From: a bacterium
Lineage (GTDB): Bacteria > Patescibacteriota > Microgenomatia > Daviesbacterales > UBA10151
Assembly: GCA_021786105.1 (NCBI GenBank)
Contig: JAJYNW010000005.1
Location: 52,537-116,536, forward strand
Direction: 5' to 3'
Length of the DNA: 64,000 nucleotides
A model generated the notes under the pieces. The model saw nothing but the letters and a program-made list of their open reading frames with translations, searched no databases and had not been told where the DNA came from. Position numbers and translations under genes: made by a program. This document shows positions 1 to 64,000 of the stretch, one piece after another. Each line of letters starts with the position of its first letter. Position 1 is the stretch's first letter.

Positions 1-684
1 TTTACTCCTGAATTATTCAAAAAAATCAACTTAGAAAGGCTTCCCTGGAAGGAACAAACTTTTATTGTCCAACCGGCATTTTTGCATGAGGCGGTCATAG
101 CCGGGGCCAAATATAAAGAGGTGCCGCTGGTTTTTGGTGATCGGGCGGAAGGGTATTCGAAAAACAAGGTTCTCAACTACACCTATGATGTTATAACTTA
201 CGCTGTTGATGCCAGGTTGCATGCTTGGGGAATTAACATCCCTTTTTTCAAGGTGACCAGGAAAGCTAAAACTTTAATAAAGTTTAGTTTGGTGGGGTTG
301 TTAGGAACTTTCGTCGACTTCTTCTTTTATAAATTATTTATCGGCAGTTTTAATATTCCTCCGGCTACTTCCAAAGGCATGTCAGCGGAATTAGCCATCA
401 TGAACAACTTTTTCTTTAATAATTTTTGGACTTTCCGCTCACGAAAAACCAATACTAACACTTGGCAAAGATTGGGAATGTTTAATCTTTTTAGTTTGGG
501 AGGGTTGGTAATGGGGGTGCTCATAGTTAAATTCCTGCATACGTTATATGGAGATGGTTTTGCAACTGTAGGAAATTTTAAGGTGGCATACAATAACTTT
601 TATTTCTTTGCCACCATCCCTCCGGTTTTAGTTTGGAACTTTACCATAAATCATTTTATTACCTGGAAAAAACAAAAAGACTGA
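1..684 (+). CDS. 5'-truncated (continues upstream of window) GT2 glycosyltransferase C-terminal region fused to a GtrA-like 4-TM flippase domain
   Basis: Frame is open from nt 1 with no stop before the listed ORF at 82. The C-terminal ~120 aa has a GtrA-family pattern (KFSLVGLLGTFVDFFFY ... NNFFFNNFWTFRSRK; N-F-x-x-N-x-x-W-T-F). The upstream part resembles the tail of DPM1-like GT2 enzymes. Confidence 0.6.
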   Translation, partial: FTPELFKKINLERLPWKEQTFIVQPAFLHEAVIAGAKYKEVPLVFGDRAEGYSKNKVLNYTYDVITYAVDARLHAWGINIPFFKVTRKAKTLIKFSLVGLLGTFVDFFFYKLFIGSFNIPPATSKGMSAELAIMNNFFFNNFWTFRSRKTNTNTWQRLGMFNLFSLGGLVMGVLIVKFLHTLYGDGFATVGNFKVAYNNFYFFATIPPVLVWNFTINHFITWKKQKD

Positions 685-933
685 TTAAAGATTTGTAAAT
701 ATTCGGACTAAGGCAAAAAACGCGATTGCTACCCAAATAATGTTAAGTACTGCTGGCTGGTAGTTTCTCTTATAAAATGAAATAGCTATAATTCCGATTG
801 CTCCGGTTAGGTTAAGGAGTTGATATAAAATAGTATTTGAATTTAGCAAGGACCAACTTACAAGTGCGTAAGACCCAACGATTGCTGCAGTCCCATACCA
901 GCCAAAAATTTCAATTAGTTGCTTTTTTGCCAT
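685..933 (-). CDS. small (~83 aa) 3-TM membrane protein, possibly LAB_N/PQ-loop-like; candidate lipid-linked sugar translocase accessory
   Basis: Track ORF is 685..999; start refined to the ATG at 933 (MAKKQLIEIFGWYG...) so that it abuts rather than overlaps the upstream gene, which ends at 938. Three hydrophobic segments. Size and topology resemble lipid-A-disaccharide-synthase N-terminal-domain proteins. Confidence 0.4.
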   Translation of the reverse strand: MAKKQLIEIFGWYGTAAIVGSYALVSWSLLNSNTILYQLLNLTGAIGIIAISFYKRNYQPAVLNIIWVAIAFFALVRIFTNL

Positions 934-937
934 ATTC

Positions 938-2122
938 TTAATTGAAAATTTGTGGGTTGGGGAAAGGCGCGGTGTTAGCCAAAATGAAATTTTGGGCATA
1001 AAGATAAATTGCCAAGGTAATAATTACTAAGACTATTTTAAACTCCTTGGAAGTAAGGTATCTCTCGAAAGCGATTAAGACAAAAGGAAAGATTGGTAAA
1101 ACATAACGGCTGACATCCCGGTGGGCAACAAAAGTAGTCGCCCCAAGATAAGTGAGAGTGAAGAAAGCTAGGGGATAAAGCTTCTTCTTAAAAAGCGCTA
1201 TTCCTCCGGCAAACCCTAAAAGAAGGATATAAACTATGTCTTCCAGCCACATACTTCCGACCCAGAATTGGTTTTTATTAAAGACTTGGTAAGGGGGGAA
1301 GGTAAGGTGAATATTGTCTCCGCTATGAAAGTAAGCGAAAAAATCTCCGTAGCTTATGGAATACCAATAAAATATCCCCAATAGTGTTAAAGGGGCAAGG
1401 ATTAAAGGGAAATAGGAAATTTTTAAGGAGATAATGCGCGGAAAAATATTATTCCATCCACCCTTAGCAAGTTTCCAAAGCAGATAGAGCGCTAAAGAGA
1501 TAAACAACAAAATTCCGGGGGGCCGGGTAATTTGAGCACCTAACCCGGAAATTCCTGCCAAAACAATAAATAAATAATTCTTTTTATCCTCATATTTCAT
1601 AAAGAAGTATAAAGTGAGAATGGTAAAGAAAATAAACATTGGCTCAGCAGAGCCAACCGTATGGACCACCAACCAACGGGCCGGAAGAATTAAAAAGACA
1701 ACGCTCAAAAACAGCGGGTGTTCGCTAAGCTTAAAATCCCGAACCAGAAAATAGAAAGTAATTGCCGAAAGAACGGTAAAGCCTACAGCCACAAAAATCA
1801 TTGATTTTAAAAAGCCCAAAATTGGGGCAAAAACTAGAATTGAAAGGGCATATCCGGGGAAATGAGCGGCAAAATAACCAGCTGGCATTGACTGGGGTAG
1901 GGTGGCAAAGGCTGGGGGACTATAAAGAGTTTTGGCGATCATGACATATTCCAGCCCGTCAAAATTCCTATAGATTGTGTTGAACCCTTCAGAGAAATTT
2001 AATCCATAAAAATTAGGGATTCTCAGGATATGAGGAAGCCAAACTAATAAAGTAATACCTAATGTTGCCAGTATAATTATAGAAATATCTATGAAGGTCT
2101 TCTTCGAGGTAGAAGTTTCCAT
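938..2122 (-). CDS. polytopic GT-C-fold glycosyltransferase, PIG-V (mannosyltransferase)-like
   Basis: About 10 predicted TM helices. Motif FDGLEYVMIAKTLY ... FPGYALSI resembles PIG-V family and the paralog at 38949 (FDGVHFLRIAMLGY ... FFPLYPLL). Confidence 0.5.
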   Translation of the reverse strand: METSTSKKTFIDISIIILATLGITLLVWLPHILRIPNFYGLNFSEGFNTIYRNFDGLEYVMIAKTLYSPPAFATLPQSMPAGYFAAHFPGYALSILVFAPILGFLKSMIFVAVGFTVLSAITFYFLVRDFKLSEHPLFLSVVFLILPARWLVVHTVGSAEPMFIFFTILTLYFFMKYEDKKNYLFIVLAGISGLGAQITRPPGILLFISLALYLLWKLAKGGWNNIFPRIISLKISYFPLILAPLTLLGIFYWYSISYGDFFAYFHSGDNIHLTFPPYQVFNKNQFWVGSMWLEDIVYILLLGFAGGIALFKKKLYPLAFFTLTYLGATTFVAHRDVSRYVLPIFPFVLIAFERYLTSKEFKIVLVIITLAIYLYAQNFILANTAPFPNPQIFN

Positions 2123-2150
2123 ATTCTAGGTTTAATGTTACCATACAACT

Positions 2151-2846
2151 ATGTCAGTGGACAGGTTATCAGTTTTTTTCCCGGCTTATAACGAAGAACA
2201 GAATATTGCCTTAACGGTTGAACAGGCATTAAAGGTTTTAAAAACTCTTGGGCTAAAAAACTATGAAGTGATCATTGTGGATGATGGTTCCAGGGATGAC
2301 ACAGGTAAAATCGCTGATGAGCTTGCTGTAGAATATCCCGAAGTAAAGGTGGTTCATCAGAAGAATCGTGGTTACGGCGGAGCGTTAAAAACCGGGTTTG
2401 AAAATTCAAAATATGAATGGGTAGCATTTGCTGATTCTGATGGACAGTTTGACTTTACGGATATCACCAAGTTTTTGAATGAAGCTGATCGAGGAGACCT
2501 AATAGTGGGGTACCGCATTAAAAGGGCAGATTCTACGCTCCGGAAAATTACTACGTTTGGATGGAAAACAATCGCTAGAATTTTGATGGGTCTTAATGTC
2601 AGAGATTATTCATGTGGCTTCAAATTAATTAAAAAAGAAGTTTATGAAGCTGTTCTTCCTTTGGTTGGGGAAGAAAAAGTAACCCAGATTGAAATGTTGG
2701 TCAAAGCTAAGAGGCTTGGATTTAAGTTTGTGGAAGTCGGAGTACCTCATTATCCTCGAAAATTTGGTATCCAAACCGGGGCCAATTTGAAGGTTGTGCT
2801 AAAGAGTATCTCTGACCTTTTTAAACTCTGGTGGAAAATCCGTTAA
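2151..2846 (+). CDS. GT2 polyprenyl-phosphate sugar synthase (DPM1/GtrB-like, soluble form)
   Basis: N-terminal LSVFFPAYNEE, IIVDDGSRDDT, GYGGALKTG and DSDGQFD motifs typical of DPM1/GtrB-like GT-A enzymes. Confidence 0.8.
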   Translation: MSVDRLSVFFPAYNEEQNIALTVEQALKVLKTLGLKNYEVIIVDDGSRDDTGKIADELAVEYPEVKVVHQKNRGYGGALKTGFENSKYEWVAFADSDGQFDFTDITKFLNEADRGDLIVGYRIKRADSTLRKITTFGWKTIARILMGLNVRDYSCGFKLIKKEVYEAVLPLVGEEKVTQIEMLVKAKRLGFKFVEVGVPHYPRKFGIQTGANLKVVLKSISDLFKLWWKIR

Positions 2847-2847
2847 G

Positions 2848-4356
2848 ATGAAGCCTTTTATTGCTTGGGTTAGGAAAAATCGTTTAGAAGTAGCAATTAT
2901 TGTGCTAATTTTTTTCATGGCTGCATTCATGCGGTTTTACAATCTATCCGGCTACATGACTTTTTTGGGAGATGAGGGTCGGGATGCAATCATAATAAAA
3001 CAGATTTTGGTGGACCATAATCTACCATTTATTGGGCCTCCGACATCGGTGGGGAACATCTACCTTGGTCCTTTTTATTACTACATGATGGCGGTATCGG
3101 AGACTTTCTTTTGGTTAAATCCGGTGGCAGCAGCGGGAATGGTGGCGGGGATCGGCGTAGCGACAGTATTTTTAGTCTATTATCTGGCTCGACGCTGGTT
3201 TGGGTTTTTACCAGCTGTACTCGCAGCATCGCTTTACGCTATTTCGCCGATAAATATCATCTATTCCCGTTCTTCCTGGAACCCCGATCCGGCACCGTTT
3301 TTTGCACTACTAGCTATCTTAGGAATCTATCAAGCCCGGGAGAGCCGGAATTTCCGCTGGTTTATCTTAACCGGGGTAAGTCTGGCGGCAGCTTTACAGA
3401 TGCATTATCTGGCGATGATTTTGATCCCGATATTGGGTTTACTATGGCTGTATGAATTAGTAGTTACCAAGACCAAAAATTATAGAAATTTCTGGACCAG
3501 TACTTTAGGAGCAGTTCTTGCCTTTATCTTAATTATGCTTCCACTGGTGCTTTTTGATTTCAAACACAATTTCCTTAATTTCAAAGCAATGACGTCATTA
3601 TTTTTTGGTGGAGGGAATTCTGTCGGGTTTAGTTTTTCCTCAACTTTAGGCCGGGTCCCTGCTATTTTTAATAACTTGTTAATTGAGAGGTATATTGGAG
3701 GGCAGACTGATTTTATTGGATATACTGTCTCGGTATTAGTGCTGCTTACTTTAGGGTTTGCCATTTGGAAGAAGTTTACTAAAGAGAGGGTTAGTTGGCC
3801 CTATTTTGCCTTAGGAACTTGGTTGGTGCTAGGAATTATAGGGATCTCTCTTTACCGCCAGCAGATCTATGACCATTACTTGGGTTTTGTAAATCCTGCT
3901 CCATTTTTACTTCTCGGGGGATTGGTTAGCTTTCTAAAAGGAAGGAAGCAACTGGCTTTAATGTTGGTGCTTTTGCTAACTTTGGGGATATTCAATATTG
4001 CCAAATCTCCGCTGCAATATTCACCCAACAATCAGCTCCAAAGGACTCAAGAGATTGCCAAGTTTATAATCACTGAATCGGGAAATAAGCCGTTTAATTT
4101 TGCTCTTTTGGCGGAACATAACTATGATTCAGCCTACCAGTATTACTTAGATATTTATGGCCACAAGCCAAAAGTTGTGCCTGATGAGATTACTGATCAG
4201 CTTTTTGTGGTTTGTGAAGATGTGGTTTGTAATCCTGTAGGCAGTCCAAAGTATGAAATAGCTGCCTTTGGTTGGGCAAAAGTAGAAAACAGATGGCAGG
4301 TGTTGGGAGTAAAAGTTTACAAATTGGTGCCTAATCCAACAGGTAAACCTTCCTGA
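2848..4356 (+). CDS. GT-C-fold membrane glycosyltransferase, ArnT/PMT-like (GT39/GT83-like)
   Basis: Multi-TM N-terminal region with an early loop DE motif (FLGDEGRDA) and a C-terminal soluble domain. Directly follows a GT2 Dol-P/Und-P-sugar synthase, a GtrB-GtrC-like pairing. Confidence 0.65.
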   Translation: MKPFIAWVRKNRLEVAIIVLIFFMAAFMRFYNLSGYMTFLGDEGRDAIIIKQILVDHNLPFIGPPTSVGNIYLGPFYYYMMAVSETFFWLNPVAAAGMVAGIGVATVFLVYYLARRWFGFLPAVLAASLYAISPINIIYSRSSWNPDPAPFFALLAILGIYQARESRNFRWFILTGVSLAAALQMHYLAMILIPILGLLWLYELVVTKTKNYRNFWTSTLGAVLAFILIMLPLVLFDFKHNFLNFKAMTSLFFGGGNSVGFSFSSTLGRVPAIFNNLLIERYIGGQTDFIGYTVSVLVLLTLGFAIWKKFTKERVSWPYFALGTWLVLGIIGISLYRQQIYDHYLGFVNPAPFLLLGGLVSFLKGRKQLALMLVLLLTLGIFNIAKSPLQYSPNNQLQRTQEIAKFIITESGNKPFNFALLAEHNYDSAYQYYLDIYGHKPKVVPDEITDQLFVVCEDVVCNPVGSPKYEIAAFGWAKVENRWQVLGVKVYKLVPNPTGKPS

Positions 4357-4380
4357 AGTTGTGTATAATAAAAGTTAAGA

Positions 4381-5127
4381 ATGAGTAATCCCAAATTATC
4401 AGTTATTATTCCCGCTTATAATGCTGCAGAAGACTTAAAACGGGGAATATTAGATGATGTGGCCAAATACCTAGCGAAGCAGGGTTACCCCTCCGAAGTG
4501 TTAATTGTCAATGACGGTTCATCTGACCAAACCGCAGAAATTGTTAAGAAAAATATCGCTGATAAGAAAAGTTTCCGGTTGATCGATAATCCACATAAAG
4601 GAAAAGCGGTGACGGTAATGACCGGGCTTTTAGAAAGCTGTGGGGAGATTGCGGTTTTTACCGATGTTGACCAGTCCACTCCGCTTCCTGAAATTGAGAA
4701 ATTTTTTCCTAAATTTGAGCAAGGGTTTGATATTGTAATTGGTTCCAGATCAGGAAGGTCAGGATCTCCTTTTATTCGGAAGATTGCAACTTTGGGATTT
4801 TCAATCTTAAGAACAGTTATTTTAGGTTTGAATATCTCCGATACCCAATGTGGGTTTAAAGCTTTTGACAGAAAAGCTATAGAACAAATTTTCCCTCCAC
4901 TGCTTAAAAAATACCAAGAGGTAAATGTTTCGGGGCGGGCTTTAAATGCTGATTTTGATGCGGGATTTTTGTTTTTAGCCGGAAAGAAAGGCTTAAAAAT
5001 TGCCGAAGTTAAAGTTGATTGGCATGATGAAAATCCGGAATCCGCTAATCTGGTTAAAAACGCTATTGATACTATCAAAGGGATGATCAGAATTCGGGTT
5101 AGTGATTTCCGGGGAGAGTATGCTTAA
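4381..5127 (+). CDS. GT2 polyprenyl-phosphate sugar synthase (DPM1/GtrB-like)
   Basis: LSVIIPAYNAAEDL, VLIVNDGSSDQT and DVDQSTP (DxD-like) motifs; paralog of 2151..2846. Confidence 0.8.
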   Translation: MSNPKLSVIIPAYNAAEDLKRGILDDVAKYLAKQGYPSEVLIVNDGSSDQTAEIVKKNIADKKSFRLIDNPHKGKAVTVMTGLLESCGEIAVFTDVDQSTPLPEIEKFFPKFEQGFDIVIGSRSGRSGSPFIRKIATLGFSILRTVILGLNISDTQCGFKAFDRKAIEQIFPPLLKKYQEVNVSGRALNADFDAGFLFLAGKKGLKIAEVKVDWHDENPESANLVKNAIDTIKGMIRIRVSDFRGEYA

Positions 5128-6670
5128 TCTATTAAAAACTCGCAAAGTGGAGTGCCTATCCTTAATCCTTTTAATAGGACTTTATTTTGTTTTAAGACTA
5201 CCACATTTAACTTTGCAGCCGATTTTTGCTGACGAGGCAATCTATATTCGCTGGGCCCAAGTGATGGTAGCAGAACCAACCCTTCGATTTTTACCCGTTA
5301 CTGATGGCAAAACACCACTTTTTATGTGGATCATGATGCCTTCATTCAAGTTTTTCGTTGACCCACTACTAACCGGGAGGATTTTGTCTGTTTTTGCCGG
5401 AGCTGCTACTTTGGCGGGAGTGTTCTTTTTAGGGTGGAAGTTTTTCAACTTGAGAAGTGGTTTGTGGGCAGCCCTTCTTGTTGCCGTTACCCCATTTATA
5501 GTTTTTTTTGACCGTTTGGCTTTGGTGGATTCCATGTTGGCAGCTTTTTCGCTTTGGGCGTTAATTTTGGGTTTATTGGTTGTGAAATATTTACGGGTAG
5601 ATTTAGCAATGTGTTTAGGGTACGCCTTGGGGGGTGCGTTACTAACTAAAACTCCAGCAATGTTTAATTTCATTGCCCTCCCTTTCACTATTTTAACTAC
5701 GAATTTTTCTCGGGTCGGTAGAGAAAAAAGGTTCTTAAAGATATTGTTGCTGTGGATTTTAGCAGTTGGCATTGCTCTGGTAATGTATAATTTTTTAAGG
5801 CTTGGACCGAGTTTTGAAAAACTTAATGCCAGGAATCAAGATTACGTTTTTTCCCCATTGGAGCTTGTTGGGAGGCCATTGGATCCTTTTATCCCTCACT
5901 TCCATGATGTTACTGAATTTTTCTCCAAATTAGTGGGAATAGTTGGGTCCTTGTTTGTAATTTTAGGAGTTATTTTGGCTATTGTTAAGAGAAACCGTGT
6001 GGGGTTGGTTATTTTGATTTGGAGTTTAATTCCGCTTTTAATCGAGATGGCTTTCCTAAAGACATTTACTGCAAGGTATATTCTCTCTTCTATTGCCCCG
6101 CTTCTTATTTTAGCTGGATGGGGAATTTCCGAGATTGAGAAATTGATGACTGCAAGAATAAAAAATAAAGTATTGCCCGCACTAGCTCTTTTTATAGTAA
6201 TTGTTTTTTACCCGTTGTCTTTTGATTACTTATTGATAACTGCTCCTGCTCAGGCGGCAGTTCCGGTGAACGACCATAAAGGTTATTTTGAGGAATGGAC
6301 TGCAGGTTATGGGTTTCCTGAGATTGCTCAATTTTTAATTGGGAAAGCCCAGAACGGTCCGGTTATAGTTTTGACGGAGGGATTTTTTGGGACGCTTCCG
6401 GATGGATTGGAAATTTACCTGGAAAAGTATATCCATCAAGCGCCGAAAGGACATGAGATTGTAGTAAAAGGTACAGGCGGCATCAAGATTCCTGAAGATA
6501 TAAGAAAAACAGCATTGACTAGTCAAGTGTATTTTGTTGCCAACCGTTCCCGGTTAGACCCTCTTCCGCCGGGGGTTGAATTAATTAAGGAATTCCCTAA
6601 AAATAAAACTTATATTAATTCACAGGAAGCGATCTTTCTTTTTAAAGTTTTGCCGGAGGTTAAAAAATGA
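5120..6670 (+). CDS. GT-C-fold membrane glycosyltransferase, ArnT/PMT-like
   Basis: Track ORF begins at GTG 5102; the ATG at 5120 is preceded by GGGGAGAG. Loop motif FADEAIYIRW (DE) after TM1, more than 10 TM helices, C-terminal soluble domain. Confidence 0.6.
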   Translation: MLNLLKTRKVECLSLILLIGLYFVLRLPHLTLQPIFADEAIYIRWAQVMVAEPTLRFLPVTDGKTPLFMWIMMPSFKFFVDPLLTGRILSVFAGAATLAGVFFLGWKFFNLRSGLWAALLVAVTPFIVFFDRLALVDSMLAAFSLWALILGLLVVKYLRVDLAMCLGYALGGALLTKTPAMFNFIALPFTILTTNFSRVGREKRFLKILLLWILAVGIALVMYNFLRLGPSFEKLNARNQDYVFSPLELVGRPLDPFIPHFHDVTEFFSKLVGIVGSLFVILGVILAIVKRNRVGLVILIWSLIPLLIEMAFLKTFTARYILSSIAPLLILAGWGISEIEKLMTARIKNKVLPALALFIVIVFYPLSFDYLLITAPAQAAVPVNDHKGYFEEWTAGYGFPEIAQFLIGKAQNGPVIVLTEGFFGTLPDGLEIYLEKYIHQAPKGHEIVVKGTGGIKIPEDIRKTALTSQVYFVANRSRLDPLPPGVELIKEFPKNKTYINSQEAIFLFKVLPEVKK

Positions 6671-8322
6671 ACCTAATAAAAAAAATTACCTGGGTTTTTT
6701 TAATAATTTTGGTTTCCATACCGGCGTTATTACCTTTAACTAGGCAAGGATTCTTCCCTACCCAAGATTTTATTCATGTAGCCAGAATCTACGAGATGGA
6801 CAAGGCTTTAAAGATAGGCCAGTTTCCAGTCAGGTGGGTTCCTGATTTTCGCTATGGTGAGCCAACCTTTGATTTTTATGCCCCGCTCCCATTCTATCTA
6901 GGATCATTAATTCACAACCTGAACTTTAGTTTCCTGGATACAACCAAAATTCTTTTCGGTTTAAGTTTCCTGCTCTCCGGTTTGGCGATGTACCTCCTGT
7001 CAAAGGAATTTTTCGGAAAGGTCGGTGGACTTATCTCAGCAACTTTATATATTTATGCGCCGTATCATTCCGTAGATATCTATGTTCGGGGAGCCTTATC
7101 AGAATCACTCGCGCTAATATTTTTCCCGCTAATTTTTTTAACTGCATTCAGACTAACAAAAGAAGTTAATACTAAAAATATTGCCTTGACTGCACTATCT
7201 TTTGGCGGGCTTTTCCTGACACACAACGTTATGACTGTGCTTTTCACCCCTTTTGCTTTGGGCTGGTTAGCATTTTTGGTTTGGAGGGAGAGGAACTTAA
7301 AGTTAATAAAACCTTTTGGAGTTTCACTTTTGCTTGGCGCAGGCCTTGCCGCAACATTTATGCTGCCGGCATTTTTTGAAAAGAATTTAGTCCAGTCGGA
7401 TAAGATGATTACCGGATACTTTGATTATCGCGGCCATTTCGTGGAAATTAAACAGTTCTTTTCGACATTTTGGGGATATGGGGCATCTTTGTGGGGTCCT
7501 GAAGACGGTATGTCTTTTCAGGTGGGGCTTGTCCATTGGGCCGTTTTTGGTTTGTCCCTTATTACCTCTTTTGTATTCTTTAAAAACAAAAAACAACTCT
7601 ACTTAATTTTGGCTTTGGCTGCAGCCTTCTTGTTTTCATTATTTATGCAGCACAATAAGTCCACCCCTATCTGGACCCACCTTTCACTTTTGGCTTACAC
7701 CCAATTTCCCTGGAGGTTCTTGGGAATTTCGATATTCCTGGTTTCTTTTATTGGTGGGGTATTAGGAACTGTCTTTAAAAAGAAGTTGGTTATCCTGGCG
7801 TTAGTCTTAATCGTTGCAACTGTTTACTTTAATATAAACTTTTTCCACCCGGAGTCATATTATTTGGATTCCATAGATGCTCATTATGTAGGCCCGGAAG
7901 TTTTGGCAAATGGTGATAAATTACCGAAGGATTATTTACCTATTTGGGTTCAGGATTTACAGAGAGACAGGATTATATTCCCCCATACAGTAGGAGGGGA
8001 GGCAATAATTTCTAATTATCAAAATAATTCAACTTCCGCGCAGTTTCAGGCAAAAGTAACCAAAGATGCGGACATTGAAGTACCTTTAACCTACTTTCCA
8101 GGATGGCAAGCTTCAGCAAACAATAAACCAGTCAATCTTGAAACTCCGGATAAATATGGGTTGATTAGAATAAAATTGACACCAGGAGACTACAATGTAA
8201 AATTAACGTTCTTGGATACTCCAATAAGAAGTTTTGGCAATGCCTTATCCATTGTCTCTCTTGTGACAATTATCGGCTTGCTGGCTATGAAAAAGTTTAA
8301 ATTTAAACCATGGTTAACCTAA
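6667..8322 (+). CDS. YfhO-like GT-C-fold membrane glycosyltransferase (tandem paralog 1)
   Basis: Polytopic N-terminal region. C-terminus has the YfhO-type signature (LTYFPGWQASANNKPVNL) followed by a final TM helix. ATGA overlap with the upstream gene. Confidence 0.55.
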   Translation: MNLIKKITWVFLIILVSIPALLPLTRQGFFPTQDFIHVARIYEMDKALKIGQFPVRWVPDFRYGEPTFDFYAPLPFYLGSLIHNLNFSFLDTTKILFGLSFLLSGLAMYLLSKEFFGKVGGLISATLYIYAPYHSVDIYVRGALSESLALIFFPLIFLTAFRLTKEVNTKNIALTALSFGGLFLTHNVMTVLFTPFALGWLAFLVWRERNLKLIKPFGVSLLLGAGLAATFMLPAFFEKNLVQSDKMITGYFDYRGHFVEIKQFFSTFWGYGASLWGPEDGMSFQVGLVHWAVFGLSLITSFVFFKNKKQLYLILALAAAFLFSLFMQHNKSTPIWTHLSLLAYTQFPWRFLGISIFLVSFIGGVLGTVFKKKLVILALVLIVATVYFNINFFHPESYYLDSIDAHYVGPEVLANGDKLPKDYLPIWVQDLQRDRIIFPHTVGGEAIISNYQNNSTSAQFQAKVTKDADIEVPLTYFPGWQASANNKPVNLETPDKYGLIRIKLTPGDYNVKLTFLDTPIRSFGNALSIVSLVTIIGLLAMKKFKFKPWLT

Positions 8323-10034
8323 AGTTGTGGATCAAAAATAATTGGACCTTCCTTTTGGGGCTAATTCTGACATTAGCCCTGCTTTGGCCCCTCTTTCAGG
8401 CTCCTTATTTCTCACAACATGACGATGTTCAGACTATCCGGCTTTATGAAATGGATAAATGCTTCAAGGATGGCCAGATTCCCTGCCGCTGGGTTCCTGA
8501 CTTGGGAGGATTATACGGATACCCGCTGTTTAATTACTATGCGCCTCTCCCATATTACTATGGGGAAATATTTTATTCACTAACCCACAGTTTGCTTTTC
8601 TCTGCCAAATTAATGTTCGTCACCGCTTTTGTCGGTTCTTTCATCTTCATGTTTCTTCTTGCAAGAAAGTTGTGGGGGGGTTATGGAGCCCTAATTTCGG
8701 GAGTGTTTTATGCCTATGCTCCTTATCATGCTGTTGATTTTTATGTCCGAGGAGCAATGGAAGAAATGTGGGCCTTAATGCTTTTTCCGGCAATTCTTTG
8801 GGCGCTATTCCGTTTAAAGGAATCGACACGGATTTATAACGTCATGCTCCTTGGCTTGTTTTTAGCCTTGTTAATGCTTTCGCATAATTTAAGTGCCATG
8901 ATTTTTCTGCCAATTATCTTCACCTTAGTGGTGTTTTTTATGTGGCAAAAAAGGGATTTTAGGCTTTTAAAACTTGTTGTCCTTTCGGGAGTATTAGCAT
9001 TTCTTCTTTCGGCTTTTTATTTTTTACCAATGGTAGCAGAGAAAAATTTGGTGCATGTTGAAACAACAGTTGAGGGTTATTTTTCCTATACTGAACATTT
9101 CAAAGGTTTATATAAACTTTTCATTCAGCGGAATTGGGGTTGGGGTGCATCAGTGAGGGAAGTTCCTGGTGGGGAAAAAGACGGAATGTCTTTTCAGATA
9201 GGATGGGTTCATCTTTTAGGATGGTTCCTGGCTTTGGCTACTGCTGCCTATCTCTGGAAAAAGGATAGACCTAAGAGTCTCCTCTTGGTTATGTTCTCGC
9301 TTTTTACGGTTGCTAGTGTATTTATGATTCATCCACGATCAGAATTCATTTGGAAGTTAATTGACCCCCTTAAATATTTACAATTTCCCTGGAGATTCTT
9401 GATGTTAATTATCTTTTTTGTGTCTTTGATGTCAGGGAGTATTTTTGTTTGGTTGAGCAAGAAAAAAGCAATTCTGCTCCTTTCGGGGCTGATTATTTTG
9501 GTGGTTGCGGCAAACTTTACCTATTTCCGGCCTGAAAAATTTATTCAAGTGACTGACCAGCAACTTTTAACTGGTAAAAATTGGGATACGGAAATTAAGC
9601 GTTCGATATTTGATTTCCTGCCGATTTACGCCCAAGAGCCGCCGGCAGAATTGGCCACAACCAGGTATCAAGTTGTTGTGGGTAATGCTAAGGTAACCAA
9701 CTTCAAAGAAGGGACTAATTGGTTTAACTTTAATGCCAACATTGATACCCACACCATACTCTTGTTGTCCCAATATTATTTCCCTAATTGGAAAGTTTAT
9801 GTTGATGGTCAAGAAGTAAAAGTGGAGTACAAGAATAACCATCTTGGTTTAATGAGTTTGATTATTGGGCCGGGAAACCATTATATTTCAGGGAAGCTTG
9901 AGAATACCACCATCCGCTCTGCCGGCAATTTGATTAGCCTTGGAGGGGTATTAATTTTCTTATTATTAATACCAACTCAGATTCCCAGTACAAGAAGGTG
10001 GCTTACTTACTATTTGAAAGCATTATATAGGTAG
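8310..10034 (+). CDS. YfhO-like GT-C-fold membrane glycosyltransferase (tandem paralog 2)
   Basis: Clear paralog of 6667..8322 (IRLYEMDKCFKDGQIPCRWVPD vs ARIYEMDKALKIGQFPVRWVPD). C-terminal YYFPNWKVYVDGQEV motif plus a terminal TM. Confidence 0.55.
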   Translation: MVNLKLWIKNNWTFLLGLILTLALLWPLFQAPYFSQHDDVQTIRLYEMDKCFKDGQIPCRWVPDLGGLYGYPLFNYYAPLPYYYGEIFYSLTHSLLFSAKLMFVTAFVGSFIFMFLLARKLWGGYGALISGVFYAYAPYHAVDFYVRGAMEEMWALMLFPAILWALFRLKESTRIYNVMLLGLFLALLMLSHNLSAMIFLPIIFTLVVFFMWQKRDFRLLKLVVLSGVLAFLLSAFYFLPMVAEKNLVHVETTVEGYFSYTEHFKGLYKLFIQRNWGWGASVREVPGGEKDGMSFQIGWVHLLGWFLALATAAYLWKKDRPKSLLLVMFSLFTVASVFMIHPRSEFIWKLIDPLKYLQFPWRFLMLIIFFVSLMSGSIFVWLSKKKAILLLSGLIILVVAANFTYFRPEKFIQVTDQQLLTGKNWDTEIKRSIFDFLPIYAQEPPAELATTRYQVVVGNAKVTNFKEGTNWFNFNANIDTHTILLLSQYYFPNWKVYVDGQEVKVEYKNNHLGLMSLIIGPGNHYISGKLENTTIRSAGNLISLGGVLIFLLLIPTQIPSTRRWLTYYLKALYR

Positions 10035-10041
10035 ACTATAA

Positions 10042-10203
10042 CCGCTTTGCCAGAACAGTGCATTTAAATTCTGAGTAAATTTGGCAAAGATAAGCGGAGC
10101 TTGCGACCTTCGGTCTAATGGTTTCAAACTTCCGCAGTTTAATGCTAGCAAAGCGGATGTAAACTTGAAAGGAGAAAATGCAGACTTTCGGTCTGCGGAA
10201 GTT
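10042..10203 (+). promoter_or_regulatory. structured intergenic leader with nested and mutually exclusive inverted repeats upstream of or around the Wzx start
   Basis: CCGCTTTGCCAG (10042..10053) pairs with TTGGCAAAG..GCGG (10081..10097). GACCTTCGGTC hairpin at 10105..10115. AACTTCCGCAG (10127..10137) is perfectly complementary to CTGCGGAAGTT (10193..10203), enclosing AAAGGAG and ATG 10178. Confidence 0.4.
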
Positions 10204-11698
10204 TATGGAAGACATTAATGCGGATGAGCACTTGGATGCTACAGGTGAAATTACAATCGAAACGGTTAAAAAAAGAGCAGTTGGCGGAATAGCTGCTTTA
10301 ACCGGGAGAACAATATTTTTTCAGGGTGTAACCCTTATCGCCACTTTCTTTCTGACTGTTTTTTTAAATCCCGGCCAGTATGGTGTGTTTTATATTGTTT
10401 CGGCGGTAGTAGGATTTTTTGCCAAATTTGATATGGGTTTGGCTGCAGCGTTAGTCCAAAAGAAGGATCACCCTGCACCGCAAGACTTAAAAACTGCATT
10501 TACGATCCAAAACTCGATAGTGCTCACTTTTGTTATCCTTATTTTTCTGACTACTCCTTTTATCTCTAGTTGGCAGCACCTAAACCAAGAAAGCACTTAT
10601 TTGCTTTGGGCTTTAGCTTTGGGGTTATTAATAGCATCTTTAAAAAGTATTCCCTCAACTCTTTTAGAAAGAGAATTGAATTTCAGCAGATATGTTATTC
10701 CTCAAATGGTGGAACAGTTATTGTTCTATACAGTGGCAGTATTTCTGGCTTGGCGGGGTTTAGGGGTAACCAGCTACACCGTTGCTGTATTGGTAAGCGG
10801 AGTATCGGGACTAATCTTGATTTATATTTTGCGTCCCTGGAAACCCGGGATTGCTTGGGATGGAAAATCTTTTAGGAATTTGCTTCGTTATGGGATACCT
10901 TACCAATTTAATACCATTTTGGCTTCAATTAAGGATGATGGCATGACTCTGGTATTGGGTGGAATCTTAGGGTCAGCGAATTACGGCTTGTTAGTTTGGG
11001 CCAAAAAGTGGGCTGAAGCTCCCCTCCGGTTCTTTATGGACCAGGTCATTAAGGTGACATTTCCAGCCTATTCCCGGATGCAAGACAACCAGGAAGAGCT
11101 TTCAAAAGCTGTAACAAAATCCTTGTTATTCATTTGTCTTTTGGTTTTTCCGGCGTTGGCTGGATTAGTCATCCTGGCTCCTTCTTTAGTTAATCTAATT
11201 CCCCGATATGGGAAGTGGGAACCTGCATTATTTGCCCTGGCGCTAATTTCCATAAACTCAGCTTGGGCAGCAATAACTACTCCTTTAACTAATGTGCTGA
11301 TGGCTATCGGGAAAATAAAAACTACTTCCCGCTTGATGGTCATGTGGACAGTACTTACTTGGGTACTTTTCCCGCTGCTTGCTTATCTTTACGGAATAAA
11401 CGGGGTAGCGTGGGGTTATGTTGTGGTAGGATGCAGCTCGCTGGTTGCTGTTCTGGTTGCTTTGAAATCTGTTAAAGTTGATATCCTCTCATGTATTGGT
11501 AAGCCTTTGTTTTCAACCCTAATTTTTGCTTTAGCTTTATTAGCCGGCCGTCAACTATTGCCCTTATCTTGGATCAGCTTTTTCTCTATTTTAATGTTCG
11601 GGTTATTAATATACCTGTTTTTTACCTTCCTGCTTTTGGGGCCGACTCTGAGCAAAGATGCTAAAAAATTAGCTTTAGGAATTAGGGGGAGGATCTAG
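10178..11698 (+). CDS. Wzx/PST-family (MOP superfamily) oligosaccharide flippase
   Basis: About 12-14 TM helices and an LNPGQYGVF motif near TM1 typical of polysaccharide-biosynthesis (PST) proteins. The alternative in-frame start ATG 10205 is favoured by the conserved upstream palindrome (see findings). Confidence 0.7.
   Translation: MQTFGLRKFMEDINADEHLDATGEITIETVKKRAVGGIAALTGRTIFFQGVTLIATFFLTVFLNPGQYGVFYIVSAVVGFFAKFDMGLAAALVQKKDHPAPQDLKTAFTIQNSIVLTFVILIFLTTPFISSWQHLNQESTYLLWALALGLLIASLKSIPSTLLERELNFSRYVIPQMVEQLLFYTVAVFLAWRGLGVTSYTVAVLVSGVSGLILIYILRPWKPGIAWDGKSFRNLLRYGIPYQFNTILASIKDDGMTLVLGGILGSANYGLLVWAKKWAEAPLRFFMDQVIKVTFPAYSRMQDNQEELSKAVTKSLLFICLLVFPALAGLVILAPSLVNLIPRYGKWEPALFALALISINSAWAAITTPLTNVLMAIGKIKTTSRLMVMWTVLTWVLFPLLAYLYGINGVAWGYVVVGCSSLVAVLVALKSVKVDILSCIGKPLFSTLIFALALLAGRQLLPLSWISFFSILMFGLLIYLFFTFLLLGPTLSKDAKKLALGIRGRI
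10181..10195. promoter_or_regulatory. 15-bp palindrome CAGACTTTCGGTCTG, 9 nt upstream of in-frame ATG 10205 of the Wzx gene
   Basis: Perfect 5+5 inverted repeat. Near-identical copy at 15170..15184 with identical spacing to a start codon; core GACCTTCGGTC also at 10105..10115. Confidence 0.45.
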
Positions 11699-14600
11699 GT
11701 GCTTAAAAGATTATTCCTTGTATTAAGTATATTCTTTTTAGTATTGTCCTTTTTATTTGTCCCTAAAAAGGTACAAGCTGCAGATAACTCCTTTGTAAAT
11801 ATAGTTAATCCTGTGAGGGGAGCAGATTTTTGGGATTTAAAAGGCCAAAAACCGGTAGATAGTGTTTTAGGGGAAGCCGAAATCCTAAAACAAGCAAACT
11901 TGCCTGCTACGTGGCTCATCCGCTTTGATGCCTTAAATGACAATCAAGTTACAGATGTTATTAAAAATTTACCCCAAAATCATGAAATTGGTTTGTTTTT
12001 AGAGGTCACTCCTACTTGGACTAAGGCAGCAAATGTAAATTATAAATCTTCAGGCAGTTGGCATGGAGCAGGGAGTGCATTTTTGACCGGTTATGAACCT
12101 TCTGAGAGAGAAAAATTAATAGATAGTGCCTTTGATAATTTCAAAAGAATTTACGGTTACTATCCCAAGTCTATTGGTGCCTGGTATATCGATAGTTACT
12201 CCTTAAGTTACATGCAGAAAAAATATGGAATTGTGGGGGCATTAATTGTTGCCGATCAACACAGTACCGATAGCTATCAAATCTGGGGACAATTTTGGTC
12301 AACCCCTTATTATCCTTCCTCAAAAAATACCCTGATACCGGCCCAAAATTCTGAAGATAAATTACCTGTAGTCATTACCCAATGGGCGGCGCGTGACCCT
12401 CTAAACGGATATGGCAAAGGGGTAGAGGAGAGTACCTACAGTGTTCAGCCAAATGATTATATTGATTACCATAATTTGGGCACTAACTACTTTTCTAATC
12501 TCTTAGATATCTACACTTCCCAAAATTTGAATCAATTTAACCAAATTGTAGTTGGATTGGAGAACACTTACTCCTGGAAAAAGTATCAATCTGAATATCA
12601 AAATCAAATAAACATTATCTCTGCAAAGAATAAATCAGGGCAGTTTGGGGTGAATACTATGAAAGATTTCGCGGGCTGGTACATGAATAAATTTACCGGT
12701 GTTTCCCCGACTCAAGTGGTAGTGGCTAAGGATCCGCTCGGAACGGATAAATTTGCAGTATGGTTTATGAATCCATTCTATCGGGCTGGATGGGTTTATA
12801 ACCAGGATGGAAGTTTATTCCGTGATGTAAGGCCTTATACCGAGGGGAGGGATGAACAGTGTTACTCAGTTTCCTGTGACAAACTGGAGTTTGCCACTTT
12901 TGCGCTTTGGACGATTGATGAAATTACCAGAAATCAAAAGTTTGTTTTGGATCCGGGTAAAGTTAAAGACATTGAGTTAGCTAAAGATGGTCAAAACTAT
13001 TTGCTCAAGTACTCTAATGAAGCAGGAAGAACACGGGAGGTGACTTTTATGCCCCGCGATATTGGGGTTGATGGAAAAGTTAAATCAATAGATGCCTTTA
13101 TCTTGGATGCGACTTCCGGCAGCCAAGGAGGGCAAACTACAAAGGAAAAATATCCCGAAAGCAATATCAAAGTACCGGCTCCCAATATTCCTCTGTTTTT
13201 GGGATCAATTTTGAAATTTGTGCTATTTTTGATATTCGCTTTATTTATTCCGGGGTTTGTGCTTTTGGGAAGGACCAAAGAATTACATATTTTAAACAGG
13301 GCTTTTCTTTCAATTTGTATAGGAATTGTCGGGATTACTGTTCTTTCGTATTTAACAGGGTACCTAAAGATAGGGTGGATAGCTTATCTCTATATAGCTG
13401 TGTTTTTGTTGATTTTTATATCGCGGAGATTTCACCATGATCTTAAAATAGACAAATCAGAAATTAGGTTCTCAAAGGTATCAGCTGCCATTCTTTTGGT
13501 AATTGTAGCAGGTACTATTTTCCAGTCTTTAGCCATGATCCGATCTGGTTGGCCTTACAGCTTTGGTTTAGGTTTTTGGGGACCAATCGGGCACGACGGC
13601 ATTTGGCATCAGGCATTAATTAACCAATTACTACAAAATGTTCCGCCTCAGAACCCCGGTTTTGCGGGTAATACTCTTTCTAACTATCATTACTTTTATG
13701 ACCTCCTTGTTGCCGTTACGGCGGCATTAACTCAAATACCAGTTCTGGATTTGTTGTACAGGTTTTATCCGGTGCTCTTATCGTTGCTGCTGGGAGCGGG
13801 GACTTATTTTTTGGTGATGAAATTGTCAAAGAGTAAAATTGCCGCTTTGTTGTCCTTATATTTTGTTTATTTTGCAGGCAGTTTTGGATGGATGGTAGAG
13901 TTTATTAAACAAAGGCACTTTGGTGGTGAATCATCTTTTTGGGCGAACCAACCGGTTTCTGCAAACCTGAATCCCCCCTTTGCAATCTCTTTGGTTTTGC
14001 TGGTTGCTTTAATGGTACTTGTTTCTTACATAAGAGAACGTAACCTCAGACTAGGTTTTTTGGTGGCGCTAACTGCCGGGTCATTAATTGAGTTTAAAGT
14101 GTATGCCGGTGTTATTGTTTTGGGAGGGCTATTTGCCACTGCGCTCTTGCAGTTTTTACAAAAAAGAGATTTATCGGCAATGAAAATGTTTTTTGGGGCA
14201 TTGGTGTTATCGCTGGTAGTTTTTCTGCCCCAAAACAGTAAGTCGGGTGAGCTTTTAGTGTTTTCTCCTTTTTGGTTTGTGAATTCAATGATTAATTTCC
14301 CCGATAGGGTAGGTTGGGAAAGACTGGCTTTAGCTCTTCAAGTGGCTCCCTTAAGGGGGGAATGGCTTAAGTTCTTTGTGGTAGAAGGGATAGCTTTGTT
14401 AATTTTTATAGTTGGAAACTTGGGGACCAGATTTTTGGCACTGTTTTCTTTGCCTGTATTTTTTAAGAGGAGATTATGGGAAATGCCCGAGTATCTTTTA
14501 ATTATTTTTATGTCCGCTCTGGCTTTTTTAATTCCGGTATTTTTTATTCAAAAGGGTAATCCCTGGAATACGATCCAATTTTTCTATTATTTCATTTACT

Positions 14601-15163
14601 TTGTGGCTATTTTTACGGGGGATGCCTTAATAGCTATAAGGAAACATCTGCCAAAATATTTAAGTTTTGTTCTTTTGGGAATTTTGCTAATAATTACTCC
14701 CATTAATGCTTTTGTGACGTTTACCAGCTATCTTTCCTCGTCTTCTCCCTCAAGGCTTACCGGCGGAGAGTATGCAGGACTTAGCTTTTTGCACAAACTT
14801 CCCGATGGTGTTGTATTGACTTATCCTTTTGATAAGAATGAGCGTTCTAAATTTAACGACCCGTTCCCCTTGCTAATTTATGATACAAGCAACTATGTTT
14901 CTGCTTTTTCAGGAAAACCAGTGTTTGTGGAAGATGAAATTCAGCAGGAAATTTTGCAAAATGATTACCAAAAGAGATTAGTAGAGGCCTCCGATTTCTT
15001 TAATGGAAGGGATCCCAAATGGTCTGCTAATTTCTTAAAGCAAAACAATATTAAATATATTTATCTTCCGAAGATATTCTCTGTTTCACTTGATGAAGAA
15101 TCGCTTAATTTAAAAAAGGTTTATGATAATGAAGAGGTGGATGTTTATGTTCGTCAGAACTAA
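11699..15163 (+). CDS. large fusion protein: signal peptide + ~500 aa extracytoplasmic domain + C-terminal polytopic HGHDG-x-WH GT-C-like membrane module
   Basis: GTG start directly after the upstream stop, with GGGGGAGGA 7 nt upstream. N-terminus MLKRLFLVLSIFFLVLSFLFVPKKVQA/AD is a classic signal peptide. Residues ~520-1154 are clearly homologous to the whole of 18570..20543 (shared HDG[IM]WH, NPxFAG, FAGSFG, GGES-FWA blocks). Confidence 0.5.
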   Translation: MLKRLFLVLSIFFLVLSFLFVPKKVQAADNSFVNIVNPVRGADFWDLKGQKPVDSVLGEAEILKQANLPATWLIRFDALNDNQVTDVIKNLPQNHEIGLFLEVTPTWTKAANVNYKSSGSWHGAGSAFLTGYEPSEREKLIDSAFDNFKRIYGYYPKSIGAWYIDSYSLSYMQKKYGIVGALIVADQHSTDSYQIWGQFWSTPYYPSSKNTLIPAQNSEDKLPVVITQWAARDPLNGYGKGVEESTYSVQPNDYIDYHNLGTNYFSNLLDIYTSQNLNQFNQIVVGLENTYSWKKYQSEYQNQINIISAKNKSGQFGVNTMKDFAGWYMNKFTGVSPTQVVVAKDPLGTDKFAVWFMNPFYRAGWVYNQDGSLFRDVRPYTEGRDEQCYSVSCDKLEFATFALWTIDEITRNQKFVLDPGKVKDIELAKDGQNYLLKYSNEAGRTREVTFMPRDIGVDGKVKSIDAFILDATSGSQGGQTTKEKYPESNIKVPAPNIPLFLGSILKFVLFLIFALFIPGFVLLGRTKELHILNRAFLSICIGIVGITVLSYLTGYLKIGWIAYLYIAVFLLIFISRRFHHDLKIDKSEIRFSKVSAAILLVIVAGTIFQSLAMIRSGWPYSFGLGFWGPIGHDGIWHQALINQLLQNVPPQNPGFAGNTLSNYHYFYDLLVAVTAALTQIPVLDLLYRFYPVLLSLLLGAGTYFLVMKLSKSKIAALLSLYFVYFAGSFGWMVEFIKQRHFGGESSFWANQPVSANLNPPFAISLVLLVALMVLVSYIRERNLRLGFLVALTAGSLIEFKVYAGVIVLGGLFATALLQFLQKRDLSAMKMFFGALVLSLVVFLPQNSKSGELLVFSPFWFVNSMINFPDRVGWERLALALQVAPLRGEWLKFFVVEGIALLIFIVGNLGTRFLALFSLPVFFKRRLWEMPEYLLIIFMSALAFLIPVFFIQKGNPWNTIQFFYYFIYFVAIFTGDALIAIRKHLPKYLSFVLLGILLIITPINAFVTFTSYLSSSSPSRLTGGEYAGLSFLHKLPDGVVLTYPFDKNERSKFNDPFPLLIYDTSNYVSAFSGKPVFVEDEIQQEILQNDYQKRLVEASDFFNGRDPKWSANFLKQNNIKYIYLPKIFSVSLDEESLNLKKVYDNEEVDVYVRQN

Positions 15164-15169
15164 AACAAA

Positions 15170-15184
15170 CAGACCGAAGGTCTG
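15170..15184. promoter_or_regulatory. 15-bp palindrome CAGACCGAAGGTCTG, 9 nt upstream of ATG 15194 (ArnT-like gene)
   Basis: Same palindrome as at 10181..10195 (one central mismatch) followed by YGNAAGTTT then ATG in both cases. Confidence 0.45.
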
Positions 15185-15193
15185 TGCAAGTTT

Positions 15194-16705
15194 ATGAAAC
15201 TCAGATTTAAAAATTATATCCCAATTATTCTTATTATCCTCCTGGCAATATTTTTGCGGTTTGTAAACATCAATTCTAATCCTCCTTCTATGTATGGAGA
15301 TGAACTTACCTTAGTCTATGATGCTTATTCAATCCTAAAGACAGGACATGACCAAACCGGAGCTTTTCTGCCCTTAACATTTGCCATGAGTGAAGGTAGG
15401 CCACCTGCTTATGTCTACCTAACTGTACCATTGGTGGCGGCATTTGGTCCTACGGCGTTTGCTGCAAGATTTTTCTCTCTGGTCTCGGGCGTAGGAATTG
15501 TTCTTTTACTCTATCTTATACTTAAATCGTTAGTTTCTGAACGGGTTGCAACAATTGGAGCTCTATTTGCGGCAATTTCTCCTTGGGATTTATCACTTTC
15601 CCGGGGTGGATTCGAAACCCATCTGGCTCTGTTCTTGTCGCTTTTGGGAGTATATGCAGCTGTTCGTGCCAAGGTCCGTCCTTGGTATTTATTGATTTCT
15701 GGGATCTCATTTGGTTTGGCAATCTTCACATATCACTCATATAAAGTTGTGGTTCCGGCGTTTTTACCATTCTTGTTGTGGTTTATTGATTTAAAACAAC
15801 TAATTAAAGATAAAAAATTTCGAAAGAGTTTCATTATCGGGGCGACTGCATTTTTGTTTTTTGTTTCATTCTGGTTATATCAGGTAATTGGAGGATCGGA
15901 AATCCGTTTTCAAAATACCAGTCTCTTAAGCAATGCTAAACTCTCATCTACTATAACCGAAAAGGTTAATACCGAGAGAACTTTAGATAACTCACCTTTT
16001 AAAGTTATCATTCACAATAGACCAGTGGAGTATTTAACAACTTTAGGGGATAACTATTTTTCTCATTTTTCTTTTGATTTTCTTTTTTTGCATGGAGACG
16101 GAAATCCTCGGCATAACCAGGGGTTAATGGGGGAAATGTATATTGCTGATTCATTGTTGGTATTGCTGGGAATAATTTTTCTTTGGCAAAAATACAAGAA
16201 AGTTGCGCTCCTTTTGGGAGGTTGGATGATAGTTTCGCCCTTAGCTACGATGGTAGTTTCTCCAGCTCATGCTTTAAGAAGCACATTCCTTCTACCACCG
16301 CTTTTAATCTTATCTGCAACAGGTTTTACATATCTTCTGGAATTATCGCGTGATAAATGGGTAGCAAAATTAGTGTTTTTTGCAGTGGTACTTGGCATAA
16401 TAACCCAATTCATTTTTCTTGTAGATAGAGTTTATTACTTATACCCCAAGCAGTTTGGAAATTTTTGGAGTCTGTCTGCAAAAACCGCATCCGAAGATGC
16501 ATTGGCTGAAAGCAAAAAATATGATTATGTCGTTTTATCTGACCAAATTGATAGCATCAATTTAGCTTTTCCTGTTTATGTAAAAGTTGACCCAAATCAA
16601 GTTATTTCCCAGTATAATCAAAACGTTAGAAATTTTGGTAATATTTATATTGGCAAGGTATCCAATTTGCCGGGTAATGTTTTATACATAAAAAATAATC
16701 AATGA
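15194..16705 (+). CDS. GT-C-fold membrane glycosyltransferase, ArnT/PMT_2-like
   Basis: YGDELTLVYDAYS loop (DE motif) and multi-TM core. Paralogous to the 32270/33919/35423 triplet. Confidence 0.7.
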   Translation: MKLRFKNYIPIILIILLAIFLRFVNINSNPPSMYGDELTLVYDAYSILKTGHDQTGAFLPLTFAMSEGRPPAYVYLTVPLVAAFGPTAFAARFFSLVSGVGIVLLLYLILKSLVSERVATIGALFAAISPWDLSLSRGGFETHLALFLSLLGVYAAVRAKVRPWYLLISGISFGLAIFTYHSYKVVVPAFLPFLLWFIDLKQLIKDKKFRKSFIIGATAFLFFVSFWLYQVIGGSEIRFQNTSLLSNAKLSSTITEKVNTERTLDNSPFKVIIHNRPVEYLTTLGDNYFSHFSFDFLFLHGDGNPRHNQGLMGEMYIADSLLVLLGIIFLWQKYKKVALLLGGWMIVSPLATMVVSPAHALRSTFLLPPLLILSATGFTYLLELSRDKWVAKLVFFAVVLGIITQFIFLVDRVYYLYPKQFGNFWSLSAKTASEDALAESKKYDYVVLSDQIDSINLAFPVYVKVDPNQVISQYNQNVRNFGNIYIGKVSNLPGNVLYIKNNQ

Positions 16706-17937
16706 TATCACCTAAATTGCAAAAGATTTTAATAATGGGAATTTTGTTGAGGCTTTTAATAATGCCTTTTTATTTTCACCCCGATATCAAAACTTATAAC
16801 TTTCAATCTTCATTTTTAAAAAATGGTGTCGTAAATATTTATTCATATCTTACAGATCATAAACAAGATTTACCTCTGAAAGAGGAATTTGTCTATTTCC
16901 CGTTAACTTATTTCTTTTTGGGAGGTTACCAAATATTAGCATCTCCGTTTTTGGGGCCGGGATTTCACCAGTGGCTTTTTGATGCTTCCCAATCTGCAAC
17001 TCAACGGCCTGATGTTTTTAGGTACCTTTTTATTTTAAAACTTCCTTACCTTCTTTTGGACATCGCCATAGGCTTTTTGCTAATGAAATTTTTTGAAAAG
17101 GACGAGGACAAGAAAAGGGTATTCACCATCTGGATGTTTAATCCTCTTTCCCTAGTTTTAATTTATGCTTTCTCGAACTTGGACATTATTGTTGTATTTT
17201 TGACTGTCCTGAGTTTATTACTGGCCCAAAAACAAAAACCCATATCTGCAGCTCTTGCGCTTGGAATTGGGGCAGGATTTAAGGCCTATCCGTTATTGTT
17301 TGCCCCATTCCTAATGCTCACAGTTAAAGATTGGAAACAAAGATTGGGAATTTTACTGGTCTCCGTTTTGCCCTTTATCCTGACAATTGCTCCGTTCTTA
17401 AGATCTACAAGTTTTAAAGAGGCAACTTTAACTTCTGGACTTATGACTAGACTTACTTTAATGGGAATGAATTTAGGTTTTAACGAAACATTGCTTGTCG
17501 GTGTAGCGGCACTCTCTGTATTATTTTTCTGGGGTTTTTCAGAGATGCAAATTTCCAAAGATAAACTTTGGCAATATTATCTGGCGCTTTTATTGTTACT
17601 TTTGTCTGTAATCCATTTTCATGTCCAGTGGATTTTATGGATGATGCCGTTTGCGGCCTTACTTTTTGTAAGATCTAAAAAACTAATCTTGCCTATGGCC
17701 TTACTTCTTTTAACGGCATTTTTTATTCCCTTGCTTTATGAGGACAAAGCTATGACCGTGGGGCTCTTTTCTGTCATTAACCCTACATATAATTTATTGC
17801 CAATTCCTTTTGCTATTGTTCAAAAGTTTTATGATCCCTATGTTATCCAGAGTATCTTGCATAGTATTTTTGCGGGGGGGAGTTTAGTGGTTGCTTGGAA
17901 AATACTGAGAAGTAGAAATGTAGATATCGATGAATAG
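16702..17937 (+). CDS. polytopic GT-C-like membrane protein (DUF2029/GT87-like)
   Basis: About 10 TM helices and a GAGFKAYPLLFAPF motif (K-x-x-P ... P-L-F) shared with 22102..23457 and the central module of 43995..47114. Confidence 0.45.
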   Translation: MISPKLQKILIMGILLRLLIMPFYFHPDIKTYNFQSSFLKNGVVNIYSYLTDHKQDLPLKEEFVYFPLTYFFLGGYQILASPFLGPGFHQWLFDASQSATQRPDVFRYLFILKLPYLLLDIAIGFLLMKFFEKDEDKKRVFTIWMFNPLSLVLIYAFSNLDIIVVFLTVLSLLLAQKQKPISAALALGIGAGFKAYPLLFAPFLMLTVKDWKQRLGILLVSVLPFILTIAPFLRSTSFKEATLTSGLMTRLTLMGMNLGFNETLLVGVAALSVLFFWGFSEMQISKDKLWQYYLALLLLLLSVIHFHVQWILWMMPFAALLFVRSKKLILPMALLLLTAFFIPLLYEDKAMTVGLFSVINPTYNLLPIPFAIVQKFYDPYVIQSILHSIFAGGSLVVAWKILRSRNVDIDE

Positions 17938-18562
17938 ATTATTTTGGATCTTGTTAATTTTGGTTATTTCAGCCCCGGCCATTTTAAGTTTGGGTATCAG
18001 ATTGGTTCCGAATAGTTTCCAGCCTTCTTTGGACGGTACCCAAAAAGTTTATGGAGAAGTAAAAGTTTCTTCCGATATCTCAAGTAGCTCTAATAATTTA
18101 TCCGGAATTGGTCTAAGCATTAAAAATCCAAACTTGATTAATAAAAAAGACATTAATCTTTCGGTATTTTCCAACGGAAATCTTTTGAGAAGCGTGACTT
18201 TAAACGGCAGGTCTATTGGTGACGGAAATTTTATAAAATTTATTTTTGATCCGATAGACGACTCCAAAGGAAAAGTATATAACATGGTTTTTTCGGCACC
18301 GGGAGTTGCTGATGGGGAAGCATTGGAGATTTTTCTTACCAGTAATCCGGATGGATCAGGGATTAAAGTGGGTAAGGATGTCCATACCGAAGGTTTATCG
18401 GACGTGGTTTTCTATCACCCAAGTAACCCCCTCTCATTAGCTACAATAATATATGAGGAACTGATAGGAAGACTGGCAAAAGATATGATGTTTTTTGCTT
18501 TTTATATTATTATCCTTGGAGGATTAGGAGCATACTTATTTACGCTATCCAAAAAATCCTAG
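17930..18562 (+). CDS. bitopic membrane protein with Ser/Asn/Gly-rich ectodomain, unknown function
   Basis: N-terminal signal anchor, ~150 aa hydrophilic S/N/G-rich domain, C-terminal TM; translationally coupled to the upstream GT-C gene. Confidence 0.35.
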   Translation: MNRLFWILLILVISAPAILSLGIRLVPNSFQPSLDGTQKVYGEVKVSSDISSSSNNLSGIGLSIKNPNLINKKDINLSVFSNGNLLRSVTLNGRSIGDGNFIKFIFDPIDDSKGKVYNMVFSAPGVADGEALEIFLTSNPDGSGIKVGKDVHTEGLSDVVFYHPSNPLSLATIIYEELIGRLAKDMMFFAFYIIILGGLGAYLFTLSKKS

Positions 18563-18569
18563 AGCTTTG

Positions 18570-20543
18570 TTAGTTGGTTTTCCAAATTTGGATTGATGGA
18601 TTCGAATAAACTTCTTGCAAATCGGTTTTTGTAAGATCAATAGCTGGTTGTAACTGAATTGGAAAATAAAGATAGCTAATTTTATTATCTCTCAATATTT
18701 TGTCAAAATTTATAGGGTCAGTTTCCTCAAACAGTTGCTTCTCAATATCTAAGCGATCATTAAACTTATATCCCATGATATCAACTTGTTCTGTGTCGGA
18801 AAGGAAGGTTCTGCGGGAAGAGAGCGCAGAAACATAGGCAGTATCAAACCAGGCCCAGATGGGAGGAGTAGAGGTATGAAGATCAAGGTATTTGTTATAA
18901 GGAGGAGTGACAACCACACTGTTTTCGGAGGTATTCTTTCGTAAAAATGTTAAAGCTGATTGTTCAGGAGAATCAATTTTTGCATAAGGTGGACGTGAGT
19001 AAAATCCATAAATTAATCCTACTTGGGTGGGAACTGCCAAAAGTATGATTAAAAATCCCAATGCGATTTGAATAGAGGACTTGAATTTAAGGGTAAATTT
19101 TCCCCAAGCAATTCCGGCGATGATTCCCATTAAAAGCAAGAAGTATTGCATGAATTGGATGGAGTTACTGGCTACGCCTTTTTGTAGAAAAAGCATCGGT
19201 AAAATAAATGATGAAAGCAAGATAAGAATCAAAAGTAAATGCAGATAATTTTTAAATATGGAGGTAACATATTTGGCAACATCAACAAGCCCGATAAACC
19301 TGAGCCCTAAATTCCCAAACAAAAAGATAAAAAAAGAAGTTCCTTCGAGTTGGGCAACTCTCTTTAGGTTGTGTTCTGCAAGATAGGTTTGCCTTCTCAA
19401 TTCCCAATCCAATAAGTTAAGCCTTCCGGGTATTACAACCATGGTTCGAATATACCACCATGGTTCCCAGATCAAAAACCCGACAGATCCTGTAGAGTTG
19501 GGTAGATATAAAATTGCCGAGAGTAAGCCACTTAAGGTGGTGAGTATTAAAATATGAACCCTTCTTTCTTTTAGGAGCTGCCACCCCCCCACAATACCAA
19601 GGCTTCCTAACAAGACTATTCCTCCATAGACTTTGAAGACGATGAGTGATCCGGCGATCATTGCTAATACTAAAAGTTTTAGCGTGCCTTTTTGATTTTC
19701 CAAAAAATGAATAAAGAAAAAGAGGAAAGTTAAAACTATAATAAAGGCAGCGATTTGAGGGGGATTCCCAATTGAGCTTTGAATTTGGGTGGCCCAGAAG
19801 ATGGACTCGCCTCCGATGGTCCTGCTTTGGATCCAGGTAACTATAAATCCAAAACTGCCGGCAAAATATGTAAAAATTGTTGCCCAAACCCCGGTCGAAA
19901 AACTTCCCCCGATCTTTTTCCCTAAAAAGTAAGCCAGGGATCCAAGGAGCAAAGAATAAATAAAAGGAAAGAAACGGAAGTAGAGGTCTAAATTAGAAAA
20001 ACGGAAATATTGGCTAAAGATTGTAGGGGCAATATCAGAAAAGAAATGGTAGTTAACTAACCTTTCTCCGGCAAATACTGGATTTTGTAAAGGAAATCCT
20101 TTTTTCATTTCTTCCATTAAACTGATATGCCACATTCCGTCATGGCCGTGCGCACTCCAAAAAACTAGATCTCCATTTACAAATCTACCACTCGGAGCAA
20201 TGACTAATAATTGTCCAATAATACCCAAAGCAAATAATAATGAAAGTAAAAGTTTTCGATTAGTTGAGGGTAGTGTCAAATGAGAAAATATATCTCGAAG
20301 CTCTTTTAGCCCGAGAATATCCAATAGTATTGCAAACGGAACAGCCAAAAAATTTAACTTTAGCACTATTCCTAAATAGGAAAGAAGTGTGAAGAATATC
20401 AACCCGGCAACCGTTCCAAAGAATAAGCTTTCCCAAGGGCTAATTTTGAAACTTGCCTTTTTAAGTAGAAATACCCCCGGAAGCGTAAAACAAAAAAAAG
20501 ACACTAAAACAAAGAGAGGAAATACAAAAAGCATATTACCCAT
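18570..20543 (-). CDS. polytopic membrane protein of an unrecognised GT-C-like family (HGHDG-x-WH motif)
   Basis: About 14 TM helices. Motifs SAHGHDGMWH, QNPVFAGERLVNYHFF, FAGSFGF and GGESIFWATQ match the C-terminal module of 11699..15163. Confidence 0.5.
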   Translation of the reverse strand: MGNMLFVFPLFVLVSFFCFTLPGVFLLKKASFKISPWESLFFGTVAGLIFFTLLSYLGIVLKLNFLAVPFAILLDILGLKELRDIFSHLTLPSTNRKLLLSLLFALGIIGQLLVIAPSGRFVNGDLVFWSAHGHDGMWHISLMEEMKKGFPLQNPVFAGERLVNYHFFSDIAPTIFSQYFRFSNLDLYFRFFPFIYSLLLGSLAYFLGKKIGGSFSTGVWATIFTYFAGSFGFIVTWIQSRTIGGESIFWATQIQSSIGNPPQIAAFIIVLTFLFFFIHFLENQKGTLKLLVLAMIAGSLIVFKVYGGIVLLGSLGIVGGWQLLKERRVHILILTTLSGLLSAILYLPNSTGSVGFLIWEPWWYIRTMVVIPGRLNLLDWELRRQTYLAEHNLKRVAQLEGTSFFIFLFGNLGLRFIGLVDVAKYVTSIFKNYLHLLLILILLSSFILPMLFLQKGVASNSIQFMQYFLLLMGIIAGIAWGKFTLKFKSSIQIALGFLIILLAVPTQVGLIYGFYSRPPYAKIDSPEQSALTFLRKNTSENSVVVTPPYNKYLDLHTSTPPIWAWFDTAYVSALSSRRTFLSDTEQVDIMGYKFNDRLDIEKQLFEETDPINFDKILRDNKISYLYFPIQLQPAIDLTKTDLQEVYSNPSIQIWKTN

Positions 20544-20587
20544 ATTCCAATTTTACATCATTGGTACTTTATATATAATGGGAATAT

Positions 20588-22102
20588 ATGAAAAGATGGT
20601 GGTTTCCACTGCTGGTATTAATTCTGCTAGTTGCTGTCCTAAAGTATACCGCAAACCTTCGCGCTCTTGGTTATGATAAAGTTCCCGATACTTACCCTAT
20701 TTTAGATGAGCGGACAAATGTTTGGCATGGGTTAAGTTTAAGGCAGAGCGGGATTCCGGCGGCGTGGTCGGGGTTAGGCGCTTATAAGAGGAATAATGCA
20801 GGCGGCAAAATAAATGGTTTTAATATTCAGGTGGATGACTTTACTCCTAATTTAAATAATTTCAGCCAGTTTCCTAAACCGAGCGCCATTTTACATGGAG
20901 TAGATTTGGGTTTAGGCCGGGGGATGACGGGTATTTTAATGGTCCAGCCTTATTTAGACCATCCTCCGTTAGCGGCGCTTATTTTCAGCTCTTTTGTGCC
21001 TAACAGCTTGAGAACTTTCGATGACCTGACTCCTTTTGACATGCGAAAAGGACCACTGGTATTGGCAGCTATTACAGGGTTTTTAATTTTTCTGCTTGGT
21101 TTCCAGCTGTTTAAAAATGTCTGGATTGGGCTTTTGGCAACAGCTATTTACGGGACCGCACCGACTTTTGTTCTTTTAAGCAGGTACACTCTTTTAGAAA
21201 ATGCCATGGTGCCCTTGATGCTAATTTCCTTAAATTTGCTTCTTTTTTCCCAGCAAGTAAAAAACAGGAAGAAGGTTGCCTTAACTGTTGGGTTAGCGGG
21301 AGTTTTTGGTGGGTTAACAGCCCTAACTAAAATTACCGGCTGGGCGATTCTGCCTATAGGAGTAATCCTTCTTTGGCAGTGGAAGTACCATCTGCGGGAG
21401 ATTTTATACTTTGCTTTCCCGGTTATTGTTTTAGGACTTTCGTATTTTGCCTGGGGGTTTTATTTGGCGCCGAATGTCTTTATAGATATCTTCCGCTATC
21501 AGGGAATAGATCGGGGATTTATTGGCTCAATTAATTTTTTGGTGACTATGACACGGGTGGGGATTGTTAATTTTCCTGTAGATGGGTGGTGGATTGGAGG
21601 GTTTTTAACCATGGGGTTGATTCTTTTAAAAAAAGAAAGCTTCCCCTATATAGTGAGCGTAGTTACACTATTGTTTACGGCACTGCTTTTAGGAGGAGCA
21701 AACTACCCTTGGTATTTTATCCCGCTGGTTCCTTTTATGTGTCTTGGGATAGCCTATTTAATTTGGCAGATAGTTACTTCGCCATCCCTCTTTAATCTAA
21801 TGGCTTTTTTCTTGCTGTTTTTTTCCAGTAGTTTTTATTGGGGATATGGTGTTTACCAAGCGGCATTGTCACCTACCGGTGACCAGCAGCCTTTTACCCT
21901 TTACAGGATTTTATTCCTGCTTTTCTTTGGGATAGGATTAATGTGGCCCCGTCTTGTAAAGTTAAATAAAGTTGCCAAGGCTTGGCCGGTGGTGGTGTTT
22001 TGTTTAATACTGATTACACTTAAATTGAATGAAAGGTCACTTTATTTTTTAATGTCTAATTGGGGGCATCTCCCGGCAATTTTTACGCCGGGGACATTTT
22101 AA
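20588..22102 (+). CDS. GT-C-fold membrane glycosyltransferase, ArnT/PMT-like
   Basis: Signal-anchor TM, then loop LDERTNVWHG (DE motif) and more than 10 TM helices. Confidence 0.55.
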   Translation: MKRWWFPLLVLILLVAVLKYTANLRALGYDKVPDTYPILDERTNVWHGLSLRQSGIPAAWSGLGAYKRNNAGGKINGFNIQVDDFTPNLNNFSQFPKPSAILHGVDLGLGRGMTGILMVQPYLDHPPLAALIFSSFVPNSLRTFDDLTPFDMRKGPLVLAAITGFLIFLLGFQLFKNVWIGLLATAIYGTAPTFVLLSRYTLLENAMVPLMLISLNLLLFSQQVKNRKKVALTVGLAGVFGGLTALTKITGWAILPIGVILLWQWKYHLREILYFAFPVIVLGLSYFAWGFYLAPNVFIDIFRYQGIDRGFIGSINFLVTMTRVGIVNFPVDGWWIGGFLTMGLILLKKESFPYIVSVVTLLFTALLLGGANYPWYFIPLVPFMCLGIAYLIWQIVTSPSLFNLMAFFLLFFSSSFYWGYGVYQAALSPTGDQQPFTLYRILFLLFFGIGLMWPRLVKLNKVAKAWPVVVFCLILITLKLNERSLYFLMSNWGHLPAIFTPGTF

Positions 22103-23457
22103 TGATGAACAAAATAATTAGATTTTGCCGGAATAAAGATGTTTTAATAGTTTTCCTATCTGCCTTAATTCTTCGTTTGGCAATTAGCAGTTTGGGTTTT
22201 CATGATGATATTTATAGCAATACGGCCTGGGGGAAATGGATCTTTCAAAATGGGCCAAGAGGATTTTATGAGGCAAGCGGTTGGATTTACTCTTCGCCCA
22301 CCCAACCTCCCCTTATAAGCTTGCTCTATGGGTTTAACCACTTTCTTTATGAAAGGCTAATGTTTTTCTTTTCTACTTTGGGGGTTTGGATAGCGACCTA
22401 TCATCTGGCCCCCACAAAAATGATGTGGTTTTTTGATTTTTCTAGGTGGTTTGGTAATGCAATGTATCAAGAAACACCATTTAAGTTTGGGGCATTAATT
22501 TCCATGAAAATAGTGGCGATTTTAGCTGATTTGGCGATTGCCTGGATTATATATTTGCTTGCTAAAAATCATACCTCTAAACCAATTCTTTGGAGCGTTG
22601 CTTATCTTTTTTCTCCCTTTAGTTGGTATTTAAGCGCTTTATGGGGACAGTATGACCAGACAAGTTTCCTCTTTTTGCTTTTGGCGTTTGTTTTGCTTGC
22701 CAGAAAGCATCTTTTGTGGACACCGTTGCTTTTATTGATAAGTATTGAATTAAAGCCTACAGCACTTATCTTTATTCCTTTATTCGCTTGGTTTTACTTG
22801 AAACAAAAACCATCTGTAAAAGATATAGTGGTGGGATTTTTGTCGGTGGCTGTTGTTTTTGTATACTCAGTTTGGCTATTTGCGGATAGGAATGTCGTTG
22901 ACTTTACTCAAAATGAGCTGCTTCCAAAAATCTTTGCTAAATCTGAACCCCGCGTATCAACCAATGCGTTTAATTTTTGGCGGATCTTTATCGGGAATGC
23001 TGCCATGAATCAGGATACGGTACTTTTCCTGTTACCGACAAAAATTTGGGGATATCTGATATTTTTCTCCGCATATATTTTATCGGTTGTTCATTTTAAA
23101 AAAATAACTATTGAAAATATTTTTAAATTGTTTTTCATCGTTGGAGGAACCGGATTTTTGTTTCTAACCAATATGTTGGATCGGTATTTTTTTGCTGGAG
23201 TGGTAGGACTTTTAATTGTTACGATTTTCAACAAAAGCTTATTTAAATTTTGGCTAATTTTAAGTTTAGTATTTTGGCTGAATCTATTTAATCAATGGTG
23301 GTTTCCGGAAAATCTGGGATTTTTACGGGAAGTATTAACTTGGCAAAACTTTATAGTAAGCAGGGTGTTGGCGGCAGTTAATGTCTCTATCTTTATTATT
23401 GTTTTATTTAAAATCTTCCCTAGCTTAAATTGGAAAAGCTTCACTTTTAGAAAGTAA
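22102..23457 (+). CDS. polytopic GT-C-like membrane protein (DUF2029/GT87-like)
   Basis: Track ORF starts at 22060 inside the upstream gene; start refined to the taATGATG at 22102/22105. ELKPTALIFIPLFAWFY motif; about 11 TM helices. Confidence 0.45.
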   Translation: MMNKIIRFCRNKDVLIVFLSALILRLAISSLGFHDDIYSNTAWGKWIFQNGPRGFYEASGWIYSSPTQPPLISLLYGFNHFLYERLMFFFSTLGVWIATYHLAPTKMMWFFDFSRWFGNAMYQETPFKFGALISMKIVAILADLAIAWIIYLLAKNHTSKPILWSVAYLFSPFSWYLSALWGQYDQTSFLFLLLAFVLLARKHLLWTPLLLLISIELKPTALIFIPLFAWFYLKQKPSVKDIVVGFLSVAVVFVYSVWLFADRNVVDFTQNELLPKIFAKSEPRVSTNAFNFWRIFIGNAAMNQDTVLFLLPTKIWGYLIFFSAYILSVVHFKKITIENIFKLFFIVGGTGFLFLTNMLDRYFFAGVVGLLIVTIFNKSLFKFWLILSLVFWLNLFNQWWFPENLGFLREVLTWQNFIVSRVLAAVNVSIFIIVLFKIFPSLNWKSFTFRK

Positions 23458-23474
23458 GTTGGTAATATGGGAAT

Positions 23475-25247
23475 ATGCTTCAGGTTTTAAGATTTGGGAA
23501 CCTTAAAAGAATTAATTTAAGAAACCCGACTTTAGGAATCTTTTTCCTCCTTCTTATATTGTTACTAATTGGAGAACTCCACTTTTTTTACCCCGATGAG
23601 TTTGACAACATTTTAGGAGGGCATTATATTTTGCAGGGACGTTTGCCTTATGTGGGATTTTTTTCCCACCATAACCCTTTTGCATATTTCTTCGCGGTAC
23701 CAATTTCTCTTTTTGCCGGCCAGTCATTTGTAAAGTTCCGGTTAGGTTTGGGGGTTGTTTATGCTTTACTGATGATTGGATTTTATGTTTGGACTAAAAA
23801 GCGTTTCGGGGTTGAGGTTGGGAAAATTATTTTAGGATGGCTTATCTTTTTGGCAGTTGGCGCAACTTATTGGTGGGGACAGATGCTTTTGGCTGACGTT
23901 TTGGGAAGCTATCTTATTTCTGTTCCGGTAATTCTACTCTTCTGGCTAATTTTTAATAAAGAGAAGATCCGCCAAAACGATTTATTGCTTATTTCTGTTT
24001 CCTCTGCCTTAGCTCTACTCACTACTTTTACCCTTTTATACTTGGTTGCTTTGATTTACTTAGTTACTCTGATATGGAGTTTTAAAAACTCCTCAGAAAA
24101 ACTTGTATCTTCCAAGAACCTGAAAGTTGTAGGAACACTAGCAGCTCCTTATTTAGTTTTTGGTTTTTACCTCCTTGTTACGGGAAGTATCCAGGAATAT
24201 TTTTATCAGTCTGTTGTCTTTAATTCAAAGTATTATGCATTTTTACCGGGAGGGGTATCAGTCAGAAATCCCTTAAGGGTAGTAATAGTTCTGTTTTACC
24301 AATTTTTCATTAACTTCAAAACAATGCTTGTAATGACCAAGGATTTAAACTTTGGTTCGCCCTTTGCACAAACTCTCGTTTTATCCAACGCTATAATGAT
24401 GGTCTACTCAATTTTACAAAGAAGGTTTTTCTTAGCGGCATTTATTTGGTTTGCCTTAACTTTTAGTATTGTTCGCAGTAACCCTTATACCACAGTAGAA
24501 ACTGATTACCAGGGCATGGCTTATCATCTTATCTCCATTTTTAACGGCTTGACGGTGTTAGTCTTTTTATGGAAATCTTTAAAGGAAAAAGTATTAGATG
24601 CCAAAGCTTTAGTATATGCTGTAAGCTTTTTATTCCTGGGGGCTTATTTTGTTTTTTTTAGCCTGCATTTATCGGAAAAATATTTAGAAAAGGCTTATCA
24701 AAAATATATGGGAGTACAGTCGCTGATTTATGATCGTCCTTCAGTGGCTCCGTTGCTCAACAAGCTACTTACAAAAAACGATTACTACTTCCTCGGGCCC
24801 TTTGATTATGAAAATCAACTTTATGTCAATGAAAAACCCGCATCTAAATATATTGATGTAATTCCGGCGATGGATAATTCTTTGAAGATACAGGCGGCAC
24901 TGCTATCCGATTTGCAAAAAAATAAACCTAAAATTATAGTTTTTGACACCGAAATGAGGGTTTTGGGAAATAAACCCGGGGGTTTTCTTAAGCCGTTCTT
25001 AGACAAAGATTACTTTAATTTAGAGGAATTGGGTGCACCTTGTATAGGTGTTAAAGCAACGACTAAATGGTTTGGTACTTATGATTTTGAAAGGCACTTT
25101 TTCTTTGAGAAGGAAGATCGGCCCCAGGTTTTAAAGGAACTAGAGGAACAAAAATTAATAGCGCCGGTAGACCCGAATAACTTGCCTGCTTTTTGTCACG
25201 ATCGTTACAGAAATTCTGAGTCCTCGGCTTCTGCAAAGCCTGAATAA
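23475..25247 (+). CDS. polytopic membrane protein with ~180 aa C-terminal soluble domain; GT-C-like candidate
   Basis: About 11 TM helices followed by a hydrophilic C-terminal domain; sits between GT-C and GT2 genes. No diagnostic motif recognised. Confidence 0.35.
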   Translation: MLQVLRFGNLKRINLRNPTLGIFFLLLILLLIGELHFFYPDEFDNILGGHYILQGRLPYVGFFSHHNPFAYFFAVPISLFAGQSFVKFRLGLGVVYALLMIGFYVWTKKRFGVEVGKIILGWLIFLAVGATYWWGQMLLADVLGSYLISVPVILLFWLIFNKEKIRQNDLLLISVSSALALLTTFTLLYLVALIYLVTLIWSFKNSSEKLVSSKNLKVVGTLAAPYLVFGFYLLVTGSIQEYFYQSVVFNSKYYAFLPGGVSVRNPLRVVIVLFYQFFINFKTMLVMTKDLNFGSPFAQTLVLSNAIMMVYSILQRRFFLAAFIWFALTFSIVRSNPYTTVETDYQGMAYHLISIFNGLTVLVFLWKSLKEKVLDAKALVYAVSFLFLGAYFVFFSLHLSEKYLEKAYQKYMGVQSLIYDRPSVAPLLNKLLTKNDYYFLGPFDYENQLYVNEKPASKYIDVIPAMDNSLKIQAALLSDLQKNKPKIIVFDTEMRVLGNKPGGFLKPFLDKDYFNLEELGAPCIGVKATTKWFGTYDFERHFFFEKEDRPQVLKELEEQKLIAPVDPNNLPAFCHDRYRNSESSASAKPE

Positions 25248-25303
25248 CGAGTTTGCATACCATCAAGTTTACTTGTGCCTCTGAAATTGTTAACATTTAC
25301 TGT

Positions 25304-26206
25304 ATGAATGGCAAGGTCTCGGTGGTGATAAACACGCTCAATGAGGAACAAAATGTTGAGCGGGCGATTAAGTCAGTTAAGTGGGCGGATGAAGTTGTGG
25401 TTTGTGACATGCATTCTGAGGACCGGACTGTGGACATCGCGAAGAAGTTGGGAGCAAAAGTGGTTTACCATGAAAAAACTAATTATGTTGAACCAGCGAG
25501 AAACTTTGCAGTTTCCAAGGCAACAGGAGACTGGATATTGGTACTGGACGCTGATGAAGAAATTCCATCTACGTTAGCTTCTAAACTGAAGGAGATTACT
25601 GAGGATAACAGCGTCGATTTTGTGGAGATTCCCCGGAAGAATATTATATTCAAAAAACAAGTCAGAGCTTCTTTTTGGTGGCCTGACTATCATCCCCGGT
25701 TCTATAAAAAGGGAAGTGTTACCTGGAAAAATGAGATTCATACTAAACCGGAAACAAAAGGTTCAAAACTAACCCTGTCGGCGGATGAGTCTTTAGCAAT
25801 CATCCATTACCATTACCAATCAGTTTCCCAATTTATTGAAAGACTAAACCGCTATACAACAATCCAGGCAAACGAGCTGGTCGAAGCTGGTTACATGTTC
25901 CAGTGGTCAGACTTGATAACAAAGCCTTTGAGCGAGTTTATGGGGAGATTTTTTGCCAACAGAGGCTTTGAGGATGGATTACATGGTTTGGTACTTTCCT
26001 TACTCCAAGCTTTTTCTTTTCTAGTGGTATATCTTAAAGTTTGGGAAGCTGATGGTTTCAAAGAAGAGAAAATCAATCTTTCTCAGCTTAAAGAAGTTAG
26101 CAAACAAGGTGGGAAAGAGATTGATTATTGGTTTAAGTATGTAAATCTTTCAAAAAACCCGGTTAAGAAATTGTTTCAAAAGATTGGCAATAAAGTATCA
26201 TTATGA
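25304..26206 (+). CDS. GT2 glycosyltransferase (WaaE/KdtX-like subgroup)
   Basis: Start refined to ATG 25304 (MNGKVSVVINTLNEE). Motifs SVKWADEVVVCD and LDADEE; paralogous to 29560 and 37071. Confidence 0.7.
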   Translation: MNGKVSVVINTLNEEQNVERAIKSVKWADEVVVCDMHSEDRTVDIAKKLGAKVVYHEKTNYVEPARNFAVSKATGDWILVLDADEEIPSTLASKLKEITEDNSVDFVEIPRKNIIFKKQVRASFWWPDYHPRFYKKGSVTWKNEIHTKPETKGSKLTLSADESLAIIHYHYQSVSQFIERLNRYTTIQANELVEAGYMFQWSDLITKPLSEFMGRFFANRGFEDGLHGLVLSLLQAFSFLVVYLKVWEADGFKEEKINLSQLKEVSKQGGKEIDYWFKYVNLSKNPVKKLFQKIGNKVSL

Positions 26207-27054
26207 GAAAAGTTAGTGTAGTTATCCTCAACTACAAAGTTAAAGATCAGGCGGTTAAATGTGTAAAATCTGTCCAAAAATCGACTTACGGCAATGTAGA
26301 TATTATTGTGGTGGATAACAATTCCGGTGATGGATTAGAGAAAGAACTGGAAAAACTTCCCGATATACTTTTTATCCAAAGCGGAAAGAACTTAGGGTAT
26401 ACAGGGGGCAATAATATCGGAATTAAAAAGGCTTTAGAGAGAGACGCAGATTATGTTTTTATCCTCAACCCCGACACGACAATCGAAGAGGATGCTATAG
26501 GGAATTTAGTAGCTACAGCTGAACTGGAAAAAGCCGGAATTGTCGGTCCTAAGATTTTATTTGCGGATGATAAAAAAGATACTATCTGGTATGCAGGAGG
26601 AATTTTAGACTTGGCTAATGTTTTAGGCAAACACAGAGGTGTGGACGAGAAGGATAAAAAACAGTACGACACCATAGAAGAAACGGAATTTGTTACTGGC
26701 GGTGCAATTTTTGTCCGCCGCGATGTTTTTGAAAAAATTGGGTTCTTTGACGATAGATACTTCATGTATTTAGAGGATGTTGATTTTTGTTATAGAGCAA
26801 AAAAAGCTGGATTTAAGGTTCTTTATGTCCCTACGGCGGAAGTTTTCCATAAAAACGCCCAGTCAGCCGGGTTAGGGTCTCCAAGACAGGATTATTATCT
26901 AACTAGAAATAGAATGTTATTTGCCTCTAAATTCTTGTCTTTGAGAACAAGATTTGCCTTATTAAGGGAGGCTATCCGTAACTTAGCAATTCCTGCCCGA
27001 AGGCTGGCTCTAGTGGATTTCCTATTAGGTGATTTAGGAAAAGGTAATATTTGA
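26203..27054 (+). CDS. GT2 glycosyltransferase, WbbL/RfbF (rhamnosyltransferase)-like
   Basis: VVILNYK, VDNNSGDG, NLGYTGGNNIG and YLEDVDFCYRAKKAGF motifs. ATGA overlap with the upstream gene. Confidence 0.75.
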   Translation: MRKVSVVILNYKVKDQAVKCVKSVQKSTYGNVDIIVVDNNSGDGLEKELEKLPDILFIQSGKNLGYTGGNNIGIKKALERDADYVFILNPDTTIEEDAIGNLVATAELEKAGIVGPKILFADDKKDTIWYAGGILDLANVLGKHRGVDEKDKKQYDTIEETEFVTGGAIFVRRDVFEKIGFFDDRYFMYLEDVDFCYRAKKAGFKVLYVPTAEVFHKNAQSAGLGSPRQDYYLTRNRMLFASKFLSLRTRFALLREAIRNLAIPARRLALVDFLLGDLGKGNI

Positions 27055-29472
27055 TTCCTTGTGTCTTAGAACAGAAGCTAAGGTAAAGGTTCCTAATATT
27101 ATGAAGCTCACTACGGAGATCCATAATCCATATTTAAATGAATCCGGTTCGAACTTGAATTGAATTAATGATTCCCCTGTTTCGATTTCTACAGCTCGAA
27201 AGATACCGTCGGCAACTATCAATTTCTGTGGCTTGTCGTTTACATAAACTTTCCACCCTGGATAGTAGGTGTCGGTAAGCATTAATATCCCCCCGTTTTT
27301 AGTTTGAGTTTTAATATCAACTTCATTTGGTAAGTAACTTACAATTTTTGCTTGATCGGTAGGTGATATATTGTAACTACTTTGCGTGGGCTTATTATCC
27401 AAAATCACTTTCTTAGAAAAGTCATAGCCTTCATGAATTTTGGTTAGCGCTTCTTGGTAATCTGTTTCAATATCAAAATCCCCAAAAATTTTAACTCTTG
27501 GCAAGACGTTAGTGTTTTCTAAAACTATGTTACTTTGGTCTGTGAATACTTCCTTAAACTTAGGTTTAGAAAATTTTGCTGAAATACTTCCTTGTTTATC
27601 TATTGATCCGTTTGACTTTCTCTTGGCTACAACCAGGTATTTGACACCAGCTAAGTCTAGTATGGGTGAGTTATAGCCGCTAAGTTCGGCATACCTGGTA
27701 AAGGTATTTTTTGTGGGGTTGCCATTGTAAACGTTATAAAAGGTGGCATATTGTTTGGAATATAAGGGATCGTAGCCTGAAGGAGACATTAATTTGTAGG
27801 ACATCCAGGTATTAGGAGGTAAAGTTTCGCTCTGTTCCCTTTCAACCCTAAAGTTTCCCATATTTTTTTGGAGAAACTCTAAAGTTGGTGTTTCTGGAAA
27901 CAGATAACTGTTGGGCACAAAGGGATTATATTTTAAACCAAAACGAAAAAGATCAAAAATAGCGAGAACAAGAATTAGGGGGATGAGAAGTTTGGAAGAA
28001 GAAATAAATCTAATTCCCAACAGAAGGAAAGAAATTAACCCTAACGGCAGTATTAGATTTTTTAGGGCAACAGAAAGATGAGCGATATCCTCGGAGCTTA
28101 AGAAGGTTAACGGTTTTTTAAGTATTGTGACAGCTAAGGCAATAGCAATAGTTATGGATAGCGTAATAATCCAAGCCCCGAACGCAGACCTTAAAGTTAG
28201 TTTTCGGGAGGCTAAAAGATTATTTAGGCCGAATGCTGTAAGAATGGCGGCAGAAAAATCTACCAAAAATAAGGCTCGTGAGGCATAACTTGTAGAAAGT
28301 AGGGGAACGTGCAGTTGATAGATTAGTCTTCCTACCGGATTATCAAATACCAAGAATAAAGAGATGATAAAAACACTGGTAAAGAAAGTAGTAATAAAAT
28401 TATGTCTTTTGAATATGGCAGTAATAATTAAAGGAATGGAAATAATCCCAAAATATCCGGTAGTTTCGTGGTAGATAAATCCCCAGAAATTTCCGGTAGC
28501 AGGATTGCCAAAGAAGTCGGGTGCAAAAAAAGTGACAATATTTTGCAAGGGGAGCAAGCCAAAGTTATACATAATAATGTTTTTATCGGTTTGCCTGATG
28601 GAGTTTTGAAAAAGCTCAAATGTGGGAAGGATCTGAATAGCTGCCAGACCCAGACCGATAAGGTAGAAGGCAATTCCTTTCCAAAAAACTTTGAGTGCCG
28701 TTTTTGTGATACCGTGAACAAATACCAACCTTCCCAATAAATAGAGTGCGGATATCGTTAAAGAGTAAAAAGAAACTTGAAAATTACCGGCTGAAAGAAG
28801 AATAAAAATTGCCAGGGATATTCCAGATAACCAGAAAGTTTTTTGTTGCCTAAGAAATTTTTCTATAAGGAAAAGAATTAACGGGAGCCAGATGGCAGTT
28901 TGGGCGGGAGAGTTATACTCAAGAAAAATCATTAAGAATCCTGAAAAAGCGTAAGTTATGGCTCCTAAGATGGCAGCTGGTTGCCTCAGCTTAATCTCTT
29001 GTAGATACAGATAAGTAAATACCATGGACAGGAATGGTTGTAACATAATAATGGCAGTCCACCCGCGGATATTTCCCATTACGAGCATGAGAATATTTAA
29101 AGGATAAAAAACTACCGACTGCCAATCAGCAAGAAGAGGAGTTCCGGAGAAAGAATAAGGATTCCAAAGTGGAACAAAGCCCTGCCTGAAGGTATTAATC
29201 ACTAGCTCTCTCCAGGGATAATATTGGGAAAAAACATCGGAAATGATCGGATTTTTGACAGGTACCCCTACGGTAGATCCCCATTTATAATCTAGCCAAG
29301 GTAAGTAGGTCCCAACCAGTGCATCCGCAGGAATGGGGATTTTACCTAAGAATACTTGATAAAAAAAGAGCAGAGTTAAGAATGCAAAAAGAAGGATAGC
29401 CAAAAAATTCCTATTCTTTGCTAGGCTCAACATGACCTTATCATAGCATATAAGCATCTTGTATTTGTGCAT
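27034..29472 (-). CDS. YfhO-family GT-C-fold membrane glycosyltransferase
   Basis: 812 aa with about 14 TM helices. C-terminus has the YfhO signature TDTYYPGWKVYVNDKP and a terminal TM. An alternative start MLSLAKN at 29433 is possible. Confidence 0.65.
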   Translation of the reverse strand: MHKYKMLICYDKVMLSLAKNRNFLAILLFAFLTLLFFYQVFLGKIPIPADALVGTYLPWLDYKWGSTVGVPVKNPIISDVFSQYYPWRELVINTFRQGFVPLWNPYSFSGTPLLADWQSVVFYPLNILMLVMGNIRGWTAIIMLQPFLSMVFTYLYLQEIKLRQPAAILGAITYAFSGFLMIFLEYNSPAQTAIWLPLILFLIEKFLRQQKTFWLSGISLAIFILLSAGNFQVSFYSLTISALYLLGRLVFVHGITKTALKVFWKGIAFYLIGLGLAAIQILPTFELFQNSIRQTDKNIIMYNFGLLPLQNIVTFFAPDFFGNPATGNFWGFIYHETTGYFGIISIPLIITAIFKRHNFITTFFTSVFIISLFLVFDNPVGRLIYQLHVPLLSTSYASRALFLVDFSAAILTAFGLNNLLASRKLTLRSAFGAWIITLSITIAIALAVTILKKPLTFLSSEDIAHLSVALKNLILPLGLISFLLLGIRFISSSKLLIPLILVLAIFDLFRFGLKYNPFVPNSYLFPETPTLEFLQKNMGNFRVEREQSETLPPNTWMSYKLMSPSGYDPLYSKQYATFYNVYNGNPTKNTFTRYAELSGYNSPILDLAGVKYLVVAKRKSNGSIDKQGSISAKFSKPKFKEVFTDQSNIVLENTNVLPRVKIFGDFDIETDYQEALTKIHEGYDFSKKVILDNKPTQSSYNISPTDQAKIVSYLPNEVDIKTQTKNGGILMLTDTYYPGWKVYVNDKPQKLIVADGIFRAVEIETGESLIQFKFEPDSFKYGLWISVVSFIILGTFTLASVLRHKESNITFS

Positions 29473-29500
29473 TTTAGCCTCAAATGGTGTATGATTCCTC

Positions 29501-29524
29501 GATTGCTTTCCTAAGGTAGCAATC
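29501..29524. promoter_or_regulatory. inverted repeat GATTGCT-N10-AGCAATC in the divergent intergenic region between the YfhO gene (-) and a GT2 gene (+)
   Basis: Perfect 7-bp arms with a 10-nt spacer, located 36 nt upstream of ATG 29560 and about 29 nt upstream of the minus-strand start. Confidence 0.35.
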
Positions 29525-29559
29525 TTTGCTAAACTTAAGAAAGAGGCCAGAACTAACTT

Positions 29560-30363
29560 ATGATTTCCGTTATTGTTATTACGAAGAACGAAGAAGAAAG
29601 AATTAAGGCGTGCCTGGAGTCCGTAAAATGGGCTGATGAAATTATCATTGCTGACACAGGCTCAACCGATAACACTCTTGAAATTGCCCGAGGGTATACA
29701 AAAAATATTTTTGCTTGTAAGGGAAACAATTTTATGGTTTGGAGAAACGAAGCTATAGAGAAGGCTTCAGGAGATTGGATCCTTTATTTAGACAGTGACG
29801 AGAGGGTTTTAGAGTCTTTACGAAAAGAAATAGAAGAGGTAACCAAATCAGCAGAAAATTCAGCTTATGCCATTTCCCGGAGGAATATAATTTTTGGCCA
29901 GGAAGAAAAATATGGACCTTTTTGGCCGGATTGGGTTGTCAGGCTCTTTAAAAAATCTGATTTTGAGACTTGGGTAGGGGAAGTACATGAATATCCAAAG
30001 TTTAAGGGAAGGTTAGGCTACACAAAGAATTCGTTTTTGCATTTGACCCATCGGGACATAGACCATGTGGTTCTTAAGAGTTTATCGTGGTCTAAAATTG
30101 ATGCCAAGTTGAGGTTGGAAGCAGGCCATCCCCAAATTTCTGGGTGGAGACTTCTAAGAATTTTAACAACAGAACTTTTTAACCAGGGCATAAAAAGAAA
30201 AGGTTTTTTTTCGGGAACTGTGGGGGTAATTGATTCCCTGATGCAGACGTTTAGCATGGTGATTACCTATATCAGACTTTGGGAATTGCAACAGCCAAAG
30301 ACACGCAGAGAAGTTTATCAGGATTTGGACAAAAAATTAATTGAGAGTAATTTTAACTTCTGA
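29560..30363 (+). CDS. GT2 glycosyltransferase (WaaE/KdtX-like subgroup)
   Basis: ISVIVITKNEEERI, SVKWADEIIIADTGSTDNT and LDSDE motifs; paralog of 25304 and 37071. Confidence 0.7.
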   Translation: MISVIVITKNEEERIKACLESVKWADEIIIADTGSTDNTLEIARGYTKNIFACKGNNFMVWRNEAIEKASGDWILYLDSDERVLESLRKEIEEVTKSAENSAYAISRRNIIFGQEEKYGPFWPDWVVRLFKKSDFETWVGEVHEYPKFKGRLGYTKNSFLHLTHRDIDHVVLKSLSWSKIDAKLRLEAGHPQISGWRLLRILTTELFNQGIKRKGFFSGTVGVIDSLMQTFSMVITYIRLWELQQPKTRREVYQDLDKKLIESNFNF

Positions 30364-31439
30364 TGAAAATTGGTATTTATACTCCGTATTTGGATAGTTT
30401 TGGTGGAGGCGAAAGGTATATGCTCACTATTGCTGAGGCTTTATTATTAGACCATGAGGTGGATATTTTTTTGGATAATCACTTATCTTCCAAAGAACCC
30501 GATAAATTAATTTCTGATTTGGCTGCCCGTTTTAATTTAAATCTTTCAAAAACCAATCTGATTAAAGCACCATTGGGATTAGGTGGAAAATTTTTTAAAA
30601 AGAACTCGTTTCTTAAAAAATATGACTTAATTTTTTATTTAACTGATGGGAGCGTTTTTTACTCAACTGCCAAAAAAAGCATAATTCACTTTCAGGTTCC
30701 TTTTAAAAATACTGCAGCCAAAAATCCCTGGGGAAGGATTAAACTCTCAACATGGAATTTAGCTATCTGCAACTCCTGTTTTACCCAAGAGGTTATTAAA
30801 AAAGAATGGCCTATTAAAACAGAAGTTGTTTACCCGCCCGTAGAGGTTGAGGCGGTTAAGCCTCTAAAAAAGAAAAAACAAATACTTACTGTAGGACGTT
30901 TCACCAGTTTCACTAAATCTAAAAAACAGGAGGAAATGATAAATGCTTTTGTGGATTTATATAAAACCGGAAAGATAGACGGATGGAGTTTTCATTTAGC
31001 GGGATCTGTGGAGGGGGATGAAAAATATATACAGGAATTAAAGGAACAAGCGAAAGGATTCCCTGTGTCATTTTATCCAAACCTTCCATTTAAAAATTTG
31101 GTGAAACTTTATGGGGAATCAAGTATATATTGGCATGCAGCCGGGTTTGGGGAAGATGATCCGGCAAAGATGGAGCACTTCGGAATTACCACAGTTGAAG
31201 CAATGGCAGGAGGGTGTGTGCCGATTGTCATTAATAAAGGCGGCCAACCGGAGATAGTAGAAAACGGTAAGTCAGGGTTGTTGTGGAACAGTTTAGAAGA
31301 ATTGCAGGCACTAACGCTGCAAATTATTAAAGATCAAAAACTGATGGAAGAGATTGGGGATCATGCGATTTCCCGGAGCAAGTTTTTCTCAAAAGGGAAA
31401 TTTGAGGAAAAGATCAAATTTCTTGTAAAAACTATATGA
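30363..31439 (+). CDS. GT4 (GT-B fold) glycosyltransferase
   Basis: C-terminal EHFGITTVEAMAGGCVPIV ... GKSGLL motif typical of GT4/Glycos_transf_1. Confidence 0.75.
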   Translation: MKIGIYTPYLDSFGGGERYMLTIAEALLLDHEVDIFLDNHLSSKEPDKLISDLAARFNLNLSKTNLIKAPLGLGGKFFKKNSFLKKYDLIFYLTDGSVFYSTAKKSIIHFQVPFKNTAAKNPWGRIKLSTWNLAICNSCFTQEVIKKEWPIKTEVVYPPVEVEAVKPLKKKKQILTVGRFTSFTKSKKQEEMINAFVDLYKTGKIDGWSFHLAGSVEGDEKYIQELKEQAKGFPVSFYPNLPFKNLVKLYGESSIYWHAAGFGEDDPAKMEHFGITTVEAMAGGCVPIVINKGGQPEIVENGKSGLLWNSLEELQALTLQIIKDQKLMEEIGDHAISRSKFFSKGKFEEKIKFLVKTI

Positions 31440-32254
31440 ATAAAATAAGCGTTATCACGGTTACCTACAACAGTGAGAGAACCATTAAAGAATGTCTTGA
31501 ATCCATAAAGAAATTTTCACCTGAATCGGAAATTATTGTGGTGGACAATGGTTCTAATGATAGAACCTTAGAAATTATTGAGAGTATTGGTAAAAAAATA
31601 AAATTAATTGAAACAGGGGAAAATCTAGGATTTTCTAAAGCAAATAATTTAGGGGCAAAAGATGCAATAGGGGACTACTTAGTTTTCTTAAACCCTGATG
31701 CAATATTAACCAAAAATGGTGATTTGGAATCTTTAAAGAAGATACTGGAGAAAAACCCCCAGTATGCCATTTTAGGGCCGAAACTCATTTATCCGGATAA
31801 TGCCCTTCAACCCAAAGCAAGGAATTTACCGACCGTGTTTCGGGCTTTTGAAGAATATGTATTAGGATTAAGGGGAGCATATAGTTTTTATGAACCTAAG
31901 TGTCAGAATTTTTGTGAGGTGGAAAGTGTAAACGGTGCCTGTATGATTATCAGAAAAGAACTATTTAATAGTATTGGAGGTTTTGATGAAAAATATTTTA
32001 TGTATTACGAGGAACTTGATTTATGCAGGAAGCTGCGTAAATTGGGAAAGAAAATCGGGTTTGCGCCTGAGGCGGTAGTGATCCATGCAGAAGGTATATC
32101 GTCTGGCCAAAACGAGAAAACTGCAGCGATAATGAAAGACTCAGCAAAGAAATATTTCGGCCTTTTGAATTATTTCTTACTACAACCGATCTTTTTCTAT
32201 AACCGAATTCTCAATAGAATCAGAAAAACCATTGGGCTTAGGGTTTATGCCTAA
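31436..32254 (+). CDS. GT2 glycosyltransferase, WbbL/RfbF-like
   Basis: ISVITVTYNSE, VVDNGSNDRT, NLGFSKANN and YYEELDLCRKLRKLG motifs. Confidence 0.75.
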   Translation: MNKISVITVTYNSERTIKECLESIKKFSPESEIIVVDNGSNDRTLEIIESIGKKIKLIETGENLGFSKANNLGAKDAIGDYLVFLNPDAILTKNGDLESLKKILEKNPQYAILGPKLIYPDNALQPKARNLPTVFRAFEEYVLGLRGAYSFYEPKCQNFCEVESVNGACMIIRKELFNSIGGFDEKYFMYYEELDLCRKLRKLGKKIGFAPEAVVIHAEGISSGQNEKTAAIMKDSAKKYFGLLNYFLLQPIFFYNRILNRIRKTIGLRVYA

Positions 32255-32269
32255 AGTATAATTGCCATT

Positions 32270-33922
32270 ATGAGTAAAAAGACCCTTTTTCTTTTAATTT
32301 TAATCACCGCTTTAGCCTTTTTCTTAAGGTTCTATAAAGTGACAGAAGTTCCTCCTTCTTTAAACTGGGATGAAGTTTCCATTGGCTACAACGCTTATTC
32401 TGTATTAAAGACCGGTAGGGATGAATGGGGAGTTCTATTACCGGTTCACTTTGAAGCGTTCGGTGAATTTAAGCTTCCTGTACAAATTTATGCCTCTATT
32501 CCTGCAATCGCCATTTTTGGTCTAAATGATTTTGGAGTCAGAATTACACCTGTTGTTTACGGAACATTAACAGTGCTTCTGCTTTTCTTTCTGGCAAGGA
32601 AAATTTTCAAAAGTGATTTTATTGGATTAGCATCCGCATTCCTTTTGGCATTTTCACCCTGGCATATTCAGCTGACTAGAGCCTCATTTGAATCATCATT
32701 TTCAGTCTTTTGGGTACTTTTAGGAATGCTGCTTTTTATTAAGGGATTTGAAAAGAAGAAATACTTTGCCTGGTCAATGGTCCCCTTTGCTATTTCTGTA
32801 TATACCTACAATAGTGCCCGTGTCTTTACACCCATGTTCTTAGTTGCCTTACTTTATATATACCGCAATTACTTTTGGAAGTTTCGCAAAGCTCTAGCAA
32901 TTTCTGCGGCCGTCTTTGCTGTTTGTATGTTGCCTTTGATGCCATCACTTCTAGGCAGTGAAAGAAATGCCCGATTTAAACTGGTGAGCGTTACAGATGA
33001 CCCGGGTTTGTTGCCAAGAATTAACCAAAACCGGGGTAACTCAACTCTACCGCAACCGCTGCCCAGATTGGTCAACAATAAAATCACCTATGTTTCTTTT
33101 TATGTGGTTGAACATTATCTAGCTCACTTTACTCCGCAATTCCTCTTTATAAGTGGCGCTCCCCATAAACAACACCATGTGCAGGGTATGGGGGAGCTTT
33201 ATTATTTCCAGGCGCCGTTTCTTTTGTTAGGGTTGTACTTTTTGTTTAAAAAGAAACAACAATACAGATGGCTTTTAAGCTCCTGGGTACTTTTGGCTTT
33301 TATTCCGGTTTCTATTACCAATGACAGTATCCCACATGCATTAAGGACATTAATTGCGGCTCCTTTTTATCAATTGGTTACGGCTTTTGGTGCTTATGAA
33401 GTATATTTGTGGTTGAAGCAAAAACATGTGAGTTGGCGGATACTAATCGGCACAATTTTGGCTCTGGTTATGATGTTTGAGTTGGGACGTTACCTGAACA
33501 ATTACTACAATATATATCCTAATCTCTATTCCCGGGATTGGCAGTACGGATATGAACAGGTTGTTAACTATATAAGAGATCATCAGAATGAATATGACGA
33601 AATTGTTTTTAGCAGGACATATGGGGAGCCGCACATTTTTACTCTGTTCTATTTAAATTATGATCCTTACGAGTACCAACATGATCCCAATTTGGTGCGC
33701 TATGAGACTAACGATTGGGTTTGGGTTTTAAGGTTTGGAAAATTCTATTTCCCTGATTTAGGAGACAAGGGAACTCATTTTACTGACATTGTTGCTCAAA
33801 ATCCGGGTAAAAAAATATTATTTATCGGAAAACCCGGCGACTTTCCCCCTAACATACCGCCGCTCAAACAAATTAAGTTCTTGAATGGTGACTTGGATTT
33901 TGAAATAGTGGAGGTAAGATGA
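32270..33922 (+). CDS. GT-C-fold membrane glycosyltransferase, ArnT/PMT_2-like (tandem paralog 1 of 3)
   Basis: FFLRFYKVTEVPPSLNWDEVSIGYNAYS (DE loop) and a multi-TM core with C-terminal soluble domain. Confidence 0.7.
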   Translation: MSKKTLFLLILITALAFFLRFYKVTEVPPSLNWDEVSIGYNAYSVLKTGRDEWGVLLPVHFEAFGEFKLPVQIYASIPAIAIFGLNDFGVRITPVVYGTLTVLLLFFLARKIFKSDFIGLASAFLLAFSPWHIQLTRASFESSFSVFWVLLGMLLFIKGFEKKKYFAWSMVPFAISVYTYNSARVFTPMFLVALLYIYRNYFWKFRKALAISAAVFAVCMLPLMPSLLGSERNARFKLVSVTDDPGLLPRINQNRGNSTLPQPLPRLVNNKITYVSFYVVEHYLAHFTPQFLFISGAPHKQHHVQGMGELYYFQAPFLLLGLYFLFKKKQQYRWLLSSWVLLAFIPVSITNDSIPHALRTLIAAPFYQLVTAFGAYEVYLWLKQKHVSWRILIGTILALVMMFELGRYLNNYYNIYPNLYSRDWQYGYEQVVNYIRDHQNEYDEIVFSRTYGEPHIFTLFYLNYDPYEYQHDPNLVRYETNDWVWVLRFGKFYFPDLGDKGTHFTDIVAQNPGKKILFIGKPGDFPPNIPPLKQIKFLNGDLDFEIVEVR

Positions 33923-35466
33923 GGAAACCCTGGCTAATATTGCTGGCTATTTTATGTCTCTTTTTGGCTACTAGGTTTTATAAGCTTGGTGAGGTTCCGG
34001 TTTCAGCTTATTGGGACGAGGCATCTATTGGATATAATGCTTATTCGATTTTACAGACCGGTAAAGATGAATGGGGAAATTCGTTTCCGCTGCACTTTAA
34101 GGCTTTCGGAGAATATAAACTTCCTTTTTATATATATGCTACTGTTTTACCAGTAAAATTATTTGGCTTAAATGAATTTAGTGTTAGGCTGCCATCGGTA
34201 ATTTTTGCACTATTTAATGTATTACTTATGTACTTCATTGCAAAAAAGATTTCCGGGAAACAGTCTGTAGGGTTATTAAGCGCTTTCTTTTTGTCTATCT
34301 CACCGTATTTCTTTATTTTTTCCAGGACGGGATATGAAGCAGTTCCGGGAATGACCTTTTTCCTTTTGGGGGTCCTCTTCTTCCTTAAATCCCAGCAAAG
34401 ACCTTGGTGGTTTCTATTGACCGGATTGGTTATGGCTGTAAGTATGTATGTCTATAATGGGTATCGGATTATCTCTCCGCTTGTTTTATTAATTTTTACT
34501 GTTCAACTTTTTGTTCTTCATAAGAAAAATTTAGTTAAGAATTTTACCCCTATTGTATTAGCTGGGGTCATTTTCCTAATAGGCTGTTATCCTCTAATTA
34601 ATTTCTTAAGAAGCGATGGTTCTGTTAGTCGTTTTCAGGCTATTGGTATTGAAGGTTTGGATAGAAAGAAAATTTTCGTTGGCCTCGATATTGCCAAAAA
34701 CTATCTTACTCACTTTAATCCGGTGTATTTATTTGTGGACGGAGATAAAAACCTACGTTCTCAAATAGCGGGTTTTGGAGAACTTTATGTTTTTGATGCT
34801 GGATTATTAGTGTTTGGTTTAATTTTTTTAAGGAAAAATCCGAAATTGAGTAGGTGGCCGCTAGCGCTACTTTTAATTGGATTTTTACCGGCAGCTGTGA
34901 CCCGAGAAGTCCCCCATGCATTAAGGTCTCTAGCTGCTGCGCCGTTTCTCAGTATGGTTTCCGCATTGGGTGTAGTTTATCTGCAAGACAAACTGGCTAT
35001 AGAGAAAGGGAAAGTGGTTCTAGCTGTTGTAGGAATATATCTGGCATTTTTCTTGGTTTACTTCAATAATTTTCTTACTGTTTATCCAGCTCAGAGTTCC
35101 GCTTCCTGGCAACAAGATTATAAATTAATTTACCAAGATTATTCCAAGGAATTTAGTAACTATGACCATATCTTAATTTCTGACAGATACGATCAGCCGT
35201 ATATTTTTTCGCTCTTTTACCAAAAATACGATCCAAATAAATTCCGGTCCGAGGTTGTATATAACACTGATAATCGAAGGGCAACTTCTTTAGTAAAGAG
35301 TTTTGACAAATATATTTTTGATGATATTGATTTTAATCAGCTACCACCTGGAAAGACTCTAATCTTTTCTCATCCCACTGACAGGTTAAATGAACTTTGG
35401 GTAAAAAATATTTTGTATCACAGTGACGGAACTGTTGCCTTTTATGTTTACGAATATCAAAAGTGA
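33919..35466 (+). CDS. GT-C-fold membrane glycosyltransferase, ArnT/PMT_2-like (tandem paralog 2 of 3)
   Basis: About 50% identical N-terminal region to 32270 (RFYKLGEVPVSAYWDEASIGYNAYS). ATGA overlap with the upstream gene. Confidence 0.7.
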   Translation: MRKPWLILLAILCLFLATRFYKLGEVPVSAYWDEASIGYNAYSILQTGKDEWGNSFPLHFKAFGEYKLPFYIYATVLPVKLFGLNEFSVRLPSVIFALFNVLLMYFIAKKISGKQSVGLLSAFFLSISPYFFIFSRTGYEAVPGMTFFLLGVLFFLKSQQRPWWFLLTGLVMAVSMYVYNGYRIISPLVLLIFTVQLFVLHKKNLVKNFTPIVLAGVIFLIGCYPLINFLRSDGSVSRFQAIGIEGLDRKKIFVGLDIAKNYLTHFNPVYLFVDGDKNLRSQIAGFGELYVFDAGLLVFGLIFLRKNPKLSRWPLALLLIGFLPAAVTREVPHALRSLAAAPFLSMVSALGVVYLQDKLAIEKGKVVLAVVGIYLAFFLVYFNNFLTVYPAQSSASWQQDYKLIYQDYSKEFSNYDHILISDRYDQPYIFSLFYQKYDPNKFRSEVVYNTDNRRATSLVKSFDKYIFDDIDFNQLPPGKTLIFSHPTDRLNELWVKNILYHSDGTVAFYVYEYQK

Positions 35467-37066
35467 GAAAAGATTAATTTTTGTTGTCCTGCTACTAATT
35501 CTTGGATTGGCTTCTGTTCTGCGTTTTTATAAATTAGACCAGGTCCCCCCGGCAATTTATTGGGACGAGGCAGCTAATGGTTATAACGCTTATACCATTG
35601 CCAATTGGGGCCGAGATGAATGGGGGAAATTTTTACCCACCTCTTTTAAGTCATTTGGAGATGATAAGAATCCGGTGCACATATATCTCACAGTAATTCC
35701 GGTAAGGATCTTAGGTCTAAACGAATTTAGCACCCGTTTACCGGCAGCCTTAATGGGGATCTTAGGTGTATTAATGGTTTATCTGTTGGGAGAAGCGATC
35801 TTTAACAACAAGAAAATTGGGCTTATTTCAGCGTTAGTTTTTGCTGTTTCCCCTTATACCTTACAATTTTCCCGTTTTAACCATGAAGCGATTTTTACAA
35901 TTTTCTTTTTCATGCTGGGGTTATGGTTGTTTTTAAAAGGTGTAAAAGTTAAGCCTAAACTTATTCCTTTATCATTTTTTGTTTTTGGAGTTTCTATTTT
36001 AACCTACCACTCAGCAAAGATTGTAGTGCCACCCGTTATACTACTGCTTATTGTTTTGTATTTTAAAGACCTTTGGAAGCAAAAAGGGTTATTTTTGGGA
36101 GGACTAATTATTCTGGGGATAGTTATGAGCGTATTTATTTTTAACCCCGCACTTTTAGGGATGGCCCGGGCTAGCCAAACTTCAGTACCGGTAGAATCAA
36201 TCCAGAAGATGAGTCTTTATAAAAAAACAGGGAATGAACTTTTAGGAAGGGTAGAGCTGAGTTGGCAAAGGTACTTAACTTACTTTGGCTATGATTTTCT
36301 CTTCGTTTCCGGAGATAAAATTGCCCGTCATTCTTCCCAGGGAGCGGGAGAATTTTACAGAATAGATTTAATATTTTTAGTTATTGGACTTTTATCCTTA
36401 ATCCGTTATCGAAGGAAAGAAAGTCTAATTCTTTTGTCTTGGGCGGTTTTGGCACCCATCCCCGGAAGCATCGCTGGAGGAATTACCGAAACAGCGCACG
36501 CAGGCAGGTCGCTTTTTATAATGGGTAGTTGGCATCTACTGGCTGGACTGGGTTACTATAGTTTCTTAAAAATTTTCCGGAAAACTTGGGTCATTGTAAT
36601 TGTCGGGGTGATACTTTTGGGTATTTTAGGGTGGCAGATGAAAGATTATCTGAATTATTACTATGGTGAATATGTCACCAGATATGCTATTGAGTGGCAA
36701 TATGGAATGAAACAAATTTCCCAGTATCTTCAGGAACATGATGGATATTCCCAGGTTTATATTACTGATGCCAGGGTAGAGCCATATATCTTCCTTCTTT
36801 ACTATATGCAGGTACCGTTACCAAGATTTTTGGATACGGTTTACTACAACGATACACAGAGCCGTCCATCTAATTTAGTGACTTTTTTTGATAAGTATCA
36901 TTTTGGAGACTGGGACCCAATTGAGAGTTTCCCAAATCCCGGTGTCCTTTATGTCCTGACTCCCAGCCAATATGATGGATTACGATATAAACAACAATTT
37001 AAAGTGAAAAAACTGATAAAATATCCTAATGGGCTGGATGCCTTTTATCTGGTAGCCCTTTATTAA
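35423..37066 (+). CDS. GT-C-fold membrane glycosyltransferase, ArnT/PMT_2-like (tandem paralog 3 of 3)
   Basis: RFYKLDQVPPAIYWDEAANGYNAYT. Start may be the internal MFTNIK at 35444; overlaps the upstream gene either way. Confidence 0.7.
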   Translation: MTELLPFMFTNIKSEKRLIFVVLLLILGLASVLRFYKLDQVPPAIYWDEAANGYNAYTIANWGRDEWGKFLPTSFKSFGDDKNPVHIYLTVIPVRILGLNEFSTRLPAALMGILGVLMVYLLGEAIFNNKKIGLISALVFAVSPYTLQFSRFNHEAIFTIFFFMLGLWLFLKGVKVKPKLIPLSFFVFGVSILTYHSAKIVVPPVILLLIVLYFKDLWKQKGLFLGGLIILGIVMSVFIFNPALLGMARASQTSVPVESIQKMSLYKKTGNELLGRVELSWQRYLTYFGYDFLFVSGDKIARHSSQGAGEFYRIDLIFLVIGLLSLIRYRRKESLILLSWAVLAPIPGSIAGGITETAHAGRSLFIMGSWHLLAGLGYYSFLKIFRKTWVIVIVGVILLGILGWQMKDYLNYYYGEYVTRYAIEWQYGMKQISQYLQEHDGYSQVYITDARVEPYIFLLYYMQVPLPRFLDTVYYNDTQSRPSNLVTFFDKYHFGDWDPIESFPNPGVLYVLTPSQYDGLRYKQQFKVKKLIKYPNGLDAFYLVALY

Positions 37067-37070
37067 AAAG

Positions 37071-37931
37071 ATGAAAATATCGGTAGCGTTAGCTGCATAC
37101 AATGAAGAGGAGAATATTGGCGAGTGCTTAAAATCTATCCAGGATTTAGCGGATGAGATAGTTGTGGTGGTTGGTAAGTCTCCGGATAAGACGGCTGAAA
37201 TAGCTAGAGGCTTTGGTGCAAAGGTTGTGGAAATTGAGAATGACCCAACAATGTTTCACAGGATGAAACAAAAAGCTTTTGATTTAGCTCAGGGCGAATG
37301 GGTTCTCTATTTAGATGCGGATGAGAGGGTTTCTTTAAAACTTGCTGAGGAAATTAAAAAAATAACCTCAATGAGTGATGAGGAAATTGAAAAATATCAA
37401 AAAAGTCTCAAGGACAGAAACCTATTTTTGCGCCACCAAAAGTTATTGGAGGGCAGGGATGGCAAAATCGGCGATGAGAATAAAGAATACGTTGCTTTTT
37501 TCTTTCCGCGTTTAAACTTTTTCCTGGGTAAATACTTACGTTTTGGAGGTGTATATCCGGATGGTGTGATTAGGCTATTTAAGAAGGGTAAGGCCCATCT
37601 TCCCTGTAAGGATGTCCATGAACAGATGACGGTTGAAGGCAAAGTGGGCTGGCTGCAAAATGATTTATTGCATATGGCGGATCCAACATTTTCCAGATAT
37701 TTAAACAGAAACAGCCGTTATATAAGTTTAATTGCCGGCCAGTTAAAAGACCAAAAAGTTGGCAAAAACTTCCTTCAATTTTTTAATTATTTTATTTTTA
37801 AGCCCATACACTGGTTTATTCTGACACAGGTAAGGCATAAAGGTATTCTGGATGGTTTCCAGGGGATAGTTTTTTCTTTCTTTTCTGCTTTGAGGTTCCC
37901 GCGGGCTTACTGGAGGTACTTAACTCAATGA
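37071..37931 (+). CDS. GT2 glycosyltransferase (WaaE/KdtX-like subgroup)
   Basis: ISVALAAYNEEENI, DLADEIVVVVGKSPDKT and LDADER motifs; third paralog of this GT2 subgroup. Confidence 0.7.
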   Translation: MKISVALAAYNEEENIGECLKSIQDLADEIVVVVGKSPDKTAEIARGFGAKVVEIENDPTMFHRMKQKAFDLAQGEWVLYLDADERVSLKLAEEIKKITSMSDEEIEKYQKSLKDRNLFLRHQKLLEGRDGKIGDENKEYVAFFFPRLNFFLGKYLRFGGVYPDGVIRLFKKGKAHLPCKDVHEQMTVEGKVGWLQNDLLHMADPTFSRYLNRNSRYISLIAGQLKDQKVGKNFLQFFNYFIFKPIHWFILTQVRHKGILDGFQGIVFSFFSALRFPRAYWRYLTQ

Positions 37932-38977
37932 TTAAGGTTGCTTTAGATACTTCTCCGCTTGTTTCTGGTCATAAAAGCCGGGGAATCGGCTTTTACACCA
38001 AAAATTTACTGGCTGCTATGGAGAAAAACTCAACTATCCAGGTTCGGGAATTTGAAAAAATTGATCAGCTTGAAGATGCCGATATTATCCACTATCCCTA
38101 TTTTGATCTTTTTCAACAAACACTCCCCTTTAGGAAAAAACTCCCTACAGTTGTTACCATCCATGATGTTATTCCCTTGGAGTTTCCCCAACATTATCCT
38201 TCCGGTGTTCGGGGATCAATGAATAATTTTCTTCAAAAAATATCTTTAAAAAATGTTGCGGCAGTACTTACCGATTCCAAATTTTCACAGCAAGAAATCA
38301 TTAAGTACTTGGGTGTGCCAAAGGAAAAAGTCTTTCCGGTTTATCTGGCACCAGCGGCCCATTTTCATCAGATCAAAGATCAAAATGTTCTGAAAAATAC
38401 CCAACAAGAGTTCCAGTTACCGGAGAAGTTTGCTTTATTTAGCGGCGGTGCTAACTATAATAAAAATTTGCTTAATCTTACAGAGGCAACTTTAAAAGCA
38501 GGCTTGGATTTAGTAGTGGTGGGCAAGAGTTTTGAAACCCGGGAAAACCTTAACCATCCGGAACTTTCGACTTTTGCTGAATTTTTAAAAAAATACGTCG
38601 ACAATCCATTGGTCCATATGTTGGGTTTTGTGGAAGATGCGGATTTGGTAGCAATAATGAATCTGGCAACAGTTCTGCTTTTACCTTCCTTTGCTGAAGG
38701 ATTCGGGCTGACTATCTTGGAAGCTCAAATTTGCGGCACGCCGGTGATTACCAGTAATATCTCTTCAATGCCGGAGGTGGCGGGAGAAGGAGCTATTCTA
38801 GTTGATCCATATTCAGTGGCGAATATATCCAAAGCCATTGAAGAGATAGTAACAGATAAGACAGTGGCAGAAGATTTGAGGAAAAAGGGGTTTGAAAATG
38901 TCAGTAAGTTTTCCTGGGAGAAGACTACTGAGGAGACCATTCAGGTTTATGAAAAAGTTATTTCCTCAAGAATTTAA
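37928..38977 (+). CDS. GT4 (GT-B fold) glycosyltransferase
   Basis: SFAEGFGLTILEAQICGTPVITSNISSMPEVAG motif. Confidence 0.75.
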   Translation: MIKVALDTSPLVSGHKSRGIGFYTKNLLAAMEKNSTIQVREFEKIDQLEDADIIHYPYFDLFQQTLPFRKKLPTVVTIHDVIPLEFPQHYPSGVRGSMNNFLQKISLKNVAAVLTDSKFSQQEIIKYLGVPKEKVFPVYLAPAAHFHQIKDQNVLKNTQQEFQLPEKFALFSGGANYNKNLLNLTEATLKAGLDLVVVGKSFETRENLNHPELSTFAEFLKKYVDNPLVHMLGFVEDADLVAIMNLATVLLLPSFAEGFGLTILEAQICGTPVITSNISSMPEVAGEGAILVDPYSVANISKAIEEIVTDKTVAEDLRKKGFENVSKFSWEKTTEETIQVYEKVISSRI

Positions 38978-40103
38978 GAGAATCCTTTCTTTGTTTATTA
39001 TTTGGCGGGTATCTTTATTTGTAGTTGCCTTTTTGGCTACTACACTGATCCCCAATTTTGGCGCCCGCTTCCCGTATTATAATAATTTACTGATTCCCAC
39101 CGGGCTACCTTCCTGGATCTGGGGTTTTGGGAATTTTGATGGTGTGCACTTTTTAAGGATTGCCATGCTTGGTTACGAAGGATCAAATCTTTCTCAGGCT
39201 TTTTTCCCGCTGTACCCTCTGCTAATAAAAATATTTGCCTTCGGTAACCAATGGTTTTTGTCAGGTTTCATAGTTGCAAATATTTTTTCCCTATTTAGCT
39301 TATTTGTATTTTATAAACTGGTGAAACTGGACTTTAACGAGAAAGTTGCTTGGAGATCAGTGCTATTGCTTATCGTATTTCCAACCTCATTTTATTTAGG
39401 GTCAATTTATTCAGAATCCTTATTTATTTTCTTGACTATTTCGAGCATTTACCTTTTGAGAAGGAAAAATTATTTAGGAGCAGGTCTTTTGGGAGGAATG
39501 GCTGCCGCTACCCGGCTTGTGGGGTTAATATTGGTACCTCTTTTTCTGGCAGAGATCTATCAAAGAAGAGGTGAGTTAAAAGATATAAGCAAAAAAGAAA
39601 TTGCTAAGTATGTGGCAAGTATAGGGCTTGTTGGCGCAGGCTTTTTGTCTTATGTATATTTTTTACAGATTCGTTTTGCCAATCCGTTGTATTTTCTTTC
39701 TGCCCCTTCTCAATTTGGGACAGGAAGAGAGAATATGCCTTTGGTTCTACTCCCCCAAGTCTTATTTAGATACTTTAAAATGTTAGTTTCTACGCCGGTT
39801 ATCTCCTTACCTTTTTTAAACGCCGCCCTAGAGGTCTTATTTACAGTCATTCCTCTGGCACTTCTGGTGCTTTTCTTTAAAAGGATGAGGTTGAGCTACT
39901 GGTTTTTTACCTTAACTTGTTTGGTAATTCCCACTCTGACCGGAACCTTTACTTCAATGCCCCGATATGCACTTGTAAGTTTCCTGCTACTTCCTTTAGT
40001 CGCCCAAAAAACAGAGCGGTATTTTTATCTTTTAATCCTGTCACTTGTACTCTTGGGGGCAATTTTGTTAGGGTTATTTATTAGGGGGTATTGGGTGGCA
40101 TAA
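38949..40103 (+). CDS. polytopic GT-C-fold glycosyltransferase, PIG-V (mannosyltransferase)-like
   Basis: Start refined from 38892 to ATG 38949 (MKKLFPQ). Motif FDGVHFLRIAMLGYEGSNLSQAFFPLYPLL matches the PIG-V family signature; about 9 TM helices. Confidence 0.5.
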   Translation: MKKLFPQEFKRILSLFIIWRVSLFVVAFLATTLIPNFGARFPYYNNLLIPTGLPSWIWGFGNFDGVHFLRIAMLGYEGSNLSQAFFPLYPLLIKIFAFGNQWFLSGFIVANIFSLFSLFVFYKLVKLDFNEKVAWRSVLLLIVFPTSFYLGSIYSESLFIFLTISSIYLLRRKNYLGAGLLGGMAAATRLVGLILVPLFLAEIYQRRGELKDISKKEIAKYVASIGLVGAGFLSYVYFLQIRFANPLYFLSAPSQFGTGRENMPLVLLPQVLFRYFKMLVSTPVISLPFLNAALEVLFTVIPLALLVLFFKRMRLSYWFFTLTCLVIPTLTGTFTSMPRYALVSFLLLPLVAQKTERYFYLLILSLVLLGAILLGLFIRGYWVA

Positions 40104-40105
40104 AA

Positions 40106-41347
40106 ATGATTCATAAAGTAAAACGCATTGTAAAGAATCCGTTATTTTCCGGCAGCCTGGTTATGATTGTTGGCTCCAACGTTGGCAATGTCATTAATTA
40201 TGTTTACCACTTGATTATGGGAAGAATGTTGGGTCCGTCCGCCTATGGTGAACTGGCAGTGCTGCTTTCCCTATTTGGAATTTTAGGGGTAGCTGCCACT
40301 GCGTTAAACCTGGTAGTAGTTAAATATATTTCGGCTGCAGAAGATGAAAAAGAAATTGCCGGATTGGTAAAGTGGTTTGAAAGCAATACCTTCAGATTAT
40401 CCCTAATTATTTTTGTTTTGATCGCCTTTATCTCTCCACTCGCTGCAAAGTTTCTAAATGTCAGCAGTTTTATCACAATTATCCTCATTGCTTTAGCTGT
40501 TGTCATTTCTTTTATAACTACAGTTGTGCGGTCTGCATTGCAGGGGTTATTAATGTTTACTCAAAATGTAGCCTCGTTCCTGATTGAACATATTTTAAAA
40601 CTAACAATTGGAGTGATACTTGTCGTATTGGGTTTTTCGGTAGGAGGAGCAGTTTTTGCTTTAGTGATAGCAACACTTTTGAGCTTAATCGTTAGTCGGA
40701 AATTTCTTTCTCTTAAACCCTTAAATAGCACAGTTCCATTACCTGTAAAATCAGTCTTGTATTATTCGATGCCTGTTTTATTTCAGTCAATTGCCATTAC
40801 CTCGCTATATTCAACCGATCTTATTTTAGTAAAACATTTTTTTAATTCGCAGGATGCAGGCATTTATGCAGCCGTTTCTACTCTGGGAAAAATAATTTTC
40901 TTTACTGCCGGCCCAATTAGTTCAGTAATGTTTCCTATTGTTTCTAGAAGACATGCAAGAGGTGAAGATTACCAGAAACCTCTTTATTATAGTCTAGTGG
41001 CAACCGCTTTATCAGCTATTGTAGTTTTACTACTTTTTCAGTTTATACCCCAGCAGACATTGACTGTTCTCTATGGAACATCTTATCTTTCTGGTGCGGG
41101 TTTGCTTATATACTTTGGAATCTTTGCAACACTCTTTACATTGTCATCACTACTTATAAATTTCCACCTTTCGCTCAAAAGATCGTGGGTAGTGGTTTTC
41201 CCGATTTTAGCAGCAATAGCGCAGATTATTGGTATCTGGAGTTTCCACTTTAGTCTTTTATCTGTTATTATGGTTTCCATAGTAGTAAGCAGTGGGCTTT
41301 TTGTAAGCCTGTTTGCTTATACAGTTTTCAAATACTATCTGCGCTAA
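40106..41347 (+). CDS. Wzx/PST-family (MOP superfamily) flippase
   Basis: Track start 40091 overlaps the upstream gene; ATG 40106 follows the upstream stop. GRMLGPSAYGEL motif near TM1 and about 12-14 TM helices. Confidence 0.7.
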   Translation: MIHKVKRIVKNPLFSGSLVMIVGSNVGNVINYVYHLIMGRMLGPSAYGELAVLLSLFGILGVAATALNLVVVKYISAAEDEKEIAGLVKWFESNTFRLSLIIFVLIAFISPLAAKFLNVSSFITIILIALAVVISFITTVVRSALQGLLMFTQNVASFLIEHILKLTIGVILVVLGFSVGGAVFALVIATLLSLIVSRKFLSLKPLNSTVPLPVKSVLYYSMPVLFQSIAITSLYSTDLILVKHFFNSQDAGIYAAVSTLGKIIFFTAGPISSVMFPIVSRRHARGEDYQKPLYYSLVATALSAIVVLLLFQFIPQQTLTVLYGTSYLSGAGLLIYFGIFATLFTLSSLLINFHLSLKRSWVVVFPILAAIAQIIGIWSFHFSLLSVIMVSIVVSSGLFVSLFAYTVFKYYLR

Positions 41348-41348
41348 T

Positions 41349-42143
41349 ATGGCTAAGAAGCAATTAATATCGATCATTGTTCCCGCATACCGACAAGGTA
41401 GCACTATAAAGAAAGATTTGGAAAACATAGACCATGTACTTTCGGAAAGCTTACAGGATTTTGATTATGAGATCATTTGTGTTGTAGATGGGATGATCGA
41501 CAAAACTTACGAAGAAGCGCAAAAAGTAAAATTGCCCAGAGTTAAAGTGGTAGGTTATGAGCAGAATAAGGGAAAAGGGTATGCAGTCCGTTTTGGGATG
41601 GCCAGATCAAAAGGAGACCTTATTTCTTTTTTGGATGCAGGAATGGAGATCAGCCCGGCTTCGGTCATGATGTTGATGGCCCATATGAAATGGTATAACG
41701 CTGATATTATCGTTGGTTCCAAGCGCCACCCCGTTTCCCGGGTAAATTATCCACTGTTACGCCATATTTTTAGTATCGGATATCACCTTGGGGTAAAGAT
41801 CCTTTTTGGGTTACCTCTAAGTGATACTCAAAGCGGAATCAAAATATTTAAAAGAAAGGTAATGGAAGTAGTATTGCCTCGGCTATTAGTTAAAAAATAT
41901 GCTATGGATATTGAAATGCTGGCAGTGGCGCGGTGCTTAGGGTTTAAACGCATTTACGAGGCTCCGATTGAGGTGACCTTTGATAAAAAAACGAGTGCAA
42001 TCTCCTGGAAAGTTATTTTAAGGATGGTCATGGATACATTAGCAATTTTTTACCGGCTAAAGGTTCTTGGGTATTACAATGATGGGAATGAAAGAAAATG
42101 GCGTTTTGACCCCGATTTGCATTTCAGAGTAAATGTAGGCTAA
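41349..42143 (+). CDS. GT2 polyprenyl-phosphate sugar synthase (DPM1/GtrB-like)
   Basis: Start refined to ATG 41349 (MAKKQLISIIVPAY). Motifs IICVVDGMIDKT, FLDAGMEI and SDTQSG. Confidence 0.75.
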   Translation: MAKKQLISIIVPAYRQGSTIKKDLENIDHVLSESLQDFDYEIICVVDGMIDKTYEEAQKVKLPRVKVVGYEQNKGKGYAVRFGMARSKGDLISFLDAGMEISPASVMMLMAHMKWYNADIIVGSKRHPVSRVNYPLLRHIFSIGYHLGVKILFGLPLSDTQSGIKIFKRKVMEVVLPRLLVKKYAMDIEMLAVARCLGFKRIYEAPIEVTFDKKTSAISWKVILRMVMDTLAIFYRLKVLGYYNDGNERKWRFDPDLHFRVNVG

Positions 42144-42156
42144 AATACCCTCTAGT

Positions 42157-43182
42157 ATGTTGGCTGAAGCAAAATTAGAAGCCATTCATTTTGGAGTTCG
42201 ATTGGCTGCCGAACAGGTTTTAGGTCATTTAAAACCCGTTAAACTTGATTACAGAGAAGATGCTAATTTAGAAAACGCCTGGGAGGCGAGCCGTAATCAA
42301 GGAAATCACACTGAATCAGCGAGTAGATATTATTCTGTTTACACTACCTCAACAGATACTTTGATCCGGTCTCAAGCTCTAATCGGCCTTACTCGTGGGT
42401 TAATAGATTTGGGTTCATTTGGACAAGCACGACAATTTTTATCTCAGGCTTCAGCGCTATGCAATGATTTTTCAGTTGAGACGAGACGCCGGTTATTTAT
42501 AGCTCATATTGAAGGCCAAAAAGGATGGATAGCAGATTATGAACTTGGTTATCATGCTGAGATTAAACATTTCGGTAACGCTTTGAATGGTTTAAATGTG
42601 GTGCAAAGGTTGGAATGGGGTATACCTGAAGAGGAGCTAAATTCAACTGCTTATCATTGTATTGGCCGTGCAAGAGTGGGATTGGCTGATGCAGGAGTGG
42701 ATAGGGAAGAGAATATTAGGCTTGCTATGGAAGATATCACAATGGCAAGAAGATTGGATGAAAAGTTGCCGATGCCCACTATCAATGAAAAAGTTGGACA
42801 TGGTTTTGCGTGGGAAGCGAGATGTTGTTTGAGGTTGGGAGAGTTTGCCAGAGCTGATGAACTGACCGAGAAAGCAGAACTTAATTTTAGAAAGCACCAT
42901 TCTCTTTTTCCAGATTCTCCAATAATGGCACACTACTACTTGCTTTTAGGAGAACGTGATTTTAAACATGGGTTTACTTTAGAGGCGAGAAGAGATTTTG
43001 AAGAGGCTGCGAGAATTAGAACAGGCAAAAGTGCGATTTACCCAAAAGGTGTATCCGATGCTTATAAGGGTATAGCAGCTACGTACTGGAAGGAAGGAGA
43101 TATAAAGAACGCGGCAAGATTCCTTATTAAGGCAGCAAAAATTAATCCCCAATCGGTAGCTAGAGGAATGTTGGGTGGTTAG
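42157..43182 (+). CDS. soluble TPR-like helical-repeat protein, unknown function
   Basis: No TM helix or signal peptide. Repeated A/Y/G/L-spaced helical pairs (AYKGIAATYWKEGDIKNAARFLIKAAKINP and similar); Arg/Ala-rich, unlike the neighbouring membrane proteins. Confidence 0.4.
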   Translation: MLAEAKLEAIHFGVRLAAEQVLGHLKPVKLDYREDANLENAWEASRNQGNHTESASRYYSVYTTSTDTLIRSQALIGLTRGLIDLGSFGQARQFLSQASALCNDFSVETRRRLFIAHIEGQKGWIADYELGYHAEIKHFGNALNGLNVVQRLEWGIPEEELNSTAYHCIGRARVGLADAGVDREENIRLAMEDITMARRLDEKLPMPTINEKVGHGFAWEARCCLRLGEFARADELTEKAELNFRKHHSLFPDSPIMAHYYLLLGERDFKHGFTLEARRDFEEAARIRTGKSAIYPKGVSDAYKGIAATYWKEGDIKNAARFLIKAAKINPQSVARGMLGG

Positions 43183-43186
43183 ATAG

Positions 43187-43192
43187 TATAAT
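43187..43192 (+). promoter_or_regulatory. TATAAT -10-like hexamer 6 nt upstream of GTG start 43199
   Basis: Exact TATAAT in a 16-nt intergenic gap; the spacing implies transcription would start at or next to the start codon. Confidence 0.25.
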
Positions 43193-43198
43193 AACTTT

Positions 43199-43993
43199 GT
43201 GATTAAATCTATTTTTGTTAGTTCCAAGCACCTTCAGGGAATCGAAAATAGCGGAGCCAACCATTTAGTGGTTAACGGTAGTGATTTAGATAATGAGGGT
43301 TGGGAAAAACTTCAAGGATTAGATACAAGGCTTATTATTTCCGTAAATGCCATAGAAAAAGGCGAAGAAGCTTGTATTTTGGATCCTCAAATTCAAAAAA
43401 GATTACTCGATCGTTTAGATAAAGCCTTGCAATTTCAACCGGAAGGAATTTTGATAGACCGTTTGCGTTTTGGAGGAGATTGTACGGATATTAGGGATGA
43501 AGATATTTCAAAAGCTCACCAAGTATGTCAATTCTGCCAGGGAAAAGATCGCGTAGACACTTTAACGGAATTTGGGAAGCAGCTGAGTAAATATGTAAAT
43601 GGTAGAAGTAAGTTGGGTATTTTTGCCGTTGCTTTTAAGGATGATGAAGCGCCAAAGTTGGGTCAGGTTTTAGGGGTTAATTATTCGAAACTTGGAAAAG
43701 TTTTTGACTTATTTTCTCCGATGTTATATCACCAGATGCTACAAAAACCGGTAACCTATATCTCCGATTATACAAAATGGATAAGTGAGAAAACGGGAAA
43801 ACCAATTTTACCAATCATTCAAATTAAAAACATGCCGGATGATTTAGAGGATAATATTACCGAAGAAGAAATTGCCGCTGCTTTTAATGAGGCTATTAAG
43901 TACCCTTCGGAAGGAATATGCTTTTTCTGGTGGGCTCATGCCTTGGAGAAAAATAAAACAAGCATTATTGGGAAGCTATTTTGCAGCCATTAA
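43199..43993 (+). CDS. soluble protein, possible TIM-barrel glycoside-hydrolase-like fold (unknown)
   Basis: GTG start (first start after an in-frame TAG) and no internal ATG for ~170 codons. No TM helices. Function not recognisable. Confidence 0.3.
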   Translation: MIKSIFVSSKHLQGIENSGANHLVVNGSDLDNEGWEKLQGLDTRLIISVNAIEKGEEACILDPQIQKRLLDRLDKALQFQPEGILIDRLRFGGDCTDIRDEDISKAHQVCQFCQGKDRVDTLTEFGKQLSKYVNGRSKLGIFAVAFKDDEAPKLGQVLGVNYSKLGKVFDLFSPMLYHQMLQKPVTYISDYTKWISEKTGKPILPIIQIKNMPDDLEDNITEEEIAAAFNEAIKYPSEGICFFWWAHALEKNKTSIIGKLFCSH

Positions 43994-43994
43994 T

Positions 43995-46900
43995 TTAGTG
44001 TAGCTTTGGGGAATCGATTAAGAGGTTGGTAACTTTATATTGCCCTTCCGCATTTTTTTTAAAAGACACTTCAATTACTCCTTGATCCAAAGAAAATTCG
44101 GCTCGGTATTTAAACGTGGTCTCGCTCCGATTTACTGAAATTATCGGTTTTCCCAAGCTGACTAAAGGTCCGACCTTAGCATAATTACCATCTCTAATTT
44201 TTTCAAATTCTTTTCGATCAACTTTCTTTAGCAAGTCTGGGCTAAAGTCATGTGTTGTTTGCTCATAATTATTTAAACCGATACCAGCAATTAAATTATC
44301 CACTGTATAAGTTAAAGATTGGGTTCGTGGATTGACTAGGAACTTTGATGAGTCAAATTTAAAAATAGGTAATTTTAAGGTAACAAAAAGAAGAGTTGTG
44401 ACAACCAGAGTAAATATTATTACGTTTCTGTTAATGGTAGGTAATTTAACACTTGCTCTAGGTAAGTAAGAAAATGAACTGTTGAATCTCAGGTAATCTC
44501 TAATGACTACCCCATATACTACAAGGTAATAAAAAGCAAAAATGACAGTTAGATCTACTCTAAGGAAAACCCGATTAAAGGCGGACCCGGTTCCTGTGAT
44601 GCCGTAGAAAAATACCTGTCCCATAAAGTTCATAATATCGAAGAGAATAAGTATTAACCTATTTTTGGAGGTCGGATTTATTAAATAAAGCATTAACATC
44701 ATAAATACGAAATAAAAAGAATGGTTTTGGTATACACCTTTATTAAACATATAATGAGAAAAATAGATTAGCACAGCGGCTGATAAGAAATGAGGGAGGT
44801 CTTTTTTGGAAAATAACCAGTATCTAAAGAGGATAATCCCTGAAATAAGATAGAAAAAATAACCTTGAAAAATTTTAGGCGCTTGGTAAGTCCCTATCTG
44901 CCAATTCATCCAGTTTGACAGTTCCGGCGAACCGAAAATTTGAGGTTGATTTACGTGAAGATAATAAGTAACAATCCAGTTTAAATTCATCGCTAAACCT
45001 GACAATAATGGTGGCGATTCAATTAGGAATTTAATAACTCCGATATCAAAAGAAAACCTGCCGTTGGGTTGGGCGAGGATAAGTAACCAAGTAATAATCG
45101 GTACAAAAAGAAGCCCGATAATGAGTTTTATGGAGGATGGCAAAGTTTGAGAGAGTTTTTCCCGTAGGCTAAAAACTGTTAGCCCAAAAAGAGGAAATAA
45201 GGCCACTGGCTGCCATTTGATCGAAGCAGAAGTTCCTAGGAACAGTCCAGCAAGGAAATATTTTTTCTTAAATAAACAAATGATGGCAAGAATAATTGTG
45301 GGGGCTGTTAAGATATCGGTGGATGTTAAACTATTTGATTGCAGACCTAAAGAAAATGTAGTTAAAAAAATAAGCAGGATATTAGTTTTGTTAAGGCCCC
45401 CTTTCCTCTTAATGATTTTTCCGAGAAGGAGGATTAGTCCCATTGAAATCATATAAAAAACACTGGTGCTTATTTTAGTTGCCAAAGCGAATTGCCCAAC
45501 CACTTCGGGGTGAGAATCTTTGAAGCCAATAATGTTTTGATAAAGATGAGTAAAAGCGGTATAGATAACTGTGGAAAGCGGCGGATATTGATTGTCTGTT
45601 AAAGTGTGGTTGTAGAACGGATTGGCATGAAGAATGGCTACCCGATTGAAGCCCTCAAAAACACCCATATCTGCGGTTCCTTGGGAGGGAATTAAGCTAA
45701 AGTTCAGTAAAAGTATAAGTATGATAAGGAAAACTTTTGAATAGCGTGAAGCTTCTAGCTGTTTTTTAATAGTCGTTCTGTTTAAGACTATTGGAAGTTG
45801 CCACACAGTTAACAACAGGAAGATAGAGGCAAAGAAAAGCTTAAATACTTCTATGTAATTAGAACGCGTATCCGGTCCGACTCCGTTATTCCCGTAGGTT
45901 AAAAAAAGAATACTGAAAGCTAAAACATTGACTAATATTAAACGTACCTGGTTTTCTTTATTTGGCGAGATCATGAATGTCAGAATAGAAAAAATTACCA
46001 ACCATATGAGGTTACCTGCTGAAACTAGAGGGAAAAATACCAAAAATACCATATAGATAATAGAAATGAAATCAAAAAAAGTTGAGGAATCTACGTTTTT
46101 ACAATTTTGAAATTTTTTATACACTAAAAGATACAACAGTAAAAAAGTAAAAGTTAGGGATAAAAACGGGCTTGCTAGGATAGCAAGTGCAAAAGTGATG
46201 GTTAACCAAATAAAGGTATATGTTATTAGTTTTTTCTTTCCAAGGTATGGGCAAAAAATATGCTTTATGAAGTAAAATGAAGAAAAAAAGAGGACGCCTC
46301 CTGTTAATATGGAAGGTAGGATAGCAAGTGTAAGTTGGGAAGGTGTTAACAGATAATATTTCTGTAAATAACCTAATGAGTGATTCAATAGCCAGGGGAT
46401 ATTTAATACCTGGGACGATTTGGTGATAAAGAATGTTGGGGCTAAGACGTAACCATTTACATGAGCGATAGCGGCAAACAAGGTAATTAATGACAGGTTG
46501 AAGACTGTATTTAATTTTGAAGAAGATTTATTCGAAAAAATATATATTGAAAAAATAGGAGCCAAAATTAATAGAGTCCAGTTAAAGAGAATACTTATTA
46601 CATAAAATGTTATGGCTAGGCGGTACCGTTTTCTAAACAGGAATGATAATCCTAGAATAAAAACCGGAGCAATAAATAAGTCCCAGAATCCTAGTGCTAG
46701 ATTAGAAAGCATTAAAGAAAAGCTCAAAAAGTAAACGGTCGCAAGAGAAATTTTTTTAATCCGCCTTGTTTTTACTGACTTGAAGAAGTGAATGAACGAT
46801 ATAAAAGTTAAGAAATATGAAACCAGCAGAAGGGATTTTGATATTATCCACGAGTGTTGTTGGTAATAGAAATTTATGTCTTTGCTGAAAGGGAACCAGT

Positions 46901-47114
46901 GAAGCACAAAGGTGAAAAGAGCAGATGTTCCCGCGTTATACCTAAAAACCAACTCTAATATTGTGTCTACTGTATGTTTTTGTGTTTGAAAAGAAGATGG
47001 GTCGGTCAGTAAGTTATTAAAAAGAGCAAGTGTCGCTACTCCTGGATAGTTATAAAAGAGACTTATGCTTATGAGTATTGCTAAACCTGTAATTAAATAT
47101 AAGTAAATTTTCAT
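43995..47114 (-). CDS. giant (1039 aa) multi-module membrane protein: N-terminal polytopic module + DUF2029/GT87-like GT-C module + C-terminal soluble domain
   Basis: More than 20 hydrophobic segments. The central region has TSASIKWQPVALFPLFGL (K-x-x-P ... PLF, as in 16702 and 22102). The last ~170 aa are hydrophilic. Confidence 0.5.
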   Translation of the reverse strand: MKIYLYLITGLAILISISLFYNYPGVATLALFNNLLTDPSSFQTQKHTVDTILELVFRYNAGTSALFTFVLHWFPFSKDINFYYQQHSWIISKSLLLVSYFLTFISFIHFFKSVKTRRIKKISLATVYFLSFSLMLSNLALGFWDLFIAPVFILGLSFLFRKRYRLAITFYVISILFNWTLLILAPIFSIYIFSNKSSSKLNTVFNLSLITLFAAIAHVNGYVLAPTFFITKSSQVLNIPWLLNHSLGYLQKYYLLTPSQLTLAILPSILTGGVLFFSSFYFIKHIFCPYLGKKKLITYTFIWLTITFALAILASPFLSLTFTFLLLYLLVYKKFQNCKNVDSSTFFDFISIIYMVFLVFFPLVSAGNLIWLVIFSILTFMISPNKENQVRLILVNVLAFSILFLTYGNNGVGPDTRSNYIEVFKLFFASIFLLLTVWQLPIVLNRTTIKKQLEASRYSKVFLIILILLLNFSLIPSQGTADMGVFEGFNRVAILHANPFYNHTLTDNQYPPLSTVIYTAFTHLYQNIIGFKDSHPEVVGQFALATKISTSVFYMISMGLILLLGKIIKRKGGLNKTNILLIFLTTFSLGLQSNSLTSTDILTAPTIILAIICLFKKKYFLAGLFLGTSASIKWQPVALFPLFGLTVFSLREKLSQTLPSSIKLIIGLLFVPIITWLLILAQPNGRFSFDIGVIKFLIESPPLLSGLAMNLNWIVTYYLHVNQPQIFGSPELSNWMNWQIGTYQAPKIFQGYFFYLISGIILFRYWLFSKKDLPHFLSAAVLIYFSHYMFNKGVYQNHSFYFVFMMLMLYLINPTSKNRLILILFDIMNFMGQVFFYGITGTGSAFNRVFLRVDLTVIFAFYYLVVYGVVIRDYLRFNSSFSYLPRASVKLPTINRNVIIFTLVVTTLLFVTLKLPIFKFDSSKFLVNPRTQSLTYTVDNLIAGIGLNNYEQTTHDFSPDLLKKVDRKEFEKIRDGNYAKVGPLVSLGKPIISVNRSETTFKYRAEFSLDQGVIEVSFKKNAEGQYKVTNLLIDSPKLH

Positions 47115-47207
47115 CTGATTAATCCAAGCATACTATTACCGATAGCTTATCTAAAGTCAACCTATATAAAGCTTTAAAATTTTGTTAAAATCACCATAGC
47201 TACACCT

Positions 47208-48701
47208 ATGTCGTTTGTCTCTGTACAGTTTATAATATTTTTCTTCTTCGTTACGGCTCTTTATTTTGTCCTTCCCCATAAATTTAGGTGGTTTTTGTTG
47301 CTTATTTCCAGTGTGATTTTTTATATGGCCTTTATTCCTCAATATATCTTAATTCTTTTGGCACTTATAATTATCGACTATACCGCAGGAAGATTAATTG
47401 CTTCCTCCAAGGGACACAAAAGAAGGGTTTACCTGATAATAAGCATTCTTTCAACTTGTTTGACTCTTTTTGTCTTTAAATACTTCAACTTTTTTATTGA
47501 TAACTATGTTGATGTTGTACGTTTATTCCATGCGAAAAGTACAGTTAGACACTTGGATATTATTTTGCCCCTCGGATTATCCTTTCATACGTTTCAGAGT
47601 TTGGCTTATGTCATTGAAGTCTACAGAAAGAAACAGAAACCTGAGAAAAATTTTGGAATTTATGCGCTGTACGTTATGTTTTACCCGCAATTGGTTGCAG
47701 GGCCAATTGAACGTCCGCAAAACTTACTGCACCAATTTTATGAAAAACATCATTTTGAGTATGAGCGAATTGTTAGTGGCTTAAGATTAATGCTTTGGGG
47801 CGTTTTTATGAAGATTGTCATTGCTGATAGGTTAGCGATGATTGTCAATTATGTTTACAAAGACCCCACGAAATTTGAAGGGTTACCTTTGATCGTGGCA
47901 ACAATTGCTTTTGCCTTCCAAATTTTTTGCGATTTTGCCGGTTATTCCAATATTGCTATTGGAGCTGCAAGAGTTATGGGTTTTAACTTAATGAAGAACT
48001 TTAACAATCCTTATATTTCCAGAAGTGTTCAGGAATTTTGGACCAGGTGGCATATATCGCTTTGTACTTGGTTTAGGGATTACGTCTATATCCCTTTGGG
48101 AGGAAACAGGGTAGGTATCCCGCGATGGGCCATCAATATTATGATAGTTTTCCTTCTTAGCGGTTTATGGCATGGTGCGAATTGGACTTTTGTAATTTGG
48201 GGAGGTCTAAATGGTGTTTATATGATTATCCATCGTTTTTTGGGTAAATACTTTTATGCACTAGCTGATCTTTTTTTCCTGCCGAAACAACAGACATTGT
48301 TTAAAGTCGTGCAGACGGTCACTACTTTCTCTTTGGTCACTTTTTCATGGATCTTTTTTAGAGCACAAAATTTAAGTGATGCTTTGTATATATCCACGCA
48401 TCTTTTTAACCATCTAGGGAGAGATTTAGGTGGCTTAGTTAATATCAACGTGAACATGCTGCTGACAGGTATAGCTCAAAAAACAACTGTCTTGGGAATC
48501 CCTGCTTTCGATCTAATTATGGTGGTATTGGCCATAATCGGTATGGAAACAATCCTTATTAAACAAGAGTCTGTAGGACTGAAGAAGATTTTCTCCTCAA
48601 AACCGATATTTCTTAGGTGGGCCGCATATTACATTCTGATTTTCCTTATAGCCTATTACGTTACTACCCGCCAAGAACAATTTATCTACTTCCAGTTTTA
48701 A
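47208..48701 (+). CDS. MBOAT-family membrane O-acyltransferase (AlgI/DltB/PatA-like)
   Basis: FWTRWHISLCTWFRDYVYIPLGGNR and GLWHGANWTFVIWGGLNG (conserved MBOAT His) with about 10 TM helices. Confidence 0.85.
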   Translation: MSFVSVQFIIFFFFVTALYFVLPHKFRWFLLLISSVIFYMAFIPQYILILLALIIIDYTAGRLIASSKGHKRRVYLIISILSTCLTLFVFKYFNFFIDNYVDVVRLFHAKSTVRHLDIILPLGLSFHTFQSLAYVIEVYRKKQKPEKNFGIYALYVMFYPQLVAGPIERPQNLLHQFYEKHHFEYERIVSGLRLMLWGVFMKIVIADRLAMIVNYVYKDPTKFEGLPLIVATIAFAFQIFCDFAGYSNIAIGAARVMGFNLMKNFNNPYISRSVQEFWTRWHISLCTWFRDYVYIPLGGNRVGIPRWAINIMIVFLLSGLWHGANWTFVIWGGLNGVYMIIHRFLGKYFYALADLFFLPKQQTLFKVVQTVTTFSLVTFSWIFFRAQNLSDALYISTHLFNHLGRDLGGLVNINVNMLLTGIAQKTTVLGIPAFDLIMVVLAIIGMETILIKQESVGLKKIFSSKPIFLRWAAYYILIFLIAYYVTTRQEQFIYFQF

Positions 48702-48702
48702 C

Positions 48703-49941
48703 ATGAAGAAGGAGAAGTTGAATTCAGGAAGAGAAAGAGACAAGGATGTAAAAAGATTCCTGTTTAAACTGTCTATATTTCTTTTTCTACCTCTTGTCTG
48801 GATTATTGCTTCAGTGAACTCACTTCTTAATGAACCGATAGACATAAACCAAATCCGTTCTTGGGAATCGCTATCTGTTTTAGAAAAGAACGCTTTTTTA
48901 AAAGGTCCTTTTTACCCATATATGACCCTGCACAAAATTGAACAAGGAGATACGCCACATCCAAAGAGATTAGCGGTTGCTAAAGATGTTATATGGAAAA
49001 CTGATCGATATGGATACAGAAAGGAAGACAAGGGAATGGATAAATACGATGTTGTTATTATTGGCGACTCTCAGACGGCAGGCTCAACTTTAACTCAAAA
49101 CGATATGTTGACTGAGAAATTAGAAAAAGACTTAGGATTAACGACTTATCCCTACGCTCCTTCAAATATACTTTTTTATGCTCAAGATGAACGGTTTCAA
49201 AAGAATCCGCCTAAGATTGTAGTTTTAGCGTCAGCAGAAAAATTATTTATGAATATTCCGGATGTTGAAGGAGTAAAAAGTGCTTCTTTTATAGACCAAT
49301 ATTTGTCTCCTTTGGCTGCTAATAAGTGGGTTATAAATATGGCAGTGATTTTTGACCGGCTCAAGAAGAAATATTTCGTTGACTATTTTAGGGCGATGAT
49401 TTGGAGATTGCCGGAAGACATAAAACATTTGATGGCTATTTCACAAGGACAACAGGCTAAAGTAGCTAAAAGCGGAGATGTTAACCTAGGACCAGTAGTC
49501 GTTTCTCCGCAGGAGGTCAGAGAAGGGGAAACTAATAATATTAATTTAGCATTGGACGGGTCGATGGTTTTTTCATTGCAATCTGATGACGCTTATATCG
49601 AAGTTACAGATAGTGAGTTATATTGGCAAGTGCAAAAAATGCTTCATTATCAAAAGTATTTTAAATCTCAAGGTGTACGGTTTATTATTATGCCAATTCC
49701 CAACAAAGAAAATATTTACTGGGAGAAGGTTCCAAGAGGGAAACATCCCACTACAATTCCTCAGTTCATTGAAAAGGCTCGGGAAGTTGGGTTAGAAGTT
49801 GTTGACTTACAAACTCCGTTTGAAAAATTCCACCAAGAAAATCCTGAAGAGCTTCTATATAATATAGACGATACACACTGGAATGCCAGAGGGGCAGAGA
49901 TGGCTGCTTCAATTTTGGCGGAAGAAATTAAGAAAAAATGA
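48703..49941 (+). CDS. SGNH/DHHW-like extracytoplasmic O-acyltransferase partner (AlgJ/AlgX/PatB/DltD-like)
   Basis: N-terminal signal-anchor TM, VVIIGDSQTAGS (SGNH block I-like) and a C-terminal DDTHWNARGAEM (DHHW-type) motif. Placed immediately after the MBOAT gene with 1-nt spacing. Confidence 0.5.
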   Translation: MKKEKLNSGRERDKDVKRFLFKLSIFLFLPLVWIIASVNSLLNEPIDINQIRSWESLSVLEKNAFLKGPFYPYMTLHKIEQGDTPHPKRLAVAKDVIWKTDRYGYRKEDKGMDKYDVVIIGDSQTAGSTLTQNDMLTEKLEKDLGLTTYPYAPSNILFYAQDERFQKNPPKIVVLASAEKLFMNIPDVEGVKSASFIDQYLSPLAANKWVINMAVIFDRLKKKYFVDYFRAMIWRLPEDIKHLMAISQGQQAKVAKSGDVNLGPVVVSPQEVREGETNNINLALDGSMVFSLQSDDAYIEVTDSELYWQVQKMLHYQKYFKSQGVRFIIMPIPNKENIYWEKVPRGKHPTTIPQFIEKAREVGLEVVDLQTPFEKFHQENPEELLYNIDDTHWNARGAEMAASILAEEIKKK

Positions 49942-51053
49942 ATATATTAGTATTTTCATGGCGAGATCCAAAACACCCTTTGGCGGGCGGTGCTGAACAA
50001 GTTATGCACGAACATATGAAGGGGTGGATCTCCTCCGGCCATATGGTTACCCTTTTTGCATCATATACCCCGGGATTAAAAACAGAAGAGAAAATTGACG
50101 GAGTCCGGATCATTCGGATGGGGTATCAATACTGGGGAGTCCAATTGGCTGGCTTTTTATATTATTTAAAACATAAAGAGGAGTTTGATTTTATTGTTGA
50201 CCAATTCCATGGTTTGCCATTTTTTACTCCTTTATATGTCCGAAAGCCAAAATTGGCAGTAATTCAGGAGACTGCAAGAAAAGTTTGGTTTTTAAATCCC
50301 TTACCGCGACCCATAAACTGGTTAATAGGAATAATAGGTTACTTGGGAGAACCGTTCATCTTTCTAATTTATAGAAATATGCCATTCATGACAGGCTCGG
50401 ATTCAGCTAAAAAAGATGTGGAGAAAATGGGAATTTCGTCTAATCATATTGCTGTAGTCCCGCATGGAGTTATTGTTAAAAATCCACCCACATCCATTAA
50501 GAAAGAACCAAAACCTACAATTATTTTTTTGGGAGTTTTATCAAGGGATAAAGGAATTGAGGATGCATTAAAGTGTTTCAAACTTCTTTCTCAAGGAAGA
50601 GACTTCAATTTTTGGGTAGTTGGTAAACCGGAAACCGAAGAATATGGGAAAAAGATTGAAAAAATCACAAGCGCACTAGGGATGATGGGGAAAGTAAAGT
50701 TTTGGGGGTTTGTTTCACAGGAGAAGAAATTTGAACTTCTAAAAAGATCTCATATATTGGTAAATCCTTCTGTTAGAGAAGGATGGGGTTTGGTGAACAT
50801 TGAAGCCAATAGCATGGGAACCCCAGTTGTAGCCTATGTATCTGCAGGTCTTACGGATTCTGTAAAGAACGGTTTAAACGGGGTACTTTGCAGTAAAAAT
50901 ACTCCTGAGAATCTAACAGAAGATATTTTAAGAATCATAAGTAATGATAGCGAACTAAAAAAACTGCAAGAAGGGGCAGTTAAATGGAGCCGCAAATTTT
51001 CCTGGGATAACTCTGTGGAACAAAGTTTGCTGTTGATTGAAGGAAGAAGATGA
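49938..51053 (+). CDS. GT4 (GT-B fold) glycosyltransferase
   Basis: VNPSVREGWGLVNIEANSMGTPVVAY ... NGLNGVL motif. Confidence 0.75.
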   Translation: MNILVFSWRDPKHPLAGGAEQVMHEHMKGWISSGHMVTLFASYTPGLKTEEKIDGVRIIRMGYQYWGVQLAGFLYYLKHKEEFDFIVDQFHGLPFFTPLYVRKPKLAVIQETARKVWFLNPLPRPINWLIGIIGYLGEPFIFLIYRNMPFMTGSDSAKKDVEKMGISSNHIAVVPHGVIVKNPPTSIKKEPKPTIIFLGVLSRDKGIEDALKCFKLLSQGRDFNFWVVGKPETEEYGKKIEKITSALGMMGKVKFWGFVSQEKKFELLKRSHILVNPSVREGWGLVNIEANSMGTPVVAYVSAGLTDSVKNGLNGVLCSKNTPENLTEDILRIISNDSELKKLQEGAVKWSRKFSWDNSVEQSLLLIEGRR

Positions 51054-51997
51054 AAATTATAAGGAAAATCATTCCGTTTATTGTTGTAGGAGCCATATTT
51101 ACTTTTCTCTTTGAGAATATATTGAGGCAGTGGCATAGTATTACAAGTATCTCCTGGAATCTAAATCCCGGGAATTTAGCTCTTTTTATAATTTTTCTTT
51201 TACCTATTTATGCTATTGATGCACTTTCATGGCATTTGATAACCCGTGCTTTGGGAGCAAGAATTGACTATCTTAGTAATTTTAAATTATGGACTTTTTC
51301 AAACGCGGGAAGATTTTTACCAGGGTCTATTTGGCAATATGCAGGTAGGGTTTATTTGGCGCACCAAAAAGGGATGAGCAAGCCAAAGGCAACAACAGCT
51401 GTGGTTCTCGAAGCGTTGTTTGTGCTTTTACTTGGTTCAGTAATTATTTTGGCTACACTGACATTCTGGCAGTTACCAATTAGTATTATCCAAAACCGGA
51501 GAATGTTTACCTTAATTACTGCTGTCGGAGCGACGCTACTTTTATTATTAGTAATCCTACTTAGTAACAAGCTTATCGCAGGATATCTAATAGGTTTGGT
51601 GAAAAAGCTTACTAAAAAAGATGGTGCTATAGAAGAGACTAAAATTCCGATCTCTCAACTTCCACTAATTGCAGGAAGCTTTTTTCTGCAATTTTTGTTT
51701 GGAGGTTTAGTACTTTTCTTTCTTTCAAGGAGTGTTGTAGATCTATCTTCAAGTCTTATACCGGTGTTTATCGGAATATATGCTGCTTCTTGGCTTTTGG
51801 GATATATCACTCTTGTGGCACCATCGGGATTAGGTGTTCAGGAAGTTACACTAGCGACGTTACTCTCGTCGTATATGCCGTTTCCTGTAGCTGTGGTAAT
51901 TGCTATTTTACTTCGTATCTCTTTTCTTTCATCCGAAACATTAGCTTTGGTATTTAATTTATTAAGAAAGGCACAACTAGGTATAATAGATAAATGA
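51050..51997 (+). CDS. LPG_synthase_TM / flippase-like (UPF0104) membrane protein
   Basis: About 8 TM helices, with motifs LSWHLITRALGARI and FSNAGRFLPGSIWQYAGRVYL typical of the MprF-flippase-like domain often coupled to GT2 genes. Confidence 0.5.
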   Translation: MKIIRKIIPFIVVGAIFTFLFENILRQWHSITSISWNLNPGNLALFIIFLLPIYAIDALSWHLITRALGARIDYLSNFKLWTFSNAGRFLPGSIWQYAGRVYLAHQKGMSKPKATTAVVLEALFVLLLGSVIILATLTFWQLPISIIQNRRMFTLITAVGATLLLLLVILLSNKLIAGYLIGLVKKLTKKDGAIEETKIPISQLPLIAGSFFLQFLFGGLVLFFLSRSVVDLSSSLIPVFIGIYAASWLLGYITLVAPSGLGVQEVTLATLLSSYMPFPVAVVIAILLRISFLSSETLALVFNLLRKAQLGIIDK

Positions 51998-52761
51998 AAA
52001 GAAATGATTACCAACTTGAATATGCCTCAGGCGTGCCTGAGATGTACAACAAAAAATCCCGTGAACAAAAGGCCAGAAGAATGGTGAAGATTTTAGAGTC
52101 TTACTGGGGGAAAGAAAAGATGTCCCGGTTAACTTTATTAGATTTGGGATCCTCGACAGGTTTTATAGATAATATTTTAGCTTCCCATTTTAAGAGTGTC
52201 GTTGGGATTGATATTGATAAAGGAGCGGTAAAATTTGCTAAGGAGAATTTTAGAAGAAAGAACTTATCTTTTACTGAAGGAAATGCAATGAATCTTAATT
52301 TTCAGGATAGCACTTTTGATGTGGTAATTTGTTCTCATATTTACGAACATGTTCCGAGTTCTGCCAAACTTCTCTCGGAGATTCACCGGGTACTCAAGCC
52401 CGGAGGAACTTGTTTTCTGGCAGCGGTCAATAAATTGTGGCCACTGGAACCTCACTATAAATTATTCTTCTTGTCATGGATGCCTAAGAAATTGGCTAAT
52501 ATCTATATAAAGATTACCGGAAAAGGGAATTATTACTATGAAAACTTAAGATCTTACTGGGGATTAAAGGTGCTTACTAAGGATTTTTATATCGTTGAGT
52601 ACACGGACAAAATACTTCGTAGTCCTAGAATTTTCGGTTATGACGATGCTCTAAAATCAGGGAGTTGGCAGGAAAAATTTGCTTTTCTCCTATCTCCCTT
52701 GAGTAAGATTTTGTCACCCACATTTTTTTGGTTGTTAGTAAAAGAAGGAGAAATGAACTAG
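51994..52761 (+). CDS. class I SAM-dependent methyltransferase
   Basis: LLDLGSSTGF (motif I), VVGIDIDKGAVKFA and VLKPGGTCFLA (post-II). Confidence 0.7.
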   Translation: MKRNDYQLEYASGVPEMYNKKSREQKARRMVKILESYWGKEKMSRLTLLDLGSSTGFIDNILASHFKSVVGIDIDKGAVKFAKENFRRKNLSFTEGNAMNLNFQDSTFDVVICSHIYEHVPSSAKLLSEIHRVLKPGGTCFLAAVNKLWPLEPHYKLFFLSWMPKKLANIYIKITGKGNYYYENLRSYWGLKVLTKDFYIVEYTDKILRSPRIFGYDDALKSGSWQEKFAFLLSPLSKILSPTFFWLLVKEGEMN

Positions 52762-52765
52762 GGTT

Positions 52766-53749
52766 ATGAAAGCGTTTGTTACAGGAGCGACAGGTTTCAT
52801 CGGACAGAATTTAGTTAAACGTTTAATTGCTGATAGCTGGGAAGTGAGTGTCTTGATTAGGTCAAAAGGAAAGATGGGAGATTTGGATGGCAAAAAGGTA
52901 AATATTGTTTCCGGTGATTTAACTGATCTAAGTAAAGTAAAGAACGCCCTTAAAAAGAATGATGTGGTTTTTAATCTAGCAGCGGTATTAATGCACCATA
53001 AATTACCTGAAAAGAAATACTGGGAGACCAATGTTACGGGTTTAGAAAATTTATTGAAAATTTATCAAAACTCCAATATAAAGCGATTTGTCCATGTTTC
53101 TACAGTTGGTATATATGGACCTACAGGAGGAAAGATGCTTGACGAGTCATCTCCTATTCATCCCTCAGATATTTATTCAAGGACAAAAGCTACTGCAGAA
53201 AATTTATTATTCAGGTATTATAAAAAGACAGGTTTCCCGATGACTATTGTAAGGCCGACGATTGCTTTTGGTCCGGGTGATTTGCGCCCAGGTTTTTCAA
53301 ATCTTTTTCCACTGGTAAAAAAGAAACTTTTTATTCCGATAGGAGATGGGAAGAATTTTTTTCATACAGTATATGTAGAGAATTTAGTTCAAGGTTTAAT
53401 ACTTGCGGCGACTCATAAAAATGCTATAGGTGAAGATTTTATTATCGGAGACGATCCTTGCCCAACTATGGAAAAGCTAATAAGGACAATCGCTGAAGTT
53501 GAAGGAGTTACTTTATTCCCGCTCTCTTTGCCTCAGGATTTAGCTTTGCTAATAGGGAAAGCGTTTGATTTAGGAGATAAATTTAATATTCCTCAAGTAT
53601 TGAACTCAAAGAGAGTTAAATTTATTACCGAGAATAGAAAATACGATATTTCAAAGGCGAAAAAATTAATCGGGTACCACCCCTTTTTTGATCTAAAAAC
53701 TGGGATTCAAAAAACTTTTGATTGGTACCAAGAGAAGGGACTAATATGA
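52766..53749 (+). CDS. NAD-dependent sugar epimerase/dehydratase (extended SDR)
   Basis: MKAFVTGATGFIGQNLVKRL Rossmann motif; YSRTKATAE (YxxxK catalytic dyad). Confidence 0.8.
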   Translation: MKAFVTGATGFIGQNLVKRLIADSWEVSVLIRSKGKMGDLDGKKVNIVSGDLTDLSKVKNALKKNDVVFNLAAVLMHHKLPEKKYWETNVTGLENLLKIYQNSNIKRFVHVSTVGIYGPTGGKMLDESSPIHPSDIYSRTKATAENLLFRYYKKTGFPMTIVRPTIAFGPGDLRPGFSNLFPLVKKKLFIPIGDGKNFFHTVYVENLVQGLILAATHKNAIGEDFIIGDDPCPTMEKLIRTIAEVEGVTLFPLSLPQDLALLIGKAFDLGDKFNIPQVLNSKRVKFITENRKYDISKAKKLIGYHPFFDLKTGIQKTFDWYQEKGLI

Positions 53750-54999
53750 AAATCTGTGTTTTAACCCATACATTTCCCCGTAATGATAAGGATGTATCAG
53801 CGGCGTTCATGAAAGAATTTGCCGATGGTTTAGCTCAAAATGGCAATCAGGTAACAGTAATTACACCTTATGATCCCAAATTTTCCAGGAAAAATGATCC
53901 ATTTAAGGTAATTACCTATAAATATATTTGGCCGGATAGCCTACATCTATTAGGTTATTCACAGACAATGGAGGAGGATGTCAAACTTCGCAAGAGGGCA
54001 TATATGTTGTTACCGTTCATGTTACTTTTCTCGTTGATAACTTTAGTTAAGGTTATTAAGAAAGAGAGAATAGAACTTATCTCTGTCCACTGGATTTTAC
54101 CTAACGGATTAGTGGCTTTTATCGCTTCGCTAATTACAAAAGTACCGTATGTCGTAACTTTACCAGGAACAGATGTTTATCTGGCGAGTCGAATTAAGCC
54201 GTTTGGTTGGGTAGCGAAAATTATTGCTTTAAATGGGGCAGGAATTACATCAAACAGTTCGTATTTATTAAAAAGGTTGCTAAATTTAGGAATTTCTAAT
54301 AAGCCAACTCTAATTATTAGTTACCCAGCTGATGTGTCGAGATTTAAACCTTTGGAGGCTAATAAAAATCAATACAGAGAAAAATTTGGATTAGAAGTCA
54401 ATAATTTTGTTATTTTAGCGATTGGACGTTTAGTTTATAAAAAAGGTTTTGAATATCTTATAAAATCACTACCTGATGTTTTAAGAAAGCATACTAATGT
54501 ACGTCTTTTAATTGGTGGCGATGGGGATTTGAAGCCGGAATTACAGAAAACAGTTGAAAAAATGGGTTTGCAAGACAAAGTTATTTTTGCAGGGACGATT
54601 TCTCGGGATGAAATTTTAAACGTCTATAATTTGGCTGATGTGCTAGTGGCTCCTTCGGTAATAGATAAAAAGGGGAATGTTGATGGGGGACCGGTTGTGT
54701 GTTTAGAATCTATGGCTTGTGGGAAGCCGCAAATAGTTACTAATATTTTAGGGATGGCCGATGTGGTGGAGGATGGTGTAAATGGCTTTATTGTTCCAGA
54801 GAAAGACCCTCAAGCTTTAAGTGCAGCAATCGAAAAACTTGTTGTGTCTCCAAAACTTAGGAAAGAGATGGGAATAAAAAATCGGCAGCTAGTTACAGAG
54901 AGACTCGGAACTCAGTCTGTGGGGAAAATATATACTGATTTTTTCAACGATGTTTTAAAGAATCGAGGTGTAAAACAGAAAAAGCTTTCATATGCATAA
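53746..54999 (+). CDS. GT4 (GT-B fold) glycosyltransferase
   Basis: Start refined to ATG 53746 (MKICVLTHTFP; ATGA overlap with upstream). C-terminal region matches the GT4 pattern (APSVIDKKGNVDGGPVVCLESMACGKPQIVT). Confidence 0.75.
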   Translation: MKICVLTHTFPRNDKDVSAAFMKEFADGLAQNGNQVTVITPYDPKFSRKNDPFKVITYKYIWPDSLHLLGYSQTMEEDVKLRKRAYMLLPFMLLFSLITLVKVIKKERIELISVHWILPNGLVAFIASLITKVPYVVTLPGTDVYLASRIKPFGWVAKIIALNGAGITSNSSYLLKRLLNLGISNKPTLIISYPADVSRFKPLEANKNQYREKFGLEVNNFVILAIGRLVYKKGFEYLIKSLPDVLRKHTNVRLLIGGDGDLKPELQKTVEKMGLQDKVIFAGTISRDEILNVYNLADVLVAPSVIDKKGNVDGGPVVCLESMACGKPQIVTNILGMADVVEDGVNGFIVPEKDPQALSAAIEKLVVSPKLRKEMGIKNRQLVTERLGTQSVGKIYTDFFNDVLKNRGVKQKKLSYA

Positions 55000-57085
55000 G
55001 TTAAAACTTATTTCAGATTGGAAAATTGCCGTTGTGCTCAGTTTATTGTTTTTTGTGGTAGCTGTGATCACACTTCCTGATTATGGTATCAACTGGGACA
55101 CCATTAACCACTTACCTAGGGGGCAGGCCTACCTACATTATTTTTTGACAGGAAATAAAGACTATAACGACCTGCCTGAATGGAGTATATATTGGCAGAA
55201 CCCTCAATCGCTTTCGATAAATGCAAATTTACCCAGTGATGAAGTAAAAGGGCGTAGTTTTTATGAGAGTGTTGGTATGCCGTTTACTTGGATGATACAA
55301 CATGAGGGAGGAAGTAGTGGAGGCGGTCATCCTCCTTTAAGTGACATACTCTCCTCAGTATTTAATGTTGTCTTATTTCAAAATCTGGGAATAATAAATG
55401 ATATTGATTCGTATAGAGTTTATAGCATACTCCTTGCATCTTTATTGGTAGGTTTGATTTATAAGTGGGTTGCGTCAAAATATGGAAAGTTACCTGCATT
55501 AATATCTGCCCTATCTTTAGCGTTATATCCTCTTTTTTGGGCAGAATCTCATTTTAATAATGAAAAGGATATACCGGAAACCGTTTTTATATCATTTATG
55601 ATTTTCTTTTTCTGGCAGGGAATCGTTCAGGAGAAATGGAAGAAGGTTTTAATTTCTGGTTTATTTTTCGGTTTGGCTCTGGGTACGAAATTTAATGTCT
55701 TATTTGTCCCATTTATTATTTTGCCCTGGCTTACAATATATTGGTGGGGTAAAAAACAAGAATGGGAAAAAGGGTTTGGGAGATGGTTTCTTTCTAAACG
55801 TAGTCTATTTTTTTCTTCCGTTGCAGCACTTGCAATTGGCTCTGCTATATTTATTTTTTCTTGGCCTTATCTTTGGACGAATACAATCTCCCGGGTTGCC
55901 AAGGTGGTTGGGTTTTATAAAGAGATAGGCCTTACTGCTAATATCAATCAGAACTACGTTGGCCCATTTAAAATTAATACCTATCCCATTCAGTGGATTG
56001 CTTATACCACTCCGCCCATAATTTTAATTTTAACTTTAATTGGGATTATCTCTATCCCAAAGTTAATAAGAAAAGATAATGAAAAGCTTTCTTTATTAAT
56101 TTTGTTGTGGTTGGCAATCCCGATTTTGCGGGTTACAGCTCCCGGTACAACAATTTATGGTGGTATCCGCCAGATTATGGAGTATATTCCTCCGTTGGCA
56201 ATTCTTTCAGGTATTGGAACTGCAACTATACTTGGGCTTTTGAAGAAAAGGCTTTACCGGTTTATTGCTATTGGATTAATTGTTCTGGGATTTTCATTTA
56301 ACATTTATCGTCTGATATCTATTCACCCGAATGAAAATGTGTATTTTAATTTTTTAATTGGAGGTTTGAAGGGCGCCAAAGAGAGAAATATTCCTTCCTG
56401 GGGGAATACTTTTGGGGCAGCTTATAGAGAGGGAATTATCTGGATAAATAAAAATGCTGAGCCAGGTAGTTCGGTAGTAATGGCGCACGGTTTAATGCCA
56501 AACATACCCAAGATTTGGTTAAGGTCCGACCTGAACTTTACCAATAGTTTACGGAGTGGATATTTACGTCAGGGAGAGTATGCTATCTCTTTAACTTCCG
56601 AAGGAACAGATGATTCGTCGTACTATGACACTTACCTGTCTAAATTCATGAAACCAGTTTATGAGGTAAAAGTAGATGGTGTAGATATTTTGGAAGTTTG
56701 GAAAAATGATAATACTCATCTGATTTCCCCTTGGAATGAAGAAAATTTGTCGGGGGTAAAAATGACCAGAGATAATAATGGACTGACATTTGATTTGGGT
56801 CAGGTTGAGAGGGTATCGAGATTAGAAATTGATTATCAGGAAAGTAGTTGTCAGCCTTTAAGTTCCGGGTATGTGAGATATTCAGTTAACGGTAAAGATT
56901 GGGGAGAAAATGAAGGGAAGCTTCCTCAAAGTTGGAGAATAGCAACATTGGGTCAGCAACCAAAGGATGGAAAATTTTTAGAACCTTTTGTTGGTCAAGA
57001 AATTCGGTATATAAAGCTAGGCCTATCACCGCAAGATGCTTGTTTAAACAATGTAGTAGACTATAAAGTGTTTGCATTTAAGTAA
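54992..57085 (+). CDS. GT-C-fold membrane glycosyltransferase (ArnT-like) with C-terminal discoidin (F5/8 type C)-like domain
   Basis: TM1 then a DYGINWDTINHLPRGQAY loop and a multi-TM core. The last ~130 aa (LTFDLGQVERVSRLEIDY ... YSVNGKDWGE ... IRYIKLGL) follow the discoidin-domain pattern. Confidence 0.55.
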   Translation: MHKLKLISDWKIAVVLSLLFFVVAVITLPDYGINWDTINHLPRGQAYLHYFLTGNKDYNDLPEWSIYWQNPQSLSINANLPSDEVKGRSFYESVGMPFTWMIQHEGGSSGGGHPPLSDILSSVFNVVLFQNLGIINDIDSYRVYSILLASLLVGLIYKWVASKYGKLPALISALSLALYPLFWAESHFNNEKDIPETVFISFMIFFFWQGIVQEKWKKVLISGLFFGLALGTKFNVLFVPFIILPWLTIYWWGKKQEWEKGFGRWFLSKRSLFFSSVAALAIGSAIFIFSWPYLWTNTISRVAKVVGFYKEIGLTANINQNYVGPFKINTYPIQWIAYTTPPIILILTLIGIISIPKLIRKDNEKLSLLILLWLAIPILRVTAPGTTIYGGIRQIMEYIPPLAILSGIGTATILGLLKKRLYRFIAIGLIVLGFSFNIYRLISIHPNENVYFNFLIGGLKGAKERNIPSWGNTFGAAYREGIIWINKNAEPGSSVVMAHGLMPNIPKIWLRSDLNFTNSLRSGYLRQGEYAISLTSEGTDDSSYYDTYLSKFMKPVYEVKVDGVDILEVWKNDNTHLISPWNEENLSGVKMTRDNNGLTFDLGQVERVSRLEIDYQESSCQPLSSGYVRYSVNGKDWGENEGKLPQSWRIATLGQQPKDGKFLEPFVGQEIRYIKLGLSPQDACLNNVVDYKVFAFK

Positions 57086-57088
57086 TAT

Positions 57089-57688
57089 ATGAAATTTATA
57101 TCTTTTATTTGGCTAAAAGCTGCCTTTATTTTTAACCCAGTCCAGATGTTTTTTAACGGAAACTTTTGGGAGGTTTTTGCAAAAAAGTTTGGAAGCTACA
57201 CACAAAAAACTGTAGTGGATTTGGCTTGTGGCACAGGAGAGTTAAGAAAAAGTATAAAACCTAAAAAATATCTCGGAATAGATATTAATGCTGCCTATAT
57301 TGATTATGCCAGAAAGAACATCAAGAGTGAGAATACAAAATTTATTCTTGGAAATGCTTTAGAATTCTCCCTTCCGGAAAAGTTTGATATTGCCTTTTTA
57401 ATTGCAGCTGCTCATCATTTATCAGATCAACAGCTGCTAACCTTATTTTCAACAATTGAGAAGAACAAGATTAAAAATTTTATCCTTATAGATGACATTC
57501 CCCAAGGTTTTCTATCGAACATATTAATGTGGTTGGATGATGTTTTAGGAGGTGGAAAATATTTCCGACAGTTGGATGAGTTGGCGGATTTGGTGGGACG
57601 TAAATTTAAGATCGAAGATCAAGGGACTTTTTCGGCGCGGGGCTCTTTCTACAAGTACCGTTATATTGTTTCTTCCTCAAAAGCGTAG
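57089..57688 (+). CDS. class I SAM-dependent methyltransferase
   Basis: VVDLACGTGEL (motif I), YLGIDINAAYIDYARKN and FDIAFLIAAAHHL. Confidence 0.65.
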   Translation: MKFISFIWLKAAFIFNPVQMFFNGNFWEVFAKKFGSYTQKTVVDLACGTGELRKSIKPKKYLGIDINAAYIDYARKNIKSENTKFILGNALEFSLPEKFDIAFLIAAAHHLSDQQLLTLFSTIEKNKIKNFILIDDIPQGFLSNILMWLDDVLGGGKYFRQLDELADLVGRKFKIEDQGTFSARGSFYKYRYIVSSSKA

Positions 57689-58421
57689 AGGTCAATTTAT
57701 TAACTTTTCTCATCAATATAAGCTCGATCCAGAGCAAAGTTAGTTCTTTAAACGTAGAGAGTAAACGGCTGGGGTGAAAAAATTGTGAGTGGCCAAACCT
57801 TCTTTCGTAGTGATGTACTGAAACCTGACGATATTTCGCGCCTGCTTTTTGGGCTTTCTTCACAAGTTCCACGCATATAGATCCACTATTACTTCTTAGG
57901 TTAACTTTGCTAAGTAGACTTCTCCTGATTAGTCTAAAATCGCAATCTACATCATAAGTCGGGAGCCAAAACATCCAGCGGGTAACGAAAGAGTATAAAT
58001 TCCCAATAAGAATTCTATAAGTCGCGTCTTGCCGGGCCATTTTAATGCCGTTAACGAAATTTACATCATCGGTCATGAGAGTAAAGAGTATGGGGAGTTC
58101 TTTGACATCATACTGACCGTCACCATCAGTATAAAAAATTAAATCCTTGGTCGCAGTCTTAAAACCTGTTCTCAATGCTCCGCCATATCCTTGATTATGG
58201 GTATGAAAAACTGGTTTGAAATGAGGGTATTTCAGAGCCAACTTTTTTAATATTTCAGGACTGTTGTCTTTCGAACCGTCATCAACAACTATAACTTCAA
58301 AGTCATGAGTTAAAAGGCTTGCGGTTTCAATTGCATTTTCAACTAACTTTCCGATACTCTTTCCATCGTTATAACAAGGGAAGAAGATAGAGAGACTTGG
58401 TTTTCTTGTTGGGTTAGCCAT
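57606..58421 (-). CDS. GT2 polyprenyl-phosphate sugar synthase (DPM1/GtrB-like)
   Basis: LSIFFPCYNDGKSI, VIVVDDGSKDNS, GYGGALRTGF and YTDGDGQYD motifs. The basic low-complexity C-terminal tail is encoded antisense to the 3' end of the methyltransferase gene. Confidence 0.75.
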   Translation of the reverse strand: MANPTRKPSLSIFFPCYNDGKSIGKLVENAIETASLLTHDFEVIVVDDGSKDNSPEILKKLALKYPHFKPVFHTHNQGYGGALRTGFKTATKDLIFYTDGDGQYDVKELPILFTLMTDDVNFVNGIKMARQDATYRILIGNLYSFVTRWMFWLPTYDVDCDFRLIRRSLLSKVNLRSNSGSICVELVKKAQKAGAKYRQVSVHHYERRFGHSQFFHPSRLLSTFKELTLLWIELILMRKVNKLTSTLLRKKQYNGTCRKSPAPKKSLDLRS

Positions 58422-58427
58422 ACCTAA

Positions 58428-59366
58428 TTAAATTACTTTTTTAATAAAAGAGGAATAGTCAGATTTCCCTTTAGAGTGAACTAACATTTCTGCAAGAAGT
58501 CCAGTGGAAATAAATTGGATTCCGATAACCATCAGCAATATTCCTAGGAATAACAATGGTTGCCGGTATTGGATGGTTCCTGTTGTTATCCTTAGATAAG
58601 AAATATAGAGACCGATTAAGAATCCCAAAAAGAATGATATTAAACCAAAAGTTCCGAAGAAATGACCAGGTCTGCGAGTATAACCAGTGAGGAATATAAT
58701 TGTCAGGAGGTCTAAGATTCCCTTAATTCCTCTACTCCAGCCAAATTTAGTTTTACCGTATTTCCGCGCTCGGTGTTCGACTATCACTTCCCCGACTCTA
58801 AAATTTTGTTTAGCGGCAATGATAGGAATAAAGCGATAAAGTTCGCCATAAAGGTTAAGGTTATCGATCAGTTCTCTCCGGTAAGCTTTAAAACCGCAAT
58901 TGGTGTCATGTATCTTAATTCCTGTAAGCCTGCGGGTTAGGAAGTTAATAATTCGGGAAGGAATGACTTTCCCGATTGAAGGATCGTGGCGATTCTTTTT
59001 CCACCCTGACACCAGATCGTAACCTTCTTCAATCATATTAATAAACGAGGGGATTTCCTTAGGGTTGTCTTGGAGGTCAGCGTCTAAAGTGAAGATTATT
59101 TTACCTTCAGCATGATCAAAACCGACTTGGAGAGCAGCAGATTTACCAAAATTTCCTCGGAACCTAATAACTTTTACATTCCTATCATTTTGGTGAATTT
59201 TTTCCATAACCTGGAAAGTTTTATCAGTAGATCCGTCATCAATGAAAATAATTTCGTAGGTTTTCTTAAGTTGTTTGACGACCTCGAGGATTTCGGTATA
59301 GAGGATCTCTATGGAATCTTCTTCGTTTTTTGCTGGTATAATAAAGGACAACTCACAGCTTTTCAT
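58428..59366 (-). CDS. GT2 polyprenyl-phosphate glycosyltransferase, GtrB/ArnC-like with two C-terminal TM helices
   Basis: LSFIIPAKNEEDSI, IIFIDDGSTDKT, LDADLQDNP and CGFKAYRRE motifs, plus C-terminal hydrophobic helices (LLTIIFLTGY ... FLGILLMVIGIQF), the classic GtrB/ArnC architecture. Confidence 0.8.
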   Translation of the reverse strand: MKSCELSFIIPAKNEEDSIEILYTEILEVVKQLKKTYEIIFIDDGSTDKTFQVMEKIHQNDRNVKVIRFRGNFGKSAALQVGFDHAEGKIIFTLDADLQDNPKEIPSFINMIEEGYDLVSGWKKNRHDPSIGKVIPSRIINFLTRRLTGIKIHDTNCGFKAYRRELIDNLNLYGELYRFIPIIAAKQNFRVGEVIVEHRARKYGKTKFGWSRGIKGILDLLTIIFLTGYTRRPGHFFGTFGLISFFLGFLIGLYISYLRITTGTIQYRQPLLFLGILLMVIGIQFISTGLLAEMLVHSKGKSDYSSFIKKVI

Positions 59367-59422
59367 AAGATTGTTTCTTTATGCCTAATATCATATCATT
59401 ACAGGTGTGTAAAGTACATTAG

Positions 59423-60451
59423 ATGAAAGCGACCAAGCCACAAAATCCCAAGATTTCCGTTATCATGCCCACTCTTAATTCACAGAGAACTTTAAGGCTT
59501 TGTCTTAGTTCCATTGCTAACCAAAAATATTCAGGGGAAGTAGAAATTATAGTAGCCGACGGAGGCAGTACCGACGAAACTCTTAAGATTGCTAAGGAAT
59601 TTCAAGCTAAGATTTATAAAAATATCTTAAAGACCGCGGAAGCAGGTAAGGCTGTGGGAGCCAAGTATGCAACTGGCGGAATATTAGCTTTTATTGATTC
59701 GGATAATATTTTGCCTGAAGATGATTGGTTTGAAAAAATGATCCAACCATTTAAAGAAGATAGCAGTATTGTGGCTTCAGAACCGCTTTATTTTACTTAT
59801 AGAAAAGACGACCATTGGTTAACAAGATATTTTGCGCTCTTGGGTATGGGTGATCCTTTAAGCCTATTTATTGGGTACTATGATAGGTATAGTTACATTT
59901 CAAATAGATGGACAGATTTGGATATAAAGTACAAGGAGAATAAAGATTACTTAGTACTTTCCTTGGATAAAGTGGACCTAACTATTGGTGCAAACGGTTT
60001 TTTAATGAAGAAAGACGAACTTAAGAAATATCCAATTAAAGATTATTTGTTTGACATAGATGTTTTAAAATTTTTAGCTAAAGAAAAGCCAATAAAAGTA
60101 GCAAAGGTAAAGACTGGAGTTGTACATTTATTCAGTGGAAATATTTCGACATTTATTAGGAAACAAAGGCGGCGCGTTAAGGACTTTTTGTATTTTCAAA
60201 GTAATGGCATGAGAGTTCAGAAGATCCAAGATTCAATCGTCTTTTGGGGTGTTTTAAAATTTGCTTTAGCCAGTGTGACAATTTTTCCATTAATTTTCCA
60301 AACCCTAAGCGGATTTTTGAGAAAAAGAGACGTCGCATTATTTTTTCACCCCTTAGCTTGCTGGTTAACTCTTTGGACGTATGGCACAGAATCCTTAAAA
60401 TCCTGGATTACTCCCATTGAACAATTAGATAGAAAGAAATGGAGTCAATGA
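59423..60451 (+). CDS. GT2 glycosyltransferase
   Basis: ISVIMPTLNSQRTL, IIVADGGSTDET and IDSDN (DxD) motifs, with a C-terminal region containing one or two hydrophobic helices. Confidence 0.7.
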   Translation: MKATKPQNPKISVIMPTLNSQRTLRLCLSSIANQKYSGEVEIIVADGGSTDETLKIAKEFQAKIYKNILKTAEAGKAVGAKYATGGILAFIDSDNILPEDDWFEKMIQPFKEDSSIVASEPLYFTYRKDDHWLTRYFALLGMGDPLSLFIGYYDRYSYISNRWTDLDIKYKENKDYLVLSLDKVDLTIGANGFLMKKDELKKYPIKDYLFDIDVLKFLAKEKPIKVAKVKTGVVHLFSGNISTFIRKQRRRVKDFLYFQSNGMRVQKIQDSIVFWGVLKFALASVTIFPLIFQTLSGFLRKRDVALFFHPLACWLTLWTYGTESLKSWITPIEQLDRKKWSQ

Positions 60452-61497
60452 ATTCGAAGTTCCCCCTGGTTTCTGTCATCATTGTTAACTGGAATGGTGG
60501 AAAGGTTTTTGATGATTGTCTAAAAACATTATCCAAAATTGATTATCCTAATTGGGAATTGATTGTGGTGGATAATGCTTCAACTGATAAAAGCGAAGAT
60601 CTGCCTGCAAAGTATAAGCAGATCAAATCGATACAATACATTAAAAATGAAAAGAACTTGGGTTTTGCTCCAGCTAATAATCAAGGATTAAAACTGGCAA
60701 AAGGAGAGTTTGTTTTACTTTTAAATAATGACACTAAAGTAACTCCTGAATTTCTTTCCGAATTAGTCGGTAGATTAATGCAGGATCCTAAAATTGCAGT
60801 GATCCAGCCTAAAATATTTCTTTATGACAACCCGGGATATTTGGATAACGCTGGGTCATATCTTACGAAGATTGGATTTTTGAAACATTGGGGTTTCATG
60901 AAAAAAGATGGACCGGAGTTTAATCAGGAAACAGAGATTTTCTCAGCAAAAGGTGCTTGTATGCTTATTAGGAAATCAGCAATTTTAAAAGCGGAAGGGT
61001 TATTTGATGAGGAATTCTTTTCATATTTTGAAGAGAGCGATTTTTGTTGGAGGATTTGGTTAAGTGGATATAAAATTATCTACTATCCTCAAGCAGTTAT
61101 CTATCATAAATTGGGATATACTATCCGTCGATTAAATGTGGTCAAGCTAAACTACCATTACTATAAGAATAGAATTTGCTCTTTAATTAAGAATCTAGAA
61201 TTTAGAAACTTATTATTCATCGGAACCGTTCATTTATTTATATCATTAGGAATTATTACTGCATTTCTCGTGACATTTAAGTTCCACAATGCTTCTATGG
61301 TAGCAAAGGGTATAATTTGGAATTTATTGAATTTGCCGAAAACTTTACAAAAAAGGAGAGATATTCAAAAGAGGAGAAAGGTATCCGATAAAGAAATTTT
61401 TAATCGCCTTGGAAAATCAATTGAGTGGTTTAAGTACTTGGAAGATTTCCGCCGTGTAAGCAAAGATACGGAAAGAAAAGTGGTCTCCACAGTTTAG
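60439..61497 (+). CDS. GT2 glycosyltransferase, WbbL/RfbF-like, with C-terminal TM region
   Basis: VSVIIVNWNGG, VVDNASTD, NLGFAPANNQG and YFEESDFCWRIWLSGY motifs; C-terminal hydrophobic helices. Confidence 0.75.
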   Translation: MESMNSKFPLVSVIIVNWNGGKVFDDCLKTLSKIDYPNWELIVVDNASTDKSEDLPAKYKQIKSIQYIKNEKNLGFAPANNQGLKLAKGEFVLLLNNDTKVTPEFLSELVGRLMQDPKIAVIQPKIFLYDNPGYLDNAGSYLTKIGFLKHWGFMKKDGPEFNQETEIFSAKGACMLIRKSAILKAEGLFDEEFFSYFEESDFCWRIWLSGYKIIYYPQAVIYHKLGYTIRRLNVVKLNYHYYKNRICSLIKNLEFRNLLFIGTVHLFISLGIITAFLVTFKFHNASMVAKGIIWNLLNLPKTLQKRRDIQKRRKVSDKEIFNRLGKSIEWFKYLEDFRRVSKDTERKVVSTV

Positions 61498-61498
61498 A

Positions 61499-63784
61499 AT
61501 GAAGAAAATTGCTCACTTAATTTACAGTTGGATCCAGGAAAATAAGTTATTGGCTGGGATTTTGGCGATTGCTGCTTTGTTGCGATTTATAGGCGTCTAT
61601 CCGGGCTATCCTCCAACTCATCCAGATGAAACATATATCTATGGACATGCACTGCAAATGATCAAGAACTTAAACATTGATCCTACCAGGTATGACTACC
61701 CGGCATTTATTCCCTTAATTCATGCGATGTTGTATATGTTAATCTTTAACCCGGTTTTTATAGTCTACAGTTTCATTTTTTCTCCTGATAATCTGCCTGT
61801 TTTTAGGAATGTACTCTTTTTTTATCAGCATGTGCCTCTATATAATCAACAAACTGCTGCTATTTTTTGGGGACGGGCAATTACTGCTGCGTTTAGTTTG
61901 GGAACTGTCTATTTAGTTTTTCAAGTTGGTAAAAAATACTTTAATTACTACACAGGAATTGCGGCAGCGTTGTTAACTGCAGTGAATTTTAGAGAGGTAT
62001 TAAACAGCCATATTGGCTTACCGGATGTCTATAACGCTTTTTTCTTACTCTTGTGTTTCTACTTTTTTAAACAATTATTAGAAAGTCCGAATAAGAAGAA
62101 TTACTTTTTAAGCGGTATCTCATTGGCATTCTTTTTCTCTACAAAGTCTCAAGTCTTTCCTATACTAACATTTTTCTTGGTCCATCTAATTGCTGTCTGG
62201 CCAAAGAAAATACAAGGGAATCTAAGAGCATTAATAAGGGGATTGTTTAAAAAAGATTTTATCATAGCTGCCTTAATTTCCCCAATTTTCTATCTAATAA
62301 TTAACGTTTACCAATTTATCCATTGGGATAAATTTTATGCAAGCAACTATTACACTACATTGCAATATCGTTTTGGAATAAATAACTTGGATTTTTATCC
62401 CATTTCCTACATGTATCATATTGGGATTGGAGGAATAATTCTAATGCTTATTCCAGTTGGTTTAATATTAGGTTTCTGGAGATTTAGATTACAAACAAGC
62501 TTGCTTTCATCTGTGCTAATTCCATTTTTAATTGTTTTTCTTTATTACAGTAATGGAGGCTTTTACATTCGTAATTTTGTAACAGTTATTCCTCTGTTAT
62601 TAATTTTTGCAAGTGTTGCTATAAGTGAAATCTTCACTGTTGTAAGCAGGATTCTAATACTTAATTCTAAAGTAACGACATTACTCATAATTGTTGCAGT
62701 AATGGTTCTTTCTGCCCAACAAATCAGAGATTCGTTTATTAATACGCTTAGCTTTACGAGGCCATGGGCAATGACTGAGGCCAGAATGTGGGTTGAGAGA
62801 AATGTTCCGAACGGAGAAACAATTGCTGTTAGGCAATTTGACAAATTTTCAAAAGGTAAAAATTTTAAACGAGTAGCTTTTGGAATGGATAACGTTTTTT
62901 CTTTAGCCGAGATGCAGGAAGAGAGGGCCTCTTATGGGTACATATCTTTAGATGAGCTCTCAAATAATTTTTACTGGTGGATGAGGACAATGTCAGACGA
63001 ATCAATAAAATATTGGAATAAGGAAAATGCCGACTCAATCTCTCAAAACATGTATCCCGCCGTTGCCTCATCAGAGCTGGCCTCTTGGGCGGTGGCTGCA
63101 TATATTAAACCATGGCAAGCTCCTGATTCGAGTTTCTTTATCGTTCGGGTTCCTGATGTATTAAGTTTAGGTAACAAAAAATTAATTGCAGAATTCCCTT
63201 TTAATGATTCACGCAGTTTATCTTCCTGGAGTTTGGTAAATGGTTGGGATAAGGATGTTAAAAATATTAACTGGGATGGTAATTTGGGTTATGACAAGAA
63301 AGGATCGTTACGATTAGTAAGATCAGGCGCTTATCCTTCGGTAATTCGGGCTGTTTCACCGGCAATTTCGGTAGTGAGTAACGGTAATCAGATAAAGGCT
63401 TACGAGGTTGCGGCTTGGATGAAAACAGGAGATAGTTTGGCAAAGAAAGTTCGTGATGGATATATAAGGGTTGATTTTTATGAAAATGATCCTGGCAAAA
63501 TTACACTTACAACCGGAAGTTTGTACACTGCTTTATCATCCAGAGTTTATGGAACATCAGATTGGGTGGAGAAAAGAGTTACTGTGGTTCCTCCTGTGAA
63601 TTCTAAATTTATGACTGTGAGCTTAGAAATGCAGGGCCAGGGGGGGACGGATATATGGGCTGATGATGTAAGTATTTTTGAGTCAGAGAAATTTTTCTCG
63701 GATCCTAGGGTTCAGAAACCATACCTAAACTATTATAAAATCCCCAAAAACGTTTTATTCCCCGTGAGTCATGGCAATCTTTAG
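61499..63784 (+). CDS. GT-C-fold membrane glycosyltransferase (ArnT-like) with C-terminal CBM_4_9-like carbohydrate-binding domain
   Basis: PPTHPDETYIYGHALQ (DE loop) and a multi-TM core. The last ~200 aa form a beta-rich domain ending IWADDVSIFE, similar to CBM4/9/22-type modules. Confidence 0.6.
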   Translation: MKKIAHLIYSWIQENKLLAGILAIAALLRFIGVYPGYPPTHPDETYIYGHALQMIKNLNIDPTRYDYPAFIPLIHAMLYMLIFNPVFIVYSFIFSPDNLPVFRNVLFFYQHVPLYNQQTAAIFWGRAITAAFSLGTVYLVFQVGKKYFNYYTGIAAALLTAVNFREVLNSHIGLPDVYNAFFLLLCFYFFKQLLESPNKKNYFLSGISLAFFFSTKSQVFPILTFFLVHLIAVWPKKIQGNLRALIRGLFKKDFIIAALISPIFYLIINVYQFIHWDKFYASNYYTTLQYRFGINNLDFYPISYMYHIGIGGIILMLIPVGLILGFWRFRLQTSLLSSVLIPFLIVFLYYSNGGFYIRNFVTVIPLLLIFASVAISEIFTVVSRILILNSKVTTLLIIVAVMVLSAQQIRDSFINTLSFTRPWAMTEARMWVERNVPNGETIAVRQFDKFSKGKNFKRVAFGMDNVFSLAEMQEERASYGYISLDELSNNFYWWMRTMSDESIKYWNKENADSISQNMYPAVASSELASWAVAAYIKPWQAPDSSFFIVRVPDVLSLGNKKLIAEFPFNDSRSLSSWSLVNGWDKDVKNINWDGNLGYDKKGSLRLVRSGAYPSVIRAVSPAISVVSNGNQIKAYEVAAWMKTGDSLAKKVRDGYIRVDFYENDPGKITLTTGSLYTALSSRVYGTSDWVEKRVTVVPPVNSKFMTVSLEMQGQGGTDIWADDVSIFESEKFFSDPRVQKPYLNYYKIPKNVLFPVSHGNL

Positions 63785-63789
63785 ATTAA

Positions 63790-64000
63790 TCATTTAACAA
63801 CGGATTGACCCATGTTTACTTCTACCCATCTGATAAACGGGAATTGTTTGGAAAAAAGCCAAAACTTTTCGGATTCCAAGATTGCGTCGGGACGTTTTGA
63901 CTTGCTGGAGGGAACTACTGAAGAATTATAGTGGATACCGGGTCTATCTGCGGTTCGCGACCAGCCAGCGAATTTTTCGGCAGGCATTTTGTATTTATCG
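63790..64000 (-). CDS. 3' end of an unidentified CDS continuing beyond the window edge
   Basis: The minus-strand frame is open from 64000 down to a stop at 63790; no recognisable motif. Confidence 0.25.
   Translation of the reverse strand, partial: DKYKMPAEKFAGWSRTADRPGIHYNSSVVPSSKSKRPDAILESEKFWLFSKQFPFIRWVEVNMGQSVVK

Follow-up and report, generated by a model that had tools for sequence, protein, structure and literature searches.

A predicted MBOAT-SGNH acylation cassette within a probably mosaic cell-surface glycosylation island of a CPR bacterium

Introduction

Do closely packed genes for acyl transfer, glycosyl transfer and methylation form one dedicated pathway, or are they neighbouring parts of something larger? 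This question is raised by a gene block on a 64-kb stretch of DNA (the window) from a CPR bacterium, described in an initial annotation as a ten-gene co-directional module for an acylated and methylated glycan. An ORF check of the sequence recovered all the listed reading frames on the + strand. However, the block comprises nine genes; the earlier list itself has nine, and a tenth ORF is absent:

47208..48701, + strand, MBOAT acyltransferase of the PatA/AlgI type, 497 aa
48703..49941, + strand, membrane-anchored, extracytoplasmic SGNH acyltransferase partner, 412 aa
49938..51053, + strand, GT4a, a GT4 (GT-B) glycosyltransferase
51050..51997, + strand, PF03706 (LPG_synthase_TM / UPF0104 / PplT) polytopic membrane protein, putative lipid flippase
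51994..52761, + strand, MT1, a class I SAM methyltransferase, 255 aa
52766..53749, + strand, extended SDR, 327 aa
53746..54999, + strand, GT4b, a GT4 glycosyltransferase, 417 aa from the ATG at 53746
54992..57085, + strand, GT-C (PMT_2/GT39-like) glycosyltransferase, 697 aa
57089..57688, + strand, MT2, a second class I SAM methyltransferase, 199 aa

The longest ORF for GT4b begins at a TTG (53722), and the gene call of the source contig is 417 aa. Pfam profile searches verified every domain call (MBOAT, partner, GT4s, PF03706, methyltransferases, SDR and GT-C). The tight packing is real as well: spacing is operon-like and translational coupling is possible, because neighbouring genes overlap by 4 bp (ATGA) at four junctions and by 8 bp at one, and are separated by 1 nt at another and by 3–4 nt at the rest. 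Promoter and terminator scans gave sites no more numerous than in shuffled sequence, and an operon is predicted from gene spacing alone. Co-directionality, named in the initial annotation, is unremarkable since the + strand carries nearly all genes of the window; the block edges are strand switches only.

Results

The MBOAT gene product (Pfam MBOAT, 83.7 bits) contains both conserved histidines, H282 in W-H-x-S-L and H322 in W-H-G, and hydropathy indicates two additional TM helices at its C-terminus. It ends in the hexapeptide F-I-Y494-F-Q-F (FIYFQF), which fits the FXYXXF acyl-shuttle motif. This motif has been experimentally shown for PatA and is fused in acyl-CoA-using MBOATs, but missing from DltB; the C-terminus of NgPatA is FIYANF (PMC12148441). 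FxYxxF is found at the C-terminal end of 79 of the 83 MBOATs adjoining homologues of the partner. The best NCBIfam match and the sole PDB sequence match of the protein are both DltB (E 6.5e-27 for the alignment to structures 8jem/6bug), and DltD, too, belongs to the SGNH family and acts together with an MBOAT (PMC9487903). This could mean that the pair is a Dlt-like system for D-alanylation of a teichoic-acid-like polymer. However, at 158.9 the DltB score falls well short of the cut-off of 375, the fused motif and the extra helices are both missing from DltB, the Pfam-scanned ORFs of at least 200 aa include no AMP-binding (DltA-like) protein, and the partner has no DltD match in Pfam or PDB. 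Such a Dlt-like system is scarcely credible here.

The SGNH partner has an N-terminal TM helix (about residues 16–43), a block I G-D-S123 (GDS at 121–123), N334 and, at the C-terminus, a block V D389-D390-T-H392-W; the DDTHW motif noticed earlier is thus located at residues 389–393. Structure prediction, the check on which the acyltransferase assignment was to depend, gives an SGNH fold in canonical order, Ser123 first and D389/H392 last (model comparison at fold level). In sequence, residues 311–412 match Pfam ALGX with 67.8 bits over profile positions 30–133 of 268, i.e. 104 of the 268 positions, and the PNKEN...DDTHW region gives significant profile matches to AlgJ (E 6.8e-13), PatB1 and AlgX, its only PDB sequence matches. 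The "DHHW/AlgX" label is nevertheless wrong. In AlgX and DHHW proteins the fold is circularly permuted, with an H-S-G-N order and the Ser about 95–135 residues after DxH (PMC9487903), whereas here GDS precedes the C-terminal DDTHW in the canonical S...H order. Membership of this permuted group is ruled out by the predicted upstream nucleophile G-D-S123 and the end of the protein 20 residues past His392.

The genes for the MBOAT and its partner lie side by side in 78 of 80 genomes, which span Thermodesulfobacteriota, Bacteroidota, Omnitrophota, Planctomycetota, Elusimicrobia and CPR. Homologues of GT4a, the PF03706 gene, MT1, GT4b or MT2 at orthologue level are found in none of them, and L007 alone has a GT-C paralogue (446 bits). 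In three other CPR loci (L004, L007 and L092) the pair is located 2–5 kb from a paralogue of the GT-C at 54992, and in L004 and L092 it is additionally close to F5/8-type-C proteins. The homologous pairs always lie within polysaccharide loci of varying glycosyltransferase content, and one Smithellaceae genome carries the pair in three tandem copies. The MBOAT-SGNH pair is a widespread, self-contained two-gene cassette of the PatA/PatB kind. Could it then be a peptidoglycan O-acetyltransferase like PatA/PatB, present among glycosyltransferases by chance? The partner does have the layout of PatB (N-terminal TM helix, canonical SGNH order, DxxH block V), and the MBOAT has a PatA-type C-terminal motif. 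However, the PDB search gave no sequence-level PatB match, only AlgJ, PatB1 and AlgX; variable loci and tandem copies are unexpected for a single universal substrate; and the pair is sporadic in close relatives having the rest of the island described below. We consider a role in peptidoglycan acetylation decidedly unlikely.

The other seven genes have a different distribution. GT4a (Pfam Glycos_transf_1, 117 bits) is below every NCBIfam equivalog cut-off; 22 of 29 metagenomic loci carry its orthologue ahead of the GT-C gene, and for GT4b (Glycos_transf_1, 147 bits) an orthologue is present in 10 of the 29. The PF03706 protein (LPG_synthase_TM, 77 bits versus a GA of 33.4) has about eight hydrophobic segments, and its gene start overlaps the GT4a stop (ATGA). 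It directly follows GT4a in L002/3, L087–L089, L093, L100, L103 and L166, yet reaches the orthologue threshold in only 4 of the 29 metagenomic loci, so GT4a does not depend on this flippase. MT1 (Methyltransf_11, 89 bits) has no TM segment; Methyltransf_11/25 matches are found in both methyltransferases. The MT1 orthologue occurs in 15 of the 29 loci, mostly on the opposite strand, and co-transcription is therefore not conserved; in L002/L003 the counterpart is a 512-aa tandem double methyltransferase. MT1 is a variable accessory gene. MT2 (Methyltransf_25, 48.8 bits), whose 3' end overlaps a convergent GT2 gene by 83 bp, is lineage-specific, with an orthologue in L002/L003 only (222 bits) and in 0 of 33 metagenomic loci.

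The SDR (Pfam Epimerase, 136 bits; orthologue in 8 of 29 metagenomic loci) presents the motifs G7ATGFIG, S112-T-V-G-I-Y-G and Y137-x-x-x-K141. Its best NCBIfam match is HpnA (146 bits versus a cut-off of 368) and its PDB matches are generic (E about 1e-21). It had been called an epimerase/dehydratase. Since the Asp-Glu pair of 4,6-dehydratases is missing, its motifs make an epimerase or reductase more likely than a 4,6-dehydratase. A crude hydropathy scan gave no convincing membrane-spanning topology for the GT4s, the SDR or the methyltransferases.

The GT-C (Pfam PMT_2, 52.5 bits) has about 9–11 TM segments up to residue 444, and its N-W-D36-T-I-N-H loop is invariant. The C-terminal region is extracytoplasmic, and its last ~110 residues (about 585–697) are modelled as a beta-sandwich resembling CBM32/discoidin modules, in agreement with the discoidin-like domain first proposed. 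The two cysteines of the whole protein, C620 and C684, are both invariant, which fits an extracytoplasmic disulfide.

The genes surrounding the block are as follows:

37071..43993, + strand, upstream part of the island beyond the block: GT2, GT4, PIG-V-like GT-C, Wzx-like flippase, GT2, TPR protein and 264-aa protein (Pfam)
40091-41347, + strand, the Wzx-like flippase
41313-42143, + strand, the upstream GT2 backbone gene
43995..47114, - strand, 1039-aa polytopic membrane protein, ~17 TM segments (hydropathy), weak GT87 match
57606..61497, mixed strands, downstream island backbone of four GT2 genes (Pfam Glycos_transf_2)
57606-58421, - strand, GT2
58428-59366, - strand, GT2
59423-60451, + strand, GT2
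60439-61497, + strand, GT2

The order GT2-GT4-ManT2-Wzx-GT2-GT4a is also found in L087, L088, L104, L115, L116, L157 and L166; the TPR and 264-aa proteins, after the GT2 at 41313-42143, are the variable part. The gene for the 1039-aa protein (Pfam GT87, 19.4 bits, under GA) is divergent to the MBOAT gene, is missing in L002/L003, has a homologue in L089 (401 bits) and belongs to a variable insertion. Downstream, orthologues of the GT2 genes at 58428-59366 and 60439-61497 follow the GT-C in 28 and 23 of 33 loci, respectively. A GT-C with a GT2 is the enzyme pairing of polyprenyl-phosphate-sugar-dependent glycosylation, and the downstream GT2s may be the polyprenyl-phosphate-sugar synthases that serve the GT-C enzymes.

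The window contains about 17 GT-C-like genes, 12 GT2 genes and two Wzx-like flippases. It has no initiating phosphoglycosyltransferase among ORFs of at least 200 aa (Pfam; all but ORF 82-684); neither a Wzy-type polymerase/ligase set nor a GtrA-family flippase was identified in it. With this gene content, and with a GT-C that matches PMT/PMT_2 and is called GT39 in relatives, one may ask whether the GT-C is a PMT-like protein O-glycosyltransferase that decorates surface proteins (S-layer, pilin), the pair acetylating the protein-linked glycan. However, the PMT match is short (residues 136–258) and below family-specific resolution, and the two Wzx-like flippases do not favour this scheme, for which no protein substrate was identified by any result here. 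A carbohydrate acceptor is suggested by the CBM32-like glycan-binding C-terminus, present instead of a MIR domain. Protein decoration has a small probability in our estimation.

Only the closest relative (L002/L003), with a partner 52–55% identical, retains the complete set of nine in this order. The flanks are collinear there as well, so this synteny does not single out the block. In the Daviesbacteria-like L087 and L088 the order is GT2-GT4a-PplT-MT-SDR-GT4b-GT-C, without MBOAT or SGNH, and the 29 metagenomic loci with a GT-C orthologue have neither (0/29 for each). Co-occurrence across relatives, by which the proposed module was to be judged, thus reveals a block that is largely split: intact in L002/L003, divided elsewhere, with the MBOAT-SGNH pair by itself across phyla.

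Discussion

The initial annotation implied that the nine genes are one dedicated pathway to a single acylated and methylated lipoglycan, comparable to those of mycobacteria. The packing with overlapping stop and start codons, the retained order in the closest relative and the presence of GT4, GT-C and methyltransferase types in mycobacterial lipoglycan pathways are in line with this, and the nine genes may be a lineage-specific functional unit given that retention. But 78 of 80 genomes have the pair and lack the other seven genes, L087, L088 and all 29 metagenomic loci have other genes of the block and lack the pair, the conserved synteny extends into the flanks, no gene reaches any mycobacterial equivalog cut-off (NCBIfam), and mycobacterial methylglucose lipopolysaccharide is made in the cytoplasm, where soluble acyltransferases acylate it. 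We regard a single pathway as unlikely, though not negligibly so. Rather than one evolutionary unit, the block is probably a mosaic section of a large island for cell-surface glycosylation. This island is conserved in Microgenomates-type CPR bacteria, which are tiny and uncultivated; it fills the whole window and exceeds the block on both sides; GT4a and the GT-C are backbone genes, while the PF03706 gene, MT1, SDR, GT4b and MT2 are variable decoration genes. In this lineage the MBOAT-SGNH cassette would have been inserted between the backbone genes GT2 (41313) and GT4a (49938), together with the TPR protein, the 264-aa protein and the 1039-aa membrane protein.

Judging from the motifs, the most likely function of the pair is O-acylation, probably acetylation, of a surface glycan via a Tyr-to-Ser acyl relay. 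The MBOAT would accept an acyl group, most likely acetyl, from cytoplasmic acyl-CoA and load it, on the external side of the membrane, onto Tyr494 in its C-terminal FIYFQF peptide. From there it would move to Ser123 of the SGNH protein (putative triad Ser123, His392 and Asp389 or Asp390), which would esterify a glycan hydroxyl outside the cell membrane. The acceptor may be a secondary wall polymer, a lipoglycan or a glycoprotein glycan. The general logic of the topology proposed earlier, with cytoplasmic GT4s and finishing outside, is sound, the GT-C and the SGNH partner being predicted to act beyond the membrane. In a plausible order of steps, the soluble SDR and methyltransferases would alter sugar precursors, the GT4s would extend a lipid-linked acceptor at the cytoplasmic face, and the PF03706 protein, the Wzx-like protein at 40091, or both, would flip the product. 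Outside, the GT-C would work with its CBM32-like domain holding the glycan and with polyprenyl-phosphate sugars coming from the flanking GT2 enzymes.

Among known systems, the paradigm MBOAT-SGNH pair is the Gram-negative peptidoglycan O-acetyltransferase PatA/PatB (PMC12148441), which shares the separate genes and the FXYXXF hexapeptide on extra C-terminal helices of the MBOAT. Unlike PatB, to which it has no detectable sequence similarity, the partner resembles AlgJ (DTHW) in its block V region, and the pair lies in variable polysaccharide loci, not in a peptidoglycan-acetylation cluster. AlgI/AlgJ/AlgX (alginate) and PatA1/PatB1 (DHHW, secondary cell wall polysaccharide) likewise consist of an MBOAT and an SGNH-like transferase that modifies a polysaccharide outside the cytoplasm, and AlgJ, PatB1 and AlgX match the partner in its C-terminal region, although the partner is not permuted, has no carbohydrate-binding module as AlgX does, and is accompanied by no AlgF. 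DltB/DltD/DltX/DltC (teichoic acid D-alanylation) offers MBOAT homology, DltB being the sole solved relative by sequence, a Ser-first SGNH partner and the logic of an acyl-Tyr relay; however, DltA, DltC and DltX were not found here, and the shuttle motif is fused to the MBOAT.

The direct coupling of a GT4 gene to the gene of a stand-alone PF03706 protein recalls gpgSDF (P. aeruginosa GlcN-phosphatidylglycerol) and hexSDF (C. difficile), operons of a GT4 synthase, a deacetylase and a UPF0104/PF03706 flippase that set a precedent for making and translocating glycolipids, the flippase activity of GpgF being unproven (PMC12713373). Fusion proteins that join a PF03706 domain to GT-B, GT-A and methyltransferase domains also exist (bioRxiv 10.1101/2022.03.11.483950). 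The coupling suggests that a glycosylated membrane lipid may be made on the inner leaflet and then translocated. In contrast to these operons, there is no deacetylase gene here, GT4a scores 47.7 bits against a GpgS cut-off of 480, and its orthologues are mostly without a PF03706 gene.

The likeness to mycobacterial pathways is generic and limited to co-occurring GT4, GT-C and SAM methyltransferases, which serve methylated or acylated glycoconjugates (methylglucose lipopolysaccharide, LAM/PIM) there; the host here is a CPR bacterium. LAM/PIM acylation is not known to involve an MBOAT-SGNH pair, and that of PIM uses PatA, a cytoplasmic-face acyltransferase unrelated to MBOAT. Three-component extracytoplasmic glycosylation employs a GT2 polyprenyl-phosphate-sugar synthase, a flippase and a GT-C (ArnC/ArnEF/ArnT, GtrB/GtrA/GtrC, CsbB/GtcA/YfhO). 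The PMT_2/ArnT-like GT-C beside conserved small GT2 genes, the flippase candidates nearby and a window dominated by GT-C and GT2 genes resemble such systems, apart from the lack of a GtrA-family protein and the CBM32/discoidin-like C-terminal module, which is not known from ArnT, GtrC or YfhO. The block is made of already known enzyme types, a widespread cassette probably placed in a larger shared island.

Gene content and packing of the block

Nine plus-strand ORFs, where ten had initially been annotated, were counted at 47208-57688.

ORFs of the block
47208-48701, +, MBOAT protein, 497 aa
48703-49941, +, SGNH partner of the MBOAT, 412 aa
49938-51053, +, GT4 glycosyltransferase (GT4a), 371 aa
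51050-51997, +, PF03706 protein, 315 aa
51994-52761, +, methyltransferase (MT1), 255 aa
52766-53749, +, SDR, 327 aa
53746-54999, +, GT4 glycosyltransferase (GT4b), 417 aa (the longest ORF begins with TTG at 53722)
54992-57085, +, GT-C, 697 aa
57089-57688, +, methyltransferase (MT2), 199 aa

These genes are packed operon-fashion, their junctions being one 1-nt gap, four ATGA overlaps, one 8-bp overlap and two gaps of 3-4 nt. A consensus scan of 43500-60000 gave 46 promoter-like and 12 terminator-like sites versus 52.8 and 12.0 expected from shuffles. As the real sites do not exceed the shuffled level, it is from spacing only that the operon structure is read. The block was described as co-directional, and all nine genes are indeed on the plus strand, but this is unremarkable since nearly every gene of the window is on that strand.

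A Pfam profile search upheld all the domain assignments made initially. The MBOAT protein matched MBOAT (83.7 bits versus a gathering score of 27), GT4a and GT4b gave matches of 117 and 147 bits, respectively, and the PF03706 protein matched LPG_synthase_TM (77 versus 33.4). Methyltransf_11/25 was found in both MT1 and MT2, Epimerase in the SDR (136 bits) and PMT_2 in the GT-C (52.5 versus 26.1), whose C-terminal region scored 19.9 bits with F5_F8_type_C, below the gathering score of 28.2. None of the nine proteins reached an NCBIfam equivalog cut-off; the best names, DltB for the MBOAT and HpnA for the SDR, were both below cut-off.

The MBOAT-SGNH pair

Near its N-terminus the partner protein has a TM helix (about residues 16-43). 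A beta-strand precedes its canonical block I (G-D-S123), and an invariant D389-D390-x-H392-W, i.e. the DDTHW motif already noticed (residues 389-393), is located only 20 residues before the C-terminus. The initial interpretation hinged on an SGNH fold, and the predicted structure of the partner has this fold; an SGNH-fold protein with a predicted Ser-His-Asp triad is therefore encoded next to the MBOAT. The DHHW label had to be dropped: the motif is DDTHW, and there is no match to the DHHW family (PF14286) at E <= 0.01. The partner matches ALGX (PF16822) at 67.8 bits versus a gathering score of 26.5, over profile positions 30-133 of 268 only. Both ALGX and the AlgJ, PatB1 and AlgX chains of the PDB align to its last 100 residues only (PNKEN...DDTHW), a type of region that is N-terminal in these three proteins whereas it is C-terminal in the partner. 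The SGNH fold of AlgX and DHHW proteins is circularly permuted to the order H-S-G-N, Ser being C-terminal to DxH (PMC9487903). Membership of the partner in this permuted family was rejected, its order being canonical (Ser first) and not H-S-G-N. Its own Ser-first family comprises 508 clusters (50% identity) at E <= 1e-30 and 3259 at E <= 1e-10, with mostly full-length matches. An AlgJ-like sequence joined with an unpermuted SGNH order makes this protein of interest.

In the MBOAT, H282 (W-H282-x-S-L) and H322 (W-H322-G) align with the conserved histidines of solved DltB. Its C-terminus, F492-I-Y494-F-Q-F497, is an FXYXXF acyl-shuttle hexapeptide as defined previously (PMC12148441), and it has two extra C-terminal hydrophobic segments (425-454 and 467-485) that DltB is without. 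An FxYxxF end is present in 79 of 83 MBOAT ORFs adjoining partner homologues. In C. jejuni PatA the motif Tyr is auto-acetylated by acetyl-CoA and the acetylated peptide is then the donor to PatB; the motif is fused in acyl-CoA-using MBOATs, whereas DltB needs two separate proteins, the carrier DltC and the microprotein DltX (PMC12148441). The FXYXXF end, kept in 79 of 83, and the extra helices thus place the MBOAT, as judged from its sequence, in the acyl-CoA-using PatA/AlgI type and not the Dlt type. As far as in silico analysis can tell, the pair shows what defines bacterial MBOAT-SGNH acyltransferases. Given these residues, we consider it very probable that the pair operates by an acyl relay. 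Acyl-CoA, probably acetyl-CoA, would donate the acyl group to the MBOAT, loading Tyr494, which would hand it to Ser123 of the membrane-anchored partner; the partner would then esterify a hydroxyl of an extracytoplasmic glycan. Candidates for this acceptor are a wall polymer, a lipoglycan and a glycoprotein glycan. The pair makes a clean case for testing the acyl-tyrosine relay, a recently established mechanism.

We examined 80 species-representative genomes with a partner homologue, from Thermodesulfobacteriota, Pontibacter and other Bacteroidota, Omnitrophota, Planctomycetota, Elusimicrobia and CPR groups; the GTDB representatives scanned do not include the genome of the window itself. An MBOAT gene is directly upstream of the partner homologue in 76 and directly downstream in two, and none was detected in the last two. 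The neighbourhoods are always polysaccharide loci, with varying glycosyltransferases. No orthologue-level GT4a, PF03706 gene, MT1, GT4b or MT2 was found near the pair in the 80 genomes, and a GT-C paralogue was found near it in a single one (locus L007, 446 bits). Three other CPR loci (L004, L007 and L092) have the pair 2-5 kb from a GT-C paralogue, and in L004 and L092 it is also near large F5/8-type-C proteins. This proximity hints modestly that acylation and this GT-C subfamily are functionally linked. Proteins of 845-906 aa with strong F5_F8_type_C domains (5785-8505 and 20455-21245 in L004, 12524-15061 in L092) adjoin the pairs; discoidin/CBM32-like modules seem to be a recurrent theme of CPR loci with MBOAT-SGNH pairs.

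Two other arrangements are worth mentioning. A Smithellaceae chromosome (OY820932; locus L090, 6529-14576) carries three tandem MBOAT-partner pairs within a single polysaccharide locus. No Pfam match is on record for the second and third partners (362 and 361 aa), and the arrangement suggests divergent paralogues with different acceptor positions or acyl groups. In seven Thermodesulfobacteriota and 'delta proteobacterium' loci (L008, L010, L018, L028, L033, L039 and L041), an SDR gene directly follows the MBOAT-partner pair, at about 11.1-11.3 kb in complete loci. With 68-83 bits to the SDR of the window, these genes make up a different recurring three-gene arrangement.

A conserved backbone and its variable slots

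The block had been proposed to be one dedicated module, with co-occurrence in relatives as a check. The comparison speaks against this: the MBOAT-SGNH pair and the other seven genes are found apart elsewhere. Synteny is kept in the closest relative, with all nine genes in order and flanks also collinear with the window (loci L002 and L003, partner 52-55% identical), but other relatives have the set split. At the MT1 position, the closest relative encodes a tandem of two class I methyltransferase domains in one 512-aa protein (L002 13305-14843, L003 13296-14834). Two Daviesbacteria-type loci, L087 and L088, have the order GT2-GT4a-PF03706-MT-SDR-GT4b-GT-C and neither MBOAT nor SGNH genes. There, GT4a follows a GT2 gene matching 41313-42143 of the window, directly in L087 and with one EamA-family gene between in L088. 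Among 29 metagenomic loci selected for a GT-C orthologue scoring 600 bits or more and for 6 kb or more of sequence upstream, orthologues were found of GT4a in 22, MT1 in 15 (mostly on the opposite strand), GT4b in 10, the SDR in eight, the PF03706 gene in four, and the MBOAT and its SGNH partner in none. Downstream, the GT2 genes at 58428-59366 and 60439-61497 have orthologues in 28 and 23 of 33 metagenomic loci, respectively, and MT2 is next to the GT-C gene in none of the 33.

There is thus a conserved backbone that reaches past the block on both sides. Its 5' part is GT2 (37071), GT4 (37928), a PIG-V-like GT-C, Wzx (40091), GT2 (41313) and GT4a, followed by a variable slot; its 3' part is GT-C (54992), GT2 (58428, minus strand), GT2 and GT2. 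Inserted between GT2 (41313) and GT4a are the MBOAT-SGNH pair, a TPR protein, a 264-aa protein and a 1039-aa membrane protein encoded on the minus strand. The gene for the 1039-aa protein (43995-47114, about 17 TM segments, weak GT87 match of 19.4 bits) is divergent from the MBOAT gene, an AT-rich spacer of 93 bp lying between them. The closest relative lacks the 1039-aa protein and has a DUF5667 gene in the slot, and a homologue is found in locus L089 (401 bits). Variable slots of relatives repeatedly contain small DUF5667 proteins (about 160-185 aa), in varying places (L002 7888-8439, L087 10969-11517, L089 2695-3231 and 9307-9798), and none is encoded in the block. At the other end of the block, the 3' ends of MT2 (+) and a convergent GT2 gene (57606-58421, minus strand) overlap by 83 bp (57606-57688), also in independent gene calls of the source contig. 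A recent insertion of MT2 would fit its absence from the 33 metagenomic loci.

The lectin-bearing GT-C

The GT-C gene is by far the best conserved of the block, with more than 965 homologues, the top 120 being 49-67% identical over the full length; some, from Daviesbacteria and Patescibacteria, are named GT39. Homologue names of this kind (Candidatus Daviesbacteria, Patescibacteria) are what the taxonomic placement of the window was read from. A profile match, a polytopic N-terminal domain (9-11 hydrophobic segments) and a conserved acidic residue in the first outer loop, within an invariant N-W-D36-T-I-N-H just after TM1, identify the protein as a GT-C of the PMT_2/GT39/ArnT kind. The lectin domain initially claimed is borne out by the predicted structure, in which residues ~585-697 form an F5/8 type C (discoidin, CBM32) galactose-binding-like beta-sandwich. 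The only two cysteines of the whole protein, C620 and C684, are invariant. No PDB sequence matches the GT-C with an E-value below 0.098, and sequence comparison detects no relative of solved structure. This unusual conservation of a GT-C with a lectin module is of interest.

PF03706 protein, soluble enzymes and a possible scheme

PF03706 is the flippase domain of MprF and is found stand-alone and fused to GT-A, GT-B or methyltransferase domains (bioRxiv 10.1101/2022.03.11.483950). Here the gene is stand-alone and next to GT4a with a 4-bp ATGA overlap, and this adjacency recurs in relatives. The protein has no match among PDB sequences, and GT4a has generic GT-B matches only (for example glycogen synthase, MshA and PglA). 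Both G-x-x-G-x-x-G and Y137-x-x-x-K141 are found in the SDR. Where 4,6-dehydratases carry an Asp-Glu pair it reads S-T-V-G-I-Y-G; for lack of this pair, its sequence makes it more likely an epimerase or reductase than a 4,6-dehydratase. Its best PDB matches (about 70-79 bits) are a 'putative oxidoreductase', a UDP-GlcA 4-epimerase-like protein and dTDP-glucose dehydratases, and it scores 146 bits with the HpnA model of NCBIfam versus a cut-off of 368.

For these remaining genes we propose a scheme to which we give even chances. The SDR and the methyltransferases, with no predicted TM segment, and the GT4 enzymes would prepare modified sugars and assemble them on a lipid carrier at the inner face. 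The lipid-linked product would be flipped by the PF03706 protein and/or a Wzx-like protein. Outside, the GT-C would transfer or extend sugars, using polyprenyl-phosphate donors from the conserved flanking GT2 enzymes, and its CBM32-like module would hold the glycan. No initiating phosphoglycosyltransferase was seen among the Pfam-scanned ORFs of at least 200 aa in the window.

A bolder joint reading, which we regard as improbable, combines a new enzyme class with a new polymer. The partner would belong to a third, unpermuted class of MBOAT partners, Ser-first and AlgJ-like, with at least 508 clusters (50% identity, E <= 1e-30) in many phyla, and this class may be ancestral to the circularly permuted AlgX/DHHW enzymes. 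In this CPR lineage it could acetylate a new surface lipoglycan that starts from a glycolipid anchor flipped by the PF03706 protein and is lengthened outside by the lectin-bearing GT-C. If true, there would be a lipoteichoic-acid-like envelope polymer specific to Microgenomates, with the near-universal GT-C (50-57% identical) as its core synthase.

A glycosylation island in a small genome

The whole window (1-64000) is one glycosylation island with about 17 GT-C-like (PMT/PMT_2, GT87, PIG-M/PIG-V-like, PTPS_related and YfhO), 12 GT2 and four GT4 genes, and two Wzx-like flippases. The single non-glycosylation family match among its ORFs is the TPR protein. ORFs of 1154, 657 and 590 aa at 11699-15163 (+), 18570-20543 (-) and 23475-25247 (+) have no Pfam match and 9-14 predicted TM segments, the first with a non-membrane region of ~460 residues after the first TM helix. 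These could be additional, divergent membrane proteins resembling GT-Cs or polymerases. The island represents about 7% of a 942,606-bp NCBI contig that carries the same proteins and may be most of the genome. No published description of GT-C-rich glycosylation islands in CPR was found in a literature search.

CPR bacteria are uncultivated organisms with tiny genomes and a lifestyle of attachment to other cells. To our knowledge, the chemistry of their envelope is essentially unknown. At least 64 kb of a contig of at most about 0.94 Mb are spent on one glycosylation island, and a backbone with a very well conserved lectin-bearing GT-C is common to Microgenomates. Once conserved genes and swappable decorations (O-acyl, O-methyl, extra sugars) are told apart, experimenters know where to look. 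The former point to a core envelope polymer; the latter probably drive surface variation, e.g. against phages or in host recognition. That a conserved backbone of Microgenomates can be distinguished from exchangeable decoration cassettes is of interest; none of the findings alters current concepts.

Comparison with known systems

The coupling of a GT4 to a stand-alone PF03706 protein is reminiscent of gpgSDF of P. aeruginosa and hexSDF of C. difficile. These encode a GT4, a deacetylase and a UPF0104 protein, which together synthesize a glycosylated membrane lipid; its translocation by them has been proposed as well (PMC12713373). However, there is no deacetylase domain (GpgD/HexD) in the block, GT4a and GT4b score 47.7 and 41.1 bits with the GpgS model NF053787 versus a cut-off of 480, and GT4a orthologues are usually without a PF03706 neighbour. 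Membership of the GT4a-PF03706 pair in this system was rejected on these three grounds.

A Dlt D-alanylation system was likewise rejected: the MBOAT scores 158.9 bits with the DltB equivalog TIGR04091 versus a cut-off of 375, the partner has no DltD match in Pfam or PDB, and no AMP-binding (DltA-like) protein was found among the Pfam-scanned ORFs of at least 200 aa in the window.

The initial annotation also likened the block to mycobacterial methylated and acylated lipoglycan biosynthesis. This likeness is generic only, with no orthology found by NCBIfam: the best scores of mycobacterial type are all far below the cut-offs, as for MshA (79 versus 462), MSMEG_0565 (52-57 versus 260) and phthiotriol methyltransferase (49 versus 300). 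In mycobacterial methylglucose lipopolysaccharide and PIM, acyl groups are added by non-MBOAT enzymes on the cytoplasmic side. Taken as a whole, what this uncultivated CPR bacterium has here is a rich but ordinary surface-glycan locus made of known parts.
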